Assembly (NCBI GenBank): GCA_964036045.1
Contig: OZ038378.1
Coordinates: forward strand, 77,934,001-77,998,000
DNA length: 64,000 bases
Direction: 5' to 3'
From: Eutreptiella sp. 'Long Island Sound 2002'
Taxonomy: Eukaryota > Protista > Euglenida
The notes beneath the pieces were generated by a model. That model made no database searches and was not told where the DNA came from. It saw nothing but the letters and a program-made list of their open reading frames with translations. This document shows positions 1 through 64,000 of this stretch, piece after piece (the stretch's first letter is position 1; every line of letters begins with the position of its first letter). The position numbers were made by a program, and so were the translations under genes.

Positions 1-5
1 GTGAG

Positions 6-3000
6 TTAGGGCCCTGGGGGGTTCCCAAGAGGTTGCACGAGGGCGCTGCAGAGGGCACTGAGGATCTCGTGCACAAGGGCTCCGTGCGTTGCTTGGGCTT
101 CCGTCTCAGTGCGGATGGTGGGCAGCAGTCTTCCGCCCAGCGCTAGCGCCCGGATCTGGTGGATCGCGAAAACGGGGCACAGGTTCCCGTAGCGGGGGTC
201 TCCGTCGTTCGCTCGTGCTGGCAGATGGCCTCCAGTTGCTGTCGGCCGTCCTGGTGGAACCTCCACGTCGCCGACCATTCCTCCGTGTGTGGCCAGCGGC
301 GCTGAGCCCACCGCCAGAGGCAGTAGAGGGCATGCCCCGGGTGGCAGCTCTCGGTTTCACCTGACACGACAGCCGTCAGGAGGTCTCGGGGTTGGTTTTG
401 GGGCAGGCGGGTGAGGCCGTCTGGCAGGGCTGCGCTCGCTGGGAGCATGGAGTCGACGGCTTCCAGGCTCCACTGGCACTCCTGCAGGTGCGGGGTGTTC
501 CGCACCTGGTAGTAGGGGCCACTTTCCAACACGATCATGGAGATGGTGCTGGGGGCATCTTCGCGTCGTGGGGGTCCAGCGCGTGCCGTCTCCGCCACTG
601 GTGGCTATCACTCCACCATGTCCCTGAGGTTGCGCCCCCTGTCCGGGGCTGTCCTGCTATCCCAGTCCGCCAGTCCATTGTACGGTGGGACGTTGAGGGC
701 GTTAGCCCTCGGTTGTGGGGCGGCCCGTTCCCGGCCCCCGGTGCTTGGCGCGGGCCTGGGCTCTGTCGGCGGCGCAACGAGCGTGTGCGCCCAGCCCAGG
801 TGCGGGACCCACGCGCCTCCCTGGTCCGACTGGTTGAAGTGGAACCACCACATCCAGGCGTTGACGAGGTCGTCCACGATCTGCATCCCGAGCTGACGAG
901 TGCCTGGAGCTGCCGCACTGAGATGTCGGTGGCTGCGGCGCTCGGGAGGGGGACCATGGTGAAAAGCCTGTTTGGGTTGGCATCCTGGAGGTGTCTCCGG
1001 AGGGCTGCCACCAGCTCGCACGGGGGTGTGTTGGCGTGGATGTCGTAGATTGCCTTCAGTTCCTCTCAGTTATGGTGGTCTGGGGGGTTTGGGGGGGCAT
1101 GCCCTCCCGGTCCTCGTCCGGTGTGGTGCCAGCTGGGGAGGGGTTCCCTTGGGCGGTGTCAGGGTGTTCCTCAGGTACACCCCCTGTGGAGGCCTTTTGT
1201 TGCGGGGACGTGGGATGGAACGCAGTGGTGGGCGGGGGGCCATCGGACTCCTGAAGGCCGGAGGCCTCTGTGATTTCTTCGTCTGCTCCCGGGCCGCCTG
1301 CGCCGTGCACTTGCTGTTGTGGTGTGTCCCTCGTGTCCCGGTGGTTTGGCTGCGTCACAGCTCTCGGGGAGTCATGGGGTGCCGTTTGCCTTGGGGGCTC
1401 CGGGACCTCTTCGGACCGTGGTCGCCGGTTCCTGAGGCGTGTCCCTGGGAGCCCGGGGACCCAGGGATGGGCCAGATGTTGTGCCTCCGCATGGCTGCAC
1501 GGACGCGGAGGGCCGCGCGTTGGTGCCGCAGCCACTGTAGCCCCTTCATTTCATCTGAACTATTGGTCCCCATATGCGCCATGAGCCAGGTGGCCACGTA
1601 GTGCCACTGGCTGGGGTGGTTCATGGTGGCGGAGGGTGAGAGCCGTGCTGCCCGATGGCCGAAGGCAACGTCCGCCATGGTGCGGGTTCCATCCTTGAGG
1701 TGGCGTGAAGTAGGCAGCCATCAGATGCTGACTCCCAGGGCGAGCTGCTCCCCTGTGGTGGTCCTGGTGATCGACAGGTCCGGGTCGTGTGCAGCCGCCT
1801 GTTCCGCGTGGGTGTTGGGGCGGCGGGCGTCGCTTTCCGAGCGCGCTTAGTCCAGATGCCCCCGCCCCCAGGCTGGGATGGCCCACGATGGCTGTTCAGC
1901 GAGCTCGCTAGCGGTGATGGTGCCCGTCTCCAGACGCGTTTCGGCCCCTTGGGCGCTGTGCCGGGGCGGTTCGTCCGGGGTCTGGTCCGCTGCGCCGCTT
2001 GCGGTAGCGTGCCTGTTATCCGTGGCGGCGCTTTTCACTCCTCGCCCCCAGGGCGGCGTAATCGCGCTCGAGGTGTACCTGGCAGGACACCGCGAGGGTT
2101 TCCCTCGGGTGTCCCCCTGCAGGCTCTGTATGGTCGCCTCGTGGCTGCTGCTGGCTGCGCAGGGCAGTCGGCGCTAGGACCGTTTCGAGGGCGCTCCTGC
2201 AGGACACCAGGAAAGCGTCGAAAGAGTCGTCGCGGGTGTGTCCGCCGGGCGACGGCCCCCGGTCGGTTGCGCGCTTGGGCGCGTGGGGGGTTGTTGCCCG
2301 GGCGTCGGACTCCGCGTGGGCTTGAGGTGGGCCCTTGGTCGGTGGCTCCCCGGAAGTTGCATCCCCTGGTGTGCCTGTGTCGCTGCGGCGTGCTGGGGCC
2401 GTGGATGGAGCGGTGCCTGCGTGACCCTCGGTCTGCGCCTCGTTGCCTGGCGGTGGTGGGGGGTCGGCGGCATGCCCGGCGCCCGGCGTTGGTCCACCAG
2501 GTTCCGTACCGGGATTGCCAGTGTCCGGTGCCTCGCTGCCTTCGCGTGCCGCCATGTCCGGCGGGCGATTGGCGGCGTGTGGGCGTGCTGGTTCCCCGGC
2601 TGGCCCGTCACCACACTAGGTATCCCCGCTCTGGGTGGTCCTCGGGCGTTTAGGTCCGCTGTTGGCACCGCTGCTCCTTTCCGCTGCGGGCGTCCCTCTG
2701 CATCCTCCGTTGCCCCACCAGTCGTGTGCACCGTGGCCTCCCCGCGTTGTGGCTGGGCGGGCGGTGCGGCTGGTGGGCTGCGTCGTCTTTTATTGGCGTC
2801 GCCGCACGGGTTTGGCCATCCCGTACAGGTGCTGGCCTGGGCTGGCTTCCCATGTGGCCTGCCAGTGTTCGCGTGCTACCACTCCCCTCCGCCGCGGCGG
2901 GCCGTGCTGCCGGTGTCCCGCCCTCAGCATGCGGCACCCCAGTGGGGAGCCCGTGGCCTGGCATATTTGCCCGCGGGGCGTCGCACAAGACGTTGGCGCG

Positions 3001-4760
3001 CGCCGGGTCCGGGTCCGGGTCCGGGCCCCGGGTCCGGGGGACTGCCAGATGGCGCTTCCGTGGGCCGTACTGCCGGTGGGGCTGGTGGGTCTTGGCGTTG
3101 ATGGGGTGCCGGTTCAGCCTGCGCCGGGGCTGGTGGATTGTACCCTGGGGTCCACATGCAGGGTGCCGCTGGAGCCTGGGGACTTGGGCTCCCGGTGGGG
3201 ATGTGGGCGTGGGGGCGCATGGTGCCCAGGTGTCGCTCGGGCCGGGCGCTGGTGGCGTCGGTCGGGGTAGCGGTACGTGTCTGTGTGGGAGGGCCGTCGG
3301 ACGGTGTGTGTGTGTGGGTCTTGCTGTTGGTCGGAATGGTCGGTTTTGGTGCGGGTTGGGCTCCAGGTCGGCCTGTTTTGGGGCCGCTGGCCGGTGCACG
3401 CGTGTCCACGCGTCGAGTGGCGTTTGGGGTTGTTGACCCGAGTCGCCGGCAGGGCCCGGGCCCGGGCCCGTTTGTGGGCCCATGGTGCCGAGGGGTTGCT
3501 CGGGCCGGGCGCTTGTGATTGCCGTATTCGTGTGACTGGGCATGCTTCTGCTCCCGGCAGGTGGTGCCTGGTGCTCCCGGGTTGCTGTGGCCGCGTGGTG
3601 CTGCGGCGGGTGTCGTTGTGCCGCCCGTTTGGCTGCACGATCTTGCCGGGGGCTTTGTGGCGTACCGGCCCCCTATGGTGCCGGAGCGCCCGTAGTCCTT
3701 GTGGCGTCGGTGGTCTGCGGCCAGTGTGGTGAGTGGGCGGTCATGTGGGGGGTGGAGGGGGATGGGCTGGAGGGCGTGGAGGTCGTTGGGCTTCGTGGCG
3801 CACTGGTCCCCGATGGTGCCGGAGCGCGTACACTTGTTGCCCTGGTTGCGGCGGTGGTGCGCGGCCGTGGCTGGGTGGTCATGGCCGCAACTCTCGGGGT
3901 GGAGGTGGAGGAGCTGTGGTGTCGGGCACCCCCAGCCGTCATCCAGGCCACTGCTGCATTACCGTACCTGGCCGGCTGCGGCGTTGGGACGAGTGGTTGG
4001 CGGGCGTGACGCGCCACTTGCACATACCTGTGGGGCAGGGGCATCCCCCTCCACGTTAGATAGGTCGCCATCAGCCTCTTGGGTGCCTCCTCGGTCATGC
4101 CCAGGCTGCGGCGCAAAAACTCCCCCCATTCGTGGCCATGGGCGCCGCGAGGGGTCCCCATGGCCCATTCCGCGTCCTCCACCAGCCAGCCGAAGGTGAA
4201 AGGGAGGCGGGTGGTAAGGGTGAGGACGGTGGTGCGCCAGTTGTCGTGGTTCATGCGGCCATTCGGGCCCCAACTGTCCTGCAAATTGCCGGACCGGGGG
4301 TAGGCTGCCCCGTAGCACGCCGCCATAATGTTCGTGGTCTGCAACCTAGATTGTGGGGTCTTCCTCCCGGTCTGGCAGCGTTCACTTTGGTGCACGCCGG
4401 GGGGCGGGGAGGCAGTGCCGCCGGGCCCTCCTCGCCGAGAATATCCAGCCACGTAACGTCGGGTCCGTCCCCTCCGTCGGCGTCGGGCGGTGTCCAGACG
4501 TTCTGGGCAATCAGCTCGCGCAGCGTGTGGAGCGTGAGGTCGTCGGTTTGGGTTTGGCGCAGCGGCGGGGCTGTGCAGAGGGGGTGCGCCTGTCTGCAAA
4601 GTGGGCAGGCATGCAGCTGAGCGATGCACGGGCTGCAGAACCAGTGCAGCGTCTGGGCGCTGCCGCGGCCGAGGTCATGCCCAAGGAGCGGGGCGTCGTC
4701 GTCCCCGACTATTTCCCTGCAGACTTGCACAGGTTCCCAGGTCCCCCCGGATGTGGGACT
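6..4760 (-). pseudogene. Copy A ORF3 (downstream of pol): RING-like finger, unknown domains, Ulp1/C48-like protease; broken
   Basis: Fragments 4251-4730 (HWFCSPCIAQLHACPLCR), 3673-4629, 1355-1678, 608-1021 (ISVRQL...VDDLVNAWMWW), 143-598 (SMIVLESGPY...VDSM) and 6-311 (GNLCPVFAIHQ) are each conserved with copy B. Confidence 0.75.
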
Positions 4761-4903
4761 TCACTGGCGGGCATCCTGAGGAGAGGTACAGGCCGTGGGA
4801 CAATTGGGTTACCTTATGGGAGTGTGCGAGCCCTCGTGCAATGCGGTGTGGTGGATGGTGCGGTTGCAGTCTCCCCGGGCTTGCCGTGTGTCAGTGTGTG
4901 TCG

Positions 4904-5345
4904 CTAGTCGCTGGGTTGCGCTGGCTGGTAATGGATGAGGAGGTTGTAATACATACGCTGGGCGTGGGTGATCTGTTGTGCTTCCTGTGTGTACAGCTGG
5001 ATGCGGTGCTGCAGCTGTGCATCTGCCCTCTTGACGGCGGTGAGTTGCATGTGACGTACTGTGGTCTTGTGGTCTTGGGCGTGGGCGGCGATGACCCTGT
5101 AGAGTTGGAGCGGTACCGCTCCCCTGGGCACTGCCTCCTTGATTCCAGCTTGCCGCATCAGGCGCCGGCCTTCATTTGCCGGCGGCGCGGTCAGGCCCCA
5201 TCCGGCGTGTTGTGCAACGGTGTCCTCCGGTTTCCACGTGGCCAGGTGGTTGTCTCCCTGAGCCACCGGGCACTGTTTGAAGTGTTCCCACGTCTCTGGC
5301 TGTTTGAGTCAGCAGGAGCATATGGTGTATTCCGGGGGTATGTCT
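4904..5345 (-). pseudogene. Copy A pol C-terminus with Cys/His finger (CxC...EHFKQC) and pol stop at 4904-4906
   Basis: ICSC*LKQPETWEHFKQC; same motif intact in copy B (ICPCHLQQPETWEHFKQC). Confidence 0.75.
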
Positions 5346-5739
5346 ATACCTCGTCGGTCATACCATCGTGCCACCCTGTCCAGGAGGGGCAGTTGTTCAA
5401 GCAGGAGTTCGGCACATCGTGTTTGTAGGTGTACCAGCAGCAGGGACAGGTCAAGAGCTGAGAGGTATAACGCGGTCTGCAGCTCATTTTGGAGGCGATT
5501 CATAAGGGTGTTGTCGGCGTGGCTGCCTCGGATGTGCGCCATGGTGCTGATGGGTTGTGCGTAGTGGTAAGCCTGTCCTGTGTCGTTGTAGATCCGGTCG
5601 TCTGGTACCCAGGCTGGTGGTTCCCCGGGGTGCGGGATCGGCGGCAGGTGTTGGAGGTGTGTGTGCATGTGGTCTTGCAGCGGCGGGTCTTCACTGTCCC
5701 GCACATGTTCTGCAAGCTGGTTGTGGGCGTGTAAGTCTA

Positions 5740-6170
5740 TGTGTCCGTTGCCCAGGCTGTACCGATTAGACTCTTGTTTGATGAGGTGTAAGACGACGTG
5801 CTTTGGGAGGCGCCATAAAGCCAACCAGATGTGTAGGGCTTGGGTGCCCAGGCGGCAATCTGTTGCCTTGTGAAGGGGCTGTCGCGCCAGTTTGCGGACG
5901 ATCTGGAAGTCCACTGCTGCGTCTACTACGACCCACACATGGTGCCTGAGGTCCCGCGGCTCTTGCTGGGTGTCGTTGACGGCGTCCATGATGATGGCCA
6001 GCGTCTTTGTTCTCCGTAAGAGGAGGTCCCAAAGATGGTGGCCCCCGTGAGGTGGCGTTGGCGTAGTCGGCCCGCCGTGTCCATCCGTAGCTCCAAGGCT
6101 GCCCCCCCGGCCGCTGGGGTGAGGTTCCTGGTGCCGGAGGCATCCGCAAACATGATGGTGTTGCGGTCGT
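5740..6170 (-). pseudogene. Copy A RNase H domain
   Basis: FADASG...GGAA...GE(L)...VWVVVDAAVDFQ...HLIKQES...GNGHIDLHA matches RNase HI D-E-D-D spacing; frameshifted. Confidence 0.8.
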
Positions 6171-7649
6171 CGGGGCATGGCAGATGGCACGGCGCCGTCA
6201 GCTGGTAGGCGTGGTCCTGCGCCCGCTGCTCTGTGGTGGCCCATGGCGTGGTGGTGGACTGTTGGAGCCTTCAAGTAGCGTAGTTGCCTATTCCCTGGTG
6301 GATGATCTGGGTCCCTGCTGGGTTCATGCGTACATAGTCGTTGTTCCCTTCCTGGCCTTTCGTGAGATAGCCTTACACATACTGGACCAGGTACGCCTTC
6401 TGTTGGTGGAATGTGGTCCATTCGGTTGTCTGCCAGTCCTGGACTTGGGAGCAGTGCTGTTTAACCGGGTAGGCGGGGGCCTCCGGCGTGGTACTGCGGT
6501 GTTTGGCCAGCACCGAGAAGGTAATTGCTGGGTGTTTGGTGTCCCACGCTCCCAGCTGGAATCTCCATTCCGCAGTGGTGTTGAGTCCCCAAGCGACTAT
6601 GGCCGTGTCCTCCGCCGAAGCCTGTTCGAATTGTGTATGTAGCCACCGGTTTTGTTCCAGGGTGGCATGGGCCCCTGGTGTGTGGTGATAGCGTGCCAGC
6701 AGTTGGAGGAGGGGCCATGGGCTGGCCAGCGCTTGGGGCCCACATCTCCAGCAAGTGGTGGGGGTGCTTGTCAGCGCGTACCGTGGCAGTCGCGGCGGAC
6801 AGAAGTTGCGTTCCTTGGGCGGCGGTAGCATCAACAAGTTGCCGCGCGCCCTGCGAGGTCGCAATGTGGTTTTGAGTCTGTTGGGTGCCAGGAGGAGTAC
6901 TGCTGGGACCGTGGTGCCCGGTACATACTCCACTTGTTCTGGCGGTCAGTCGTTGGCTTGGTTCTCGCGGTAGCGTCTGTTTGTGCGGGCTGCAGAACAG
7001 ACCGTACGCCTCACGTACTTCCCCATCTGTTGGCTGTGGGTGTCCGCTTTGTGTGGCCGCGTTTTGCATGTGATTTTCCAGGACTGATTCGTTGTGCCAC
7101 TCCGGGTGGTGCAGGAAGGGGACATGGTGTGTGCCTACTCGTTGGAGGGCCCACATCTGGCTCGCTGTGACTGGTACTAGGTGTAGGGTGTTGCCCACAG
7201 GGTCCAGAGTGGTGGTGCTCCTCGTCGGTCCTGAACCCACATCGGTGTGTAGGATCGCCACAGGACCGGTCTCCCTGCGGGGATGGTTTGTTTGGATGAC
7301 ATATTGGTGGTGGGGTAGCAGGAGCTGTAGGTGGTTCCATATGCGGGTCCCTACCTTGGTGGGGAAGCCTCGTTGATGAAGTATCTACTGGGGACAGGTT
7401 TTGCGATGGTATTTGGCCTCTCGCAGTGTCAGCGTGAATACCTCCCTCACCTGCGGTTCATGGTTATGCATGAGGCGGTACAGGTGGGTCGCGGTGTGAG
7501 CCGTGCAAGCGTTGCGGACTACGTAATCGGTGTTGTCCCCATGGTATGGTGCTGACGCAGCGCACATCGCCGCGGGTAGTGACGTGGGTTGGTGGCCGTG
7601 GATGGCCCACGCCCGCCGTATCCTGGCAGCGGCCTCCTGCAGCATTTGT

Positions 7650-8760
7650 CGGGGATGCGTCAGGTGCAGGGCCTGGAACCCTATGGCTGCGTTGAGTATG
7701 GCTAGGAGGAAGTATGTATCTGGGTGGAGAGCGCCACGATGCGTACTATGACAAGTGTTGGCGTCAACTGCCGTAGCAGGTTGGGTGGTAGGGTGACCCT
7801 GTTCATGGTGGCCGCTTGTTGGACTCCCAGGTAGCTGGCTGTGCTTACTGGGTTCTTGGGCGGGTCTCCGGGGCAGAGGCGTGGCGGTAGTGCGCTGTGC
7901 CCCATGGTGGCAGATTCGACGTTGTGCACCAGTAGCTGGTTGCCCTCCAGATGGTTGGTGACATCATGGAGTACTTTGGTGGCCCTGACGGTGTCCGGCG
8001 TGGTAGGCAGGGGCTGGCGGGCGGTAGCGGTTACCACCGCAATGTCGTCCGCGAATGCTGGGAGCGTGGTCTGTAGGGGGTATGGTGCCAAGTCCGGGTA
8101 GGTGCGTCGGATCTAAAAGGCCAGCGGGAGGGTGACGAGCAGGAAGAGTAATTGGCCCTCCGCACCTCCCTGTCGGACCCCACTGGTGGGGGGGATCTGT
8201 GGGGTGGTGCCCACATCGGTTTTCACTGCATACATGCGGGTGGCAAGGTATGCTTGTAGGAAACCCTGAAAGGGGAGTCCCGTGCATTTCCAGACGGCTC
8301 GTAGGAGAGGGTGTCGGGTGTTGGGGAAGGCCCCCTCAACATCCAGGGACGTGATGATGAGGCTGATCGGGTCCATAACTACCACGGCGTCTTGCATAAA
8401 TATGGCCTCCAGCGGCGACCTACCCGGTATGGCTCCCCACATCGTGGGCCGTACAGCGCGGAATACTGCCGGGGCCACCTGTTTGAGGATGAGCATCCAG
8501 ATAAGTTCGGCTTCCGTGGTGGCGCACACTGTGGGTCTCCAGTTGTCTGGGTTCGCCCAGTCGCCTTTCATGTACAGCGGGTGTACCAGGTTTGCCCAAT
8601 CGGGTTGTACGTCTGTTTTCTCGATGGCAATATCCCATAGGTACACGGCCAAGTGTCTCTTTAGGTTCAGTGGGAGGCCGGGAGGCCATCTAACCCCGGG
8701 GTGCTTCCTGGTTGTAGTTTGTACAGTACTTCATCCAGTTCTGCAATGGTGAACGGGGTG
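7650..8760 (-). pseudogene. Copy A non-LTR reverse transcriptase
   Basis: PLYMKGDWANPDNWRP, SLDVEGAFP, GVRQGG and AFADDIAVV motifs (ORFs 8113-8652, 7702-8091). Confidence 0.92.
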
Positions 8761-9449
8761 CGGTGCATGTCTAGGAAGCTGTGTCCGGTTGTAGAGTTTT
8801 GGCAAATGCGATAAGAATTCCTCCGTGTACGCAGATAACTCCTTGTCCTCGGTATTGTGTCTGCGTTGGAAACAATTGAGGACCTTTTCGAGGACCACCT
8901 TGTGGTTGTTGGTCACTGTGCCATTTTACAGGCGCACCTCCTTGATGCCCCGGTGGCCGGTTTCCCCGAGGACTTTGTCCACGTGCTTTAAGGACTTGTG
9001 GGGCTTGGGAATCTGAAAGTAGCGTTGCTGTTCTTGTGCAAGCTCCTTCGCTCGGCGGACGTGCCACTCCCTGAGCTGCCGGCGTGTGGTGTCCAGTCGT
9101 GCGGCAGTTTTCTGGGCGTCTTGCTGGGCCTGTGGGTCATGAAAGTATATCGCTGTATGTAGTTCCCGTTTGTCGTGCCATATGGCGGTGACCATGTATC
9201 GCAGGTCGTTATGCGGAGTGGCATGGTCCTGTGTGTACCGGTGTCCCCTGTGGAGGTCACACGCCGTGGCCGCTTATTGCACGGCAAGGTTTAGCTCCGT
9301 GTTGTCTTGTTTGCCCAGGATGCGCTGCACTGTGCGGTAGTACGCTGTCCATCTGTGTGTGTCGTGTTCGTCTGGTGGCCTGATAGGTGGTTGTTGGTCA
9401 TGTTCCACGTCTTCCGTGGAGGCCGGGGGCACTTGAACCACCCTGATTC

Positions 9450-10150
9450 TCACCTCCAGAGGACGATGTCCAGTGATCTTGCATGGCAGGTTGTGGTATC
9501 GCGCCCGTGTTACCTCGACATGTGCCGGGTCTGCGTAGCAGAGGTCGATGCGGGAATCTGATGAGCCTGGTTGCGGTGGTCAGTGTGAGGGCTGGCCTCA
9601 TAGGGAGCCTGTGAGGTCCTGTAGGCCCATGTGTTTCCTGGCCATTTGCACCGCTGTGTCCTCGGGCGTTTGTCGCCCCCCACGATCGTCCATTGATGGG
9701 GCTGCGTTGAAGTCTCCTATGATGAGAGTCCGCCCCATTATGGCGAGTTGCTGGTAGGCCTCCATGAGGTGTTTGAGGAACGTCTCTGTGGCGTCTCCAA
9801 AGGGGACATGAACGTTTATGACGTTGAGCTGCGACATCGGGCCGACCAGTTTGTATGCTGCCAGGCGGCCGTCGACGCCCAGGTGGTGGTGGACATGACT
9901 CTGGACCTCACTCTTGTGGAATATGGGCACCCCCTTGACCCATATGGTGCAGTATTGGTGTCCTGTCCTAGCCAGGATGGGGGTGACCCTGGGCTGAGTC
10001 ACTACAGTTTTCAGGGCCTGTTCCTGCCACAACATGGCAACTGGTTCAGATCCCGCCATGACAGGTACGTCTTGCAGGTCCGGAGCTTTGGCTGCATCGT
10101 ACAGGACGCCTGGCTCGTTGAGGAACATGAGGGAGACGAGCGCATTGATG
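9450..10150 (-). pseudogene. Copy A apurinic-like (APE/EEP) endonuclease
   Basis: LWQE, NVINVHVP, IIGDFNA, SRIDLCY and TGHRPL motifs. Confidence 0.9.
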
Positions 10151-10399
10151 ACTTCGTGGGTGTGCGCCCTGGCGGTCCCTGGGGGTCCCCGTGCGCAGCG
10201 GGGTAGTAGTAATTGTCCCAGGTGTAGTTTGAGGTTGATCGCTGTCGTCACCCGTTGCTCCTCGGGAATACTTGGCTCCTCCAGCCATGCCTGTGGCACG
10301 TCATCTGTCCAGACAGTGCCCGGTGGCACTTTGTTGGTGGGCATGCGGAGCTCTACCAGGCACTTCTGGAACGGCCTGTCGCCCGAGAGTTCGAAGTTC

Positions 10400-13300
10400 T
10401 GTGTTTCCCGTTTCTCGTCCTACTCCGGGAGCGCTTGCCATGCAATCTTCGGCCGCAGGTTTCCATGTTGGCCTGGTGTGGCCAGTCTGCTCTTTATCCT
10501 GCCCCAGAACCATACGAACTGTTTCTGTCGTCCTTTGAGCGTGGCTCGTAATACCCCTTGTACTTCTGCGCTGTCTGCCCATTCGAGGTTCATGGCGTTA
10601 CGTTCCGCCACCGTGAAGAATCGGCATGCATGGGGCTTGGGCTTCGGCTGTGATTCCGGCGGCCGCGGCACTGGGACGGCTTTCGGTGCCGGCTTCGGTC
10701 TTTGGCCTGGCGGGCCGGGATGCCCGCCCCCTCAGGACGAGGCCGTGGCTTGGGTTGGGCTTGTTCTGCCGCCGGCTTAGGGGCTGGCTTTGGCGCCTTG
10801 CGGTAGTGGAAGTTATGGAAGATGCTGTAAGCCCGCCCTTGGCCCTCACGGGGTCGGTGCATACCTCAAAGTTTGTTCGCATGGTCTTGCAAGCTGGTGG
10901 TGCGATGTTTGAGACTTTGTTAGGTGTCCGTGGGCCAGGATATCCAGCGTTCCGCCTGTGATGTCCCGTGTTTGCGTACGTACGCTGCCAGGTTGCGAGT
11001 GAGATTGAGCCATGTCATGGGTATCGTGGTGTCTTTGATTGGGTCATCTACCGTTCAGTGCATAGGGCATAGGGCCAACCAGTGCGCCAGGGGGTGGTGT
11101 GGGTGGAGTGGCTAAAACCGTCCCCCAGTGCCAGTGGGGTTGCTGTTCTAGCTTCTGCTGTGACTCTGCCCGTTGTGCCTGTGGCATTCCACTGTGCGAC
11201 CCACCAGGTGTGTGGGAGGCACGTTAGTGTCACTGTGGGGGCGTTTGGGGGCCTGTGGAGGATTGTCCAGTCAGTGACCTTTGGACCTTCGTCCTTTCAA
11301 TTTTGTCGCTCTGGCGGGCTGGTTAGCTGCACCAAGTGGCCCACAAGGTCCAGCGTCAGGGTGTCTTCCCTTTCCTTCATGCTGTCCTTACGTTCCGTGG
11401 GGTGTTTCACGGCGTCCTTTCAAGCGTCCGTGGCGGCCGCCAGGGTGTTGGCTGCTGGGGTGATGACATCGTCCGTTAGGCCTTCCGCGATGAAGTGCTT
11501 TTCTGCCACCAGGGTGGCCGGGAGTTGGGCCGTGTGTTTCATGGTGACGTGTAGCAGCGCTCTGTCAGGGCCTGGGGCGTTTGGGTCCGCGGGCCTCGAG
11601 TCGCGTGCGCCGCGCCTTGCCACCGGGTGACGTGGTGTGTCGGTGTTGGAAAGTCGTGGTCCCATAGCCATGTGGTGCACCTGACCGAGGGGGATGGCTT
11701 GGTCCGTGGTGTCTCCCGCCGTAAATTACACTCCCTTGGTGCCTGCTACCATGTTGAGGTATATACCTGGGAGTGGGGCGGGCCGTGGGGGTAATGCTTG
11801 GAACAGCGCGTGGGGGCAAGGGTGCCCGCAGGGAGGGTCCCCGGGCCGGAGCCCTGGGCAGTGGACATCCATACGGTGCGGTACAGGGTATAGTATGTAG
11901 GGTCCGGCCACCCTGCGCAGTTTTTTGGGGTTCAGGCTGTTCAACCTTCCCCCTGCCCTGATGGTGACGGAGCCCTGGTTGAGCCAGGTGGCTTGGTCTC
12001 AGTCAATGTCGTGGTGCAGGGCCCTTCTGATCGTGCCCCACGTCCTGCGGTGGGTGGTGTCATCTGGCCTGGGGCATGCCCTATGGATGAGGGGCATCCT
12101 GGCGTTTGCGAGGGCGGACTTGATGATGTTTGGGGGCAGAATGCCGTGGGCACCGGTAGCATTCCTCCCCACGGTTCGGTGCCTTGACGGGGCACACGCC
12201 TCCCACGCCTCCCACGGTTGCTGCCAGGATGTGTCCGGACCCGAAATGGGGGCTGGCGGGTCCCCGTATCGTGCCCAGGTGTATACCGTGTATGCTGTAC
12301 CTTAGGTGTCGGCCACCAATCTGTATGTCGACGTCTGTGCTTCGCCGTAGGTGCCGATTATGTTTGAGGTGGGGTGTAGTGGAGGTGTGTGTGCGCCAGG
12401 GCGTGTGTGATTTGTGCCTCCTTGCCTTTCCGATTGTCCACGTGGTCCTCTAAGACGAAGTGTACCATCCACGGGCTCCGGGCTGAAGATTGCCGTCTTT
12501 GTCTCGTATTGCTGGGTGTATCTGGCGCCCTGTCTGCTGTGCTTTGTTGGCGTTGTGGGGGGCGCGTTGTTCGACGAGGATGTTTGGCGTCCAGTCCTGT
12601 GGGGCACCCTCCCTGTGCGCCATGGCTTGGGCTGCCTTGGCAAGGGCCGTGACGGTTAGCGGCAGTGTGGGTTCGTTGACCTGGGGCACCATGCCGGTGT
12701 CTGTATGGAAGTTCCAGTATGTCGAGAACGTCCCTGGATGGTCGGCGTTGTGGGTGTCTAAGAGGGCTAGGGAGAGTGCCTCCTTGATCTGGGTCACTGC
12801 CTCTGGGTGTATGGGGGTAGGGTAGTGCCAGAGGGGGTGCTTGGTGGCGCACTGGTGTGTACGGGCGTCGCGTCCCGCGGGCTCCATTGTCTGCGGCGTG
12901 CGGGTGTCGTCGAGGGTGATATCGTCGAGGCGGTGAACGTTGGCGGCCCACCGTGTCTGCCAGTCTGTCAGCGCGGGGTTGTTTTCGGCGCAGTCCAGGG
13001 TATAGTGGACAGCTGTCCACTCCGGGTCGGGGTCACGAGCAATGTCGGTGTTCGCTGTTGCGCGTACCCAGACAGCTTGTGTGGGTCGTGCCTGGGGTGT
13101 TTGGTCGTCCTTTCCAAGGGGTTTGCACTCGATTGTGGCCCTGCCCTGGGCAGTTATGAAAGGGCGCACGGGCTGTGGTAGTTGTACCCGGTCCGGCGTG
13201 ACGAGGGGCATGCCTTCATGGTTGTTACTCCCGGGACGATTTTCTTGCAGTCGATGTTGTTATGCTCCTGGTGTGGTTCCCCTCTCGGGGCAGTTGGTAG

Positions 13301-14700
13301 TTATCCCGGACGTGACCTGTGGTGAGGGGCTTGGCGTGGTGTTGGACGGTGGCGGTGGCGCTGGGAGGTTCCGTCCCTTTGTGGGCCAGTGGGCTTTGTC
13401 CTCTTTGTGGGGAGTTGTTCTGCGGAGGCTTGTGGGGTTTGTTGGGCTGGGGGGTATGTGTGGTTCCGGTATCGGTTGCGGCGCGGTCGGCCGAGAGCTG
13501 GTGATGCTGTGTGCCCCGGTGACTGCATCTTCGTACAGGCCGAACTCCAGCACTGGTGGCCCAACAGGGTGCAACTCGCGTGGGTCGTCGTGCGGGGTGT
13601 GGAGATGGATGCTTTGCTGGGTGGACAAGCTGTGGTCGGCCAGGAAGAGCATTCCTGATGGCGGTGTCGTAGTCTCCCCTGAACGGGTGGGTGGGCTTCA
13701 AACGGTATTGGAACGTGGGTCGAGCGGTCGCAGCCAGCGCCCCAATGTCTCCGTCTGGCACTACGCTGTCCCATGTTGTACGGGGCGTGGTATCTGGTGG
13801 CCCCGTGTGTCCCTCCAGGATCTCCGTTTCGTCCTTGGTCCAGTCTTGTAGCAGGCGTTCCACGTACGCAGCGTCCGTGTACAGTTGGATACTGTGCTCC
13901 GCTAGGGTGCGGGCATGGGCGAGTTGTCTGTACAGGGTCCAGTGTTGGGGAGCTGGTCTCCTTTTGGGGGGTGGCGTTGCCGGCTGGCGTGCACCCGGGT
14001 GTATTCGTCATCTTCTCGTTCGCGTGTCCATTCCAGGTGGGCTTCACCCGTGCACACGTTGGTCGGTCGGCATGTTGCGGTGCGTGCATAGGGGGGCCCC
14101 GTTTTGTCATGTAGGACAATGTTGTGGCCTCGAGTCCAGCAGTGCAGGGTTAGGACGACAGCTGCCGCTGTTTCTTCGTTGTTTGCTGGCGGTGCGGCGA
14201 CGGATTCTTGGATGAAGGTCAGGGCTTCCTGCGCCTGTGGGGATTCTGCGAGGTTTGTCGAGGCTCCAGTTTTGGATACCCGTCCCTGCACCACCACTCC
14301 TTCCAGTGACTGTAAATGGGCTTTTTGTATGTCCCGTCGCAGCTCCTGGATGTACACCCCCGGGTCTCGGTTTTCTTCTGTTCCTCTTTTCCGTTGGTCC
14401 GTTTCGTTGAGTGCTCGGTACAAGCTCCATGACGGTCGTTGGTGCGCAGCAGTCGCCGCCTGCAGTACGCTTTGGATTCTGTTCTGCAGTGGATCATTGT
14501 CTAGGTCCATGAGTTCGTGGATTGCGGGGACGTCAAGGCCACTGGGTACTGATTCCAGGGGCGGGTTAGTGGCTTCGGCAGGGGCGGATACTTGGGAGTT
14601 GGTTTCCACCGCGGTGCTGGACGTTCCACTTGACACGGATAGTAAAGCTTTGTGTGTGTGGTCCCCTGGTTTGCGTGGCTGCGTTGCCTCCGTGGTCAAC
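10400..14700 (-). pseudogene. Copy A upstream ORF region (ORF1 or N-terminal extension of pol); fragmented, function unassigned
   Basis: Series of coding-like minus-strand fragments (13902-14699, 13225-13863, 12450-13211, 11726-11944, 11420-11680, 10420-10671). Only the last ~300 bp have a counterpart in copy B. Confidence 0.55.
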
Positions 14701-14784
14701 GGCGCTGTTTGTGGTTCTGGCCCGGGACATTGTCCCAGTCGTCTTGGTGCTGCGCCTTGTGTTGAGGTGTGTGGCAGTGGTCCG

Positions 14785-15510
14785 TGTTTTGGGCTCTATA
14801 CTCCGTGCGGTCCTGGCTTGGGGTACGCCGGCGCGGTGTGGTGCTTGTGGCTCCGTCGTGTAGTCCGTGCGTTGTCATGGGGTGTGGTCCTGTTCCGGGT
14901 CCAGTCGTCGCTGTGCTCTCTGCCCTCCCCTTGCCCTCTGCCAGTGGGGCCCGGTTGTGTTGGCTGTCCCGGGGCAGTGGTCGCTGTGCCATTGGCTCGC
15001 TTTATGGGTGGATCGGGGTTCTTCCCGCTGTGTGCTGTACACCGTGTAGGTGGGGCTTGCGGTGTATGCGTCTGGTGCTTGTCCTCGACCTCTATCGCTG
15101 GGGCTGTCGTGGTTGTTGGTGTCGCGCCGCGGTATGTGACTGTAGTCAGTGTTTTGGGTGCTTTACTCCGTGCGGTCCAGGCTTGGCGTACGCTAGCGTG
15201 ATGTGGTGCTTGCGGTTCGGTGTGTGGCGCAGGCGGTGTAGTCGGTACGTTGTGATGGGGTGTGGTCTGGTTTCGGGTCCACCAGTTGTCGTCTTGTAGT
15301 TCGCTCACCTGTCGTTCTCCCCCCTTGGGGCCCGGTTCTGTCGGTTGGTGCTGAGGTAATGGCCCGTGTGCCATTGGGTCGTTTTTCCCCGGTGTGCGCT
15401 GTAAACCGTGTGGGTGGGGCTTCTGATGTGTGCACCTGGTGCTTGTGCTCGGCTCCTGTCGCTTGGGCTGCCGAGGTCACCGGGGGCGGCTGGGTGTTGT
15501 CCCCCCTCTC
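14785..15510. repeat. Two tandem ~365 bp units
   Basis: CTCCGTGCGGTCC anchors at 14801 and 15166 with colinear flanks; a third unit anchored at 18002. Confidence 0.85.
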
Positions 15511-15929
15511 GGGTCATTGTTGTTGTCGGCGTGCTCGGCGGACGCGTTGTGGGGTCTTCCTGGGCGCCGTCCTGGCGCTCCTGCTCCATCATGTCCTGTG
15601 TTTGTGTTGCCTGTGTGGTCTTTCTTGTGCGCCATGTATTTGGGCGCTGTGGTGCTGCATGTGTGTGTACATCATGCTGCGTGTTGTTACATGTGCGTGT
15701 GTACCACATACGGGGCGGGCGGATGGCATACCTCTTGCCCCTGGCCTCGGCTTTGGCTTCGATGTCACGTGGGTTCTGCCCTTCCCCTGTAGTGGAGCTT
15801 GTTGGTCTCGGCGCTGTCCTTCCTTTGTGCTGCGCCACTTATTCCAGGCCTTGGGGCCGGTCTGCCATGTGGAACAGCTGTGGCACACAGGGTAGACGTA
15901 GGTGGTGCGCTGCATCGTGCCATGCCGTG

Positions 15930-17380
15930 GTGGGCTGTGCCACGTTGTTTTCGGAGAATTTTGCGGTTGGTTGTGTGGCACTGCGTCGTGTCACGTGTCG
16001 TTGTGTCGTGTTGTGTGGGATTGAGTTTGGTTGTGTGGTGTCGTATGGTTGTGTCATTGTGGTGTGTCGTGGCGCGTTATGTGTTTTGTTGTGTGGTGTC
16101 GGGTGGTGCTGTGTGTTGTCGGGTTGTGTAATGTCGCGTTGTGTGCTGTTTTGTGGCGGTTTGTTGTGTGGTGTAGTATTGTGTTGTGTTGTGTGGTGTT
16201 GTGTGGTTGTTTGTTGGGTTGTGGTGTTCTTTGGTTTGTGTTGTTGTCCTGTATCGCTTGTTGTTGTCGTGTGTCGCCTTGCGGCTCGTTGTGTAGTTGT
16301 TCTGTTGTGTGGTGTGTTGTGGCGTGGTGCGTCGTGTCTGGTTGTGTCCTGGGTGTGGTATGTGGTTGTGTCGGGCATCGGGTTGTGGTACGTGGCCGTG
16401 TTTGCGTTGCGTGCTGTGGTGTGGCGTTGCAGTGTCTCGTGGCAGGTTGCGTTGCGCGTTGGTACCTGGTGGGTGTGTTGTTGCGTTGCGCGGTTTTTCT
16501 CTTTGAGATTTTGGTGCGTTGCGCGTTTTGTGCCGCTGCATTGTGACGTGGTGTTTGGTATTGTGTTTTGTCGCGTGGCGTTGGGTTACGCCATGTTGTG
16601 TCGTGTCGTGCCGTGTCATGTCGTATGGTGTGGTGGCGTGTCGTGTGGCGGTTCGTTGTGATGTGTTGCCTTGTGGTTTGTTGCGTTGTGTTGTATGGTT
16701 ACTCATTGGTTGATTTCGGTGGTTTTTGTTATGTGGCGTTGTTTTGTGGCATGACTCGTTGTCGTGTGCTGTCCAGCGGCGTGTTGTGTAGTTGGTATGT
16801 TGGTTGTGCGTTATTGTTCTGTTTTGCCGTGGTGTTCTATGGCTCTTTCGTTGTGTCGTGTTGTTCTGACCGTTCGTTGCGTGTGTTGTGGTGTTGTGCT
16901 GTGTCCTGTTGTGTTGGGTTGTGTGTTGAAGCGTGGCATTCGGTTGTGCCTTGTTGTGTCATGTGGCGTCGTGTCATGTCACGCGGTATTGTCTGTTGCT
17001 GCTTGGCAGTTCGTTGCGTGGTGTAGTATTATGCGTTGTTGTGTGGCGTTGTTTCGTTGTTCTTTTTGGCGTATTGTGTCGCGTTGGCGGTTCTGTTGTT
17101 TCGAGTCGTGTCCCGTTGTCCCGTGGTGTTGTGTAGTCGGCATGTTGGTTGTGCACCATTGTTGTGTCGTCCGGTGCCGTCGTGTTGTGGTTTGTTGTGT
17201 GGTGTTGCATGGCTCTTTCGTTATGTTGTGGCGGTGCGCGTGTTGTGGTGTTGTGTTGCATCGTGTGGTGTTGTATGGTTGTTTGTTGTGTTTTGGTGTT
17301 GCGTGTTTGTGGGGTAGTTTTGTGTCATGTCTCGTTGCCGTGTGTTGCTTAGCGGCTTGTTGTTTTGGTGGTGTGTTGGT
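15930..17380. repeat. ~1.45 kb degenerate TG/GTT low-complexity tract
   Basis: Almost purely T/G on the plus strand (tgtgttgtggtgtcgt...), with internal higher-order repeats; the Cys/Val-rich ORFs here are artefacts. Confidence 0.92.
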
Positions 17381-17969
17381 ATGGCGCGTCCCCGTGTCCC
17401 TTTCGGTGTCGACTACGCCTCGTGGTGCCGTTCACCTCGGTTTCCTACGTGGGCAAGGTATTATGTGATACAAATAAACAAGGGCATGGGGACGAGGTTT
17501 TGTTGGTATTTAGCGCAACATGCCTTAGCCTGGTGCCTCCACTCGTTGGTTTTGGTGGCGCCCAAGAGTAAGCGCTTTTACGTGCGGTTGTTTGGTGTTT
17601 GTTTGCCTTGTATCTCCTTACCTTGCCTGTAGTGCAATCTTGAATTCGTCCATTTGTCTTTTCCCGTGTTGGTCTCGTGCTGCTTTGGCGCCGTGCTTGT
17701 TGAAGCGTGGCAGTGTCTTGGCGGCTATATACCTCCCCGCGTCGGAACATACTTTTGTTTTTTTCGCCGATGTCTGTCGTGTTCACGCTCCGTTGCCCTA
17801 GTCCTACGAGATGCACGTTGCTAGTTGTTTTCGGGCACGCACGGGATACACTGTCCTGTCTGGTTCTCTTCTCTGTTCTCGCTGAGGTCTGGATGTGTGG
17901 ATTTTGCTGCTGACCTCGCCAACCAGTGGCGCAGAGATTCATGGGGGGGATTTGAGGTCAGTAAAAACG

Positions 17970-18715
17970 ATGTGACTGTAGTTCCTGTTTTGGGTGCTAT
18001 ACTCCGTGCGGTCCAGGCTCGGGGTACGCTGGCCTGGTGTGGTACTTGCGGTTCGGTCTGCCGCGCGGGCGCTGTAGTCGGTACGTTGTGATGGGGCGTG
18101 GTCTGGTTCTGGGTCCTCCAGTTGTTGTTGTGCTGTTAGCTCCCCTGTTGCCCTCCCCCCTTCGTTTCCGGTTGTGTCGGCGGTGCTGGGGTAATGGCCC
18201 GTGTGCCATTGGGTCGTTGCATGGGCCGTTTGGGGCTCTCGCCGGTGTGCGCTGTACACCGTGAGGATGGGACTTCGGGTGTGTGAGCCTCGTGCTTGTC
18301 CTCGGCTCCTGTCGCCGGGGCTGCCGCGGTCGTTCGGGTCAGCCGGGTGTTGTCCCCCCTCCCCGATCGTAGTCGTTGTCGGTGTGCTCGGCGTAGGCGT
18401 TGCCGGTTCTCCGTGGGCACCGTCCTTGCGCTCCTGCTCCATCGTGTCCTATGTTTATGTTGGTGTTTCTTGTGCGCCTTGTACTTTGGCGCTGAGGTAC
18501 TGCATGTGCGTGTACCTCATGCTGCGTGTTGTTACATGTGCGTGTGTAATACCTATGGGGTAGCTGCGGTGCATATCTGCTGCCCTTGGCCTCCGCCTTG
18601 GCCTCGGTCTTGTCTGGGTTCTGCCCTTCCCCTGTAGTGGAGCTTGTTTGCCTCGGTGCTGTTCTTCCTTTGCGATGCGGCCCCTAATCCAGGCTTTGGG
18701 GCCTGTCTACCATGT
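17970..18715 (-). repeat. Diverged duplicate of 15134-15870 (LINE 5' region)
   Basis: Direct repeat from ATGTGACTGTAG to CCATGT; both copies translate MEQER(Q/K)DGA...TVYSAHR...TTQWHTGHY. Confidence 0.88.
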
Positions 18716-19234
18716 AAAATTGCGAACCGCTGCCGCGGCCCGAACCACAGCCAAAGCCAAAACCCCAGGCATGCCCATTCTTCACGGTTGCGGAAAGTAA
18801 CACCATGCAACCCAAATGGCCAGATGGCGCAGAAGTACAAGGGGAATTCGGAGCCACACTCGAAGGACGACAAAAACAGTTCGTATGGTTCCGGGGCAGA
18901 ATAAAGTGCAGAATGGCGAGCCTCAGGCCAACATGGAGACCTGCAGCTGAAGATCGCATGGTAAGCGCTCCTGGAGTGAGTGAGAAACCAGAAACTGAGA
19001 CCTTCGAACTCTGGGATGACAGGCCCGGTACAGCTCCGCAGGCCCAACAGCCAAGTGCCACGAGGCACCGTCTGGACCGGTGACGTGCCACGGGCATGGC
19101 TGGAGAAGCGGAATATACCCGAGGAGCAACGGGTGACGACAGGGATCAACCTCAAACCACGCCTGGGGCAATGACTACTACCCCGCCGCGCAAGGGGCCC
19201 CCCAGGGACCGCCAGGGTGCACACCCACGAGGTC

Positions 19235-19915
19235 ATCACCCTCATGTCCCTCAACGAACCAGGCGTCCTGTACGACGCAGCCAAAGGTCTGAACGTGCAA
19301 GACGGACCTGTCATGGCGGGATGTGACCCAGACGCCATGTTGTGGCAGGAACAGGCCCTCAAAACCCACGTGACCCTCCCCAGCCTCACCCCGATCCTCG
19401 CTAGGACAGGGCACCAAAACCGCACCACATGGGTCAAGGGTGACAAGACAAAAGTGAGGGCCAGGGTCATGTCCACCACCACCTGGGCGTCGAAGGCCGC
19501 CTGGCAGCATACGTACTGGTCGGCCCGACTCGGCAGCTAAAGGTCATAAACGTTTTTGTTCCCTTTGGAGACGCCACAGAGTGATTCCTTGAACACCTCA
19601 TGGAGGCCTACCGACGAATCGCCATGATGGGGTCAACTGTCATCATAGGAGACTTCAACGCAGCCCCATCAATGGACTTTCGTGGGGGGCGGCAAACGCC
19701 TAAGGACACAGCGGTGCAAATTGCCATGCAAAACAGGGGCCTACAGGACCTCACAGCCTCCCTATGAGGCCAGCCCTCACACCGACCCCCCCCTACCAGG
19801 CTCAACGGATTCCCGCATTGACCTCTGCTACGCAGACCCGGCACACATCGAGGTAACGCGGGCTGATGCCGCGACTTGCCACCCAAGGCCACTGGACATC
19901 GTCCCCTGGAGGTAC
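19235..19915 (+). pseudogene. Copy B APE endonuclease
   Basis: LWQEQ, IIGDFNAAP, SRIDLCY and TGHRPL motifs across frameshifts. Confidence 0.88.
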
Positions 19916-20058
19916 AAGTCAGGATGCTTCAAGTCCCCCCGGCCTCCACAAAAGAGGGTGACCATGACGAACAACCACCTATCAGGCGACCAGACGAACA
20001 GGATGCACACAGATGGACGGCGTAGGACCAGCAATACAAGAAGAACCTGAACCTCGCC

Positions 20059-21560
20059 ATGCAACAAGCGGCCACGGCATGTGGCCTCCACGGGGGAGAC
20101 CGGTACACACAGGACAATGCCACCCCGCATCAGGACCTGCGATCCATGGTCACCGCCTTATGGCGCAACAAACGGGAACTACATACAGCGATACACTCCC
20201 ATGACCAACAGGCCGGGCAAGATGCCGAGAACATTGCCGCACGAATGGACACCACACGCCGGCAGCTCAGGGAGTGGCACGTCTGCCGGGCGAAGGAGCT
20301 GGCACAAGAACAGCAACACTGCTCTCAGAACCCCAAGCCCTGTAAGTTCTTAAAACACGTGGACAAAGTCCTCGGGCAAACCGGCCAACGGGGTATCAAG
20401 GCGGTGCGTCTGCAGAACGGCACTATGACAAACGACCCCAAGGTGGTCCTGGAAGAAGTCCTCAACAGCTTGCAACGCCAACGGAATACCGAGGACGAGG
20501 AGTTATCTGCGTGCACGGAGGAATGGATATCGCATTTGCCAAAACTCTACAACCGGACACAGCGACGAGACACGCACCGCACCCCGTTCAGCATTTGGAA
20601 ACTGGATGAAGTACTGTACAAACTACAACCACGAAAAACCCTTGGGGTAGACGGCCTCGCAGCGGAGCTCTACTGCAGCCTCCCACTGTACCTGAAGTGG
20701 CACTTGGCCGCGTGCCCATGGGATATCGCCATCGGCAAAACAGACATACCACCGGATGAAGGAAACCTGGTACACCCGCTGTACAAGAAAGGCGACTGGG
20801 CGAACCCAGACCTTGGAAGACAAATAGTGTGCGCCACCAAGGAGGCCAAACTCATCTGGATGCTCATCCTCAAACGTGTGGCCCTGGCAGTATACCGCAC
20901 TGTACCGCCCATGATGTGGGGAGCCATACAGGGTAGGTCGCTGCTGGAGGCCATATTTATGCAAGACTCCGTGGTAGACATCGACCCGATCAGCCTCATC
21001 ATCACGTCCCTGGATGTCAAGGGGGCCTTCCCCAACACCTCGCACCGCCTCCTATGAGCCGTCTGGAAACGCCTGGTAGTCTCCTTTCCGGGTTTCCTAC
21101 ACGCATACCTTGCCACCGGCATGTATGCAGTGAAAACCTATGTGGGCACCAACCCATGGGTCCCTCCCACCAATGAAGTCCGGCAAGGGACTGTGAAGGG
21201 CCCATTTCTCTTCCTGCTCGTCACCCTCCAGCTGGCCTTTTACATCTGACGCACCTATCCGGACGTGGCACCATACCCCCTACTGACCACGCTCCTAGCC
21301 TTTCGACGACGACATGGCGGTGGTAGCCGCCAATGCCCGCCAGCCCTTTGCAACCACCCCGGACACCGCCAGGGCCAGCAAAGTACTCCATGATGTCATA
21401 AACTATTTGGAGGGCAATCTGGTACTGGTGCACAACTTCAAGTCTGCCACTTTGGTGCACAACGCACCACCGCCACCCCTCCGCCCTGGAGACCCGCCCA
21501 TGAACCCAGTAAGAACGGCCACCTACCTGGTAGTCGAACAAGCGGCCAGCAAGAACAAGG
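20059..21560 (+). pseudogene. Copy B linker plus non-LTR reverse transcriptase
   Basis: ORF 20059-21057 (KTLGVDG, PLYKKGDW, SLDVKGAFP); FADD region frameshifted at ~21300. Confidence 0.9.
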
Positions 21561-23199
21561 CCACCCTACCACCTAATCTGCTACAGCAGCTGACCCGAAC
21601 AGTTCTCATTGCACGCATCGTGGCGCTCTCCACCCAGGCCCTGGCATACTTCTCCAAAGGCGTACTCAACGCAGCCAAAGGGTTCCAAGCCCTGCACCTG
21701 AAGCAGCCCCAACAAATGCTGCAGAAGGCCGCTGCCACGGTACAGCAGGCGTGGGCCATCCACGGCCAGCGACGCACGTCACTACCCGCTGCGATGCATG
21801 CTGCGTCACAACCATACTATGGAGACAACACCGATCACCTAGTCCGCAACCCGTACAGGGCTCACACCGCGACCCGCCTGCACCGCCTCCTGCACAACGA
21901 TGAGCAGGACGTGAGGGAAGTATTCACGCTGACACTGCGAGAGGCCCAATATCATTGCAACACCTGTCCCCAGTACATACTTCATGAAAGAGGCCTCCCC
22001 ACCATGGTAGGGACCTGCATATGGAACCAATTACAGCTCCTGCTACCCCATCACCAACATGTCATCCAAACAAACCATCGGTGCAGGGAAACAGGTCCTG
22101 TGGCGATCCTACACACCGATTTGGGTGGTGGACTGACGGGGAGCACCACCACTCTGGACCTGGTGGGTACCACCGTACACCTAGTACGAGTCACACCGAA
22201 CCAGATGCGGGCCCTCCAGCGAGTAGGCACATACCATGTTGCCTTCCTGCAGCACCCAGACTGGTTCAACAAATCAGCCCTGGAAAATCACATGCGAACC
22301 GCGGCCAGACAAACTGGACATTCACAGCCAACCGATGGGGAGGTATGTGAGGTGTACGGTCTGTTTTGGAGCACACACAAACAGCCACAACCGCGAGCCC
22401 CACCGCGCAGGAACCAAGCCCACAACCAACCAATGGAACAGGTGGACTATGCACCGGGCTCCACGGTTCCGGCAGTACTCCTCCTGGCACCCGACCGACT
22501 CAAAACCACATTGCGACCTGCACGGCAACTTGTGGATGCTACCGCCGCCCACAGAACGCAACTTCTGCCCGCCGTCACTGCCACTAGACGCGCCGACAGG
22601 CAGCCCCACCACTTGCTGGAGATGTGGGCCCCAAGCGCTGGCCATTCCATGGCCCCTCCTCCAACTGCTGGCACACTATCACCACACACCAACGGCCGAA
22701 GCTACCCCGGAACGGCACCGATTGCTACATACACACTTCGACCAGGCTTGGGCGGGGGACGCGGCCACTACGGCCTGGGGACCAAACACCACAGCGGAAA
22801 GGAAATTCCACCGTGGAGTGTCGGACACAACACATCCGGCCATTACCTTCCCGGTGCTGGCCAAACACCGCAGTACCACGCCAGAGGCCCCCTCCTCCCC
22901 GGTTAAACACCACTGCTACCAAGTCCAGGACCGGCAGACAATCGAATGGACCACATTTCACCCACAGAAGGCGTACCTGGTCCAATATGTGTGCGTCTAT
23001 CTCACGCAAGGCCACGAAGGGAACAAGGACTATGTAGAAATGATCCCAGCAGCGACCGAGATCATCGACCAGGGAATAGGTGTCTACGCTACCCGAAGGG
23101 TCCAACGAGCCACCACTTTGCCATGGGCCACCACAAAGCAGGGGGTGCAAGTCCACGCCTACCAGCCAAAGGCGCCGTGCCGTCTGCTACCCCAAGATG

Positions 23200-24456
23200 A
23201 CCGCTACACCGTCATCTTTGCGGATGCCTCCGGCACAACGAAGATCACCCCAGTGGCCGGGGGGGCAGCCTCCGAGCTGCGGACGGACACGGCTGGCCAA
23301 CTACGCCAACACCACCTCACGGGCGCCACCATGTTCGGGGCCTCCTCTCACGGAGAACTGAGGAAGCTGGCGATCATCGTGGACGCCATCAATGACACCC
23401 ACCAACAGCCGGAGGACCACACGCACCATCTGTAGGTCGCAGTAGACGCAGCAGTGGACTTCCAGATCGTCCGAAAACTGGCCCGACAGCCCCTACACAA
23501 GGCAACGGACTGCAGCCTGGGCACACAAGCCCTACACCTCTGGGTGGCTTTACGGCACATCCCGAAGCAAGTCATCTTACACCTCATCAAACAAGGGTCC
23601 CATCGGTACAGCCTGGGCAACGGACACATAGACTTACACGCCCACAACCAGCTTGCAGAACATGTGCCAGACGACAAAGACCCTCCGCTGCAAGACCACA
23701 TGCACACACACGTCCAACACCTGCCACCGATCGCACCACCCGGGGAACCAACGGCCTGGGTACCAGACGACCGGATCTCCAACGACACAGGACACGTGTA
23801 CCACTACCCACAACCCATCCGCGCCATGGCGCACATCCGAGGGGACCACGCCGACAACGCCCTTATGAATTGCCTCCAACATGAACTGCAGACCGCGTTA
23901 TACTTCTCAGCTCTTGATCCGTCCTTGCCACCGGTAGACCTACAAACACGACGTGCCCAGCTCCTACTTGAACAACTGCCCCTCCTGGACAGGATGGCAC
24001 GCGTGTATGACCGACGAGGGTATAGACATACCCCCGGAATACACCATATGCCCCTGCCACCTCCAACAGCCAGAGACGTGGGAACACTTCAAACAGTGCC
24101 CGCTGGCTCAGGGAGGCAACCCCCTGGCCACGTGGAAACCGGAGAACACAATTGCACAACACGCCAGATGGGGCCCAACCGCGCCGCCGGCAAAGAAAGT
24201 CCGGCGCCTGATGCGGCAACCAGAAATCAAGGAGGCAGTGCTCAGGGGGCTCCATCTCTACAGGGTAATCGCCGACCACGCCCCGGAACCCAAAACCACA
24301 GTACGTCACATGCAACTCACCGCCGTCAAGAGGGCAGATGCACAGCTGCAGCACCGCGTCCAGCTGTACACACAGGTAGCACAACAGACCTGTCAGGCTG
24401 ACCGTGTGTATTACAACCTCCTCATCCATTACCAGCCAGCGCAATCCAGCGAATAG
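23200..24456 (+). pseudogene. Copy B RNase H plus C-terminal Cys/His finger; pol stop TAG at 24454-24456
   Basis: IFADASG...HGELRKL...VDAAVD...GNGHIDLHA; CPCHLQQPETWEHFKQC. Confidence 0.85.
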
Positions 24457-24589
24457 CCACACCCACTGACACACGGCAACCCCCGGGGGACTGCCACCGC
24501 ACCACCCACCACACTGCACTGCACAAAAGCGCGCACACTCCCAAAAGGTGACTCGATTGTCCCACGACCTGCACCTCTCCTCAGGACGC

Positions 24590-27500
24590 CCGCCGGTGAA
24601 GCCCCACATCCGCAGGGACCAGGGAACCTGTGCAACGTCTGCTAGGAAAGAGTCGGGGACGACGACACCCCGCGCCTTGGGCATGACCTCCGGCTGCGGC
24701 AGCGCCGAAACGATGCACCGGTTCTTCAGCCAGTGCATCGCCCAGCTGCATGCCTGCCCACTTTGCAGACGGGCGCACCCCCTCTGCACAGCCCCGCCGC
24801 CGCGAGAAACCCAACCGACGACCTCACACTCCACACGCTGCGCAGGCTGATTGCCCAGAACGTCTTGGCACCCCCCGATGCTGACCGAGGGGACAGCCCC
24901 GACAGTACGTGGCTGGATGTCCTCGGCAAGAAGGACCTGGCGGCACCGCCGGCCCGCCCCCCCTGGCGCACCAACGTGGATGCTGCTGGACGGGGAGGAA
25001 GACCCCAAGGTCTGAGTTGAGACCACGAACATTACGGGGGTGTGCAACGGGGCAGCCTGCCCCCCGTCGGCAATCTGCCGGACAGTTGGGGCCCCATGGG
25101 CCCCATGAACCTTGAAAAGTGGGGCGCTACCATCCTCACCCTTACCACCCGCCTCCCCTTCACCTTCTGCTGGCTGCCGAGGGACGCGGAATGGGCCATT
25201 GGGATCGCTCGCGGCGCCCATGTCCATGAGTGGGGGGAGTTTTTCTGCAGCAGCGGGGGCATGACCGAGGGGGCACCCGAGAGGCTGATGGCAGCCTATC
25301 TAACGTTGAGGGGGATACCGGTCCCCGAAAGACTCGTGCCAGTGGCGCGTCGCGCCCGCCAACCACTCGTCCCAGCGCCGCAGCCGGGCACGTACGGCAA
25401 TGCAGCAGTGGCTCGAATGACGGCCGGGGGTGTTCGACACCACAGTTCCTCCACCTCCACCCCGAGAGTCGCGACCATCAGCACCCAGCCCTGGCCGCGC
25501 ACCACGGCCGCAACGAGGCCCAAAAGTGTACACGCTCCGGCGCCACCTACAGCGGTGGGAAGCATGCCCAGCCACACGAATATGGCAACAACAAGCGCGC
25601 GGCCCGAGCAACCCCTCGGCACCATGCGCCCACAAATGAGCCTAGGCCCGGGCCCCGCCGGCGACCCGGGTCCACAACCTCAAACGCGAACCAACGCGTC
25701 CACACGCGGCCAGCAGCCAGCGGCCCCGACACAGGCCGACCCGGGGCTTGACCCCCACCACAACCCACCAGTTCGACCGACGGCAAGCCCCACACAAACT
25801 CCATCTGACGGCCCCCCCACGCAAACACCAAGACCGACCTCCACACAGACGCGTACCGCTACCCCGCCATACGCCACCATGCGCCCCCATGCCCACATCC
25901 CCACCGGGTGACCGAGTGCCCAGGCTCCAGCGGCACCGTGCAAGTCGACCCAAGGGTACCATCCACCAGCCCCAGCGCAGGCCGAACCGGCGCCCCATCA
26001 ACGCCAAGACCCACCGGCCAGACCGGCAGTACGGCCCACGGAAGCGCCGCCTGGCAGTCCCCCGGCCCCCACCAGGACCCGGACCCGGACCCGGCGCGCG
26101 CCACCGTCCCGGCCTACGCCCTGCAGGCGAACACGCCAGGCCACAGGCTCACGACGGTGGTCCCGCATCCCGAGGGCGGGACACCGGCAGCTCGGCCCGC
26201 CACGGCGGAGGGGAGTGGTGGAACGCGAACACTGGCAGGCCAAAAGGGAAGCCCCCCGAGGCCGGCACCCGTACGAGTTGGCCAAACCCGTGCGGCGACG
26301 CCAACAAAAGACGGCGCAGCCACGCCACCAGCACTGCCAGCCCAGCCACATCACTAGGAGCCCACAGTGGACACGGGTGCTGGGGCATCGGAGGATGCGG
26401 AGGGACGCCCTCAGTGGAAAAAGGCAGCGGTGCCAGCGCCGACCTATACACCCGGGGACCGCCCAGAGCGGAGATACCTGGCGCGATGACGGGCAAGCCG
26501 GGCAGCCAGCACGCCAGCAAGCCAGCCAATCACCAGCCGGACATGATGGCACGTGAAAGCAACGAAGCACCAGACACTGCCCAACCCGGTACGGGACCTG
26601 GGGGACCGACGCCGGGGGCCAGGCATGACGACGACCCCCCCCCCTCTGCCCGTGCACGAGGCGCAGACCACGGGTCATGCAGGTGCCGTTCCATCCACGG
26701 CCCCAGCAAGCCGCAGTGACACGAGCACGCAAGGGGATGCAACGTCCGGGGAGGCACGGACCCAGGGCCCACCTCAAGCGCACGCGGAGTGCAACACCCG
26801 GGTGACGTCTCCGGACACACCCAAGCGCGCAACTGACCGGGGGCCGTCGTCCGGCAGACACAACCGCAACAACGACTCTTTCGACGCCTCCATGGCGTCC
26901 TGCAGGAGCGCCCGCCCAAACAAACCCAGCGCCGACTGCTTCATGCAGCCACCTGAAGCCACGGGGCGACCATACAGAGCCTGCACAGGAACCCCCGAGG
27001 GATTCCCTCGCGGAGTCCCGGCAGGCACACCTCCAGCGCGGTTACACCGCCCTGGGGGTGAGGACTGAATACACCGTTGCCACGGATGACGCGCACGCGA
27101 CCGCAAGCGAGCTAGCGGACAAGACCCCGGACGAGCCCCCCTGGCACCTCGCCCAAGGGAGCGGAACGTGTGTGGAGACGGGTACCAACACCGCTAGCGA
27201 GCCTGCCGGCCAGCCACCGCGGGCCACCCCAGCCTGGGGGCGGGGGTATCTGGACTACGCGCGGTCGGAAGGCAGCGCCCGCCGCCCCAACACCCACGCG
27301 GAACAGGCGGCGGCCCAAGGGCTGGACCTCTGGATCACCAGGATCACCGTAGGGGAGCGGCACGCCCTCGGAGTCAGCATCCGACGTTTGTCTCAGGAGC
27401 TACTCCGCCTCCAGGATGGAATCTGCACCATGGCAGACGTTGCCTTCGGCCATTGGGCAGCACCGCACACAACCCCGACCGCCATGGACCACCCTAGTCG

Positions 27501-30072
27501 GTGGCACTATGTGGCCTCGCGGCTCATGGCACATATGCGGACCTATGGCGCAGATGAAATGAACAGTCTACACTGGCGCCCGCATGAACGCGCGGCACTC
27601 CGCGTCCGTGCAACCATGCAAAGGCACAACATCTGGGCCATCCCAGGGTCCCCGGGCTCCCCGGGACACGCCTTCGGACACAGGCGACCACGGTACCAAG
27701 AGGTGCCGGAGCCCTCAAGGCAAATGGCACGCCATGACTCCCCAAGACGCCACCAGGGGCCACCTCCCGGTGTGGATTCCCCCTCCAGCACACACGGAAG
27801 CCCCCTCAGACCATTCGCACCTCGGTGGGACCGAGGCAGCCCTCATGCCACGGGGATGAAGGGTGGGACCTCCGCCTTGCGGACCCCAGACCGGCGAGAA
27901 GAAGCGAGGAACCCTGGCCGATTCCGGCGCCGCAGCCGCACGCCACCCCCCGCGGCGCGGCGAGTCGTCTTCCACGAGGGTGCCGTGGAGGCCTCAACGA
28001 CCCGCCTGCCAAACAGACATCACCTACCGCTGATGCCCGGCGCCGGTCCTAGAGGGCCCGCACCGAGCAGACGCACATCCCCACCGTTCCCACGCCGGCC
28101 CAGCGAGCGCGATAGGCAGCGCTCCACAGGTGCCTCCACCAGGCAACAGACGGTGCATCCAGCTCGTCCGTTGCCTCCCTCCCAGCAGCACCGGCAAGTC
28201 CGCCACCGGGGGGATGGCACACAGCGGAGGCACGGCCAAGGGGACCAGCAGCAGACCAGCAACCCAGACACAGGATGGGGGCAAGGACATATCAAAGCCT
28301 CCCCCCCCCGCACCGGCCCACCGACCAACCGGTCCAATGCGCAACGGGGCTCCGCACCCTGGCTGTGACGCAGCCAAGTTGGGGGGACGCGGAGGACGCA
28401 CCACAACAGCGGGGACGCGACGCAGGCGACCCGGGAGCGGGCCAAGAAATGACAGAGGCCTCCGGCCCTCAGGAGTCCGGTGGCCCCCGGCCCACCACCG
28501 TCTCCCATCCGATGTCCCCGCAACAAGAGCCCTCCACAGGCAGCGTACCTGAGGAACACCCTGACACCACTGCAGGGCACCCCTGTCCAAATGGCGGCAC
28601 ACCGGACGGGGACAAGGAGACCATGCCCCCCCCACCCTCCAGACCACTACAACGGAGGGACACAGACCGCCTTTACAGGGAGGAACTGAAGGAAATCTAC
28701 GACATCCACGCCAACACACCCCTGTGCGGGCTGGTGGCCGCCCCCTGGAGACGCCTCCAGGACATCAACCCAAACAGCCTCTTTGCCCCCGTCCTCGTGC
28801 CGCACGCCGGATCGACCAACATCTCCGTGCGGCAGCTCGTGGCACTCGTCACCCCCGGGATGCAGCTCGCAGACGACCTCGTCGACGCGTGGATCTGGTG
28901 GTTCAACTTCAACAAACCGGACCAGGAACACGTGTGGGTCCCGCACCTGGGCTGGGTGCACACACACATTGCGCCGCCGACAGAGCCCAGGCCCGCGCCA
29001 AGCACCGGGGGCCGGGAACTGGCCGCCCGACAACCGAGGGCTAACGCCCCCAACATCCCACCGTACAATGGTCTGGCGGGCCAGAAAAGCAGGTCTGCCC
29101 CCGACAGGGGGCGCAACCTCAGGGACATGGTGGAGGGATACCCACCAGGGGCGGAGACGGCACCCGCGGGACTCCCAGGACGCGAAGATGAGGCCCGCAC
29201 CATCTCCATGATTGTGTTGGAATGTGGCCACTATCACCAGGTGTGGATCACCCGGGACCCACAGGAGTGCCAGTGGAACCTGGAAGCCTTCGACTCCATG
29301 CACCCAGCAAGCGCAGCCCTGCCGGACGGCCCCAACCCCCTGCCGCAAAACCAGCCCCCGGACCCCCTGACGGCTGTCGTGTCGGGTGAAGCCGGCAGCT
29401 GGCACCCAGGGCATGCCCTCTACCGCCTCTGGCGTTCAGTTCAGCGCCGCTGCTCGCACACCAAGGAGTGGTCGGCGACGTGGAGATTCCACCTGGACGG
29501 CCGCGAGCAACTGGAGGCCATCCCCCAACGCGAGCGAACGACGGAGAGCCCTTGCTACAGGAAACCTGTGCCCCGTCTTAGCAATCCACCAGATCCGGGC
29601 ACTGGTGCTGGGCGGACAACTGCTGCCCACCATCGGCATTGAGACGGAAGCCCGAGCAGCGCACACAGCCCTTGTGCACGAGATCATCAGCGCTCTCGGC
29701 AGCGCCCTTGTGCGGCGTCTGGGGAACCACCCAGGGGCCTATCCCACCACGAGCCTAAACCGGGAACACGCCCCCATGAACATGCGAGGCGACACCATCG
29801 CCACCAGCGCACCAACACGGCACACGCATGCCTTGCCCGCTGCGACCGGCCACCGGCAGTGGAAGGGAACCACACCGGCGGCTATCCGCACCCTCCCCCC
29901 TTCAGTCGCGGCGATCGGCCGGAGGACCCTCGAAGAACCGGAGATGCACTGCGACCGATATGAGACGACACACCGCGGCGCAACTGTAGCACGGTCCCCA
30001 CGCCGACCACCCGCTGATGAGGAGACAACCAGGCACCATTGGGACCGCCTCACCCCACCCGAGGCTCCCTAG
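24590..30072 (+). pseudogene. Copy B ORF3: RING-like finger (24631-24769), unknown domains, Ulp1/C48-like protease (28821-29640)
   Basis: ORFs 24733-25020, 25042-25911, 27058-28368, 28275-29642 and 29386-30072; conserved with copy A; His/Asp/Gln/Cys protease residues recoverable. Confidence 0.78.
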
Positions 30073-31110
30073 TTGGGCGTCAAACGAGCGGCTGAGGGAC
30101 CAGCCATAAGCCGCAACGACCCCGGGCAGGCCAACCATGCCCAGGGCAGCGCATCCCGCCGACAACTGTTGATCGGGTGCACCGGCGAGAGATACAATGG
30201 GTTACCCGACTTCTGCCGCAGGCGCCCGCCAATGCGGCCCTACAACCCGTGCTCTACAGCATGGACACTAACCCGATGACCACACCGAGCCCATTCCACC
30301 CACGTATCACGGACGGGAACCACGCTCCCCACCCCCTCGAAATCCATCAGTGTCAAGGAACGGGAAGGAGCCCCCGACACAGACCCATCTTTCCACCTGA
30401 CCGCCATTTCTCACAAGCCAGACACGAGGTGGACCAAGGAGTGCAGCCCAACACACGAGACCCAAGGGCCCGCCGGCCCCCGCCGGCGGACACCGGAATA
30501 TTACGCCGAGCCCCTTTGGGATTCCCCGACGTCAGAGCACATAATCCTCAAGAATGTTACTTCGAAGGGCAGGGGGTCAAGGGAACACCAGAGGCGACAC
30601 GCATGACCTCCACCATTACCTTACCATTACGCAACAAACCAACTAAAATTGACAGACTGCACCGAACCCCCGGCCCCCCGGGAGAGCGCAAGCCCAACCA
30701 AGTCAGGAGGCGTGAGCACGCGTCACAGCATGTGAGTCCCGTAGCACGTGCTTCTTCAAGTCATCTCACGCCTACTGAAAACCAATCCAGTCGGGGGTGC
30801 CTGCAGGGCAGGGCCTTTGACCTAGCTCCGGGCCCCTGGGCCCCAGAATGGGGAGGTTGATGAGGATATGCGATTGGACCCTCCCCCACGTATCATCCGC
30901 CCGAAGGAGAGGAATGTGAGACTTCGGTTGAACATGGGTTACCTCTCTGGGCAGAACCCGCAGTAGGGTACTGCTCGCGGCGACCGCGCGCTTCCTCCAT
31001 GTGGGGGACCCGTTTTCTGGGGGCACGTGAAGTAGGGCCGTGGGTGGGTGAGCAAAAGCCCCTTGGTAAGACCCCCCTGAGGGGCAACCCCAGTCCCGAG
31101 AAGACCTATC

Positions 31111-31134
31111 TACCTACCTACCTACCTACCTACC
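31111..31134 (+). repeat. (TACC)6 microsatellite tail marking the LINE 3' end
   Basis: Directly visible. The homologous stub at 62626-63020 also terminates in (TACC)3 at the same point. Confidence 0.9.
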
Positions 31135-31136
31135 TC

Positions 31137-31600
31137 GAGGTGGAGCACGCTGTGATAGCCAAGACCGCCCCGAAGTCTGCTCCGCAAAATTTCAGGGTAG
31201 GTGATCCGATGTGGGTAAGGAGACCCCAGCCTATGGGCACTCACTGCACCAAAATTGCATCAAAGTGGGCTCCGAACAGTTCAGGGAACAAAATGGAAGT
31301 CAACTCCGTACCCGTGAGCCTGACGTCCGAGGGAAACATGGGTCCCTGGACTAGGCTGCCCATGGGGCCAACTCGGACGACGACTATACTAAGCAACAAC
31401 GACGCCGTCGAGAGGATCCTTGTGCAGCGTCTGAGTGCCTCGGCGCCTGGAGGAGTGGAGTTCAAAGTGCGCTGCAGAGGCTAAATGCCCCCCAATGACA
31501 CCTGAAAACCTTTTTTTTCCTTTGTGCCGCGGATTAACACCCCCTTCATGGAGTATGTCCACAAGCAAAGACAAAGATCCAGGTCTCTGACTTGGAAGCT
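31137..31600 (+). pseudogene. Remnant of a third Gypsy element: integrase C-terminus plus decayed chromodomain
   Basis: FRVGDPMWVRRP...KIASKW...DAVERILVQR...EFKVRCRG*...PFFSFVPRINTPFMEY; resembles the C-termini of the other two Gypsy integrases. Confidence 0.75.
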
Positions 31601-33990
31601 TTGTGGAGGGCGAAAGAAGCTAGGGGCGACTGATCCCCGCCCTGAAGTCCCCCTGAGTGGGCACATTGAGCACAAGTCTGTCAGTTCGTCAGTACGTCCC
31701 TTGCTCGCTTGCTCTCTCCCAGCTCCGGTGCAACGTCGTTCAGGTGGAGTGGTTGATATGCTGCGCAAGTCGAGCCGCCCCCTAATCGGGTGGTTTTACA
31801 CAGCAGTTGCGTGTCGCCCAGACCTCAGCGCAATGCCAACCTCCCGAACCCGAGTTCCGCAGACCCAATTCTGCTCCCTCTGACTCCGAGTCATAGCGGC
31901 TGACAGCCTCCCCCCTGCTGAATCTACGGGAAACCAGGTAGTACCTCCTTCCATGACGAGACCACAATCCCGAGAAGATGGCCACAAGCGTGAACGCTGA
32001 AGAGGGTCCCTACCAGGACCGGCCCCTGCTGTACCCCTTCCACCATTTCCTGTCACTCCTATGGTCTTGCGTCTCACCAGGTTCTGCATGATCTTGCCCT
32101 ATCCTGCACAATTTCTAACAAAAAATAGTAAAATATGGCTCCTGCACACACATCCTGATCCTTTGCAATAACCAACTCCCAAGTACAATAGCTCCAATCC
32201 AAATTAATCCACACTGAGGGCTTCCAGGGGTGTTTGAGGTCCCGTGTTGACACTCAACCACTCCTTTCAACACGCCGGTCGTCTCACGGTGCACACGGAG
32301 ACACGGGCGTTGGCCATGTACATAGAATTGCACCAATAGAATAATAAAAAAAAGCCCTGAAATTGGCATATGAACACAAATCAAGCAAAGGTGGGGAAAG
32401 ATGGAAACATACACAATCACAGCCATAGACCCCTCATTCCCTGGACTCAGGACCTTCCCTTGACTCGCCAACTTGATGCCCTGAACCAAGTCAAATAAGA
32501 TGGCTAAATGCCATGTGTCAAAAGTCACTACACAAACCCCAAAAATGTGTTCACACCCAAGCCTCTAAATCCTAGCCCAATAGGAAAGGTGGCGTATCAT
32601 GGCCTAGAGTGGCACTCAGGACCATGCCCTACCCTGACATAACTTTGGGTGGACTTGGAATCGATTGGGCTTGGAGAATTGCCCCGTGAAGATGACCTCA
32701 CAACATAGCAAAATTAGGCAAATCACACCATAGTGCCCAAAAATCAATTATATACTCAAAAATGCATACGGCAAATGTTCGAATGCTCCATGCATGTGTC
32801 AAACCCGAGAGTAATATACAAGGGTGATATAGAACAAAGGTCGATGCCCAAGAATATTCAACATTGGCTCCCAAACCCCTCCAGATATACACATGCCATG
32901 CTTCACAAGTCAACTCATGAATTTGAGACCTAATTTTGTGAGGCCTCGTGTGCCACGCCAGAGTGACCACGTGATCCGGCATATGGTGAGGTGCAACACC
33001 GAGGCATATGCCAACATATAAGCAACATACCATAGTTCACAGATCTCTAGGCACCTTACTGTTAGCTGACCAGTTGAGCACAAAAAATACAAAAATGAGC
33101 ATAAAATGAGGTCAAAAACATGCAAATATTGCCAAATTCAAAGTAATCACAATAGTATATAACTTCGCTCACCCATGGTATCAACATATGGTTCAACACA
33201 CTTTTGCTTGGGACCATTCGCCAAAAATCCTCCCACTTGGATCTCCACATGGATGCATAGGGACACCTTCGAACCTCGTCACGACGCGCACCATTAAAAT
33301 CGGAAAATTGATAATGGCGCTTGTGGATCGCTCCGTAAGCCTTCCCACATGCACTATATGTGCGGTAGACTTAGTCTAGCGCTATGCAGCACACCATTGG
33401 GACATGGGCGAAGCCCTTGCCACGTATGACTCAACATATCGTCCTACAAAGGGAGATATATAACATGAGCGTGAGCATGGCGAAGCACATACCATGCATG
33501 TAACACGTACCCTCAAAAAGTGGCTCCCACCATGCTATGCCATGCCCCTCCATGGACATAACTTCACGTTAAAAATACGTAGGAGCCCAAGGAAAGTTTC
33601 TATGCAACACCAACACTCATGCAGTACACTCGAAAGCCGCATTCAAATGTTTGGTTGCATGGTCCAAGAGTTAGAAATCACTTTCTACCCTCTTGACCAT
33701 TATCCCTTGCTACATCTGCCATGTGTACACATCAAAGGGGTTTGACGCTCCTTGAATTGAGGTGAGACCAAGGCAATTCCAGCCCATATCTCAAAATTGA
33801 AGTTACTCGCGGTGAGCTGGAGATATGACCTTTCAAAGTGGCCTCACGAATCAATTTTGTTTCGCCTATATCCCCAAGAAAAATGAAGGAGACAACAAAA
33901 AGAAGGTTGATTCGTGATCGGGGAAAAATGACGGACCACTCGAAATACATCATATCCAGTGTGCCCACCTCGAAGTCGAAAACCCGATTC

Positions 33991-34443
33991 TGAATGTCTG
34001 AAAAAATCGGATTAATTTTGCGAGTGTATAACATGAAAAATTGCGGAAGCAACGAACTCTTTACTGATGAAATCTGACTCTTCACTGGGGTTTCCGCTAA
34101 AATATCTGGAAATAACAGTTAGCCAATCCGTTACCGCAAAATCGCGAGCCAACTGACAGCCGCCGATACATTGACAATCAGAACGGATAGCTGAAAAATT
34201 ACGGGAACATTATGATAAAAAAACCCTGTTGATTCCTGACATTCTGATATATGAATCTCAGCCGGCGCGCCTCGGCATTGAATATGGCCGCTCATAGCTG
34301 GAATGGCCAAGCCTATCACACTATCACATCAGGTTAGGTCAGGTGAATGGGACAGTATGATATCAGCCAATGGCGGCTTGCCGGCACATAGATACACACC
34401 CCAAGTGACCCAAAGATGGCCACCGGGGTCCGAACCTGCTTCA
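33991..34443 (-). repeat. Gypsy-1 3' LTR (453 bp shared core, TG...CA)
   Basis: Roughly 94-95 percent identical by eye to 42293-42745; minus strand starts TGAAGC. Confidence 0.9.
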
Positions 34444-34454
34444 CCCCCCTTCTC
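34444..34454 (-). promoter_or_regulatory. Polypurine tract GAGAAGGGGGG
   Basis: Abuts the TG start of the 3' LTR on the minus strand. Confidence 0.85.
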
Positions 34455-34837
34455 AGAGCGTTGTATCCGCTCGGAAGTTATTGAAGAGAGGACCGGAGGA
34501 CCCCAATGGGCTCCAACCCCAACCCCCCATGTCCCAAGGACACATGGAGGCCCCACATACGGTGTAGGCGTCCCCCATGCTCCAAGGGAGGGGTGAGGAC
34601 ACTCATAATCGGTGCCCTCCGCCAAATCCGGTCTCCTCTTGATCTACAACATGGACCAAGGGGATCAAAGATAGAGAAACGTCGTCGGTTGACCTAAATT
34701 CGTATACCACAATGAAATATTTATGTGGAGACCGAGTGAAGTGGGTATATGGCCAATCAAGGCCCAAAAGTCCCCGGATGAACGCCCTCACCCATCTCCA
34801 AAACACAAAGACAAACATAAATGCCAAGGGGGATCCA

Positions 34838-36409
34838 TTACGGTGCTGCTGCAGCCACCAAATGGACCAACACGTCCTTGACATCCAAGGAAATGTTCTT
34901 TTTCCTTAGATAATCCACCCAGACCGTGGTATACCTCGGCACAAAACTGCTCAGAGGCTCCCACGAATCCCTGGATGCGGCAAATCCCTTCCAACGGACT
35001 TTATAAAGCCTCCCCCCAGGCGTCCCTGGGTCTGGCCTGTCCGTCAGGATCTTCTCGGCGGTGAATTCGTCGTCCTCACCCTCGTCATCCGAGTCCACAC
35101 CGCCGGCTGTGAAGTCGAAGGTGACGGGACGTCCGCTGGGGTTTGGTGCTCGGGGACGAAGCTGGGTGTGGTCGCGGTCAAGGATCTTGTTATCCCCCAC
35201 ACGAACGGCATACACATCCTGCCCGACCTTCCGAACGATTACCCCCAGCACATACCAAGACGCCTGCCGATGCCTGGACAGGACATCCTTGTGGCGCCGC
35301 TCCACCCATACCGTGTCTCTGAGAGCATATTTCTGGACTTTTCCCTGCTTGAAGTACTTGGCCCTCTTCTCATGCTCGTCCTGAAGTGCTTTGCACACCT
35401 TGGCCGCCGTGTCGTCCGCCTCAGCCATCATAACACTCGCATCCCGGGCCACTTTGCCATGGTTCAACCACGGAAGAGTGCGTGACACTCGATCCCGTAG
35501 GAGCAGATTGCGATGGGGCGACAGTCCAGTGGGCCCCGGAAGGTCCCGGTACGCCTGGAGTACTCTCCACAGCGAATTGTACCAATTACGGCACGGTTTG
35601 TCAATGTGCATCTGGCGGAACCTTTCCAACATCTGCCGCCCGGCCACCTCAGCCCAGCCATTCGACCGGCTATGGTACGCCACGGTCTTGGCTTGCCGAA
35701 TCCCCATGTGCTTGCACATCGTCTTGAACCACGTCCCCACAAATTGACTGCCCCAATCGCTGCAGATGACAGCTGGGACATCAAAAATCGTCAGCCAATG
35801 CCTGATCGTGGCATTAGCGACGGTCTTGGCCTGCAGACCCACTCCTTGCTTGTCCTTCTTGTCCTTCTTCTTGGACTTCTTGCCAGGGACCGCCACAATA
35901 TACCCGCCGTGCCTATCCACCGCCAAGATGACACAGTCGTAGGTCTCTCCTTCCACGGTGACCTCAGGCATGGCGAATACATCCATGGCCACGGACCGCA
36001 TAGGGGCCTCCGGTATAGTCATATACACCGGGTTGCCCGCTGTGGAATTGTTGGGGCTTTTCGTGGCCCGACACACGACGCAGTCGCTGCAGTACTTGTC
36101 CAGGATGGCGTAGTAACCCGGTGGGAACTTGAAGCGCCACTCCAGGTCCTGCTGCATGTTGTCCCGACCAGGATGCATGAGCTGGGCATTATGCCAGTGG
36201 TCAATGAGCTCCTCCATTTGGTTCTCAGGAACCAATGGCTTGTCCTTGAGGAAGAATTTATCTCCATCCTCGGTCAAGCTCTCAGGCCATTCGTCGTCCG
36301 ATGGGGCGCTCACGGCATTCCAGTACCTGCTCCAGTGGTCGGATGCCGCATAGTCATCCGACCAGTCCTCTGGTAGCACCGACCTGACTAGCTCTACGGG
36401 GGCCACCAT
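34838..36409 (-). CDS. Gypsy-1 integrase plus chromodomain (open 523 aa segment of pol)
   Basis: HHCC (H...HPG...CVVC), D (AMDVF), D (SDWGSQF), E (WAEV); chromodomain EFTAEKIL...YKVRWKGF...DSWEP. Confidence 0.95.
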   Translation of the reverse strand: MVAPVELVRSVLPEDWSDDYAASDHWSRYWNAVSAPSDDEWPESLTEDGDKFFLKDKPLVPENQMEELIDHWHNAQLMHPGRDNMQQDLEWRFKFPPGYYAILDKYCSDCVVCRATKSPNNSTAGNPVYMTIPEAPMRSVAMDVFAMPEVTVEGETYDCVILAVDRHGGYIVAVPGKKSKKKDKKDKQGVGLQAKTVANATIRHWLTIFDVPAVICSDWGSQFVGTWFKTMCKHMGIRQAKTVAYHSRSNGWAEVAGRQMLERFRQMHIDKPCRNWYNSLWRVLQAYRDLPGPTGLSPHRNLLLRDRVSRTLPWLNHGKVARDASVMMAEADDTAAKVCKALQDEHEKRAKYFKQGKVQKYALRDTVWVERRHKDVLSRHRQASWYVLGVIVRKVGQDVYAVRVGDNKILDRDHTQLRPRAPNPSGRPVTFDFTAGGVDSDDEGEDDEFTAEKILTDRPDPGTPGGRLYKVRWKGFAASRDSWEPLSSFVPRYTTVWVDYLRKKNISLDVKDVLVHLVAAAAP

Positions 36410-39221
36410 GCATTGCTCGAGGGTTTCCTCTCAAATAGCTTGGACTCCGGCGCCCCGGAACTTGGCCAGGTCTGTACGGTTTGCCGTCACCACAAAGCGC
36501 TTGACCCCCTCTTGCTCCATGGCCTTCTCCATCTCGATTTGCTTTTTGCACTGAACGGCGCCTGCTGATGGCTGGCCACGCCGCCTTCTCCATCTCGATG
36601 ATGCGCTTGGCCTCCTCGGTCTCCTCGGTGTCCCCATGGCTGGATATGTCCATCCATGGCTTGCCCGCGGGGTAGGCCCAGCGACTGAGGCAATCCGCCA
36701 CAGTGTTGTCCTTCCCCGGGACGTACACGACGCTGAGGTCGAACTTGGCGAACGTCTCATGCCATCGGGCCCTCCTTGCCGCCGGTTCCGAGGGGGTGTC
36801 GACGTGCTCCTTGTGCCAGCTCTGTACCGACTGATGGTCCATACTAACCACCACCAGTGGTAATCCGATGTGGCCAGACCACTTCCTGAGCGCACAAACA
36901 ATGGCGTACGTCTCCTTCTCCCTCGCGATCCAGGTTCGACGTTGGCCCTCGGCGAGGATCCGGCTCCAAAACGCCACGGGTACGTGCGACCCGTCATCCC
37001 GGACCTGCTCGAGGACTACCCCTACAGCAGAGTCCGGGGCGTCCGTCCGTAGCACAAATCCGTTGTCCGGGTCCACCAGGAATAGCCCCAGCTGCCCCAG
37101 GAGTTGCTCCTTCAGGCGGCTGAACGCATCTTCGGCCTCAAGGGTCCAGGCAAGCTTCTTCTTGCTCCCCTTCCGGCCATCGAACTTGCCCACCTGCAGC
37201 ATCTTGTGCAACGGCTCCGACAGTTCTGCATACATCCGGACATAGCCCGAATAGTAATTGCAGAACCCCATGAAGGATCGGAGTTCGCTGATGGTCTGGG
37301 GCTTCTCCCAGTGGTGCAGGGACGCCAGCTTCCCAGGCATGGGACGGCGTTGCCCGTGACCAACCACGTGACCCGCGAACTCCACTTCCCTCACGAAGAG
37401 TGAGGCTTTGGTGGGCTTGCACACCATGTTGTGCTTGTCCAGCTCGCTGAGCACTCGGCGCAGATCCTTCTGATGCGCTTCGATGAGCTCGTCCTCAGTC
37501 ATGTCTTCCGTGCCGGACCCGATGATGATGTCATCCACAAAGGGGTCGGCACAGTCCCGGACAGGACCGAGTATGTCCTCCATCATGCGCTGGAAAGCGG
37601 CGTTGCCATTCTTGGCGCCCATAGGCACCACTTTCCACTGCATGGGCCCCAGCGGCGTGGACATGGCTGTGCAGGGCCTGGAGTCCGGGTTCAGCGGCAT
37701 CTGGTGATAGCCGTGTTTCAGGTCTAACACCGTGAAGATCCACTTTTTTTGTTGTTTTTGGAGGATGGTGTCGATCAGAGGAAGGGAGTACGAGTCGTGC
37801 TTGGTTTGCTCGTTCAAACCTCTGTAATTCACCACCAACCTCCACTCGCCCTTCTCTTTCTTGGGCACGATAAAGGCTGGGCTGGCCCACTCACTGTCGG
37901 AGGGTTCGATCCAGCCCCGCTCAATAAACTCGCCCAACAACTTCTTCATCGCCTCGGCTCGATTGCCCTGAAGTTGGTACTCCCGATGACGATAGATCTT
38001 GGGGTTTGGCTTCAGCTTGATCCTCGCTGTGCCAAACCTCCCACGATCTGGAGGGTTCTTGTTGGCGACGCCACTGAAAAGCTGCGGATAGGCATTTATC
38101 AGCCTCTCCTTCAGCTCGGCGACCTTCGGGTTCTCCCAGGCCTCTTCAGCCGCTTGCTTCGGTATCGATACAACGGACCGCACTGCGGTATAGGCCTTAT
38201 CCGGGTCCGAGTCCGACTTCTCCTCGTCCGATATGCCACCTCCATCGTCGTGGGGTGCACTTCGCACCGATAATCTTCGGAAATTTGCGGCATCAGCCGG
38301 GTTGTTGTCGCTACCGGCCCCCATTCTTGGAAAATCCCACGTCGGCGGGTCCAACCTAACCAGACCATCATATTGTTCCGCGATGTGATCCATGACCCTC
38401 GCCACGAACTCATCCCTCTCGTACTTGCCGGTGACCAACATCTTGTCATCCCACCAATGCAGAGATGTGACCATGGCCCGCCTCTTCTTGGCTGCCACAC
38501 GGTCAGCTTGCACCGCTTGGACGATCCGATCCTCCTCCTCAGCATTCCATGGACATGATCCGCATGCATAGTCCGTGGACAGCCATGTAACACATTCATT
38601 ATCCTCCCAGACCAGCGTTGCACGATGGGGAAGGGATTCAGTGAAGTCATACCCCATGATCATATCCCGATCTGTAATGGCGGCCACATAGAAGTTCCCG
38701 GATAGAGTGCTTCTCTTTGCCATATCAGGGCGGTTCAAGCGCTCATGCTCCCAGAATTCCATACTGCTAGTGGCCTCATGGGTGCCACCACCCATAATCT
38801 CTCCATTGGCCACCTTCAGGCGTACCGGTCTACGGCTGGGCTGCAGGGATTCCTCCTTGAACAACCCTCTCCGGACCAGGCTCACCTGGGCACCCGTATC
38901 CACCAAAACATCCACAACCAACTCCTCTTGTCCGCACCGTACACGCACCTTCAAGTGCAACTGCCGCTTGTCACCATGCGGTGTATGGACAACTCTCACG
39001 GCATGCAACTCTAGCACATCCGGGTGCATCAGGACTTCCAGAGTATGGTCACGGATGGTGTAGATCCTGGGCTGGTCCTGCCCGTCCATGGGGCTCTCCG
39101 TGGTGGCTCGTTCTTTCTTGCCACGTCCCTTGCCCACATACACTTTCCTTGGTAGGGCGCTCCAGGGGTTGGGAGTGGCGAAGCTCAGTGGTTTCGGCTC
39201 TTCTGGAGCCTTCTTTGGCAC
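36354..39221 (-). pseudogene. pol: Gypsy-1 pol: aspartic protease, RT, RNase H; frameshifted near 36540-36600
   Basis: VLVDTGAQ; WASPAFIVPKK, LDLKHGYHQ, FVDD; RTDA...EKETYAI...DNTVADCLSR. Confidence 0.95.
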
Positions 39222-39302
39222 CCGATGTGCCTTCGCTTTTTCTAGGATTCCACTGGATTTCGGAGGAGAGGCCTCCGGGGTCCCACTCCCGTGAGGGCTC
39301 CT

Positions 39303-42083
39303 CTAGACGTGGCCTGCCGCAGCCCCCTCCTGCTGCGATCCGCTCAGACTTTGTCCACCACGTTGCTGGGCTTTGAGTTCCTCCAATGTCCTCAACATGT
39401 CCTCAGCAACCTCCTCGATCGACTTCACGCGTCGGTCTGGGCTGGGTCCTCCACCATAGCTTTTTCCTCCGCCTTTCTCATGGCCCTTTCCTTGGCCTTC
39501 TCGACCGTCTCCGCCCTTTGCCTTCCAATCGGCAATTCGTTGCTCGTTGGGCTTCTTATCGGGATGGGCGGCGAAGTAGGTCTTCTTGTCTTCCTCATAT
39601 ACCTTGCAATGCCGGTTGTCATGTGCATGGTTGTTCCCCTTGCCGTAGCAGACCCCGCAACCGTCGTGCTGTGATCTGTACTCGCAGAACGAGAGCGGCG
39701 GGTTCCCGATCCTCCGAGGTTCCTTGCGGCCTTTGGTCCTTGGGTCCAGACGGTTCCGGCTGGACCTGTTCTGCCCATGCTCCTTTATATTGTGCGCTAC
39801 AAACGCGAAGAAGTGAGTTTCTTCCTGATCCTCTCGGGTTATCGCGGTCCAGAGATTTTGGCCGCTTCCACTCCCTTCCTCCGGGGTGCCGACCGTGTCC
39901 TCCTTGACCTCGCGGTGTTGGCAACCTTCCCGATGACCTCGATGTCCATGGCCCTGTCGAGCCTGCACGTGGGCCTCGCTCTTGGCGTTGAGCTTCAGCT
40001 CCACCGTGATGTACTTCAGGATCTCGTCCAGGCTCATGCGGGCGAAGATGACCTGCATCCTCAGCGGCTCTCCGCGCCTCCACTCCGCGTTGTTGAGGCG
40101 CATCAGCCTTTGCCCCATGGTGTCGCCGAATACCTCCACGTAGACGGCGTTCTTAAACCCCAACATTCGGCTGGGCTCGCCGAGGTTTCGCCGGAAAAAC
40201 TCCATTATTCCGGCGTGGGTGTCCTCCGATGCCATGATCCGTACGGCCACGCGCTTCTTTGCTCTCTTCTTCTCCTCGTCCTCCAGCCTCCTCTTCCAGT
40301 GGCCGGGGAGGACGTCCTTCAGCAGGTGTCGGATCTCGCTGGACTCGTTCCAGTCCTCCACAAGCTTGAGGCTTCTTCGGTACTTGCGGATGTACCAATT
40401 CCATTCCCGGACCCCGCAGTCCCCGCGCTCCAGCGGCAGCGGAATGGACCACAAATCCTCCAACTTCTGGTTGGGGGCGTCCACTCGCTCCTCGTCCTCC
40501 AGCCACTGGAGGCAGGCCTGCTCCGTCTGGATCAATCCCTCGCGGATCTGATCACTGAGCTCCTCCTTCAGGTCCTGTGCCAGCCGGTGTGGGAATGTCC
40601 GACTTACCCACTTGTCCCTTGGCGCTCCCTTCATCTCGCTGATGACCTCATTGGCGAAGTCCTCCCAATCCAGGATGAAGTCATCCAGGTTGGAGGGGTT
40701 GCCATCGTAGTAGGGGATTTTAATTCCCCTGAGGTCGTCAATCCTGATGGCGTCTCCGACGTCCGCAGCCACCACTCCACCGAGATGGATACCACCTGTG
40801 GCCGGGGGGTGTGAGTAGACTCCCCGTACATCCCTCTCCTCCATGGAGTGCGGTCCAGTCGGGCCTGAACCCATGGGGTTTGGGATGCGGGAAGGACTTG
40901 CTCCACCGGCTGTCCATATCCCCGTAGTGGGGTCCTTCACCCACAGGTTTCTGCCTGGATGGCCTCGACCATGTCCCTCGGCCCTTCCGATGGTTCGTCC
41001 CTGCATGGTCTGGATCTCCTCTTCCGCATAAACTGCATGGGCAGTCATAGCGGTCGGTGGATCCTGGGCGGCATGGGACATCTGTACTGTCAGGCTCCTC
41101 AGGTCCGTGGTTGCGTGCTCTTCCTGCATGAACCCTGCCGGTGCCGTATGCTCCGCGAGCATTATGAATTCGCTGAACATGGGAACATACGGCAGCGCAC
41201 CCGGGTCAACACGCGGAGGCGCGTATGGTGCCTCTGCAGGGCCGCCCATGGGTTTCTCCATGGCGCTCCTGAGGGTCTCAACCTGCTCCACCAGCTCTGC
41301 CGTTGCCGGCCTTGCCGTGAGCTCCGGACCCGAGGCGAGGGGTTGTAACTCCTCTAGCCTTTTCAGGCGTCCCGACATGTCCTCCACCAGGTGGAGGAGG
41401 CTGTCCACCACTCGCTGCTGCTTCTGCAGGGCCATCTCCAGCTTCTCCAGGTACCGGTCCTGCTCCGCTCGCAGCTCCGCCCTGTCTCTCTCCGCTTCCG
41501 ACTGGTCATCCAGGATCCCAGCAATGTCCTCCCCTAAGGCGTCTATCTGGTTGTCCAGGCGGTCGAGGTGCTGCACGATCGCGTCCATCCCCATCTTTGG
41601 GTACTTGCAGATGAGGAAGGATGCGTGCTCGCAGTGGCACTCAACGTGCTTTCCACCTGATCCGGCGCATCCCGCGGTTCCTGGCGCCTGGGACTCCTCC
41701 GCCATGGGTGTGTCGCCCATGTTATCCCGCGTTGGTTCCGTGTGCCGGGCCACAGGCGCCATTCTGGCTCTGGTAGGCCTCTCCAACGCCTCAGCTTCAT
41801 GCTCCAGGCTGGGTTCGGGGGCCGTGTGCGCCCTTGTGGTCGGTATGGCCATCTCCTCCGACTCCGAAGGGAAAGCGGTCTGATAGCCATCGGAATGCCC
41901 CTCGGAATCTGCAGCTGACCACAGCCTGACCGGGCTGGGATCCGTCTCCATCGCCCTGGCTTCCGCCGCGGGTTTTTGGGGACCCGCGCATCCGGTAACG
42001 CCGGGCCCTGCCATTGCTGCCGATCTCTTCCAACTCCTCCGCAGCGGAGCGGAGATTGCAGGCCTTGCGGCATTGCCTTTCAC
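39303..42083 (-). CDS. gag: Gypsy-1 Gag-like protein: coiled-coil N-terminus, capsid-like region, RRM-like domain, Cys/His knuckle
   Basis: IPYYDGNPSNLDDFILDWEDF capsid-type motif; CGVCYGKGNNHAHDNRHC. The true start codon is uncertain. Confidence 0.85.
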   Translation of the reverse strand: MKGNAARPAISAPLRRSWKRSAAMAGPGVTGCAGPQKPAAEARAMETDPSPVRLWSAADSEGHSDGYQTAFPSESEEMAIPTTRAHTAPEPSLEHEAEALERPTRARMAPVARHTEPTRDNMGDTPMAEESQAPGTAGCAGSGGKHVECHCEHASFLICKYPKMGMDAIVQHLDRLDNQIDALGEDIAGILDDQSEAERDRAELRAEQDRYLEKLEMALQKQQRVVDSLLHLVEDMSGRLKRLEELQPLASGPELTARPATAELVEQVETLRSAMEKPMGGPAEAPYAPPRVDPGALPYVPMFSEFIMLAEHTAPAGFMQEEHATTDLRSLTVQMSHAAQDPPTAMTAHAVYAEEEIQTMQGRTIGRAEGHGRGHPGRNLWVKDPTTGIWTAGGASPSRIPNPMGSGPTGPHSMEERDVRGVYSHPPATGGIHLGGVVAADVGDAIRIDDLRGIKIPYYDGNPSNLDDFILDWEDFANEVISEMKGAPRDKWVSRTFPHRLAQDLKEELSDQIREGLIQTEQACLQWLEDEERVDAPNQKLEDLWSIPLPLERGDCGVREWNWYIRKYRRSLKLVEDWNESSEIRHLLKDVLPGHWKRRLEDEEKKRAKKRVAVRIMASEDTHAGIMEFFRRNLGEPSRMLGFKNAVYVEVFGDTMGQRLMRLNNAEWRRGEPLRMQVIFARMSLDEILKYITVELKLNAKSEAHVQARQGHGHRGHREGCQHREVKEDTVGTPEEGSGSGQNLWTAITREDQEETHFFAFVAHNIKEHGQNRSSRNRLDPRTKGRKEPRRIGNPPLSFCEYRSQHDGCGVCYGKGNNHAHDNRHCKVYEEDKKTYFAAHPDKKPNEQRIADWKAKGGDGREGQGKGHEKGGGKSYGGGPSPDRRVKSIEEVAEDMLRTLEELKAQQRGGQSLSGSQQEGAAAGHV

Positions 42084-42270
42084 ACATGGAGGCCAGGTCC
42101 TCCATGTCTAGCATGTGTCCTACAAGGGCTCTCCGTCCTGAGCATCTTTGCTCTTCTCGGGCTTCCAAGTCCGGCGTCGACTCCACGGACTCCACGATCT
42201 GCACCCGGGGCGTCCTTGGGCAGGGCTGATGAGGGCCCAAGTCCCTGGTGCGGCGGTAGGGGGCAGGTAC

Positions 42271-42283
42271 TCCTCTGCTACCA
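42271..42283 (-). promoter_or_regulatory. Primer-binding site TGGTAGCAGAGGA (initiator tRNA-Met)
   Basis: Plus strand TCCTCTGCTACCA equals the 3' end of AGCAGAG-type eukaryotic tRNA-iMet; 9 nt from the LTR core. Confidence 0.88.
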
Positions 42284-42292
42284 TAAAGATTC

Positions 42293-42745
42293 TGAATGTC
42301 TGAAAAAATCAGATTAAATTTGCGAGTGTATAACATCAAAATTGCGGAAGCAACGAACTCTTTTCTGATGAAATCTGACTCTTCATCTGGGTTTCCGCTA
42401 AAATATCTGGAAATAACAGTTAACCAATCGGTTACCGCAAAATCGCGAGCCAACTGACAGTCGCCGATACATTGACAATCAGAAGGGATAGCTGAAAAAT
42501 TACGGGAACATTATGATAGAAAAACCCTGTTGATTACTGATATTCTGATATATAAATCTCAGCCGGCGGCGCCTCGGCATTGAATATGGCCGCTCATAGC
42601 TGGAATGGCCAAGCCTATCACACCATCACATCAGGTTAGGTCAGGTGAATGGGGGAGAATGATATCAGCCAATGGCGGCCTGCCGGCACATAGATACACA
42701 CCCCAAGTGACCCAACGATGGCCACGGGGGTGCGAACCGGCTTCA
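42293..42745 (-). repeat. Gypsy-1 5' LTR
   Basis: Direct repeat of 33991-34443, next to the PBS. Confidence 0.9.
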
Positions 42746-43488
42746 ACACTCAATCTCTTGGGAACCAAGCGGATGGGTGGCCTACCTCCACCGTCACGAC
42801 TGTCATGAGTTGTATGTCACTTCCCCTCCTGATGCCTTCCTGGGAAAGGTGGTGGGGTGACTGACGCTTTATTTTTCTGGGCTGTGGGAGCTTTGAAGTC
42901 CATACAACGTTGCGCAACGGATGTCGCCGCCGTTGACACTGCGAATTTGTATGTGATCTGGCCCCATGGCTTACTCAGGGAACAGATCGTGGGTGAGTGT
43001 TTGTGAGCTGCTGGCCTACGGGCACGCTTCTCCCCCATTCCCCCTCATGACACCTTATCCTGACCGGGGCATGGTTTGGTGCTCCTTACGGAGTGTGTTT
43101 ACATGCCTTTTGACGTGTGCTATGTCATTGCCTTTCCCTCCAGGATGCATGTCATCCCCTGTTTTTTTGCTCTGAATCACTGTTTAGACTTGTTCTCTCA
43201 TTCATCATTCCCTGGCTGCGCCAGAGGCTGTGAATCATTCTGAGGATCGCCATGGACATGTAGACACGGTCCTGCTGGACTACTATGGAAACACACATTG
43301 TTCCCATAAGGGACTCGGATCGATATACGAAGGCGACCGCGATCGCCGTGTACATTCTATTACATATGGTCCAGTTCGACCAGTACTTAAGTTCAGATTG
43401 TGCCTGTGATACTGTGTGTCCGTGACTGTGCCTGTGGCTAAGATCTCGGAGGTGGCAGGCTGAAAGTCCAGTTGTCTGAAGTGAACTC

Positions 43489-44701
43489 GTTTGAGGCTCG
43501 AAGCGAGTCAAACTCTTCTCAATCTCGAAAGTACGCATCAAGTACATACAAAACAAGGTCCTACTTGACTCCCTGCTCAAGATCAAGTCACTCAAATTGA
43601 TCGAATGGTTAGCCATCGGCTCAAAATCTATTAAATCAAACTCATACGTGCACTACAGACATACACCAACATGCATGTCGAAAAAATTCGCACAATTTGA
43701 CTCAATGGCACCTCGCATGAAGCTCCAGAAGTGGGTCCATACCATAGCCAAATATGGCTCTTTTGGGCGATGGATGGCAGCCCCACCAGGGATGGCCTGA
43801 CCCACCATGGTGATTAAATGAATTCCCAACGTCAAAATTGACTGACCGAAGATGAATTTGGGTCCGTGTACACCATGGAAAGAGATGCATACCTCTCTCT
43901 TCATGGGGCAATTCATGGTATTCTTGGAATCCTGTTTTTACGACTCAAACTCGATAAATCACTCATGACTTCAAAATCTACTTGCAACTCACAGATTCGG
44001 TTAGTATACAATTAAAGTAGACACTTAGGGCTTCCTCTGCATTTTACTCCAAAGGTTACAAAAGCAGTGGCTTAAAGATATGCCCTGCTGAAGTGACCCT
44101 ATGAAATGCATAAAAATGGCATGCCATGACTAGTCAAATGAGGGGCAAGAGGAAAGAAAGGCACTGCAAGGTGCCGGCGAGGATCTTTGACCTATTTAAC
44201 ATCTTATTTTGACTGGGCGTCATGTCGATGCCCAGTTTTTCATTTTTACCTCACCGGTTTGCGGTTTTTTGATTCAACTGTATAATTATGATCTTAAATG
44301 AAGCAACAGTGAAGTCAAATCAACGTTGCTGGCCTTTGTTAAATTTCGGTAAAGGCCAGTTCATGGTTCCGCGATTTTTGTCGCACAGGCGCCAAATGGC
44401 AGAGTTTACGCGCACTGGCGCGATGCCGGTTCACGCAGGCGCCGAAGCCAAAACCCAGGTCCTGTACCTTTGCGAATTTCACGGAAGCTCGCACACAAAT
44501 ATGACAAGATTTTGATTCCCTATGGATCGACGCAACAAAGAAAAAAAGTGCGCCTAGTCCCCTGAAGTTTCCCAAGGATTTCAAGTTTCGGAAAACTTGG
44601 AATGAGGACAAAGCACATATTTACACCTGAAGAGGGGGGGGTAAAGGGTGAGTAGTGGAGGACATAGGCGGGGGTTTTGAGGGGTTGTCTGACACCAAAC
44701 A
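43489..44701 (-). repeat. Gypsy-2 3' LTR-like repeat
   Basis: Direct repeat of 60047-61328 (more diverged than the Gypsy-1 pair, with indels); both end GTCTGACACCAAACA. Confidence 0.8.
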
Positions 44702-44712
44702 CTCCCCTCCCC
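44702..44712 (-). promoter_or_regulatory. Polypurine tract GGGGAGGGGAG
   Basis: Immediately precedes TGTTTGG at the LTR start on the minus strand. Confidence 0.8.
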
Positions 44713-46168
44713 AGCTCAGTGTACCCACTAAGGCGGAAGACACCACCAGGTGGTGGCAGACACAAAACAGACAAAGGGATGGGACAGGTGGGTGTAAAGT
44801 TGTCCTAAACGGGCGAAATATTTTTTACACTCCCCTCCCCAGACCAACACAGGATCCGAGTTGGCGCCTGCTCTCAATGAAAGACAGGTGGCTGCATCAG
44901 CTTTCCAGTCCCCTCCCCAGCTCAACGCCGGGGACCAAGTTGGCGACCACTCTAAAAAAAAAAGCTACGGCCAACTGGCGAGTTGGCAAACTATGTACAC
45001 AAGAGCTGAGGTGACTACCTGCAGTAGGCTTCCCAATTCCGCATATTTCCAAGAGTGGAAAGGCCCGCTTGCCATCAGCGGGTGAAAGAAAAGAAAAAGG
45101 TAGCCATTCTCAGCGCCGGCGAGCAGGACGAGAGAGAGATGGGATAGTACACAATAAAATACTATAAACTGCCTGACCCTCAGCACCAAACACAGAAACA
45201 GATCGGGGCCTCGTCATATTATGGTCCTGAGCTGTTTAACGTACCCTGGTGCGGACGTATGTGCGCTGGCGGTGGGAAAGGTAGCAGCAGGAAGGTGGTA
45301 TTCTCATACCCCAGGTACCTAGATGCCGAAGCACTCCAACGTACCCTGCTGGCGTTTGCAGTTCCCCATAGGCCAGTCCCCTTTGACAGTGCTTGCGCAC
45401 CAGTCTTAGTGCACATTATACCATGCAACCACCTGGCCTTCAATCACACGAAGGCCGAGAAAACAAGTCGCACACCCTGCTTATTCCGGGCTGTATGCCC
45501 GTTTAGACTCGGCTCTTCACAGCCATTCTGATGACCTGGCGAGCGCTGGGGGTTCACTGTATTGGCTGGCACTCTAGGCTGGAGCCACTCCAAGCCAATC
45601 CAGGTACATGACCCCAACTGCTGCCCCGCATCGCCCACGTGCAGTGCATTTCAGGACTCTGAGATACCCCAGGGCGTCAAGTCCAGAAATATCCCAGGAG
45701 CAGAAGGAAAGAGAGGTACTTCAGACCTGCAGGTCCAGAGATACCTCAGAGAGAGGAAAAGAGAGAGGGAAACACCATAGATGTCACCTGATTCACTGCC
45801 CACTGTAGGCCAGAGACCGGCTCTGGGGCTGCAGGGACATGCGGGCGGAGCTCAGTGATTGGAGGATCTGCCTGATTCACCCCTAAACTAGAAGCCAGGT
45901 AGGACAGTTTATGGACACCCTCAGGCTGGGCATCAGGACAGCAGATCAGTCAGTCCAGCCACAGCTTGTTTCCCTAAGGGAATCAGTGGACACCGTGATG
46001 TGGTGCCGCTGATTGTAGTCCAGCCAGTCTTTATTGATGTCATGCAGGAAAGCAGTGACGTCATGCCATTCAGGCCGGTCGAAACCCTGGTATTTGACTT
46101 TCCACCAAGGGTTGCCGCCTTCCAAGGGCTGTTTGGACTTCTTCGCTTCCCCTCGAACCTTACCCCGA

Positions 46169-47490
46169 CGCCCCACACCCAGGCAAGAGGCGCCATCCCC
46201 GGGCACCCTCATGCCGCCCCCACAGCGCGCAAAGCCAGCGCGCAAGAGCGCGCGCTGTGGGGTTGGAGACGGGTCCCCACGCCCGCACCCCCCGCACCCA
46301 CAGCCAGTGGGTAGTGGGCCCCGGCCGCACGCCCGAGCGGACGAGAGGTCAGGGGTGGGAGAGCGCCCGTCCCCGGACGCCCCACACCAAGCAAACAGGC
46401 GCCGCCCCCGGGCACCCTAATGCCGCCCCCACAACGCGCAAAGCCAGCTTGCAAGAGCGCGCGCTGTGGGGTCGGTGACGGATCCCCACGCCCGCACCCC
46501 CCGCACCCACAGCCAGTGGGTAGTGGGCTCCGGCCGCACGCCCGAAAGGACGAGTGTTTGGGAGTGGGAGAGCGCCCAAACCCGGACGCCCCCCACCCAG
46601 GCAAGAGGCGCCCCCCCGGGCACCCTGATGCCGCCCCCACAGCATGCAAAAGCGCGCGCTGTGGGGTTGGTGACGGGTCCCCACGCCCGCACCCCCCGCA
46701 CCCACAGCCAGTGGGTAGTGGGCCCCGGCCGCACGCCCTGACGGACGGGAGGTCGGGGGTGGGAGAGCGCCTGTCCCCGGACGCCCCACACCCAGGCAAG
46801 AGGCGCCCCCCCCGGGCACCCTCATGATGACCCGACAGAGCGCAAAGCCAGCTCGCAAGAGCGCGCGCTGTGGGGTCGGTGACGGGTCCCCACGCCTGCA
46901 CCACCCGCACCCACAGCCAGTGGGTAGTGGGCCCCGGCCGCACGCCTGAAAGGACGAGTGGTCGGGGGTGGGAGGGCGCCCGACCCCGGACGCCCTACAC
47001 CTAGGCAGGAGGTGCCCCCCCGGGCACCCTCATGCCGCCCCCACAGCGCGCAAAGCCAGCTCGCAAGAGTGCGCGCTCTGGGGTTGGTGACGGATCCCCA
47101 CGCCCGCACTCCCCGCACCCACAGCAAGTGGGTAGTGGGCCCCGGCCGCACGCCCGAGTGGACGAGAGGTCGGTTGTGGGAGAGCGCCCGTCCCCTGACG
47201 CCCCACACCCAGGCAAGAGGCGCCCCCACCGGGCACCCTCATGCCACCCCGACAGCGCGCAAAGCAAGCTCGCAAGAGCGCGCGCTGTGGGGTTGGTGAC
47301 GGGTCCCCGTGCCCGCACCCGCCGCACCCACAGCCAGTGGGTAGTGGGCCCCGCCTGCACGCCCGAAAGGACGAGTGGCCAGGTGTGGGGGAGCGCCCGA
47401 CCCCGGGCGCCCCGCACCCAGGCAAGGCCCCCCCCCCCCGAGCGCCCTCGTGCCGCCCCTACAGCGTGCCAAGCCAGCGCGCAAGGCCAG
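46169..47490. repeat. Tandem array of ~6.4 GC-rich units of ~209 bp
   Basis: GACGCCCCACACC-type anchors at 46167, 46376, 46585, 46780, 46989, 47197 and ~47406. Confidence 0.93.
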
Positions 47491-48388
47491 CTCCCCTCGC
47501 CCGCATCCACCCCATGGGGAGCGCGCAGCCCCAAGCCAGGTAGGAGGAAACGGGACCGGGCCACCCCCCCCCCCAAGCAAGCCAAACAGAGCACGGGACC
47601 GAGGCCGGACACGCGGAGGGGCACCCAGCGAGTGGAACAGCCCTACCAGCACCCAGCACCGGCACCGCGCGAGGTGCACGCGCCACACCAACCCGGCAAG
47701 GGGGGGGGGGGGGGCGCTAACGCCGCGAGAGCGCGAGCGCACACACAAACAAAGGACACGCGGGGAAAACCAGAAGGGCAACCGGACCGAGCCCGCGGAA
47801 CGCACAGACCGCATGGAGTGGCGTACCAGCGAGCGAGGAGGAGGGGCACCAAGACAGGACGGCCTGCCACACACAGCGCAGGAAACGCGGGGCTGGCAGG
47901 GGAAAACAGGGAAGACACAACATCCGGCATCGGCCCCAACCCCCCTGAACCGGCCGCGAGCGCCGCGCACACACAACCAGGGCACTGCACCTGCCAAGGC
48001 AGTAGTGGCGCATAGCGCCACGCACCAGCCCCACGGCTAGGCAGCCTCCGCGCCAGCCCACGGGGGTCCCACTGGCGACAAGCCAGTAGCACGGGCCCGG
48101 CAGCGCCGGCACCCCGGGCGACCACGCATTAGGGGGGCGACGCGGTGGGTAAGCGCCTGCAGCCACGGCTGCGAATTGACGCACTGACCGGGGAGTGGCG
48201 AAAAGGGGAAGCCGGGGATGGACGGGGCCCGCGCCCTGTGAACCCGGGGGACTCCGCCACCAGGCAGGAGGTGCGTCTTGAAGGGCCCCCAACTAGGACC
48301 GGGTGGGGAGGATATCACCTGGCCTGACCAGGTGGCCCCCCGGGGCCAAAAGGCGTCTAGTACCCGCAAAATCAAACCTCAAACCTCA
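46169..48388 (+). mobile_element. 2220 bp non-coding insertion with a 13 bp TSD (non-LTR/SINE-like)
   Basis: AACCTTACCCCGA at 46156-46168 and 48389-48401; ends in AAAATC-AAACCTC-AAACCTC short-repeat tail. Confidence 0.88.
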
Positions 48389-48561
48389 AACCTTACCCCG
48401 ATACTCATGGTCCAGGACATCCTCGACAACATAGGAGTCGCCGTGGAGGTCCTGACGCTCGGAGTAAATATGGAGGGGGGGGGGTTCACACCATCCCGCC
48501 GGGGTATATAGGGCTTTAGCTTTCCCACCGACAGAATGACCTGCTTACCGTTCAGGTTTAC

Positions 48562-49716
48562 TCAGTATGTGTTCGTGGAAACCTTACGGAGGATCTCTGC
48601 AGGGCCCTGCCATATCCTGTCCAGCCTGGGATATAGGCCATGCTGGTCGGTCCTGTTTCGCACCCATACGCGGTCTCCCCCCTTAAACTGCAGAGACGGG
48701 TGTTTTTTGAGGAAGGCCTGGTACTCCCGGGCATGGAGATCAACCAACTTTGATTGGATGAGCTGGTGTTCGTCCTGAGCCCTGCGGAAGTACTCGGTCG
48801 CATCCTCCACCCCGGGATCCACGATCAGGGTGGCTACCTCTCCAAACCCGATAGGGTCTCGGCCGGAAACGAGCCGGTGCGGTGAGTAGGGTGCGATGGG
48901 GCCCGGTAGGTCATTAAGACCCCACAGGGCAAATGGCAGGGCATAGATCCAGTCCAGCTTGCGGACCACCAAGTATAGCCGCAAAGCATTGATAATAGAC
49001 TGGACTGCCCGCTCCGCACGCCCATTACTGTGGGGTCTATACACTATAGACTTCGCCTGGGTAATACCAGCGAGACCACAAAGGGCGTCAAAGAACTGTG
49101 AGCAGATGATGGACTGATTTTCAGAATGTATCTCCCTGGGCATCCCAGGAAAAAAGGCACAATAGTGCAGAAATAGGGCGGCCGCCTTATCGCTCCTCAG
49201 TCTCTCTTGTCTACATGGGATGGCCAGGATATAACCTGTCAAAGGACTCACGATAACCATCGCATAATCCACCTTCACCCCTCTTTCAGGATGTTTGACT
49301 TCAGGCAGAGATACAAAGTCCATGGCCAGTGATGCAAAGGGATAGGAGGGCACGGAGAAGGGGTCACATGAGTCAGGATGTGGGCCCCTTCGTGCCTTGG
49401 ACTGTGCACATACCACACAGGCATCCACAACCTCCTTCACTTTGTCCCGAAGGTCGTCTTCGGACAGATTACCGACATGGAACTGTCGCTTGAACAGTTC
49501 CAGGGTTTTGGGGGCACCTGGATGTGCAAAGTAGTGCACTGCTTCTATCACCTTGCTCAGGATGGCCACAGGAACCACTGCGCTACCATCCACGCTGACA
49601 TGGGGGTGTTCCCATTGTGGTTCATGCCACCGGTAGACGCCATACTCAATCTTTTTTTTGATACCCCAGTCCAGCAGAACTTTCAGGTTAGGGTCCTCAG
49701 CGTAGTATGGTTCCAA
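48562..49716 (-). pseudogene. Gypsy-2 integrase
   Basis: HYFAHPG...CVVC; LAMDFV; HSENQS (second catalytic Asp altered); SNGRAERAVQ. Confidence 0.92.
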
Positions 49717-50329
49717 TCCTCATACAGGATACTACACGGTGGGGGCACATTGACCGATGTGACTGAAGCAATCAGGGCGTGGGAAGCATGAGGAGACTCC
49801 CTCATCACATGGGCCACACCATGGAGGTCTGGATCCTTAAAGAAGTCAGGGCCCGTGGACTCTTCAGCCTCAGAACCACAGTCAGGATCATCAGGATCAC
49901 TGTGCAGGAGTGTCAGGACACCACACGTGTTACTCTTATGGTGATCCAGGCAATCAGGACACCGAGGGGGGTCCACAGTGAGTAGCTGATCAGCAGGAAG
50001 GGGGTCCGCAGTCACCTGAGCCCTGTATTTCGGAAGGAGCAAAGCATCAGCTCTCCACTGTGCATCCACTTTGTCGGAGTGGCCGTTTCCAGGCTTGCAC
50101 ACTCATAATGAAAGCAGGGGTAGTGGCTGGCCGCAAGCAGATTGCTGTACCCGCTGCAGTGATTATGACACTTGGCTGTATGGCTGCACGGGGGTCTGGA
50201 CTCACTCCCTTCGCCAGATATTGACAGTCGATCAATCAGGGCATTTTTTCAGGCCTTTTCCTGGGCTTCCCAGTCCTCATACCCCTTGAGGTCGGCGTCC
50301 CAACCATGGAAGTTGGTGTCATCCGCCAG

Positions 50330-51900
50330 CTCCGCAGGGTAGGCCCATCGGCTCATGCCGTCCGCGATATCATTATCCTTACCCGGCTTCTACACCACAA
50401 CAATGTTGTACCGGGAAAGGAACTCATGCCAGCGGGCGCAACGACCCAGGGGTCCAGCAATAGTACAGAGATCCACTTTGTACGATGACTCGAGGGACTT
50501 GTGGTCCGTGAAAACAGTGACTTTACGCCCTGATATCCAGCTCTTGAACTTCAGGAGGCGGGACACCAGTGCGTAGGTCCCCTTTTCTTGCACAGACCAC
50601 GCTCTATGTCCGGTGAAGCCCAAGGCTTCGCCCTCAGGACGATACCGGATCTGGCCTTCGAGTTGTTTTGAGTAGAAGGCGCAAGGAGCCCAGCTACCAT
50701 CAGGCAATTGCTGCTCCGACACACCGCCTATGCCAAAATCCGAGGCATCAGTGTGAATCGCATATTCACCCGTGTTATTGGGGATATACAATGCACACTT
50801 CTCGCACAGTACCTCCTTGACTTTGGCGAAACTCTGCCGCATGATCTCAGTCCATTCAATGAAGTTGCGGTCCTTGGAGACCTTGCATTTGCCTCCCTCA
50901 GGCACTCTCTTGTACTTCCATTTCAGGCTACCAATCAGTGGCGCAGCCAGGGAAGCATATTGGGGTATGTAAATGGAATACCAGTTACATATTCCGAGAG
51001 ATCCCTTGATGTGCTTGGGGGTACGAATCGTGGCCTCAGTCCAGTCAGGAACTGCAGCCAACTTCTCGGGGGCGGCAGATCTCCGTCCCTGGTGAAGGAT
51101 GTGACCACAATATTTAACCCTTTGACAGAAAAGGTGGCACTTTTCCTCCTCCACTTGGAGATGGTGGTCAGCCAGGCATCAGAAAAGTTGCCTGACCAAC
51201 TCATAATGCTCAGTTATGGCCTCTTCATCGAGGGCACAACTGTCCAAGAGCTTACCCTCACCCCTGGAAGCCTTGGAGGGGGGCGTATCTACAAGCAGAT
51301 CATCAATATAGGCCCTTACCGAGGGGGGCAGGTGCCTGATGCAGTGGGTGACCATCCTCTGGTAGAACTGTGGTCCCACCTTCACCACCATGGGCATGAC
51401 GTTCCACTGATACACTCCCCTCGGGATACAGAAAGCCGTCAGCTGACCACTTTCCTCTGTGAGGGGCATCTGGTGGAATCCATCCTCAAGGTCGAGGATG
51501 GTTCAGAGATGGTTTCCATGCTGTCGCCGGAGGAGGTCCTCAATGACCGGTAGGGTGAATTCATGTCCCTCGCGACATGAATTCAAGTACCAATAATCAA
51601 TGACCAACCTCCACTTTTGTTCCCCAGCTTTCGGCACCCACGTGCCACCCAAGGGCTTTTGGATCCCTCAATCCACCCTCGTTTCTCAAAACCTTGGATC
51701 TTTTCTTTCAGCGCCTCTCCCCGCGGACCTACTGCTTGGATGGGGCTGAAGGCCACAGTTGTTGAGCCCTCGTTCAGCTCCAGCTTGACCCACCCTTCAG
51801 GTCCCCTCTTGTTGGCATTGGCCTTGATCTCCTCCCAATTATTCCGCTCCAAATTGAAAGCTGTGTCCTTGAATTCATCAAGGAGCTTTTTGCGGTACAA
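50330..51900 (-). pseudogene. pol: Gypsy-2 RT plus RNase H
   Basis: SPWVARG/FLVPK, WRLVIDY, LDLEDGFHQ, AYIDDLL; HTDASDFGIGG, QEKGTYALV, TDHKSL, NDIADGMSR. Confidence 0.93.
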
Positions 51901-52449
51901 CTCCACCATCTTCTGAAGATGGGGGTCTGAGAACTCCTTGGCATCGGCCTCTAGGATGGAACGCACTGACCGAGTTCTTGGGTAGAGGAGGTGCTGGGGA
52001 GGGGTCCTCTGATCCACGCAATTGGCAGTCTCAGTGCCAACCAGGTCAAGTATCCAATCTACAACCGTTTGGCTGGAGATGGAGGACTCTACCTTCTTGA
52101 GGTGATTTAGGGTGAGTGTGGGGGCAGCAGGGCTGTCCCGGGACGATGACTTCACTTCGGATCGCCGATTGGAGTCATTCCTGTTGTCATGTGAGCTGGG
52201 CTTCTGGAATGCAGGATAGATCAAATCAATGTCGGGCAAGTCAGGGGGGCCATACCCTTCCTTGGCCCTCTTCAGTGCCAGAACATTCCAGTTCCGGCGC
52301 TTCATGCCGACGGGTCTCTTCCTGAGGCCCAGGGCTGCAGTGGTACCGTCAGGACGGCAGGCTCCCAGATGGAGGACCTCTCTGAGGTCAGGATCACCCA
52401 AGGGCTGTTTCCAGCTGGTCTGGTTCAGTTCCTCTTGCTCAATACCAAG

Positions 52450-52760
52450 TGCATCGAAACGTACAGGCTGGTACTGCAGGTGACCCTCCTGAGGGAGCAT
52501 TTTACCCTTCCCATCCCAAAGAATACTCTCCCCCTTCGGTATGTCCCACCGATCCACTACAATCTCCCCTAAACTCCAAAACCACTTCTCACTCTTTCGG
52601 ACAGGTACTACTATAACCCGTTTACACCCTTCCCATATGACCTTTTGCACCGTTTCCGGCAGCTCACGAGCTGGCGGGAACAAAAGAAAAGTATGATACT
52701 CCCCTCCCCAAGGGCACATATACCCTTTTGGTGTCTTCTTGGTCTTACGGAGGGGTGAGA
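52450..52760 (-). pseudogene. DIRS-type N6-adenine methyltransferase-like segment inside Gypsy-2 pol
   Basis: PW...FLLFPPARELPETVQKV...RVIVVPVRKSEKWFWSL resembles the DIRS MT pattern W...AFPP..L...L.K...LI.P.W....W...L. The SAM-binding motif I was not recoverable. Confidence 0.65.
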
Positions 52761-54599
52761 GTCTAGTCAGATGTCGCTTCTTCACTGTTCTTCCCCCACG
52801 TCCCTGACCCCACTCACGCCACTATGGACCCTTCTCACGCACTCCACTCACAGTCCGGAGGCGGTCAAAGGGGCTGAGTGTGGGCTGGAGGGGCTCGGTA
52901 GTCCCCAAAGCTCTTCCAGCTCATTCACACAACTTTTCGCGCCATAGCGGGCGCAGGTGGTATCTTTCATTCTTGAATACGCCTGGCCGCCTCAATTTCC
53001 GCAGTATCTCAGCGGACTCTCGCGGTTGTATCGTCGGGATCTCCTGAGAAACCCCAGTGGGGGCTGGACCTGCCATGAGGCCTTTGTCCTGTGGGTCCTG
53101 CAGGTCCAAGACACTAATGTTCATGGCACCAGACTCCACACCCCCGTGGTCCCTTGAGTATCCGAACCGACCCATAAACTCATCAGGCGGATCAAAACCC
53201 AAGGAACCTTCATCACCCGAACAGGACTCAAAATCCCGATCCTGGACGTCCATCGACCGGACTCCTGAGAGTTACTGGTCACCAATGTCCAGCCAATCCT
53301 TGGCGAAGACCGCGATTGTCTTCGTCAAGTTCCCAGAGACTTGCAACTGGGCGGCAGGAGCTTGATCGGACGGCTCTTGCCGGATATCAGGGGAAGGAAG
53401 TACAGTGGGGGTAGGAAAAAGGGAGGAGAGGGTTTGCTGGACCATCGCCTCTTTGGTCTGGTCCCAGTCTGTACCAGCTGCCGGGACCCTCAGTTGCAAT
53501 CTGATGGGCTCACCAGTCGTTGGCACTTCAGGCCATGCTGAATGGCTTTCTGGCTGGACGGAGTGGGGTGCCTTCACCTGATGGCACAAGCCAGCCGAGA
53601 GGGATGTCATGATGCATAGGGCGTCCCCCAGCTGTGGGTCGCCCCTTGTTGGTGCTGAAGCAGGGGGAGTATCTTTTTCAATACACCCTCTGGAATTCTT
53701 GTGAATCCCAGCCTGGGCGGCTATACTCCCGGACAGGGCGAGTACAACTAACACTAACTTCTGGTAATCCCATTCTGTGGACTGAGATTCTGGGTCACTG
53801 CCCTTGCGGGCAGCCCCGGTCAGTTTGTGGACCGCTGATGGGTCCTCTCTCAAGCCCTGCTCAGGCTGTGATCCTGCTGAACTCGGCGTCAACAAACTGC
53901 CCTGCAACTCAGGTGTAATGGGGATGCTGTTCGAGGGTATGACCCGGGCATCAGGACCGCTTCCACAGCTGGTCCCTGCCGGTGGGAGTAAAGCCTGTGA
54001 AGGCCTTTCCATCATTTCCTGAGGTACAGATTGTGTGTTCAGGATTGTGTGTATAGTGTCCCTTGTCCCATGAGGTGCGGTCACTTCAGAATTGGTCAGG
54101 GTATCGATGGTGGGCGACGGACTGTTGAACCGTTCAGACCAAGGCACAGATGTACCCAGGCTACCCTGTGCCCTCGCGCCCTCACAACTTGCGTCGTCTG
54201 TTTGTGGAGCGCAAAGGTATCCCGCGGAGGCAGGGACAGGGCACCCATCGACGATGGCAGATCCATCTGTGCAGGAGTGGACCCCTTCATAAGTGACCAA
54301 AGGCCGAATGTGAGGCTCGACTAGGGCATTTAACCTTCCGGTGCCCACTCCCACAAATATCACTGAACTCTCGTCCCGATTGAAATCTGAAGGACCATTC
54401 TCAGTGACCGTTAGCGCAGAAACAGAGTATAATGGGACAACCGACTAAATTGGGTGGTCCCTCTCAACCTGGGTCAGTTCCAGCCCAGGTGGGGGCTTGG
54501 CCGCCGGGACAGTGATGGTCCCTCGACTGAAATCCTCTTCAAAAGTCAATGGCTCTGCCCTGGGAAGACTGCCAAACCATACCGAGCCAATAAGGGATA

Positions 54600-54999
54600 C
54601 CCCACTATGGCTCTCGGCCCAATTTCAGCGATGTACAGAATTGCATCAGGACATCGGGCTGGGCCGTATTTCCCTTTGTGTGATACGGGGAGTAAGAGGG
54701 CCCCATGTATACAATGAGTGCCTCCCTTCAGGGAATTGGATCCAGCCCCAATGAGCCGTATTGGACTGTCACGTGTCAGCCTTGGTACGGACGAGATCTG
54801 GTACCAACTCATATCCGACGGCCCCTATGGCTTCACAACCCGTGTCGATGATGCACTGAAAGACCAGAGCCGACGACAGGCCCTCCATGGACTTCAAAAA
54901 GAAGGTCCCTGGCAGGATCAGGCCTTTCCTCGCTGCCAGGTCCACTTCCGCTGACTGGGGCGGTCTCAGTACCTCCTGTTCATCCCCCTTGAGTACCAC
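54600..54999 (-). pseudogene. Gypsy-2 aspartic protease
   Basis: FQCIIDTGCEAIG active-site motif. Confidence 0.85.
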
Positions 55000-55159
55000 C
55001 GCGAGACGACCGCGTATTTTTCACCCGACAGGCAGTCAACCCTCAGGCTGGGGTACCCTGGGCGTCCTGTGAGCGGTCCTACGCCCCGCCGTCTCCGCTC
55101 ACGCCTCTAATTTCGCTTCAGGGGGGGGTTTGGCGGCTTTCTTTGGCTAAGGCGTCAAG

Positions 55160-58000
55160 TGTGGATGGAGTTTCCAACACTGATCCGAGGTGTGCCAAGT
55201 GCTGCGACAGCCCTGGCAGGGGGGTCTCTCCTTCAGACCCTTCTTGCGGGCCCCTGAGGGCGGTCGCAGGTGGGGATGCTTGCGGTAGCAAGTCTCCACC
55301 TTGTGTCCCTTGAAGCCACAGAAACTAGAGGGGGGTCCAGTCTTGGTGACTTCTTGCCCAAAAATATTGATTTCCAGCTCCTCGTCAGGGGAAGCTGGTG
55401 GGTTGTCACTCTCTCCCTGTGCAGGGGGGGGGGGTACTGAGGATCCTGCAGCAGATTGTGGAATCCGGCAGGCGATGTGGAATACCCCTCGTCAGGAAGC
55501 CCTTCCTGCAGCTGCTTCACCTAGAACCCCTGATGCCGCCTCCGCAAATGAGCCAGGTGCTCATCGGCTTTTTCCTGCTGCAGGAAGTAGACCTGCACAA
55601 ACAGGTACAGCTGGACATAGACAAATGACCGGCTGCACTTAGTCTGCTCTGGGATGACCTTTCGGGTCAAGTCAGAGTTCAGGCGGGGGGCGTCCAGCCA
55701 GTCCTTGCTGGCGTCCTCCAGGGTGAATCCCTCCCTCACCCTCTTGCCCCAATAGCAGAAATCCTCAAAGATCCCACTGACTTGTGATGCGGTGCAATGA
55801 GCCGGTACCACAGTACTCTTGTAGGTATCCCTGAAAAGATCTACATTGGTCTTATTCCTCGCCTCCCATTCCACCTCCTCCTTTACCTCCTTGTAGGAGA
55901 GGCATCGGCAGAGATGGCGGTCCTGTATGGGGCCGGCGATCTTTGAGGGTATGGAGTCCAGGATTTCCACAATTCGGGCCTCCTCACCCAGGGCACGCCC
56001 CACTGACCGTTCCCACCATCTCCATTTCAGGAGGTAGTGGTGCACGGTTTCACCCTTTCCATCCCACTTGGGACGGATGTTGGCCCGCTGCAGGTCCCCA
56101 AATGATGTGGGGTCCAGGTTGGGGTTGGCTTGATGTCCAAAGGCCCCTGACCCCGTGGTTGCCCAGAATCGGTTGAAGGTAGTGGGGTTATCCACGGGGC
56201 TCGGGGCTGGGTCATCAGGAACTTCAGCGAAGGCCATACCCGGAGCAGGAATCTTTAATGGTTTGACCTTCAGAAGTTCCTTATCCTCCAGCCATCTCAG
56301 GATTACCCCTGGGTGAAAATTTCCCCGAGCATCAAGGAGCCGAGGTTGGAGTCCCTGAACGTGACGCCTCTCGGCACAAGAATGATGTGCTTTGGGGAGG
56401 GTTGATGAGGTTGGCTGATGCTGATGGGTGTGCTGATGAGTATATCCAGGGGGGCCTCCAGAGAAACTAAATTCTGCACTTGGGAGACCATTGGGGGGGT
56501 GATAACCTGCTGGTCTCATTCCTGTAGGCCCTTGGGGGGGCTGATAACATGGTAATTCTGATGTCCCCGCTGCATGGGGGGCTGCACAAGGGACATTTGT
56601 ATGTACATACGGCTTTGGGATCGCATGCTCATGGCAATGAGGCGTCGCATGCACGTGAGTATGTACATCAGCAACATGACAAGCCAATTCAGAATGGCCA
56701 CTGAAAGCTGGAGTATGCACCGGATGATGGGCCCCATGAATGGCAAGGTCACCCTCTCGGGGCTCGTCTCCAACACCCTCCTCACCCTGCAGACCCTCAA
56801 GCTGGCTCTTGAACTCCATTATGAGCTCATTATAGCCTGCCACCTGATTTTTCAAGGCGGTCAGGCGTTCCCCTTGGGCCCTGACCTGATCTGCAAAGCA
56901 ATCAGAACCTGTGGGGGGGGGGGCACGGGTCCCAAGGGGGGCTGAGCTGGTGTCACAGGCGCGGTCGTCATGACGCTTATGCTATTAAGGTTGCTCTGCC
57001 GGAACTCGGATCCGGCGCGCCACTCCTTCTCCATGGTGAGCTGGACTTGCTGCAGCTCTGCCTCCATGGTCGCCACCTTGGTCTTGAGGGGTCAGATGGA
57101 TGGATACGCTGGGGTCGTTGTAGAACCAGCGGTAGAACCGGTGGCGGCGGCGGCTGACGCCATAGTAGCCTTGAGCTGGTCGGCGTAGCCCGGGAGAGCG
57201 CAACGGTGCTCCGCTTCTCGCGGCTCCAGCTCGTTGATGCGCTGGATGAGAGGGCACAGCTGGGCCCCCACTGAGCGCTTGGTCCCCACCTCCATGGCCG
57301 CCTTGATGGACGCAGTGTTTGCTTGGATGGTGGTGAGGACAGAGAGTTGGCTCGGCTGTTCGGCCCGGAGCTCATCCCCAGACCTACGGAGCCCCCCAAG
57401 CTGGTCATCAAGGTGGCGGACCCGCTGATGCAAGGTGTACCCCTAGTTCCAAGCCTGGGTCAGCCCGGCGTGGGTATGCCGGGCGAGCGAGCGGATGACT
57501 CCGCTCAGGGCGCCCACGAAGGCCACGGTCTCCTTCTGCACGGTGGCGAACTCGGCGGTGAAGCCTCGGTGGTGGGCGGCCAAGGCGTTGAGCTCCTGCA
57601 ACTGCTGCTGCACGTTGACGGTCTCAAATGTGGCCGACCTCATGCAGAAGGCCCACTGGCCTAGGTCGTTGCTGAGCTCGATTTCCTCGGCGAAGTGCCA
57701 GCGGCCACCCTGGGGGTCCTCAGCCCACTCAGGGAAGGTGTAGAGGGGTGGGTCCACGAGTACAGGGGACGCCGGGGGTGGCCGGCCATCGGACCCCAGC
57801 TGCTTGTGGAGTCGGACCCATGGGGTCCGGAGCCGGTGATGCGGAGGGCGGGGGCTGCCACGGTGGGGACGAGCTCCCCAGTTCGCGGGTCCGGGTCCTA
57901 CATGTCGGGGTGGAGATGTCGAATCCGAAGTTGTCTTCGCTGGGGGGGTCTTTGTGAGCACCACTTCTCTGCTAGGTAGTCCGGCGTAGCACTTAGGAGA
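55160..58000 (-). pseudogene. gag: Gypsy-2 gag (coiled-coil N-terminus, capsid-like region, two zinc knuckles), fragmented
   Basis: IRPKWDGKGETVHHYLLKWRWWE; SFCGFKGHKVETC (first Cys mutated) and CQGCRSTWHTSDQC, each followed by xHPHL. Confidence 0.82.
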
Positions 58001-60046
58001 CTTTTGTGATAGTACTCCCGGTGTTATTTTACCCACTTGTGTCTGAGCGGGGCCGCTACAGGCGCGTTTCCCTGAGCTGAGCGAGTCACAAGCAAAGGCA
58101 CAGCACTGCACAAGAAGTTCTGAAACCTTGCTCAAACTCAGAGTGACCGCAGCGATCACAAAAGTAGCCCTTTCGTACCTAAAAGGACGAAATAAGATAC
58201 ATCATGCAACCATAAAAACTGTAGTACACAAGACAAAATGGCCAAAGGGAGTCAGAGCAATTGGACAGCGTTCCATCCGGAAACAAGGATGGTTATGGGA
58301 ACCCAGGACCTCCACCCTGACACACATAGGGGGGTAGGATACAACTCAACGTGGGCCCTGAGATTTACTGCAGACATCAGGGCACACAAGCAGGAAAAAC
58401 CAGAAATCAGAGGTCACTGACATTTAAACGATCCCTGGCCACGGTAGCGGGCTATCGAAAGAATTCCGTTTGGAAGCATCCAAAGGGCCACAGTGCACAA
58501 ACATGATCCCAAGATATCCTCGTCTATCTCAACGATACCAGGACACTGTATCTAGTCTGATGGGCTGCGCACTTTGGTGAAATTCCCAAACAGTGAAAAA
58601 CAAGGGAGGTACGAATGCCAATAATTCCAACATAGTGATAGCCTAAAGTCTGGTAAAGTGCATGCAAAAAAGGATACAGAAAGGGGTTGATTGTCCCAGA
58701 AGGACTGAACCTCTCTTATCCTGGCTTTGGAGCAAGGCAGCAATCCTCAGTACACACTTTTTCAGGTCATTTTTAGTAACCTCAAAAAGGTTCCCTGAGC
58801 ATGTTTTACACACACGATCAACTCACAATTGAAGTGACATACGGACTTGGAAAGATGCTTCAAGGATAGACCCAGTGTTCATTGATCTGAATATGACTTG
58901 TATACACTGTTGGTAGGCCATGGACAAAGATGTGGCCCAAAACTGACCTGTGGCCTAGCTTTGCGATGGACCTGAAGTGACCTCATGAAATTGGGAATTT
59001 TTGACAAAATATTTGGTAAAATGCAGAATAGTGAACCTATTTACCAGTAAGCTTCAAGTAAATGCTCAGCGTAAAGTAGAGAGCGCCATTGAAGCATAGG
59101 AGAAGACACCAAGGTCTAACTCCTCATAGGGATTTTAATGTTAGTCTGTAAGGTGACCACATGACAGGGTGGTTTTCAAGGCTCTCTATAGATCTGGTTG
59201 GAGCCATGTAAAACCACTATGCCATAGGCTTGGCAAAATAGGTTCAAATGACTTGGATATGTTGTGAAGCATACCCAAACAAGTCTGAATACCCAAAGTA
59301 GGCACCTTGCAGTGAATGAGGGTCAAGGTACAAGAGAATTGGACCCAAAGAACCCAACAAACCAAGTCCCTGAGGTGGACGCGTGAAATTGTGGATCTCA
59401 AAAACGTTTTAGAGAACCGATTGTGGTGAGATGCCAGCGCCTCGAAATCGATCATACAAATCACTACCAGAAGTAGTGAATCCAGGCTTGCAGAAACATC
59501 AGATTCTAGGTCCAAACTCAAGGATGCTGTGGTGTTATGAGCTTATCAAGTGAGCACATACACAGGAAGAAATTGAACATGCATGCTGGGCAATTTTTCG
59601 TAGGCATGAAGTTAACTCAAAATCGCTTTCATGGACTCGACAAAAACGAGCCGCCGGGCGTCAACAGTTTCAAAGCTTGACCATATATGCTTAGTACAGA
59701 CGGAGTTGGCCCAGAGGGATCCAATGTTCCACCACAAATTCCATGGTAGTGGATCTCCGTGGTCACCACAAGTGAGGACATGAAATTAATAGGTTGAAAA
59801 TGAAGACACTTCTTTTGATGCTCAAACTCGAAACATGGCCGCGAATAATGCAAACAAATACAACATGCAAAGTAGACACATACCCAATCATGCACAATCA
59901 GAAGTTTGGTTCAAACTCACCAAGGGCTCTGAGAACCAAGCCCGGAAGGCGAGCCCATGATTGGGAAAAATTGAGTGAAAATTGACATGAAAATGAGATA
60001 GTGAAAATGGCTTAAAATGATTCAAAATACTTTACAAAAAGAAGAT

Positions 60047-61328
60047 GTTTGAGGCTCGAAGCTAGTCAAAATCTTCTATGTCTTGGATGTACGCATCAAG
60101 TACGTAAAAAAAAAACTTTTACCTGACTTCCGGCTCAATGATATTTCAGAGATATCATGGCAAACTTTGAGCACATGAAAAGCGTGTGCTCAGAAAGAAG
60201 TCACTCAAATTCATCTAATGCTTAGCCAATGTCTCGAAATGCATGAAATCAAACACATACGTGCACTCCAGACATGCACCAACATGCATGTCGAATAAAT
60301 CGGCAAAGTTCGACACAATGGCTCCTCACACTAAGCTTTCAAAGTGGGTCCATACCATGGCCACATATGGCTCTTTCGGGCCATGGATGGCAGCCCCACC
60401 ATGGATGGCTTGACGCACCATGGTGATCAAATGAATTCTCAACGTCAAAAGTGACTGACCTAAGATATTTTGGGTCCGTGTACACCATGGGAAGAATTGC
60501 ATGCCTTTCTTTTCATGGGGCAATTCATGGCATTCTTGGAATCCTGTTTTTATGACTCAAACTCAAAAAATCACTCATAACTTCAAAACCTACTTGCGAC
60601 TCACAAGTTTGGTTAGTATACAATGGAGGTAGACACTTGTGGCTTTTCTCTGCAATTTACCGCAAAGGTTACGGAAGCAGTGGCTTAAAGATATGCACTG
60701 CTGACGTGACCCTATGACATTAATAGAAATGGTATGCCATGACTAGTCAAATGAGCAGCAAGGGGAAAGAAAGGCACCGTAAGGTGCCAGCGAGGCTCCT
60801 TGACCTACTCAACATCTTATTTTGACTTGGCATCATGTTGATGCCCAGTTTTCCATTCTTACCTCACCGCTTCGCAGCTCTTTGATTCAACTGTATAATT
60901 ATGATCTTGAATGAAGCAACAGTGAAGTCAAATCAATGTCGCCAGCCTTTGTTAATTTCCGTAAAGGCCAGTTCATGGTTCCGCGATTTTGGTCGCACGG
61001 GCGCCAACTGGCATTTTTTACGCGAACTGGCGCGACACCGGTTCACGCAGGTGACGAAGCCAAAATCGAGCTCCTGTATCTTTTCGAATTTCACGGAAAT
61101 TTGCACACAGATATGAAGAGACTTTAATTCCCTATCGATCGACGCAAAAAACAAAAAAAAGTGCGCCTAGTCCCCTGAAGGTTCCCAAGGATTTCAAGTT
61201 TCGGGGAAATTGGACTGAGGACCTTTTGTGGGAAGCAAAATACACATTTACACCTGAAGAGGGGGGGGTAAAGGGTGAGTAGTTGAGGACATAAGCGGGG
61301 GCCCTGGAGGGTTGTCTGACACCAAACA
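60047..61328 (-). repeat. Gypsy-2 5' LTR-like repeat
   Basis: Direct repeat of 43489-44701. Confidence 0.78.
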
Positions 61329-62057
61329 TAAACATGCACACAACTGTCCGGGTCACCTACATCAGCCTGCAGCTGCACAACACCATCCCCATACGCAGTC
61401 GTGTCTGCATCAACATGGACCATTGCCGCCACCATCATTGTCAGTGTCCGCAAAGGCATCCAGCCCATGGTGACGATGAGTAATGGTGCCTTAACAGAGC
61501 CCTTGGCTCCATTATCCCCATCCCTAACACCCTCTACATCATCATCTACGTCCTACGTCAAATTGCCATTATTATTCAACATCACCTTTACGCTCCGCAC
61601 GAGCACCCTAGCCTCGACAACACGACCTCCATTCTCGTAACTGTCTTTACAGTCAGTTTGTGCTCGATCACCACCGCCATCACCAGGAGAGGCACGTTAT
61701 CTGCATCATTAATGTCTTGGTTGCCCATTGCACCTTCATCCACATCAGTGTGATGACCTTCCCCGTGGGCACATGCTTCCGAGCAAGCTATCTACACCAC
61801 CGTCGCCTTTAGCAGCACCTTTGATCTGCGTTGCCCTCTTTGCCGCCATCTGCATTGTATGTTGTTTCACCACCACCATCACTCTCAGCCTCACAGCCCA
61901 CATATCCATTCATGTCATTTTATCAGCGTCCTCCAGGGCAACACAATCGGTATGCCCTTCGCCTTCTGAATTACGTCCGACCATCACGATTGGTTGCTCG
62001 ATCCCTACAACCTAATGAGTCATCTGCTTCACGCCCGCTGGAAGCAATAACATCACG

Positions 62058-62260
62058 CAAAACGGGGACAAAACAACCTCAAAAGGGGCGATAAACCCTG
62101 CCCCCAAATGACCCGAAGTGGGAAAAATACAACCCCCTGAAGGGGATAAAAGCACCCCTTTGCAGGGGTAAATCCACCCCCCCAAAAAGGGGGACAAAAA
62201 TCTCCCAGGGTGGCATAAAACCAGCTCAGGGGTCAAAGAAGGCCAAAGGGGGGTTGGGTT
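62058..62260. repeat. Degenerate ~21-23 bp minisatellite (CCCC-N3-5-GGGG-ATAAAA-like units)
   Basis: e.g. CCCCCTGAAGGGGATAAAA, CCCCTTTGCAGGGGTAAAT, CCCCAAAAAGGGGGACAAAAA. Confidence 0.6.
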
Positions 62261-62625
62261 TCATTTTCGGGTCCATTAGGTGTCTTGGATGGAAATTACT
62301 TTTTTGAGGTTATATTCCTCAGCCAAAAAGTAATCCGCACGAAAAGAAATTCTGCACTAAACAAAATACCCAAATTTCCTTTGTATACATACAGCATTTG
62401 TTTTTAGCGCAAATGCCGCAAATTTTAGAAGTGGTCAAAAACGTGTCATGGGCGATTCCCTAGGCTCCTGTGGGGGAGCGTGGTGTCTGTAAGGGCCCCC
62501 TAACAGTACTGCTGAGGAAGCAAGTTTAATTTTGCCCACCCCCGCAGGCTTGGATCTATATCATTGTTTCATCAGCTTCCACCTTTTTGCGCATTGCCCC
62601 CACATCCACTCTTTTTCTGGGTTGA

Positions 62626-63020
62626 GGTAGGTAGGTACGTCATCTCAGGACTGGGGTTGCCCAAGAGGGGGGAGTTAAGCAGGGGCTATTGCTCACCCAG
62701 CCACTGACTTAATTCACATGCCCCCACAAAGCGGCTCCCCCACGTGGCAGAAGGGCGCGTTAGCCGCGAGCAGTACCCTACACCGGGTCCTGCCCAGAGA
62801 GGTAATCCGTGTTCAACCGAAGTCTCAGATTCCTCTCCTTCGGGCGGATGATACATGGGGGAGGGTCCCACAGCACCCCCTCATGAAGCTCCCAATTCCG
62901 GGGCCCAGGGGCTGGGGGCCTGTGCCCTGGCAACCCCAACCTGGTTTGACTTTCAGTAAGCAGGAGAGGACTTGAAGAAGCAAGTGCTACGGGTGTGACA
63001 GGCATGGCTAGCGTGTGCTC
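62626..63020 (-). mobile_element. ~400 bp 5'-truncated 3' stub (or SINE-like derivative) of the LINE family
   Basis: Reverse-complement match to 30715-31134, including the (TACC)3 tail. Confidence 0.88.
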
Positions 63021-63526
63021 CCACCCTTGGCAGAGCTGGCAGGGCACTGCGGATCGGCTGAGTAGTTCAGACGCGTGTGCGGTCTTTCAGAATTTCCTTA
63101 TGGTGTTGTTTATGATACGAATTTCAGAAATCATTGACAAATCTCGATGTTTGTGTCGGATACATGAATTTTGTGCTTAGGAGACCTTCAGTCTTCAGTA
63201 TGAACCAGCATTTCACAATGCTTTCCCATTTGGGGGCTTTCCCATGATTATTCATGTTTCATCGACTCGGACGGGGTTTTGAGGATCAAGTGGATTTCAC
63301 ATTCCGATTTTTGTGCATTTGTACTCCGTGCCTTCATCGATTGGATAATTGGTGTTTTTCAAGTAGGGCAAGAGCTTAAAAGATTCATTTATCGGGTTTC
63401 ATACGTCAACAATCACAATGATGAAGAGACTCGGAAGCGTGGTAGCAGAACAGGATGCTCTTGCTCACCTTAACTCACAACTTAAGCCCAAAGAGCAGTT
63501 CATGTACACGCCACAAAAGGATGTGG

Positions 63527-64000
63527 TGAAGCCGGTTCGGACCCCTGTGGCCATCTTGGGGTCACTTGGGGTGTGTATCTATGTGCCGGCAAGCCGCCAT
63601 TGGCTGATATCATACTCTCCAGTCCACCTGAACTAACCCGATGTGATAGTGTGATAGGTTTGGCCATTCCGGCTATGAGCGGCCATATTCAGTACCGAGG
63701 CGCCGCCAGCGGAGATTTATATATCAGAATATCAGGAATCAACAGGGTGTTATTATCATAATGTTCCCGTAATTTTTCAGCCTTTCGTTCTGATGGTCAA
63801 TGTATCGGCGACTGTCAGTTGGCTCGCGATTTTGCGTTAACCGATTGGTTAACTGTTATTTCCAGATATTTTGGCGGAAACCCCCATGAAGGGTCAGATT
63901 TCATCAGTAAAGGGTTCGTTGCTTCCGCAATTTTCTAAATAAGCACTCGAAATTTTAATCTGAATTTTTCGCGATGTCGAAATCGGATTTTCGACTTCGA
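63527..64000 (+). repeat. Third copy of the Gypsy-1 LTR (solo LTR or 5' LTR of an element beyond the window)
   Basis: Starts TGAAGCCGGTTCGG; reverse complement of 33970-34443; more diverged. Confidence 0.9.

Follow-up and report, generated by a model that had tools for sequence, protein, structure and literature searches.

The 64,000-nucleotide window analysed here carries two inverted copies of a LINE in which a long coding-like region follows the pol gene, raising the question of whether this region is a gene of the element and what its product might do. Copy A lies on the plus strand at about 18731-31135, and copy B lies on the minus strand at 1-10670 and extends further upstream. The two copies are 82-85% identical, with comparison of the window against itself yielding inverted matches between 7-1361 and 29741-28362 (83.3%), between 1362-3548 and 27747-25559 (82.3%), and between 3814-10670 and 25545-18731 (84.9%). 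The pol frame stops at 24454-24456 in copy A and at 4906-4904 in copy B. Past this stop, and in another frame, both copies carry five parts in the same order: RING-like finger, W-rich block, Pro/Thr-rich linker, helical block and C-terminal domain. Self-comparison and frame mapping thus confirm the preliminary description of this DNA, which had placed the same coding-like region downstream of the pol stop in both inverted copies. The parts of this region, termed ORF3, were mapped in copies A and B from a near-intact relative, L009; this and the other related copies (L- and P-numbered) all come from one public assembly. The features of the window are as follows.

18731-24456, plus strand: pol of copy A, decayed, with APE endonuclease, RT, RNase H-like region and C-terminal Cys/His knuckle; aligns with copy B 10670-4904, and with L003 412-6146 at 77%.
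24457-24585, plus strand: spacer from the pol stop to the ORF3 start position (ATG lost in copy A), mapped from L009.
24586-29742, plus strand: ORF3 of copy A, decayed, the counterpart of a single 1,682-codon frame in L009.
24631-24766, plus strand: RING-like zinc finger, with eight Cys/His ligands in intact copies; split by frameshifts in copy A, first Cys pair absent in copy B.
25013-25420, plus strand: W-rich domain of unknown fold, conserved across 149 family ORFs.
25421-26876, plus strand: Pro/Thr/Ala-rich linker of variable length, with Pro making up 20% of residues.
26877-27650, plus strand: pre-helical and helical domain, with ~45% amino-acid identity in the divergent lineage L005.
27651-28670, plus strand: second linker, Pro/Arg/Ser-rich, in frame with both neighbours (one-frame continuity in L004 16186-17694, P0245 and L009).
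28671-29742, plus strand: C-terminal domain, candidate clan-CE (Ulp1/C48-like) thiol protease; matched by 290 family ORFs, 51 of them spanning the whole core.
29740-29742, plus strand: ORF3 stop position, stop lost in copy A.
29743-31103, plus strand: 3′ UTR, its terminal ~460 nt (30663-31103) being the best-conserved part of the family.
31104-31135, plus strand: (ACCT)n tail and element end, read directly.
6-4774, minus strand: ORF3 of copy B, decayed, with start equivalent at 4774 and intact stop at 8-6; its 3′ UTR falls outside the window, past position 1.
4904-10670, minus strand: pol of copy B, with stop at 4906-4904 and a weak Pfam Exo_endo_phos match on 10419-9601.

Both window copies are long dead. 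Relative to L009, copy A has 16 frame-breaking indels and copy B has 20, only four of which are common to both, and these four fall in the spacer or the low-complexity linker; the lesions of the two copies are thus largely complementary, as had been proposed. In addition, the Pro/Thr linker differs in length by 252 nt between A and B, and copy B lacks ~614 nt of the second linker present in copy A. The large third ORF reported after pol is real, although its measured length is about 5.05-5.16 kb, not the ~5.5 kb given earlier.

The family is a very long APE-type LINE, and the region described here is its 3′ half. In L003, a better-preserved copy, Pfam profiles matched Exo_endo_phos at 725-1675 (E=1.4e-6, 28.6 bits, cut-off 24.5) and RVT_1 at 2023-3711 (E=1.3e-17); RVT_1 reached only E=0.065 in the decayed copy A. 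Pfam returned no RNase H match in the family pol, and an RNase H-like Asp/Glu/Asp/His/Asp-like pattern was read, by eye only, in L003 4166-5293 and 5241-6146. Copies A, L001, L002, L003, L005 and L009 all terminate in an (ACCT)n tail, and the 5′-truncated copies L001, L002, L004 and L005 have a common 3′ end with differing truncation points. L002 is flanked by a target-site duplication of 11 nt with one mismatch (TCTCAATAGCG and TCTCAATAACG, placed precisely at its two junctions). Given the 3′ end common to truncated copies and the target-site duplication around one of them, ORF3 travels with the element, and target-primed reverse transcription copies it along with pol. The 3′ UTR and tail begin only beyond ORF3, which supports the earlier view that ORF3 is integral to the element. 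The last ~460 nt of the 3′ UTR are 90% identical to L001, L002, L003 and L009 and 83% identical to the divergent L005, and coding parts are 73-77% identical. The UTR is 1.4-3.5 kb long in the family, beside ~5 kb of added coding sequence. An upstream ORF1-like region is absent from the short-form copies A and L003, and an upstream coding-like region is present in B and L006. As the near-complete L009 spans 14.4 kb without its 5′ part, a complete element probably measures at least 17 kb.

In L009, pol and ORF3 occupy different frames, with ~115 nt between the pol stop and the ORF3 ATG (13353), and 13353-18398 reads through 1,682 codons in a single frame, interrupted by three stops and zero frameshifts. 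The other five frames of these 5,046 nt contain 18-30 stops, and shuffled sequences a mean of 25.5 (minimum 12), so the open ORF3 frame is not a product of chance; pol of the same copy has five stops in 5.3 kb, compared with three in 5.0 kb for ORF3. The helical and C-terminal parts are continuous in one frame in L009, L004 and P0245, and in some copies (P0157, L004 9506-9994) the open ORF3 frame reaches back into the last part of pol. Absence from most full-length copies had been named as a finding that would speak against ORF3; instead, of the recovered copies in which the 3′ end of pol is present, 6/6 have ORF3 behind it (A, B, L003, L004, L006 and L009). None of the recovered copies has a fully intact ORF3, and it is missing from a sister LINE family whose RT is 51% identical. 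In DNA contigs of run X2, the depth of ORF3 is of the same order as that of the pol end.

ORF3 is a gene maintained by selection, the folded domains of which were under purifying selection during the diversification of the family. In pairs comparing L009 or L004 with four other lineages, dN/dS was 0.19-0.37 for the RING, 0.36-0.44 for the W-rich part, 0.24-0.46 for the helical block and 0.31-0.51 for the C-terminal domain, all with bootstrap confidence intervals below 1, while the pre-helical part gave 0.64 (0.41-1.01) in one pair. These four parts also show an excess of third-position changes, and pol gave 0.14-0.35 in the same comparisons, its summary range between lineages being 0.21-0.25. 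By contrast, the Pro/Thr linker, without codon periodicity, gave 0.64-0.80 with confidence intervals including 1, and 3′ UTR pseudo-frames gave 0.80-0.96. In the L005 lineage, ~45-50% amino-acid identity is kept although the DNA has largely diverged. The preliminary description had held that neutral dN/dS would undermine ORF3 and had postulated an intact ancestor; the values of 0.19-0.51 across other lineages are far from neutral, and together with the near-open L009 frame they bear the ancestor out. However, the comparison of A with B that it had proposed was uninformative, as codon periodicity is absent between these copies even in pol; they diverged neutrally, and the pair therefore cannot test selection.

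At the N-terminus, residues 15-59 of L009 ORF3 form the pattern C-x2-C-x17-C-x6-H-x2-C-x2-C-x6-C-x2-C, eight ligands in C3HC4 order, and the same eight-ligand pattern occurs in P0128, P0157 and P0161. The x6 gap between C3 and H4 is atypical, being longer than the usual 1-3. The best Pfam match, zf-RING_5 (E=0.023, 15.1 bits), lies under its cut-off of 27.9, and matches to Sina_RING, zf-RING_5, zf-C3HC4_3 and zf-RING_2 at E 0.06-0.18 likewise fall below the curated cut-offs, with the BARD1 RING at E about 1.2. In an Atlas search, the finger gave 0.90, and the top named clusters were all RING. The RING-like finger proposed earlier is thus favoured by its ligand pattern in intact copies and by matches that consistently name RING, although all are sub-threshold, and these weak but consistent matches make an N-terminal RING-type zinc finger plausible. 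The W-rich domain has no match in Pfam or PDB, and the helical domain matches no family.

The C-terminal domain may be a SUMO/ubiquitin-type (clan-CE, Ulp1-like) protease, to judge from language-model features and motif reading. For residues 75-427 of P0021, the first match on Atlas language-model features was 0.95 with 186/256 features in common, and 36/40 named matches were Peptidase_C48 (PF02902) clusters; the decayed window copy reached 0.91-0.92. A candidate triad in copy A comprises His near 29226, Asp near 29292 and Cys near 29569, corresponding in L009 ORF3 to His ~1514, Asp ~1536 and Cys ~1626, with an alternative His 14 residues later. Copies A and B and the divergent L005 all retain the candidate Cys, and conservation across copies is uniformly high along the columns, so that candidate catalytic residues do not stand out. 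Homology and fold searches nevertheless did not recover the Ulp1-like protease of the preliminary description. PF02902 gave no match at E up to 1 in intact copies or at E up to 10 in 150 members, phmmer and hmmsearch of PDB with this domain gave 0 matches at E up to 10, and hhalign against E. coli ElaD gave a probability of 0.08. AlphaFold pLDDT rose from 30.5 with 18 sequences to 58.3 with 150, and the putative catalytic core was modelled poorly (mean pLDDT 58, below 50 across most of the second half). With this poorly modelled core, Foldseek found nothing in PDB at E 0.001 or better, a VIA-wide fold search reached a best Z of 4.9 and an Atlas shape search a best TM of 0.25. The HHpred/AlphaFold-type check suggested earlier thus yielded no clan-CE fold match, and a search for the OTU domain that had been tentatively raised found none.

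Taken as a whole, the locus is best explained as an APE-type LINE with a downstream ORF3, running from a RING to a protease-like domain, that acts on ubiquitin/SUMO-type conjugation, an explanation to which we give an even chance. Under this explanation, ~115 nt past the pol stop and in another frame, the element encodes one accessory protein of ~1,680 residues, which begins with the RING-type finger and the W-rich domain and continues through a long disordered Pro/Thr linker, the helical domain and a second linker to its C-terminal domain, ~350 residues in length and probably a clan-CE (Ulp1-like) cysteine protease. The RING could supply E3-like activity, and the C-terminal domain could be a deconjugase of ubiquitin/SUMO-type conjugates; the substrates may be host or element proteins, with the effect of favouring retrotransposition or blunting host control. 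The downstream ORF3 could be translated by reinitiation, by frameshifting from pol or from a separate transcript.

It is fairly unlikely that the C-terminal domain is no protease at all and that ORF3 is a lineage-specific scaffold or nucleic-acid-binding protein, ORF1-like but placed downstream, in which zinc held by the Cys/His finger would serve contacts with RNA or protein. The failure of every C48 homology and fold search, the lack of relatives in 1.84 billion representative proteins and the short-form copies A and L003 without an upstream ORF1-like region would all suit such a protein. However, the Atlas features and their predominance of Peptidase_C48 clusters argue for a protease, as does a motif reading in which a His-strand, an Asp-Ser, a Cys at a helix N-terminus and an N-terminal helix motif fit clan CE, and B and L006 do have an upstream coding-like region. 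Far less probable, and strongly disfavoured, is a non-functional passenger that stems from transduced host sequence or from an ancient nested insertion, the open frames being leftovers. The heavily broken window copies, the recovery of no intact full-length ORF3 and the sister family without it are compatible with a passenger, but not the dN/dS well below 1 in four domains and several lineage pairs (with linker and UTR near 1), nor the L009 frame nearly as clean as pol, nor the amino-acid identity kept in L005.

A further reading, which we consider unlikely, accepts a protease-like domain that works in cis: by cleaving the linkers of ORF3, or of a fusion between pol and ORF3, it would release the RING/W-rich and helical modules, whose role would lie in assembling RNPs or in integration and not in the editing of host ubiquitin/SUMO marks. 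Clan-CE proteases include viral polyprotein-processing enzymes, a general precedent that would accord with folded modules parted by two long disordered linkers, with selection on all modules and with the ORF3 frame that stays open into the pol end in P0157 and L004. However, the analysis identified no cleavage sites, the domain is itself a candidate protease, and RING fingers serve as E3 modules much more commonly than as structural components of RNPs.

To our knowledge, LINEs of the I group stop shortly after pol, whereas the present family adds ~5 kb of coding sequence and a UTR of 1.4-3.5 kb. It otherwise resembles these APE-RT-RNase H LINEs (I, Ingi, Nimb, Loa, R1, Tad1 and Outcast; PMC4640811) in its APE, RT, putative RNase H-like region, C-terminal Cys/His knuckle, simple-repeat tail and 5′ truncation. 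Ubiquitin/SUMO-type proteases have precedents in transposable elements (PMC4640811, PMC2836005, PMC8557442). The non-LTR retrotransposons NeSL and Utopia-1_TSP encode a Ulp1-like protease (PMC4640811) and are likewise LINE-class elements combining RT with a Ulp1-type cysteine protease domain, C48 being a candidate here. However, they have a restriction-like endonuclease and a single ORF with the protease N-terminal, upstream of RT. Membership of NeSL/Utopia was rejected, because the endonuclease of the present family is APE-type and N-terminal, and its protease-like domain is C-terminal in a separate ORF of ~1,680 residues past pol that also carries the RING. The green-algal Dualen/RandI LINEs, described by Kojima and Fujiwara 2005 as cited in PMC8557442 and PMC9977147, combine APE, RT and RNase H with a Josephin-like, deubiquitinase-type cysteine protease proposed to interfere with protein degradation, and are defined by APE and a restriction-like endonuclease together. 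In the present family, by contrast, the protease-like domain points to C48 and is encoded, together with a RING, by a giant ORF separate from and downstream of pol; only ~115 residues follow the pol Cys/His knuckle, and reading by eye found no PD-(D/E)xK motif there. Chlamys-1_cBra of Chara braunii (PMC8557442) is a green-lineage retroelement whose long C-terminal extension has a weak DUB-type protease motif and a second conserved Cys/His motif, but it is a Penelope-like element with GIY-YIG, and the extension, of weak Josephin homology, is fused to the RT ORF and far shorter than ORF3. Ginger1, Mutator-like elements and Helitrons also bear Ulp1 or OTU domains, and the ubiquitin pathway has been suggested to take part in transposition (PMC2836005); these are cut-and-paste or rolling-circle DNA elements with the protease fused or adjacent to the transposase, and a RING partner is not described.

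Searches found no ORF3 homologs outside the single assembly, and the layout of a RING-to-protease-like ORF3 after pol was found in no paper and no outside genome; the preliminary description, too, had known of no such layout in a LINE. Returning to the reading in which ORF3 acts on ubiquitin/SUMO-type conjugation, its most specific form would have this APE-type LINE acquire and maintain a dedicated effector downstream of pol, an E3-like RING and a SUMO/ubiquitin deconjugase in one ~1,680-residue protein, with which it would rewrite the host ubiquitin/SUMO marks behind transposon silencing or RNP turnover. We put this form, with its proposed anti-silencing role, forward tentatively, as possible but on balance doubtful. 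Should it prove true, ORF3 would stand as the first case of such a self-encoded counter-defence gene in a non-LTR retrotransposon.

The window is a transposon graveyard, in which self-comparison revealed one APE-type LINE present as two inverted copies, A and B, that are 82-85% identical across about 11 kb.

Copies of the element in the window
Copy A: about 18731 to 31135, plus strand, from self-comparison
Copy B: window start to 10670, extending further upstream, minus strand, from self-comparison
(ACCT)n tail of copy A: 31104-31135, plus strand, after the ORF3 blocks and the 3' UTR

Stop-to-stop translation showed a decayed pol in both copies, with its stop at 24454-24456 in A and at 4906-4904 in B. 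Past this stop, both carry the same series of coding-like blocks in another frame (ORF3), with the 3' UTR and tail only after it, as the preliminary description had stated. Pfam searches of window pieces returned no match except a faint RVT_1; in a better relative, pol was identified by Pfam matches, E=1.4e-6 for the APE endonuclease and E=1.3e-17 for RT, with RNase H recognisable as motifs only. In the alignment of A with B, substitutions fall evenly on the three codon positions, without third-position excess anywhere, RT/pol included, and the divergence of roughly 15% is neutral decay. The pair is therefore unable to test selection, leaving the dN/dS comparison of A with B that had been proposed uninformative, and other copies were used instead. 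Relative to L009, a near-intact family locus, 12 frame-breaking indels are private to A and 16 to B, and the four that they share fall in spacer or linker; this pattern is consistent with an intact common ancestor and agrees with the earlier view that the lesions of the two copies are mostly complementary.

The window also holds a near-intact Ty3/Gypsy chromovirus (33970-42750, minus strand), with LTRs at 33986-34443 and 42288-42745 (94.6% identity) and ORFs of 926 residues (no Pfam match), 955 residues (protease, RT and RNase H) and 523 residues (integrase and chromodomain); more LTR-like copies lie at 63523-64000. A tandem array with a GC content of about 71% and a period near 205-210 nt occupies 46162-47485 (copies 86-87% alike), and a low-complexity, strongly strand-skewed stretch of short tandem units, G/T-rich (C/A-rich on the minus strand), sits between the heads of the inverted copies at 16000-17320. 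In L005, a locus of a divergent family lineage, a long satellite (1-4300, GC about 75%, unit roughly 210 nt) adjoins the 5'-truncated element copy and yields long spurious ORFs from gene callers.

The anatomy of ORF3 is clearest in L009, the best copy, where pol lies in one frame with five stops. ORF3 begins there with an ATG at 13353, about 115 nt past the pol stop and in a different frame, and runs to 18398, giving 1,682 codons with three in-frame stops and zero frameshifts; the remaining five frames of the same DNA contain 18-30 stops (shuffle mean 25.5). In a second locus, L004, the first 3.2 kb of ORF3 is readable in one frame with two stops. At about 5 kb, ORF3 is roughly equal in size to pol.

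Domains of ORF3 (residues of the L009 ORF3)
RING-like finger: 15-59
W-rich domain: about 142-280
Pro/Thr/Ala linker: about 317-783
Pre-helical and helical domain: about 773-1016
Pro/Arg/Ser linker: 1024-1325
C-terminal domain: 1332-1682

L004, L009 and the individual family ORF P0245 each keep the helical block in frame with the C-terminal domain, indicating that ORF3 is one gene, not two. A separate ORF4, suggested by recurring C-terminal ORFs of about 427 residues, was ruled out by the in-frame connection upstream in these three sequences; the Met that opens the short ORFs is the first available ATG past the lesions of a linker poor in Met.

ORF3 travels with the LINE. All six copies in which pol's 3' end is present (A, B, L003, L004, L006 and L009) run on into ORF3, and four loci (L001, L002, L004 and L005) are 5'-truncated at differing points within pol's end or ORF3, yet all reach the same 3' UTR and tail. 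In one of them, L002, an 11-nt duplication containing a single mismatch sits exactly at both junctions. The common 3' end of the truncated copies, together with this duplication, indicates that ORF3 was reverse-transcribed and inserted within the LINE RNA, and the claim that it is integral to the element thus stands.

Over its final 460 nt or so, the 3' UTR has 90% identity between subfamilies, against 73-77% in coding parts, and 83% to the divergent L005, as would fit recognition of the 3' end by the RT; this module is probably the RT recognition sequence. In the window it corresponds to 30663-31103, where its conservation (83-90%) lies above that of any coding part of the family, and a weaker copy at 62993-62625 (81% identity) is perhaps a solo 3' fragment or a SINE-like derivative. 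The UTR of the L003/L009 subfamily (L003 11279-14387 and L009 18402-21500) exceeds that of copy A by about 2.2 kb and includes a partial duplicate of the C-terminal-domain end plus internal tandem repeats. At the other end of the element, about 2.6 kb of coding-like sequence lies upstream of APE in copy B (window 10670-15870, minus strand) and L006 (1475-4330), with 81% identity between the two, and Pfam detected no OTU, ORF1 or other match in it. A, L003 and L009 are without this region, their homology beginning within about 100 nt of one point, and upstream of copy A the window segment 17970-18715 (plus strand) matches B 15134-15870 instead. The element may exist in a long and a short version at its 5' end; alternatively, A may have lost a region bearing ORF1.

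Selection on ORF3 was assessed by Nei-Gojobori dN/dS with bootstrap for the pair L004-L003 and for L009 against L004, L006, L005, A and B. Between lineages, a clear third-position excess was present in the pol control and in the folded parts of ORF3, and absent from the Pro/Thr linker and the UTR.

dN/dS by region, with bootstrap confidence interval (CI); each distance includes post-insertion decay, so true constraint is stronger than these values suggest
RING: 0.19-0.37, CI below 1
W-rich: 0.36-0.44, CI below 1
Helical: 0.33-0.46, CI below 1
C-terminal domain: 0.31-0.51, CI below 1
pol: 0.14-0.35, CI below 1
Pro/Thr linker: 0.64-0.80, CI includes 1
3' UTR pseudo-frames: 0.80-0.96, CI includes 1

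The folded parts (0.19-0.51, intervals below 1) are therefore not evolving neutrally; neutral dN/dS was the outcome that the preliminary description had named as fatal to its proposal. ORF3 is a gene that selection has kept as the family split into subfamilies and across hundreds of copies, and a selected, co-mobilised part of the element.

Protein searches matched 290 ORFs with the C-terminal piece, 51 of them spanning its full core, and 149 with the W-rich piece, and a full HMMER profile scan of 1.84 billion representatives matched 201 proteins, each a fragment of this family; the ten of these that were checked all came from ENA. The nine family loci taken from ENA are all in assembly ERZ25074135, and the only trace elsewhere is L007, an environmental contig of 3,299 nt (JGI sample 3300040806) with an open 858-residue pol piece at 96% identity to L003. 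No relative of the ORF3 parts was found in the JGI metagenome contigs or viral contigs scanned, and the three selected ORF3 domains have no detectable relatives outside the family in 1.8-5.8 billion proteins. A public DNA run of the organism gave contigs over the whole stretch at a depth in the thousands, with ORF3 of the same order as the pol end. The species' RNA-labelled runs, all very small, yielded zero contigs mapping there. A sister family (locus L008, 51% RT identity) has pol and no ORF3 relative, indicating that ORF3 is a lineage-specific acquisition. In L008 (9818-17980), about 1.5 kb of Pro-rich sequence precedes a terminal (AGGT)n, the reverse complement of the (ACCT)n tail of the ORF3-bearing family; a 1,091-residue 'ORF' downstream of it was rejected as a gene, being translated GC-rich satellite.

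The preliminary description had read ORF3 as a ubiquitin/SUMO-editing cargo running from a RING to a Ulp1-like protease, perhaps with an OTU. In intact copies, the N-terminal finger has eight ligands (C-x2-C-x17-C-x6-H-x2-C-x2-C-x6-C-x2-C), its top named Atlas clusters are all RING families (0.90), and its nearest PDB neighbour is the BARD1 RING (E about 1.2); several Pfam RING models fall on the same stretch, all sub-threshold (E 0.023 to 0.18). The finger is thus quite likely a divergent RING. For the C-terminal domain, the alignment read by eye shows a helix motif at the N-terminus with a hydrophobic strand after it, a hairpin bearing His followed by Asp-Ser, and a Cys at a helix start, which in our reading follows the clan CE order. 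Atlas features of an intact copy (0.95, 186/256 shared) placed 36 of 40 named matches in Peptidase_C48 clusters, but Pfam gave no Peptidase C48 match in intact copies, nor at E up to 10 across 150 members, PDB searches by sequence and by profile were negative, and the bacterial clan-CE enzyme ElaD of E. coli (from NC_000913), compared with the family profile by hhalign, returned a probability of 0.08. AlphaFold models were poor to mediocre in two runs, and with this poorly predicted core no credible fold match emerged from Foldseek PDB, Atlas shape or VIA-wide searches. Column conservation in the domain is flat and does not distinguish the candidate triad. On balance the domain leans towards a C48-like assignment, and it is not filed as a C48 member. 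The W-rich and helical domains had no matches in the searches made, including PDB searches by sequence and profile for the latter, and the suggested OTU had to be dropped, as Pfam found none in the element, 5' region included.

In the inferred mechanism, the ORF3 protein would act on ubiquitin/SUMO-type conjugation, to the element's benefit. One main rival retains the putative protease and has it process in cis, with the other modules structural; in the other, ORF3 is a scaffold without protease activity. Whichever role applies, a downstream ORF3 requires some route of translation from a eukaryotic LINE RNA. Overall, the LINE architecture is real and unusual, and what its cargo is biochemically has been established only in part.

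LINEs are usually viewed as minimal, consisting of ORF1, pol and a short UTR, and to our knowledge their accessory domains are small and lie within ORF1 or are fused to pol; here, about 5 kb, close to the length of pol, is devoted to a separate downstream gene. A Ulp1-like protease occurs at the N-terminus of the NeSL and Utopia LINEs (PMC4640811), which are RLE-type, whereas the present family is APE-type and its candidate protease ends ORF3, after pol. Josephin-like proteases are described in algal Dualen LINEs and, within a C-terminal extension, in a Penelope-like element of Chara (PMC8557442), and the DNA transposons Ginger, Mutator and Helitron include carriers of Ulp1 and OTU domains (PMC2836005). 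The literature search surfaced neither an APE-type LINE with a separate giant post-pol ORF nor a LINE pairing a RING with a Ulp1-like domain, in line with the novelty first suggested; Repbase and Dfam lay outside this search, and the architecture may have been catalogued earlier.

Should the biochemical reading prove mistaken, there remain three selected domains without detectable relatives. If ubiquitin/SUMO conjugation is indeed the target of the RING and of the protease-like end, ORF3 would be a tractable retrotransposon-encoded host-manipulation factor, tying this family to the old hypothesis that transposon Ulp1, OTU and Josephin domains interfere with host control.

Follow-up and report, generated by a model that had tools for sequence, protein, structure and literature searches.

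The last open reading frame of a giant euglenid LINE encodes a selected protein that may be a very divergent Ulp1-type protease

We describe a LINE family in which the last ORF is a real and separate gene, evolves under purifying selection, and is widespread in one euglenid genome. The window analysed here, a 64-kb stretch of euglenid DNA, carries a decayed example of it. With modest confidence, we read positions 28449–29742 (forward strand) as the pseudogenised last ORF of a ~12.4-kb LINE, whose domain would be a very divergent thiol protease of the Ulp1/clan-CE type. The C48 identity itself is not established; it rests on a weak resemblance, which no formal test confirmed. The protein is ~427 aa long in intact relatives, and has a domain of ~350 aa behind a proline-rich N-terminus. 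An initial annotation of the window had placed an Ulp1/SENP-like unit at 28821–29640, at the very 3′ end of the LINE. The unit is in fact the whole ORF, from the ATG at 28449 to the stop position at 29740–29742, and ~1.4 kb of 3′ untranslated region separates it from the tail of the element.

Three copies of the family lie in the window. Copy B (18731–31135, forward strand, ~12.4 kb) is apparently full length and decayed; its start is where its self-BLAST match with copy A begins, and its 3′ end was set by homology with two family copies, L001 and L003, and with the third copy in the window. The 3′ untranslated region of copy B (29743–31109, forward strand), in which and just beyond which 30657–31123 matches L001 and L003 at 89–91%, terminates in a (CTAC)n microsatellite tail that is read directly from the sequence (31110–31135, forward strand). 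Copy A (1–10670, reverse strand) is inverted relative to B and 82–84% identical to it by self-BLAST, and its 3′ part is cut off by the start of the window. The third copy is a 3′ end fragment (62625–62993, reverse strand) terminating in (TACC)3. A depth spike at 28965–29050 raised the possibility of another repeat, which was rejected, as this segment occurs in the window only in copies A and B.

In copy A, a remnant of an APE-type endonuclease (9601–10344, reverse strand) is weakly matched by Pfam Exo_endo_phos (E=0.014) and by the LINE-1 endonuclease of the PDB (E=0.03). By correspondence with copy A, its equivalent in copy B is located at about 19057–19800 (forward strand). The reverse transcriptase remnant of copy A (8116–8652, reverse strand) matches Pfam RVT_1 at E=4.1e-6 and 27.1 bits, below the gathering score, and in copy B an ORF at 20059–21054 (forward strand) contains the start of the RT domain (RVT_1, E=0.062). 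The RT ORFs are broken, and the APE and RT matches, which follow each other on one strand, are weak but collinear. Meanwhile, family copies are dispersed over many contigs, and L001 and L003 are truncated at the 5′ side, beginning at the equivalents of window positions 27747 and 22018, respectively. The order of APE before RT, the dispersed copies, the 5′ truncation, the simple-repeat tail and the lack of LTRs identify the element as an APE-type non-LTR retrotransposon. Pfam gave no match of any kind in the 7 kb after the RT, either in the window or in better-preserved copies, and RLE, RNase H and SET were not detected; an RLE as second endonuclease and an RNase H behind the RT characterise the Dualen/RandI clade. 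Because even the RT is barely seen by Pfam, the element lineage is generally very divergent, and the lack of an RLE or RNase H match therefore proves little.

The last ORF starts within AAATGAC (28446–28452, forward strand), in which the TGA stop of the upstream ORF overlaps the ATG. This ATGA is shared by copy B, L001 and L003, and the frame upstream of it is open for 640 codons in L003. Since the last ORF has its own ATG and stop and overlaps the upstream ORF in this way, its product is a protein in its own right and does not form the end of the pol protein. The suggestion that the protease processed its own polyprotein is thus worded for an arrangement that the element does not have.

In copy B, the candidate His, Asp and Gln codons are in the frame of the ORF at 28275–29642, and the Cys codon TGC is in the +1 frame, in the ORF at 29386–30072. 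Alignment with copy A and intact copies locates the +1 frameshift at 29540–29560 (forward strand). The Gln and Cys codons are 42 nt apart in intact relatives, 43 nt in B and 41 nt in A, which makes A 2 nt shorter than B; the initial annotation had rightly described B as 1 nt long and A as 1 nt short. Contigs from three public sequencing runs of two studies cover 29416–29653 or 29523–29634 with no differences or gaps, which shows that the frameshift in B was not introduced by the assembly. The stop position of B reads TAT at 29740–29742, where copy A keeps TAA. Copy B is dead, with one frameshift and its stop lost. The last ORF of copy A (6–1276, reverse strand), in a region that corresponds to the reverse strand of window 1–1361 and is 83% identical to B, is more decayed: its ATG has become ATC, several indels are present, and the candidate His is changed to Pro, while the natural TAA is found at 8–6. 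The ancestor had an open frame, as had been proposed from the repaired consensus, because many natural intact copies exist.

The reality of the gene is evidenced by these intact copies. At least 21 intact relatives of 420–432 aa are present in one euglenid assembly; a word search found 191 relatives, and exhaustive HMMER found 185. The 21 intact ORFs share both ends, starting with M-T-E-T and finishing with GNPPGP-stop, and their start and stop are still the same at a DNA divergence of 20–25%. Between copies, dN/dS is 0.22–0.62, with an excess of changes at third positions. In a HMMER search of 1.84 billion protein representatives, the best 150 matches contained the family alone, and a JGI metagenome scan together with exhaustive HMMER returned the family itself or nothing. 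In these scans the family is confined to one assembly, and consequently no deeper alignment could be built.

All four candidate catalytic residues of the initial annotation, along with the peptides it quoted, are found in the sequence of copy B on the forward strand. The candidate His codon is at 29229–29231 (CAC in B and, as annotated, CCC in copy A), the candidate Asp codon at 29292–29294 (GAC, in ..AFDSM), the Gln proposed for the oxyanion hole at 29526–29528 (CAA), and the candidate Cys codon at 29569–29571 (TGC, in NLCPV). An N-terminal motif block, VRQL.AL......DDLVDAWIWWFN (28821–28905, forward strand), is the proposed equivalent of the C48 ‘WLND..I’ helix, and in the hhalign block placement it falls on that helix in the C48 profile, though the score is poor (P=0.8).

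The His, Asp and Cys pattern is not confined to copy B. Among ORF fragments of the family, His is retained in 154 of 174 (89%), Asp in 134 of 168 (80%) and Cys in 102 of 118 (86%). The candidate His is invariant in 7/7 divergent lineages, the three residues persist in subfamilies only 35–50% identical, and nucleotide conservation peaks locally at the His/Asp and Cys segments. Many other columns are conserved as well as or better than these three, which rank 112 (His), 85 (Asp) and 58 (Cys) of 348 columns among divergent fragments. The strongest conservation is in a proline-rich segment, which the C48 model treats as an insertion. From His to Asp there are 21 residues, from Asp to Cys 92, and from His to Cys 113; in Ulp1, Asp and Cys are ~50 residues apart. 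C48 proteases typically have the D-S-M that follows the His hairpin here. The Gln proposed for the oxyanion hole is misplaced: in C48 this Gln precedes the Cys by ~6 residues, and here the spacing is 14 residues, with no other Gln nearby. Moreover, many intact ORFs have another residue in its place or lack it, including 7/21 with a two-residue deletion.

Formal tests of C48 identity were negative. With window pieces, 36 intact relatives and 10 sub-pieces as queries and E values up to 10 allowed, Pfam gave no match to PF02902 or any other clan CE model, so the proposed PF02902 check failed. NCBIfam returned nothing, PDB searches with profiles A1 and A4 found no protease match, and HMMER with its filters off scored ~0 bits. 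Against a verified and diverse 14-member C48 alignment, hhalign gave P=0.19, which is not significant; the controls were detected by the same profile, ElaD at P=9e-4 and left-out members at 1e-9 to 1e-17. A direct hhalign comparison with E. coli ElaD gave nothing, and cutting out the family-specific insertions brought no improvement. The Cys helix alone was aligned, without significance, both with the rhizobial NopD-like alignment and with the 14-member one. Whenever hhalign was run against real C48 proteins, its best local alignment put the candidate Cys helix opposite the helix of the catalytic Cys. When placed as blocks by hhalign, the four motifs fall collinearly on their cognate C48 motifs, and within-block shuffles equal the score and place in 6, 2, 1 and 0 of 60 trials. 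An unbiased tiling with a chain permutation test was not significant, as 32/100 shuffles attain the real score.

On the basis of language-model features, a search of the ESM Atlas with P0010:80-427 returned C48 clusters first, at 0.95, with 185/256 features and 24/30 matches. C48 is the family that the initial annotation had predicted independently, before this search. The same search with a second family member, P0116 (52% identical), gave noise. PF02902 is present in only 16–23% of members of the matched clusters, which are thus borderline C48 relatives. AlphaFold2 produced poor models, with a pLDDT of 32 and pTM of 0.19 from 38 sequences, and a pLDDT of 54 and pTM of 0.31 from 108 sequences. 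In their secondary structure the His lies on a hairpin and the Cys is closely followed by a helix, an order of elements compatible with clan CE. Fold searches with the better model, itself poor, gave noise only (Foldseek PDB, VIA-align wide and Atlas shape). We notice that profile methods favour another His, in ESHW, for the HW motif, which indicates that the motifs can be loosely threaded. A threading with this His as ‘HW’ and LPD as the Asp was rejected, because several divergent subfamilies have Arg in place of that His, and the residue following it is not conserved.

That there is no gene, and that the open frame is a by-product of stop-poor DNA of 67% G+C, is suggested by the long ORFs in all six frames of the region, including a 255-aa antisense ORF. 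However, start and stop are the same in the 21 or more copies, dN/dS is well below 1 with changes mostly at third positions, and the stop/start overlap is conserved. The intact ORFs, the ATGA overlap and the dN/dS refute this explanation for practical purposes, and we give it next to no credence. A more serious, though somewhat unlikely, explanation is that the last ORF encodes a selected LINE accessory protein with a lineage-specific fold, for example a nucleic-acid- or chromatin-binding factor, and that its likeness to C48 is a chance pattern in a long, compositionally biased sequence. It would account for homology tests that were all negative while their controls worked, for a language-model match that was not reproducible, for motifs threadable in more than one way, for a dispensable Gln, for top conservation outside the proposed motifs, and for a family that has no distant relatives beyond its one assembly. 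The PDB search also gave a SAP-like similarity of the N-terminus to Ku70, which is not significant (E=0.28), and Pfam SAP is absent from the N-terminal pieces. Chance is harder to reconcile with the Atlas result: a first match of 0.95 by chance is stated at ~1/100, and 24/30 matches on exactly the family predicted beforehand is much less likely still. In addition, the Cys-helix and His-hairpin blocks beat their own shuffles at the cognate places, and the triad persists across the divergent subfamilies.

We regard it as quite improbable that the domain belongs to a thiol enzyme superfamily other than C48 in which His precedes Cys, for instance the PPPDE/DeSI (C97) isopeptidases or the permuted NlpC/P60-LRAT enzymes of the ‘H-box/NC’ type. 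There is a loose likeness to the ‘H-box’ and ‘NC’ motifs in the conserved G-H-Y-Y-x-V strand and in the N-x-C-P-x-F helix, and the 113-residue His–Cys spacing without a canonical Gln fits such enzymes no worse than C48. Yet Pfam has models for those families and none matched at E up to 10, the sole family-level signal, from the language model, points to C48, and the conserved D-S-M is of the C48 kind. We slightly favour the divergent Ulp1/clan-CE reading; in keeping with it, Ulp1-like proteases are known from other LINEs (PMC4640811, PMC5029228), and the element lineage is so divergent that Pfam barely sees its RT. As for the ancestral active cysteine protease of the initial annotation, the coding unit, the selection and the kept His, Asp and Cys speak for it, while a significant C48 match and a usable fold were not obtained.

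If this Ulp1-type reading is right, the domain would carry its His on a β-hairpin, the Asp 21 residues further on, and the Cys at the opening of a helix, with lineage-specific insertions between them. Translation probably begins at the ATG overlapping the upstream stop, by reinitiation or related coupling. The product may act in trans to trim the very long polyprotein encoded upstream, or it may take SUMO/ubiquitin-like modifiers off proteins of the host or the element, helping the element to escape silencing. A bolder proposal, which we consider unlikely, is that the element carries, in addition to pol, ~7 kb of selected coding sequence in which no domain is recognisable, ending in a separately translated thiol isopeptidase, of a new clan-CE family or a new fold, that strips SUMO/ubiquitin-like marks against host silencing; it would be a LINE-encoded anti-silencing enzyme. 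A 12-kb euglenid LINE family with a selected last ORF and many intact natural copies is a tractable case for the roles of accessory proteins, with polyprotein processing and interference with SUMO/ubiquitin-dependent silencing as the candidates. The family is also an example of the amount of ‘dark’ coding sequence in euglenid repeats; in the Euglena gracilis genome, a third is unclassified repeat (PMC11252322).

The family can be compared with several known systems. LINEs normally carry a nucleic-acid chaperone and pol only, and extra enzymes, such as esterases and proteases of the Ulp1, OTU or Josephin type, are rare. Among DNA transposons, plant MULEs bear Ulp1 domains. Ginger DNA transposons are reported to have a transposon-borne Ulp1-like protease (PMC2836005). 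The Ginger and MULE domains belong to another element class and pass Pfam, unlike the euglenid candidate. In nematodes, the non-LTR retrotransposons NeSL and Utopia-1_TSP have an Ulp1-like cysteine protease domain, presumed to process the element protein (PMC4640811). These are likewise LINE-borne domains described as Ulp1-like. However, they are N-terminal in a single ORF of RLE LINEs and alignable with cellular Ulp1, whereas the euglenid candidate is a separate 3′-terminal ORF of an APE-type LINE and is unrecognised by Pfam.

The cryptophyte Dualen-1_GCr encodes a 5287-aa protein with SET, C48 peptidase, APE, RT, RNase H, CCHC and RLE (PMC5029228). It is also a giant protist LINE with a C48 peptidase among its extra domains, but there the peptidase lies upstream of APE inside one polyprotein and a second (RLE) endonuclease is present, while the euglenid LINE has no detectable RLE, RNase H or SET. 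Dualen LINEs of Chlamydomonas have a Josephin-related cysteine protease (PMC9977147), again a thiol protease of the deubiquitinase type carried by a LINE, of another protease clan and in another LINE clade. Compared with cellular Ulp1/SENP and bacterial C48 proteins (ElaD, rhizobial NopD-like, chlamydial), the euglenid domain has no significant profile match, is ~350 aa instead of ~200, has a Gln–Cys spacing of 14 instead of 6, and has ‘HY’ in place of ‘HW’. It has in common with them the His-Asp-Cys order, D-S-M/L after the His hairpin, a Cys that opens a hydrophobic helix, and an N-terminal acidic helix.

The ORF under study is the last one of a giant LINE with APE and RT domains, which lies in the window as two inverted copies of 82–84% identity. 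Copy B (plus strand) spans 18731 to about 31135 and copy A (minus strand) 10670 to 1, their 5′ ends facing each other across an 8-kb spacer. Within this spacer, 18000–18715 and 15164–15870 form a direct repeat, about 720 bases long with 80% identity. A third copy on the minus strand (62625–62993) comprises the last 370 bases only. The element ends about 1.4 kb past the last ORF, and its tail is a tetranucleotide, (CTAC)n/(TACC)n, not poly(A) (31110–31135 and 62625–62640). RVT_1 is matched at E=4.1e-6 in copy A and E=0.062 in copy B; in copy A, weak matches to an APE-type endonuclease (E=0.014) and the L1 endonuclease in PDB (E=0.03) are collinear with it. Other copies are 5′-truncated, and the five relatives that we looked up are all in one assembly. 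Between RT and the last ORF, the coding-looking sequence (21300–28400, about 7 kb) matches Pfam in no copy, the better-preserved ones included; the sole hint there, not significant, is a RING-type match (zf-C3HC4, E=0.76) at 7049–8587 of the related locus L002. Adjoining a divergent copy, we notice a host gene for an Xaa-Pro aminopeptidase (M24; L005:14389–16948), whose nearest proteins are euglenid (Eutreptiella, 63%; Rhabdomonas; Euglena).

Alignment with intact relatives places the last ORF of copy B at 28449 (ATG) to 29740–29742 on the plus strand; the stop position reads TAT in B, and TAA is retained in A. A word search returned 191 relatives, each located on a megabase contig of an ENA assembly and lacking any Pfam domain. 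No family member appeared in a metagenome scan. Intact ORFs of 420–432 aa, with the common start M-T-E-T and the common end GNPPGP-stop, make up 21 of these relatives. In copy B (28446–28452) and the related loci L001 and L003 (around 10001), the ATG shares bases with the TGA that ends a long upstream ORF (ATGA), and the upstream frame in L003 is open for 640 codons. This overlap in three copies suggests termination-reinitiation or translational coupling between the LINE ORFs. Pairwise dN/dS among copies is 0.22–0.62, from pairs that include subfamilies only 35–50% identical in protein, and the changes are mostly at third positions. Given the shared start and stop, the ATGA overlap and these dN/dS values, the ORF is a genuine gene of the element with boundaries of its own. 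It is not an artefact of GC-rich sequence, nor is it just the C-terminal end of pol.

The initial annotation had assigned 28821–29640 to a Ulp1/SENP (C48)-like protease, and its sequence reading is borne out, with all the named codons present. In copy B, the candidate His (29229), Asp (29292) and Gln (29526) codons are in frame of the 28275–29642 ORF, and the candidate Cys codon (29569) is in the +1 frame relative to it. The loss of His in copy A is confirmed by CCC at this codon. The frameshifts described before Cys are also found: the Gln-to-Cys distance is 42 nt in intact relatives, 43 in B and 41 in A, the stretch being 2 nt shorter in A than in B. Contigs from three public sequencing runs (two studies) agree fully with B across both the frameshift and the His/Asp zones, and the frameshift in B is therefore real. 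The window copy of the ORF is a pseudogene; queries for all searches and folds were either pieces of the window itself or intact relatives that occur naturally, taken unrepaired.

Family fragments retain His in 154/174, Asp in 134/168 and Cys in 102/118 cases, and DNA conservation peaks locally at the His/Asp and Cys segments. Among divergent fragments, the three columns rank 112, 85 and 58 of 348 and are not outstanding. The best-conserved stretch of the ORF at the DNA level is proline-rich (28897–29050, ..HTLIAPPT.PRPAPSTGG.., mean pairwise identity 0.84–0.87), an insertion under a C48 model. Contig word depth in two runs shows a 10–50 fold spike at 28965–29050; within the window, this sequence is present only in copies A and B. 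The proposed oxyanion Gln, 14 residues ahead of Cys, does not hold up, being absent from 7 of the 21 intact ORFs through a two-residue deletion. Separately, we observe an N-terminal two-helix segment (E-L-R-A-L-Y-G-I-H......E-L-V-A-A-L-R-E-H-L; 28668–28790, about residues 78–105 of the intact protein P0010), which has a weak similarity to the SAP DNA-binding motif in Ku70 (PDB 1jjr, E=0.28). Pfam SAP was not found in it; its pLDDT is 72–76 in the second AlphaFold model, where only the C-terminal helix is higher.

The C48 assignment gained no match from Pfam: neither PF02902 nor another protease family appeared at E up to 10 in window pieces, 36 intact relatives or ten motif-centred sub-pieces. 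The NCBIfam search was empty, and family profiles found nothing significant among PDB sequences. An exhaustive HMMER search over 1.84 billion representatives gave 185 proteins, the best 150 of which are all fragments of the LINE ORF family.

Natural C48 genes were gathered from bacterial genomes and viral contigs with a DNA pattern for QQxNGxDCG and checked by Pfam (reference seed 2e-10; E. coli ElaD 2.7e-32). Two of the 'viral' IMG/VR contigs, L009 and L011, encode proteins sharing an identical C-terminal stretch, about 95 residues long; the L011 protein has 1057 aa. This stretch is a NopD-like C48 isopeptidase of rhizobial type (PF02902, 2e-10), 85–93% identical to Bradyrhizobium proteins, and the contigs look like bacterial symbiosis-island DNA, not virus.

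The C48 profile was built from 14 diverse members (Chlamydiales, Rickettsiales, Wolbachia, rhizobia and others). It recovers left-out members at 96–99% probability; for a Wolbachia protein the probability is 37%, and for ElaD 23% (P=9e-4). The LINE family gives P=0.19 in hhalign with just 16 columns aligned. Excision of family-specific insertions brought no improvement. With every filter off, HMMER scores the LINE family at ~0 bits, and reversed or shuffled sequences at about −2.4. The best single local alignment in each hhalign run matches the candidate Cys helix (N-L-C-P-V-F-A-I) to the catalytic Cys helix (D-C-G-V-F-V). Four blocks, picked with the hypothesis in mind (N-terminal helix, His hairpin, pre-Gln segment and Cys helix), each fall on the cognate C48 motif and are collinear; within-block shuffles equal both score and place in 6, 2, 1 and 0 of 60 trials, respectively. 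An unbiased tiling of the whole domain does not reach significance in its collinear-chain score, which 32 of 100 shuffles match. Profile methods favor a second His (E-S-H-W) as the 'HW' motif. This residue is Arg in several divergent subfamilies, where the originally proposed His is invariant, and we rejected it; the preference shows that such motifs can be threaded loosely.

The ESM Atlas feature search with residues 80–427 of P0010 ranked PF02902-bearing clusters first (score 0.95, 185/256 features, 24/30 hits). By the calibration of this tool, a chance top hit of 0.95 occurs about once in 100, and this one coincides with the family that had been proposed in advance. Repeated with P0116, a member with 52% identity, the search yielded noise alone (0.82). 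AlphaFold2 on the family reached pLDDT 32 with 38 sequences and 54 with 108, and Foldseek, VIA-align and Atlas shape search of the better model returned no meaningful match. In these low-pLDDT models, His is predicted in a hairpin and a helix directly follows Cys, as in Ulp1.

For an unknown LINE accessory ORF, the prior probability of being Ulp1-like is low, yet not negligible. Ulp1-like domains are known in NeSL and Utopia LINEs (PMC4640811), and Ulp1-like/C48 domains in cryptophyte Dualen LINEs (PMC5029228). The agreement of the motif reading with one language-model search raises this probability substantially, and the failure of Pfam, hhalign, the replicate Atlas search and Gln lowers it again. 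Since Pfam hardly picks up even the RT of the element, an accessory domain that evolves fast could well escape detection. We slightly favor a divergent Ulp1/clan-CE-type protease as the product of the last ORF, as far as sequence can tell.

A protein that is under selection but has an unrelated or unknown fold is a weaker but serious candidate, compatible with the dN/dS values and the empty profile searches; the Atlas ranking and the placement of the Cys-helix and His-hairpin blocks point instead to C48. We consider another thiol enzyme with His before Cys rather improbable beside the same C48 ranking. A spurious ORF is very improbable given the shared start and stop.

Because the ORF has its own ATG, overlapping the upstream stop, reinitiation or similar coupling probably yields the putative Ulp1-like product as a protein of its own. 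It may act in trans, its target being either the very long polyprotein encoded upstream or SUMO/ubiquitin-like conjugates. Repeats of Euglena gracilis are largely unclassified (PMC11252322); the Dam-methylase-bearing LTR elements neighboring in the window agree with those described for this species. Together with the M24 gene of euglenid type, these elements mark the host as a euglenid, probably Euglena or a close relative. In the literature searched, we found no description of a separate 3′-terminal ORF of this kind in a euglenid APE-type LINE. Ulp1-like proteases are already known in LINEs; if the protease reading holds, what is new here is their occurrence as a separate 3′-terminal ORF in a euglenid APE-type LINE.
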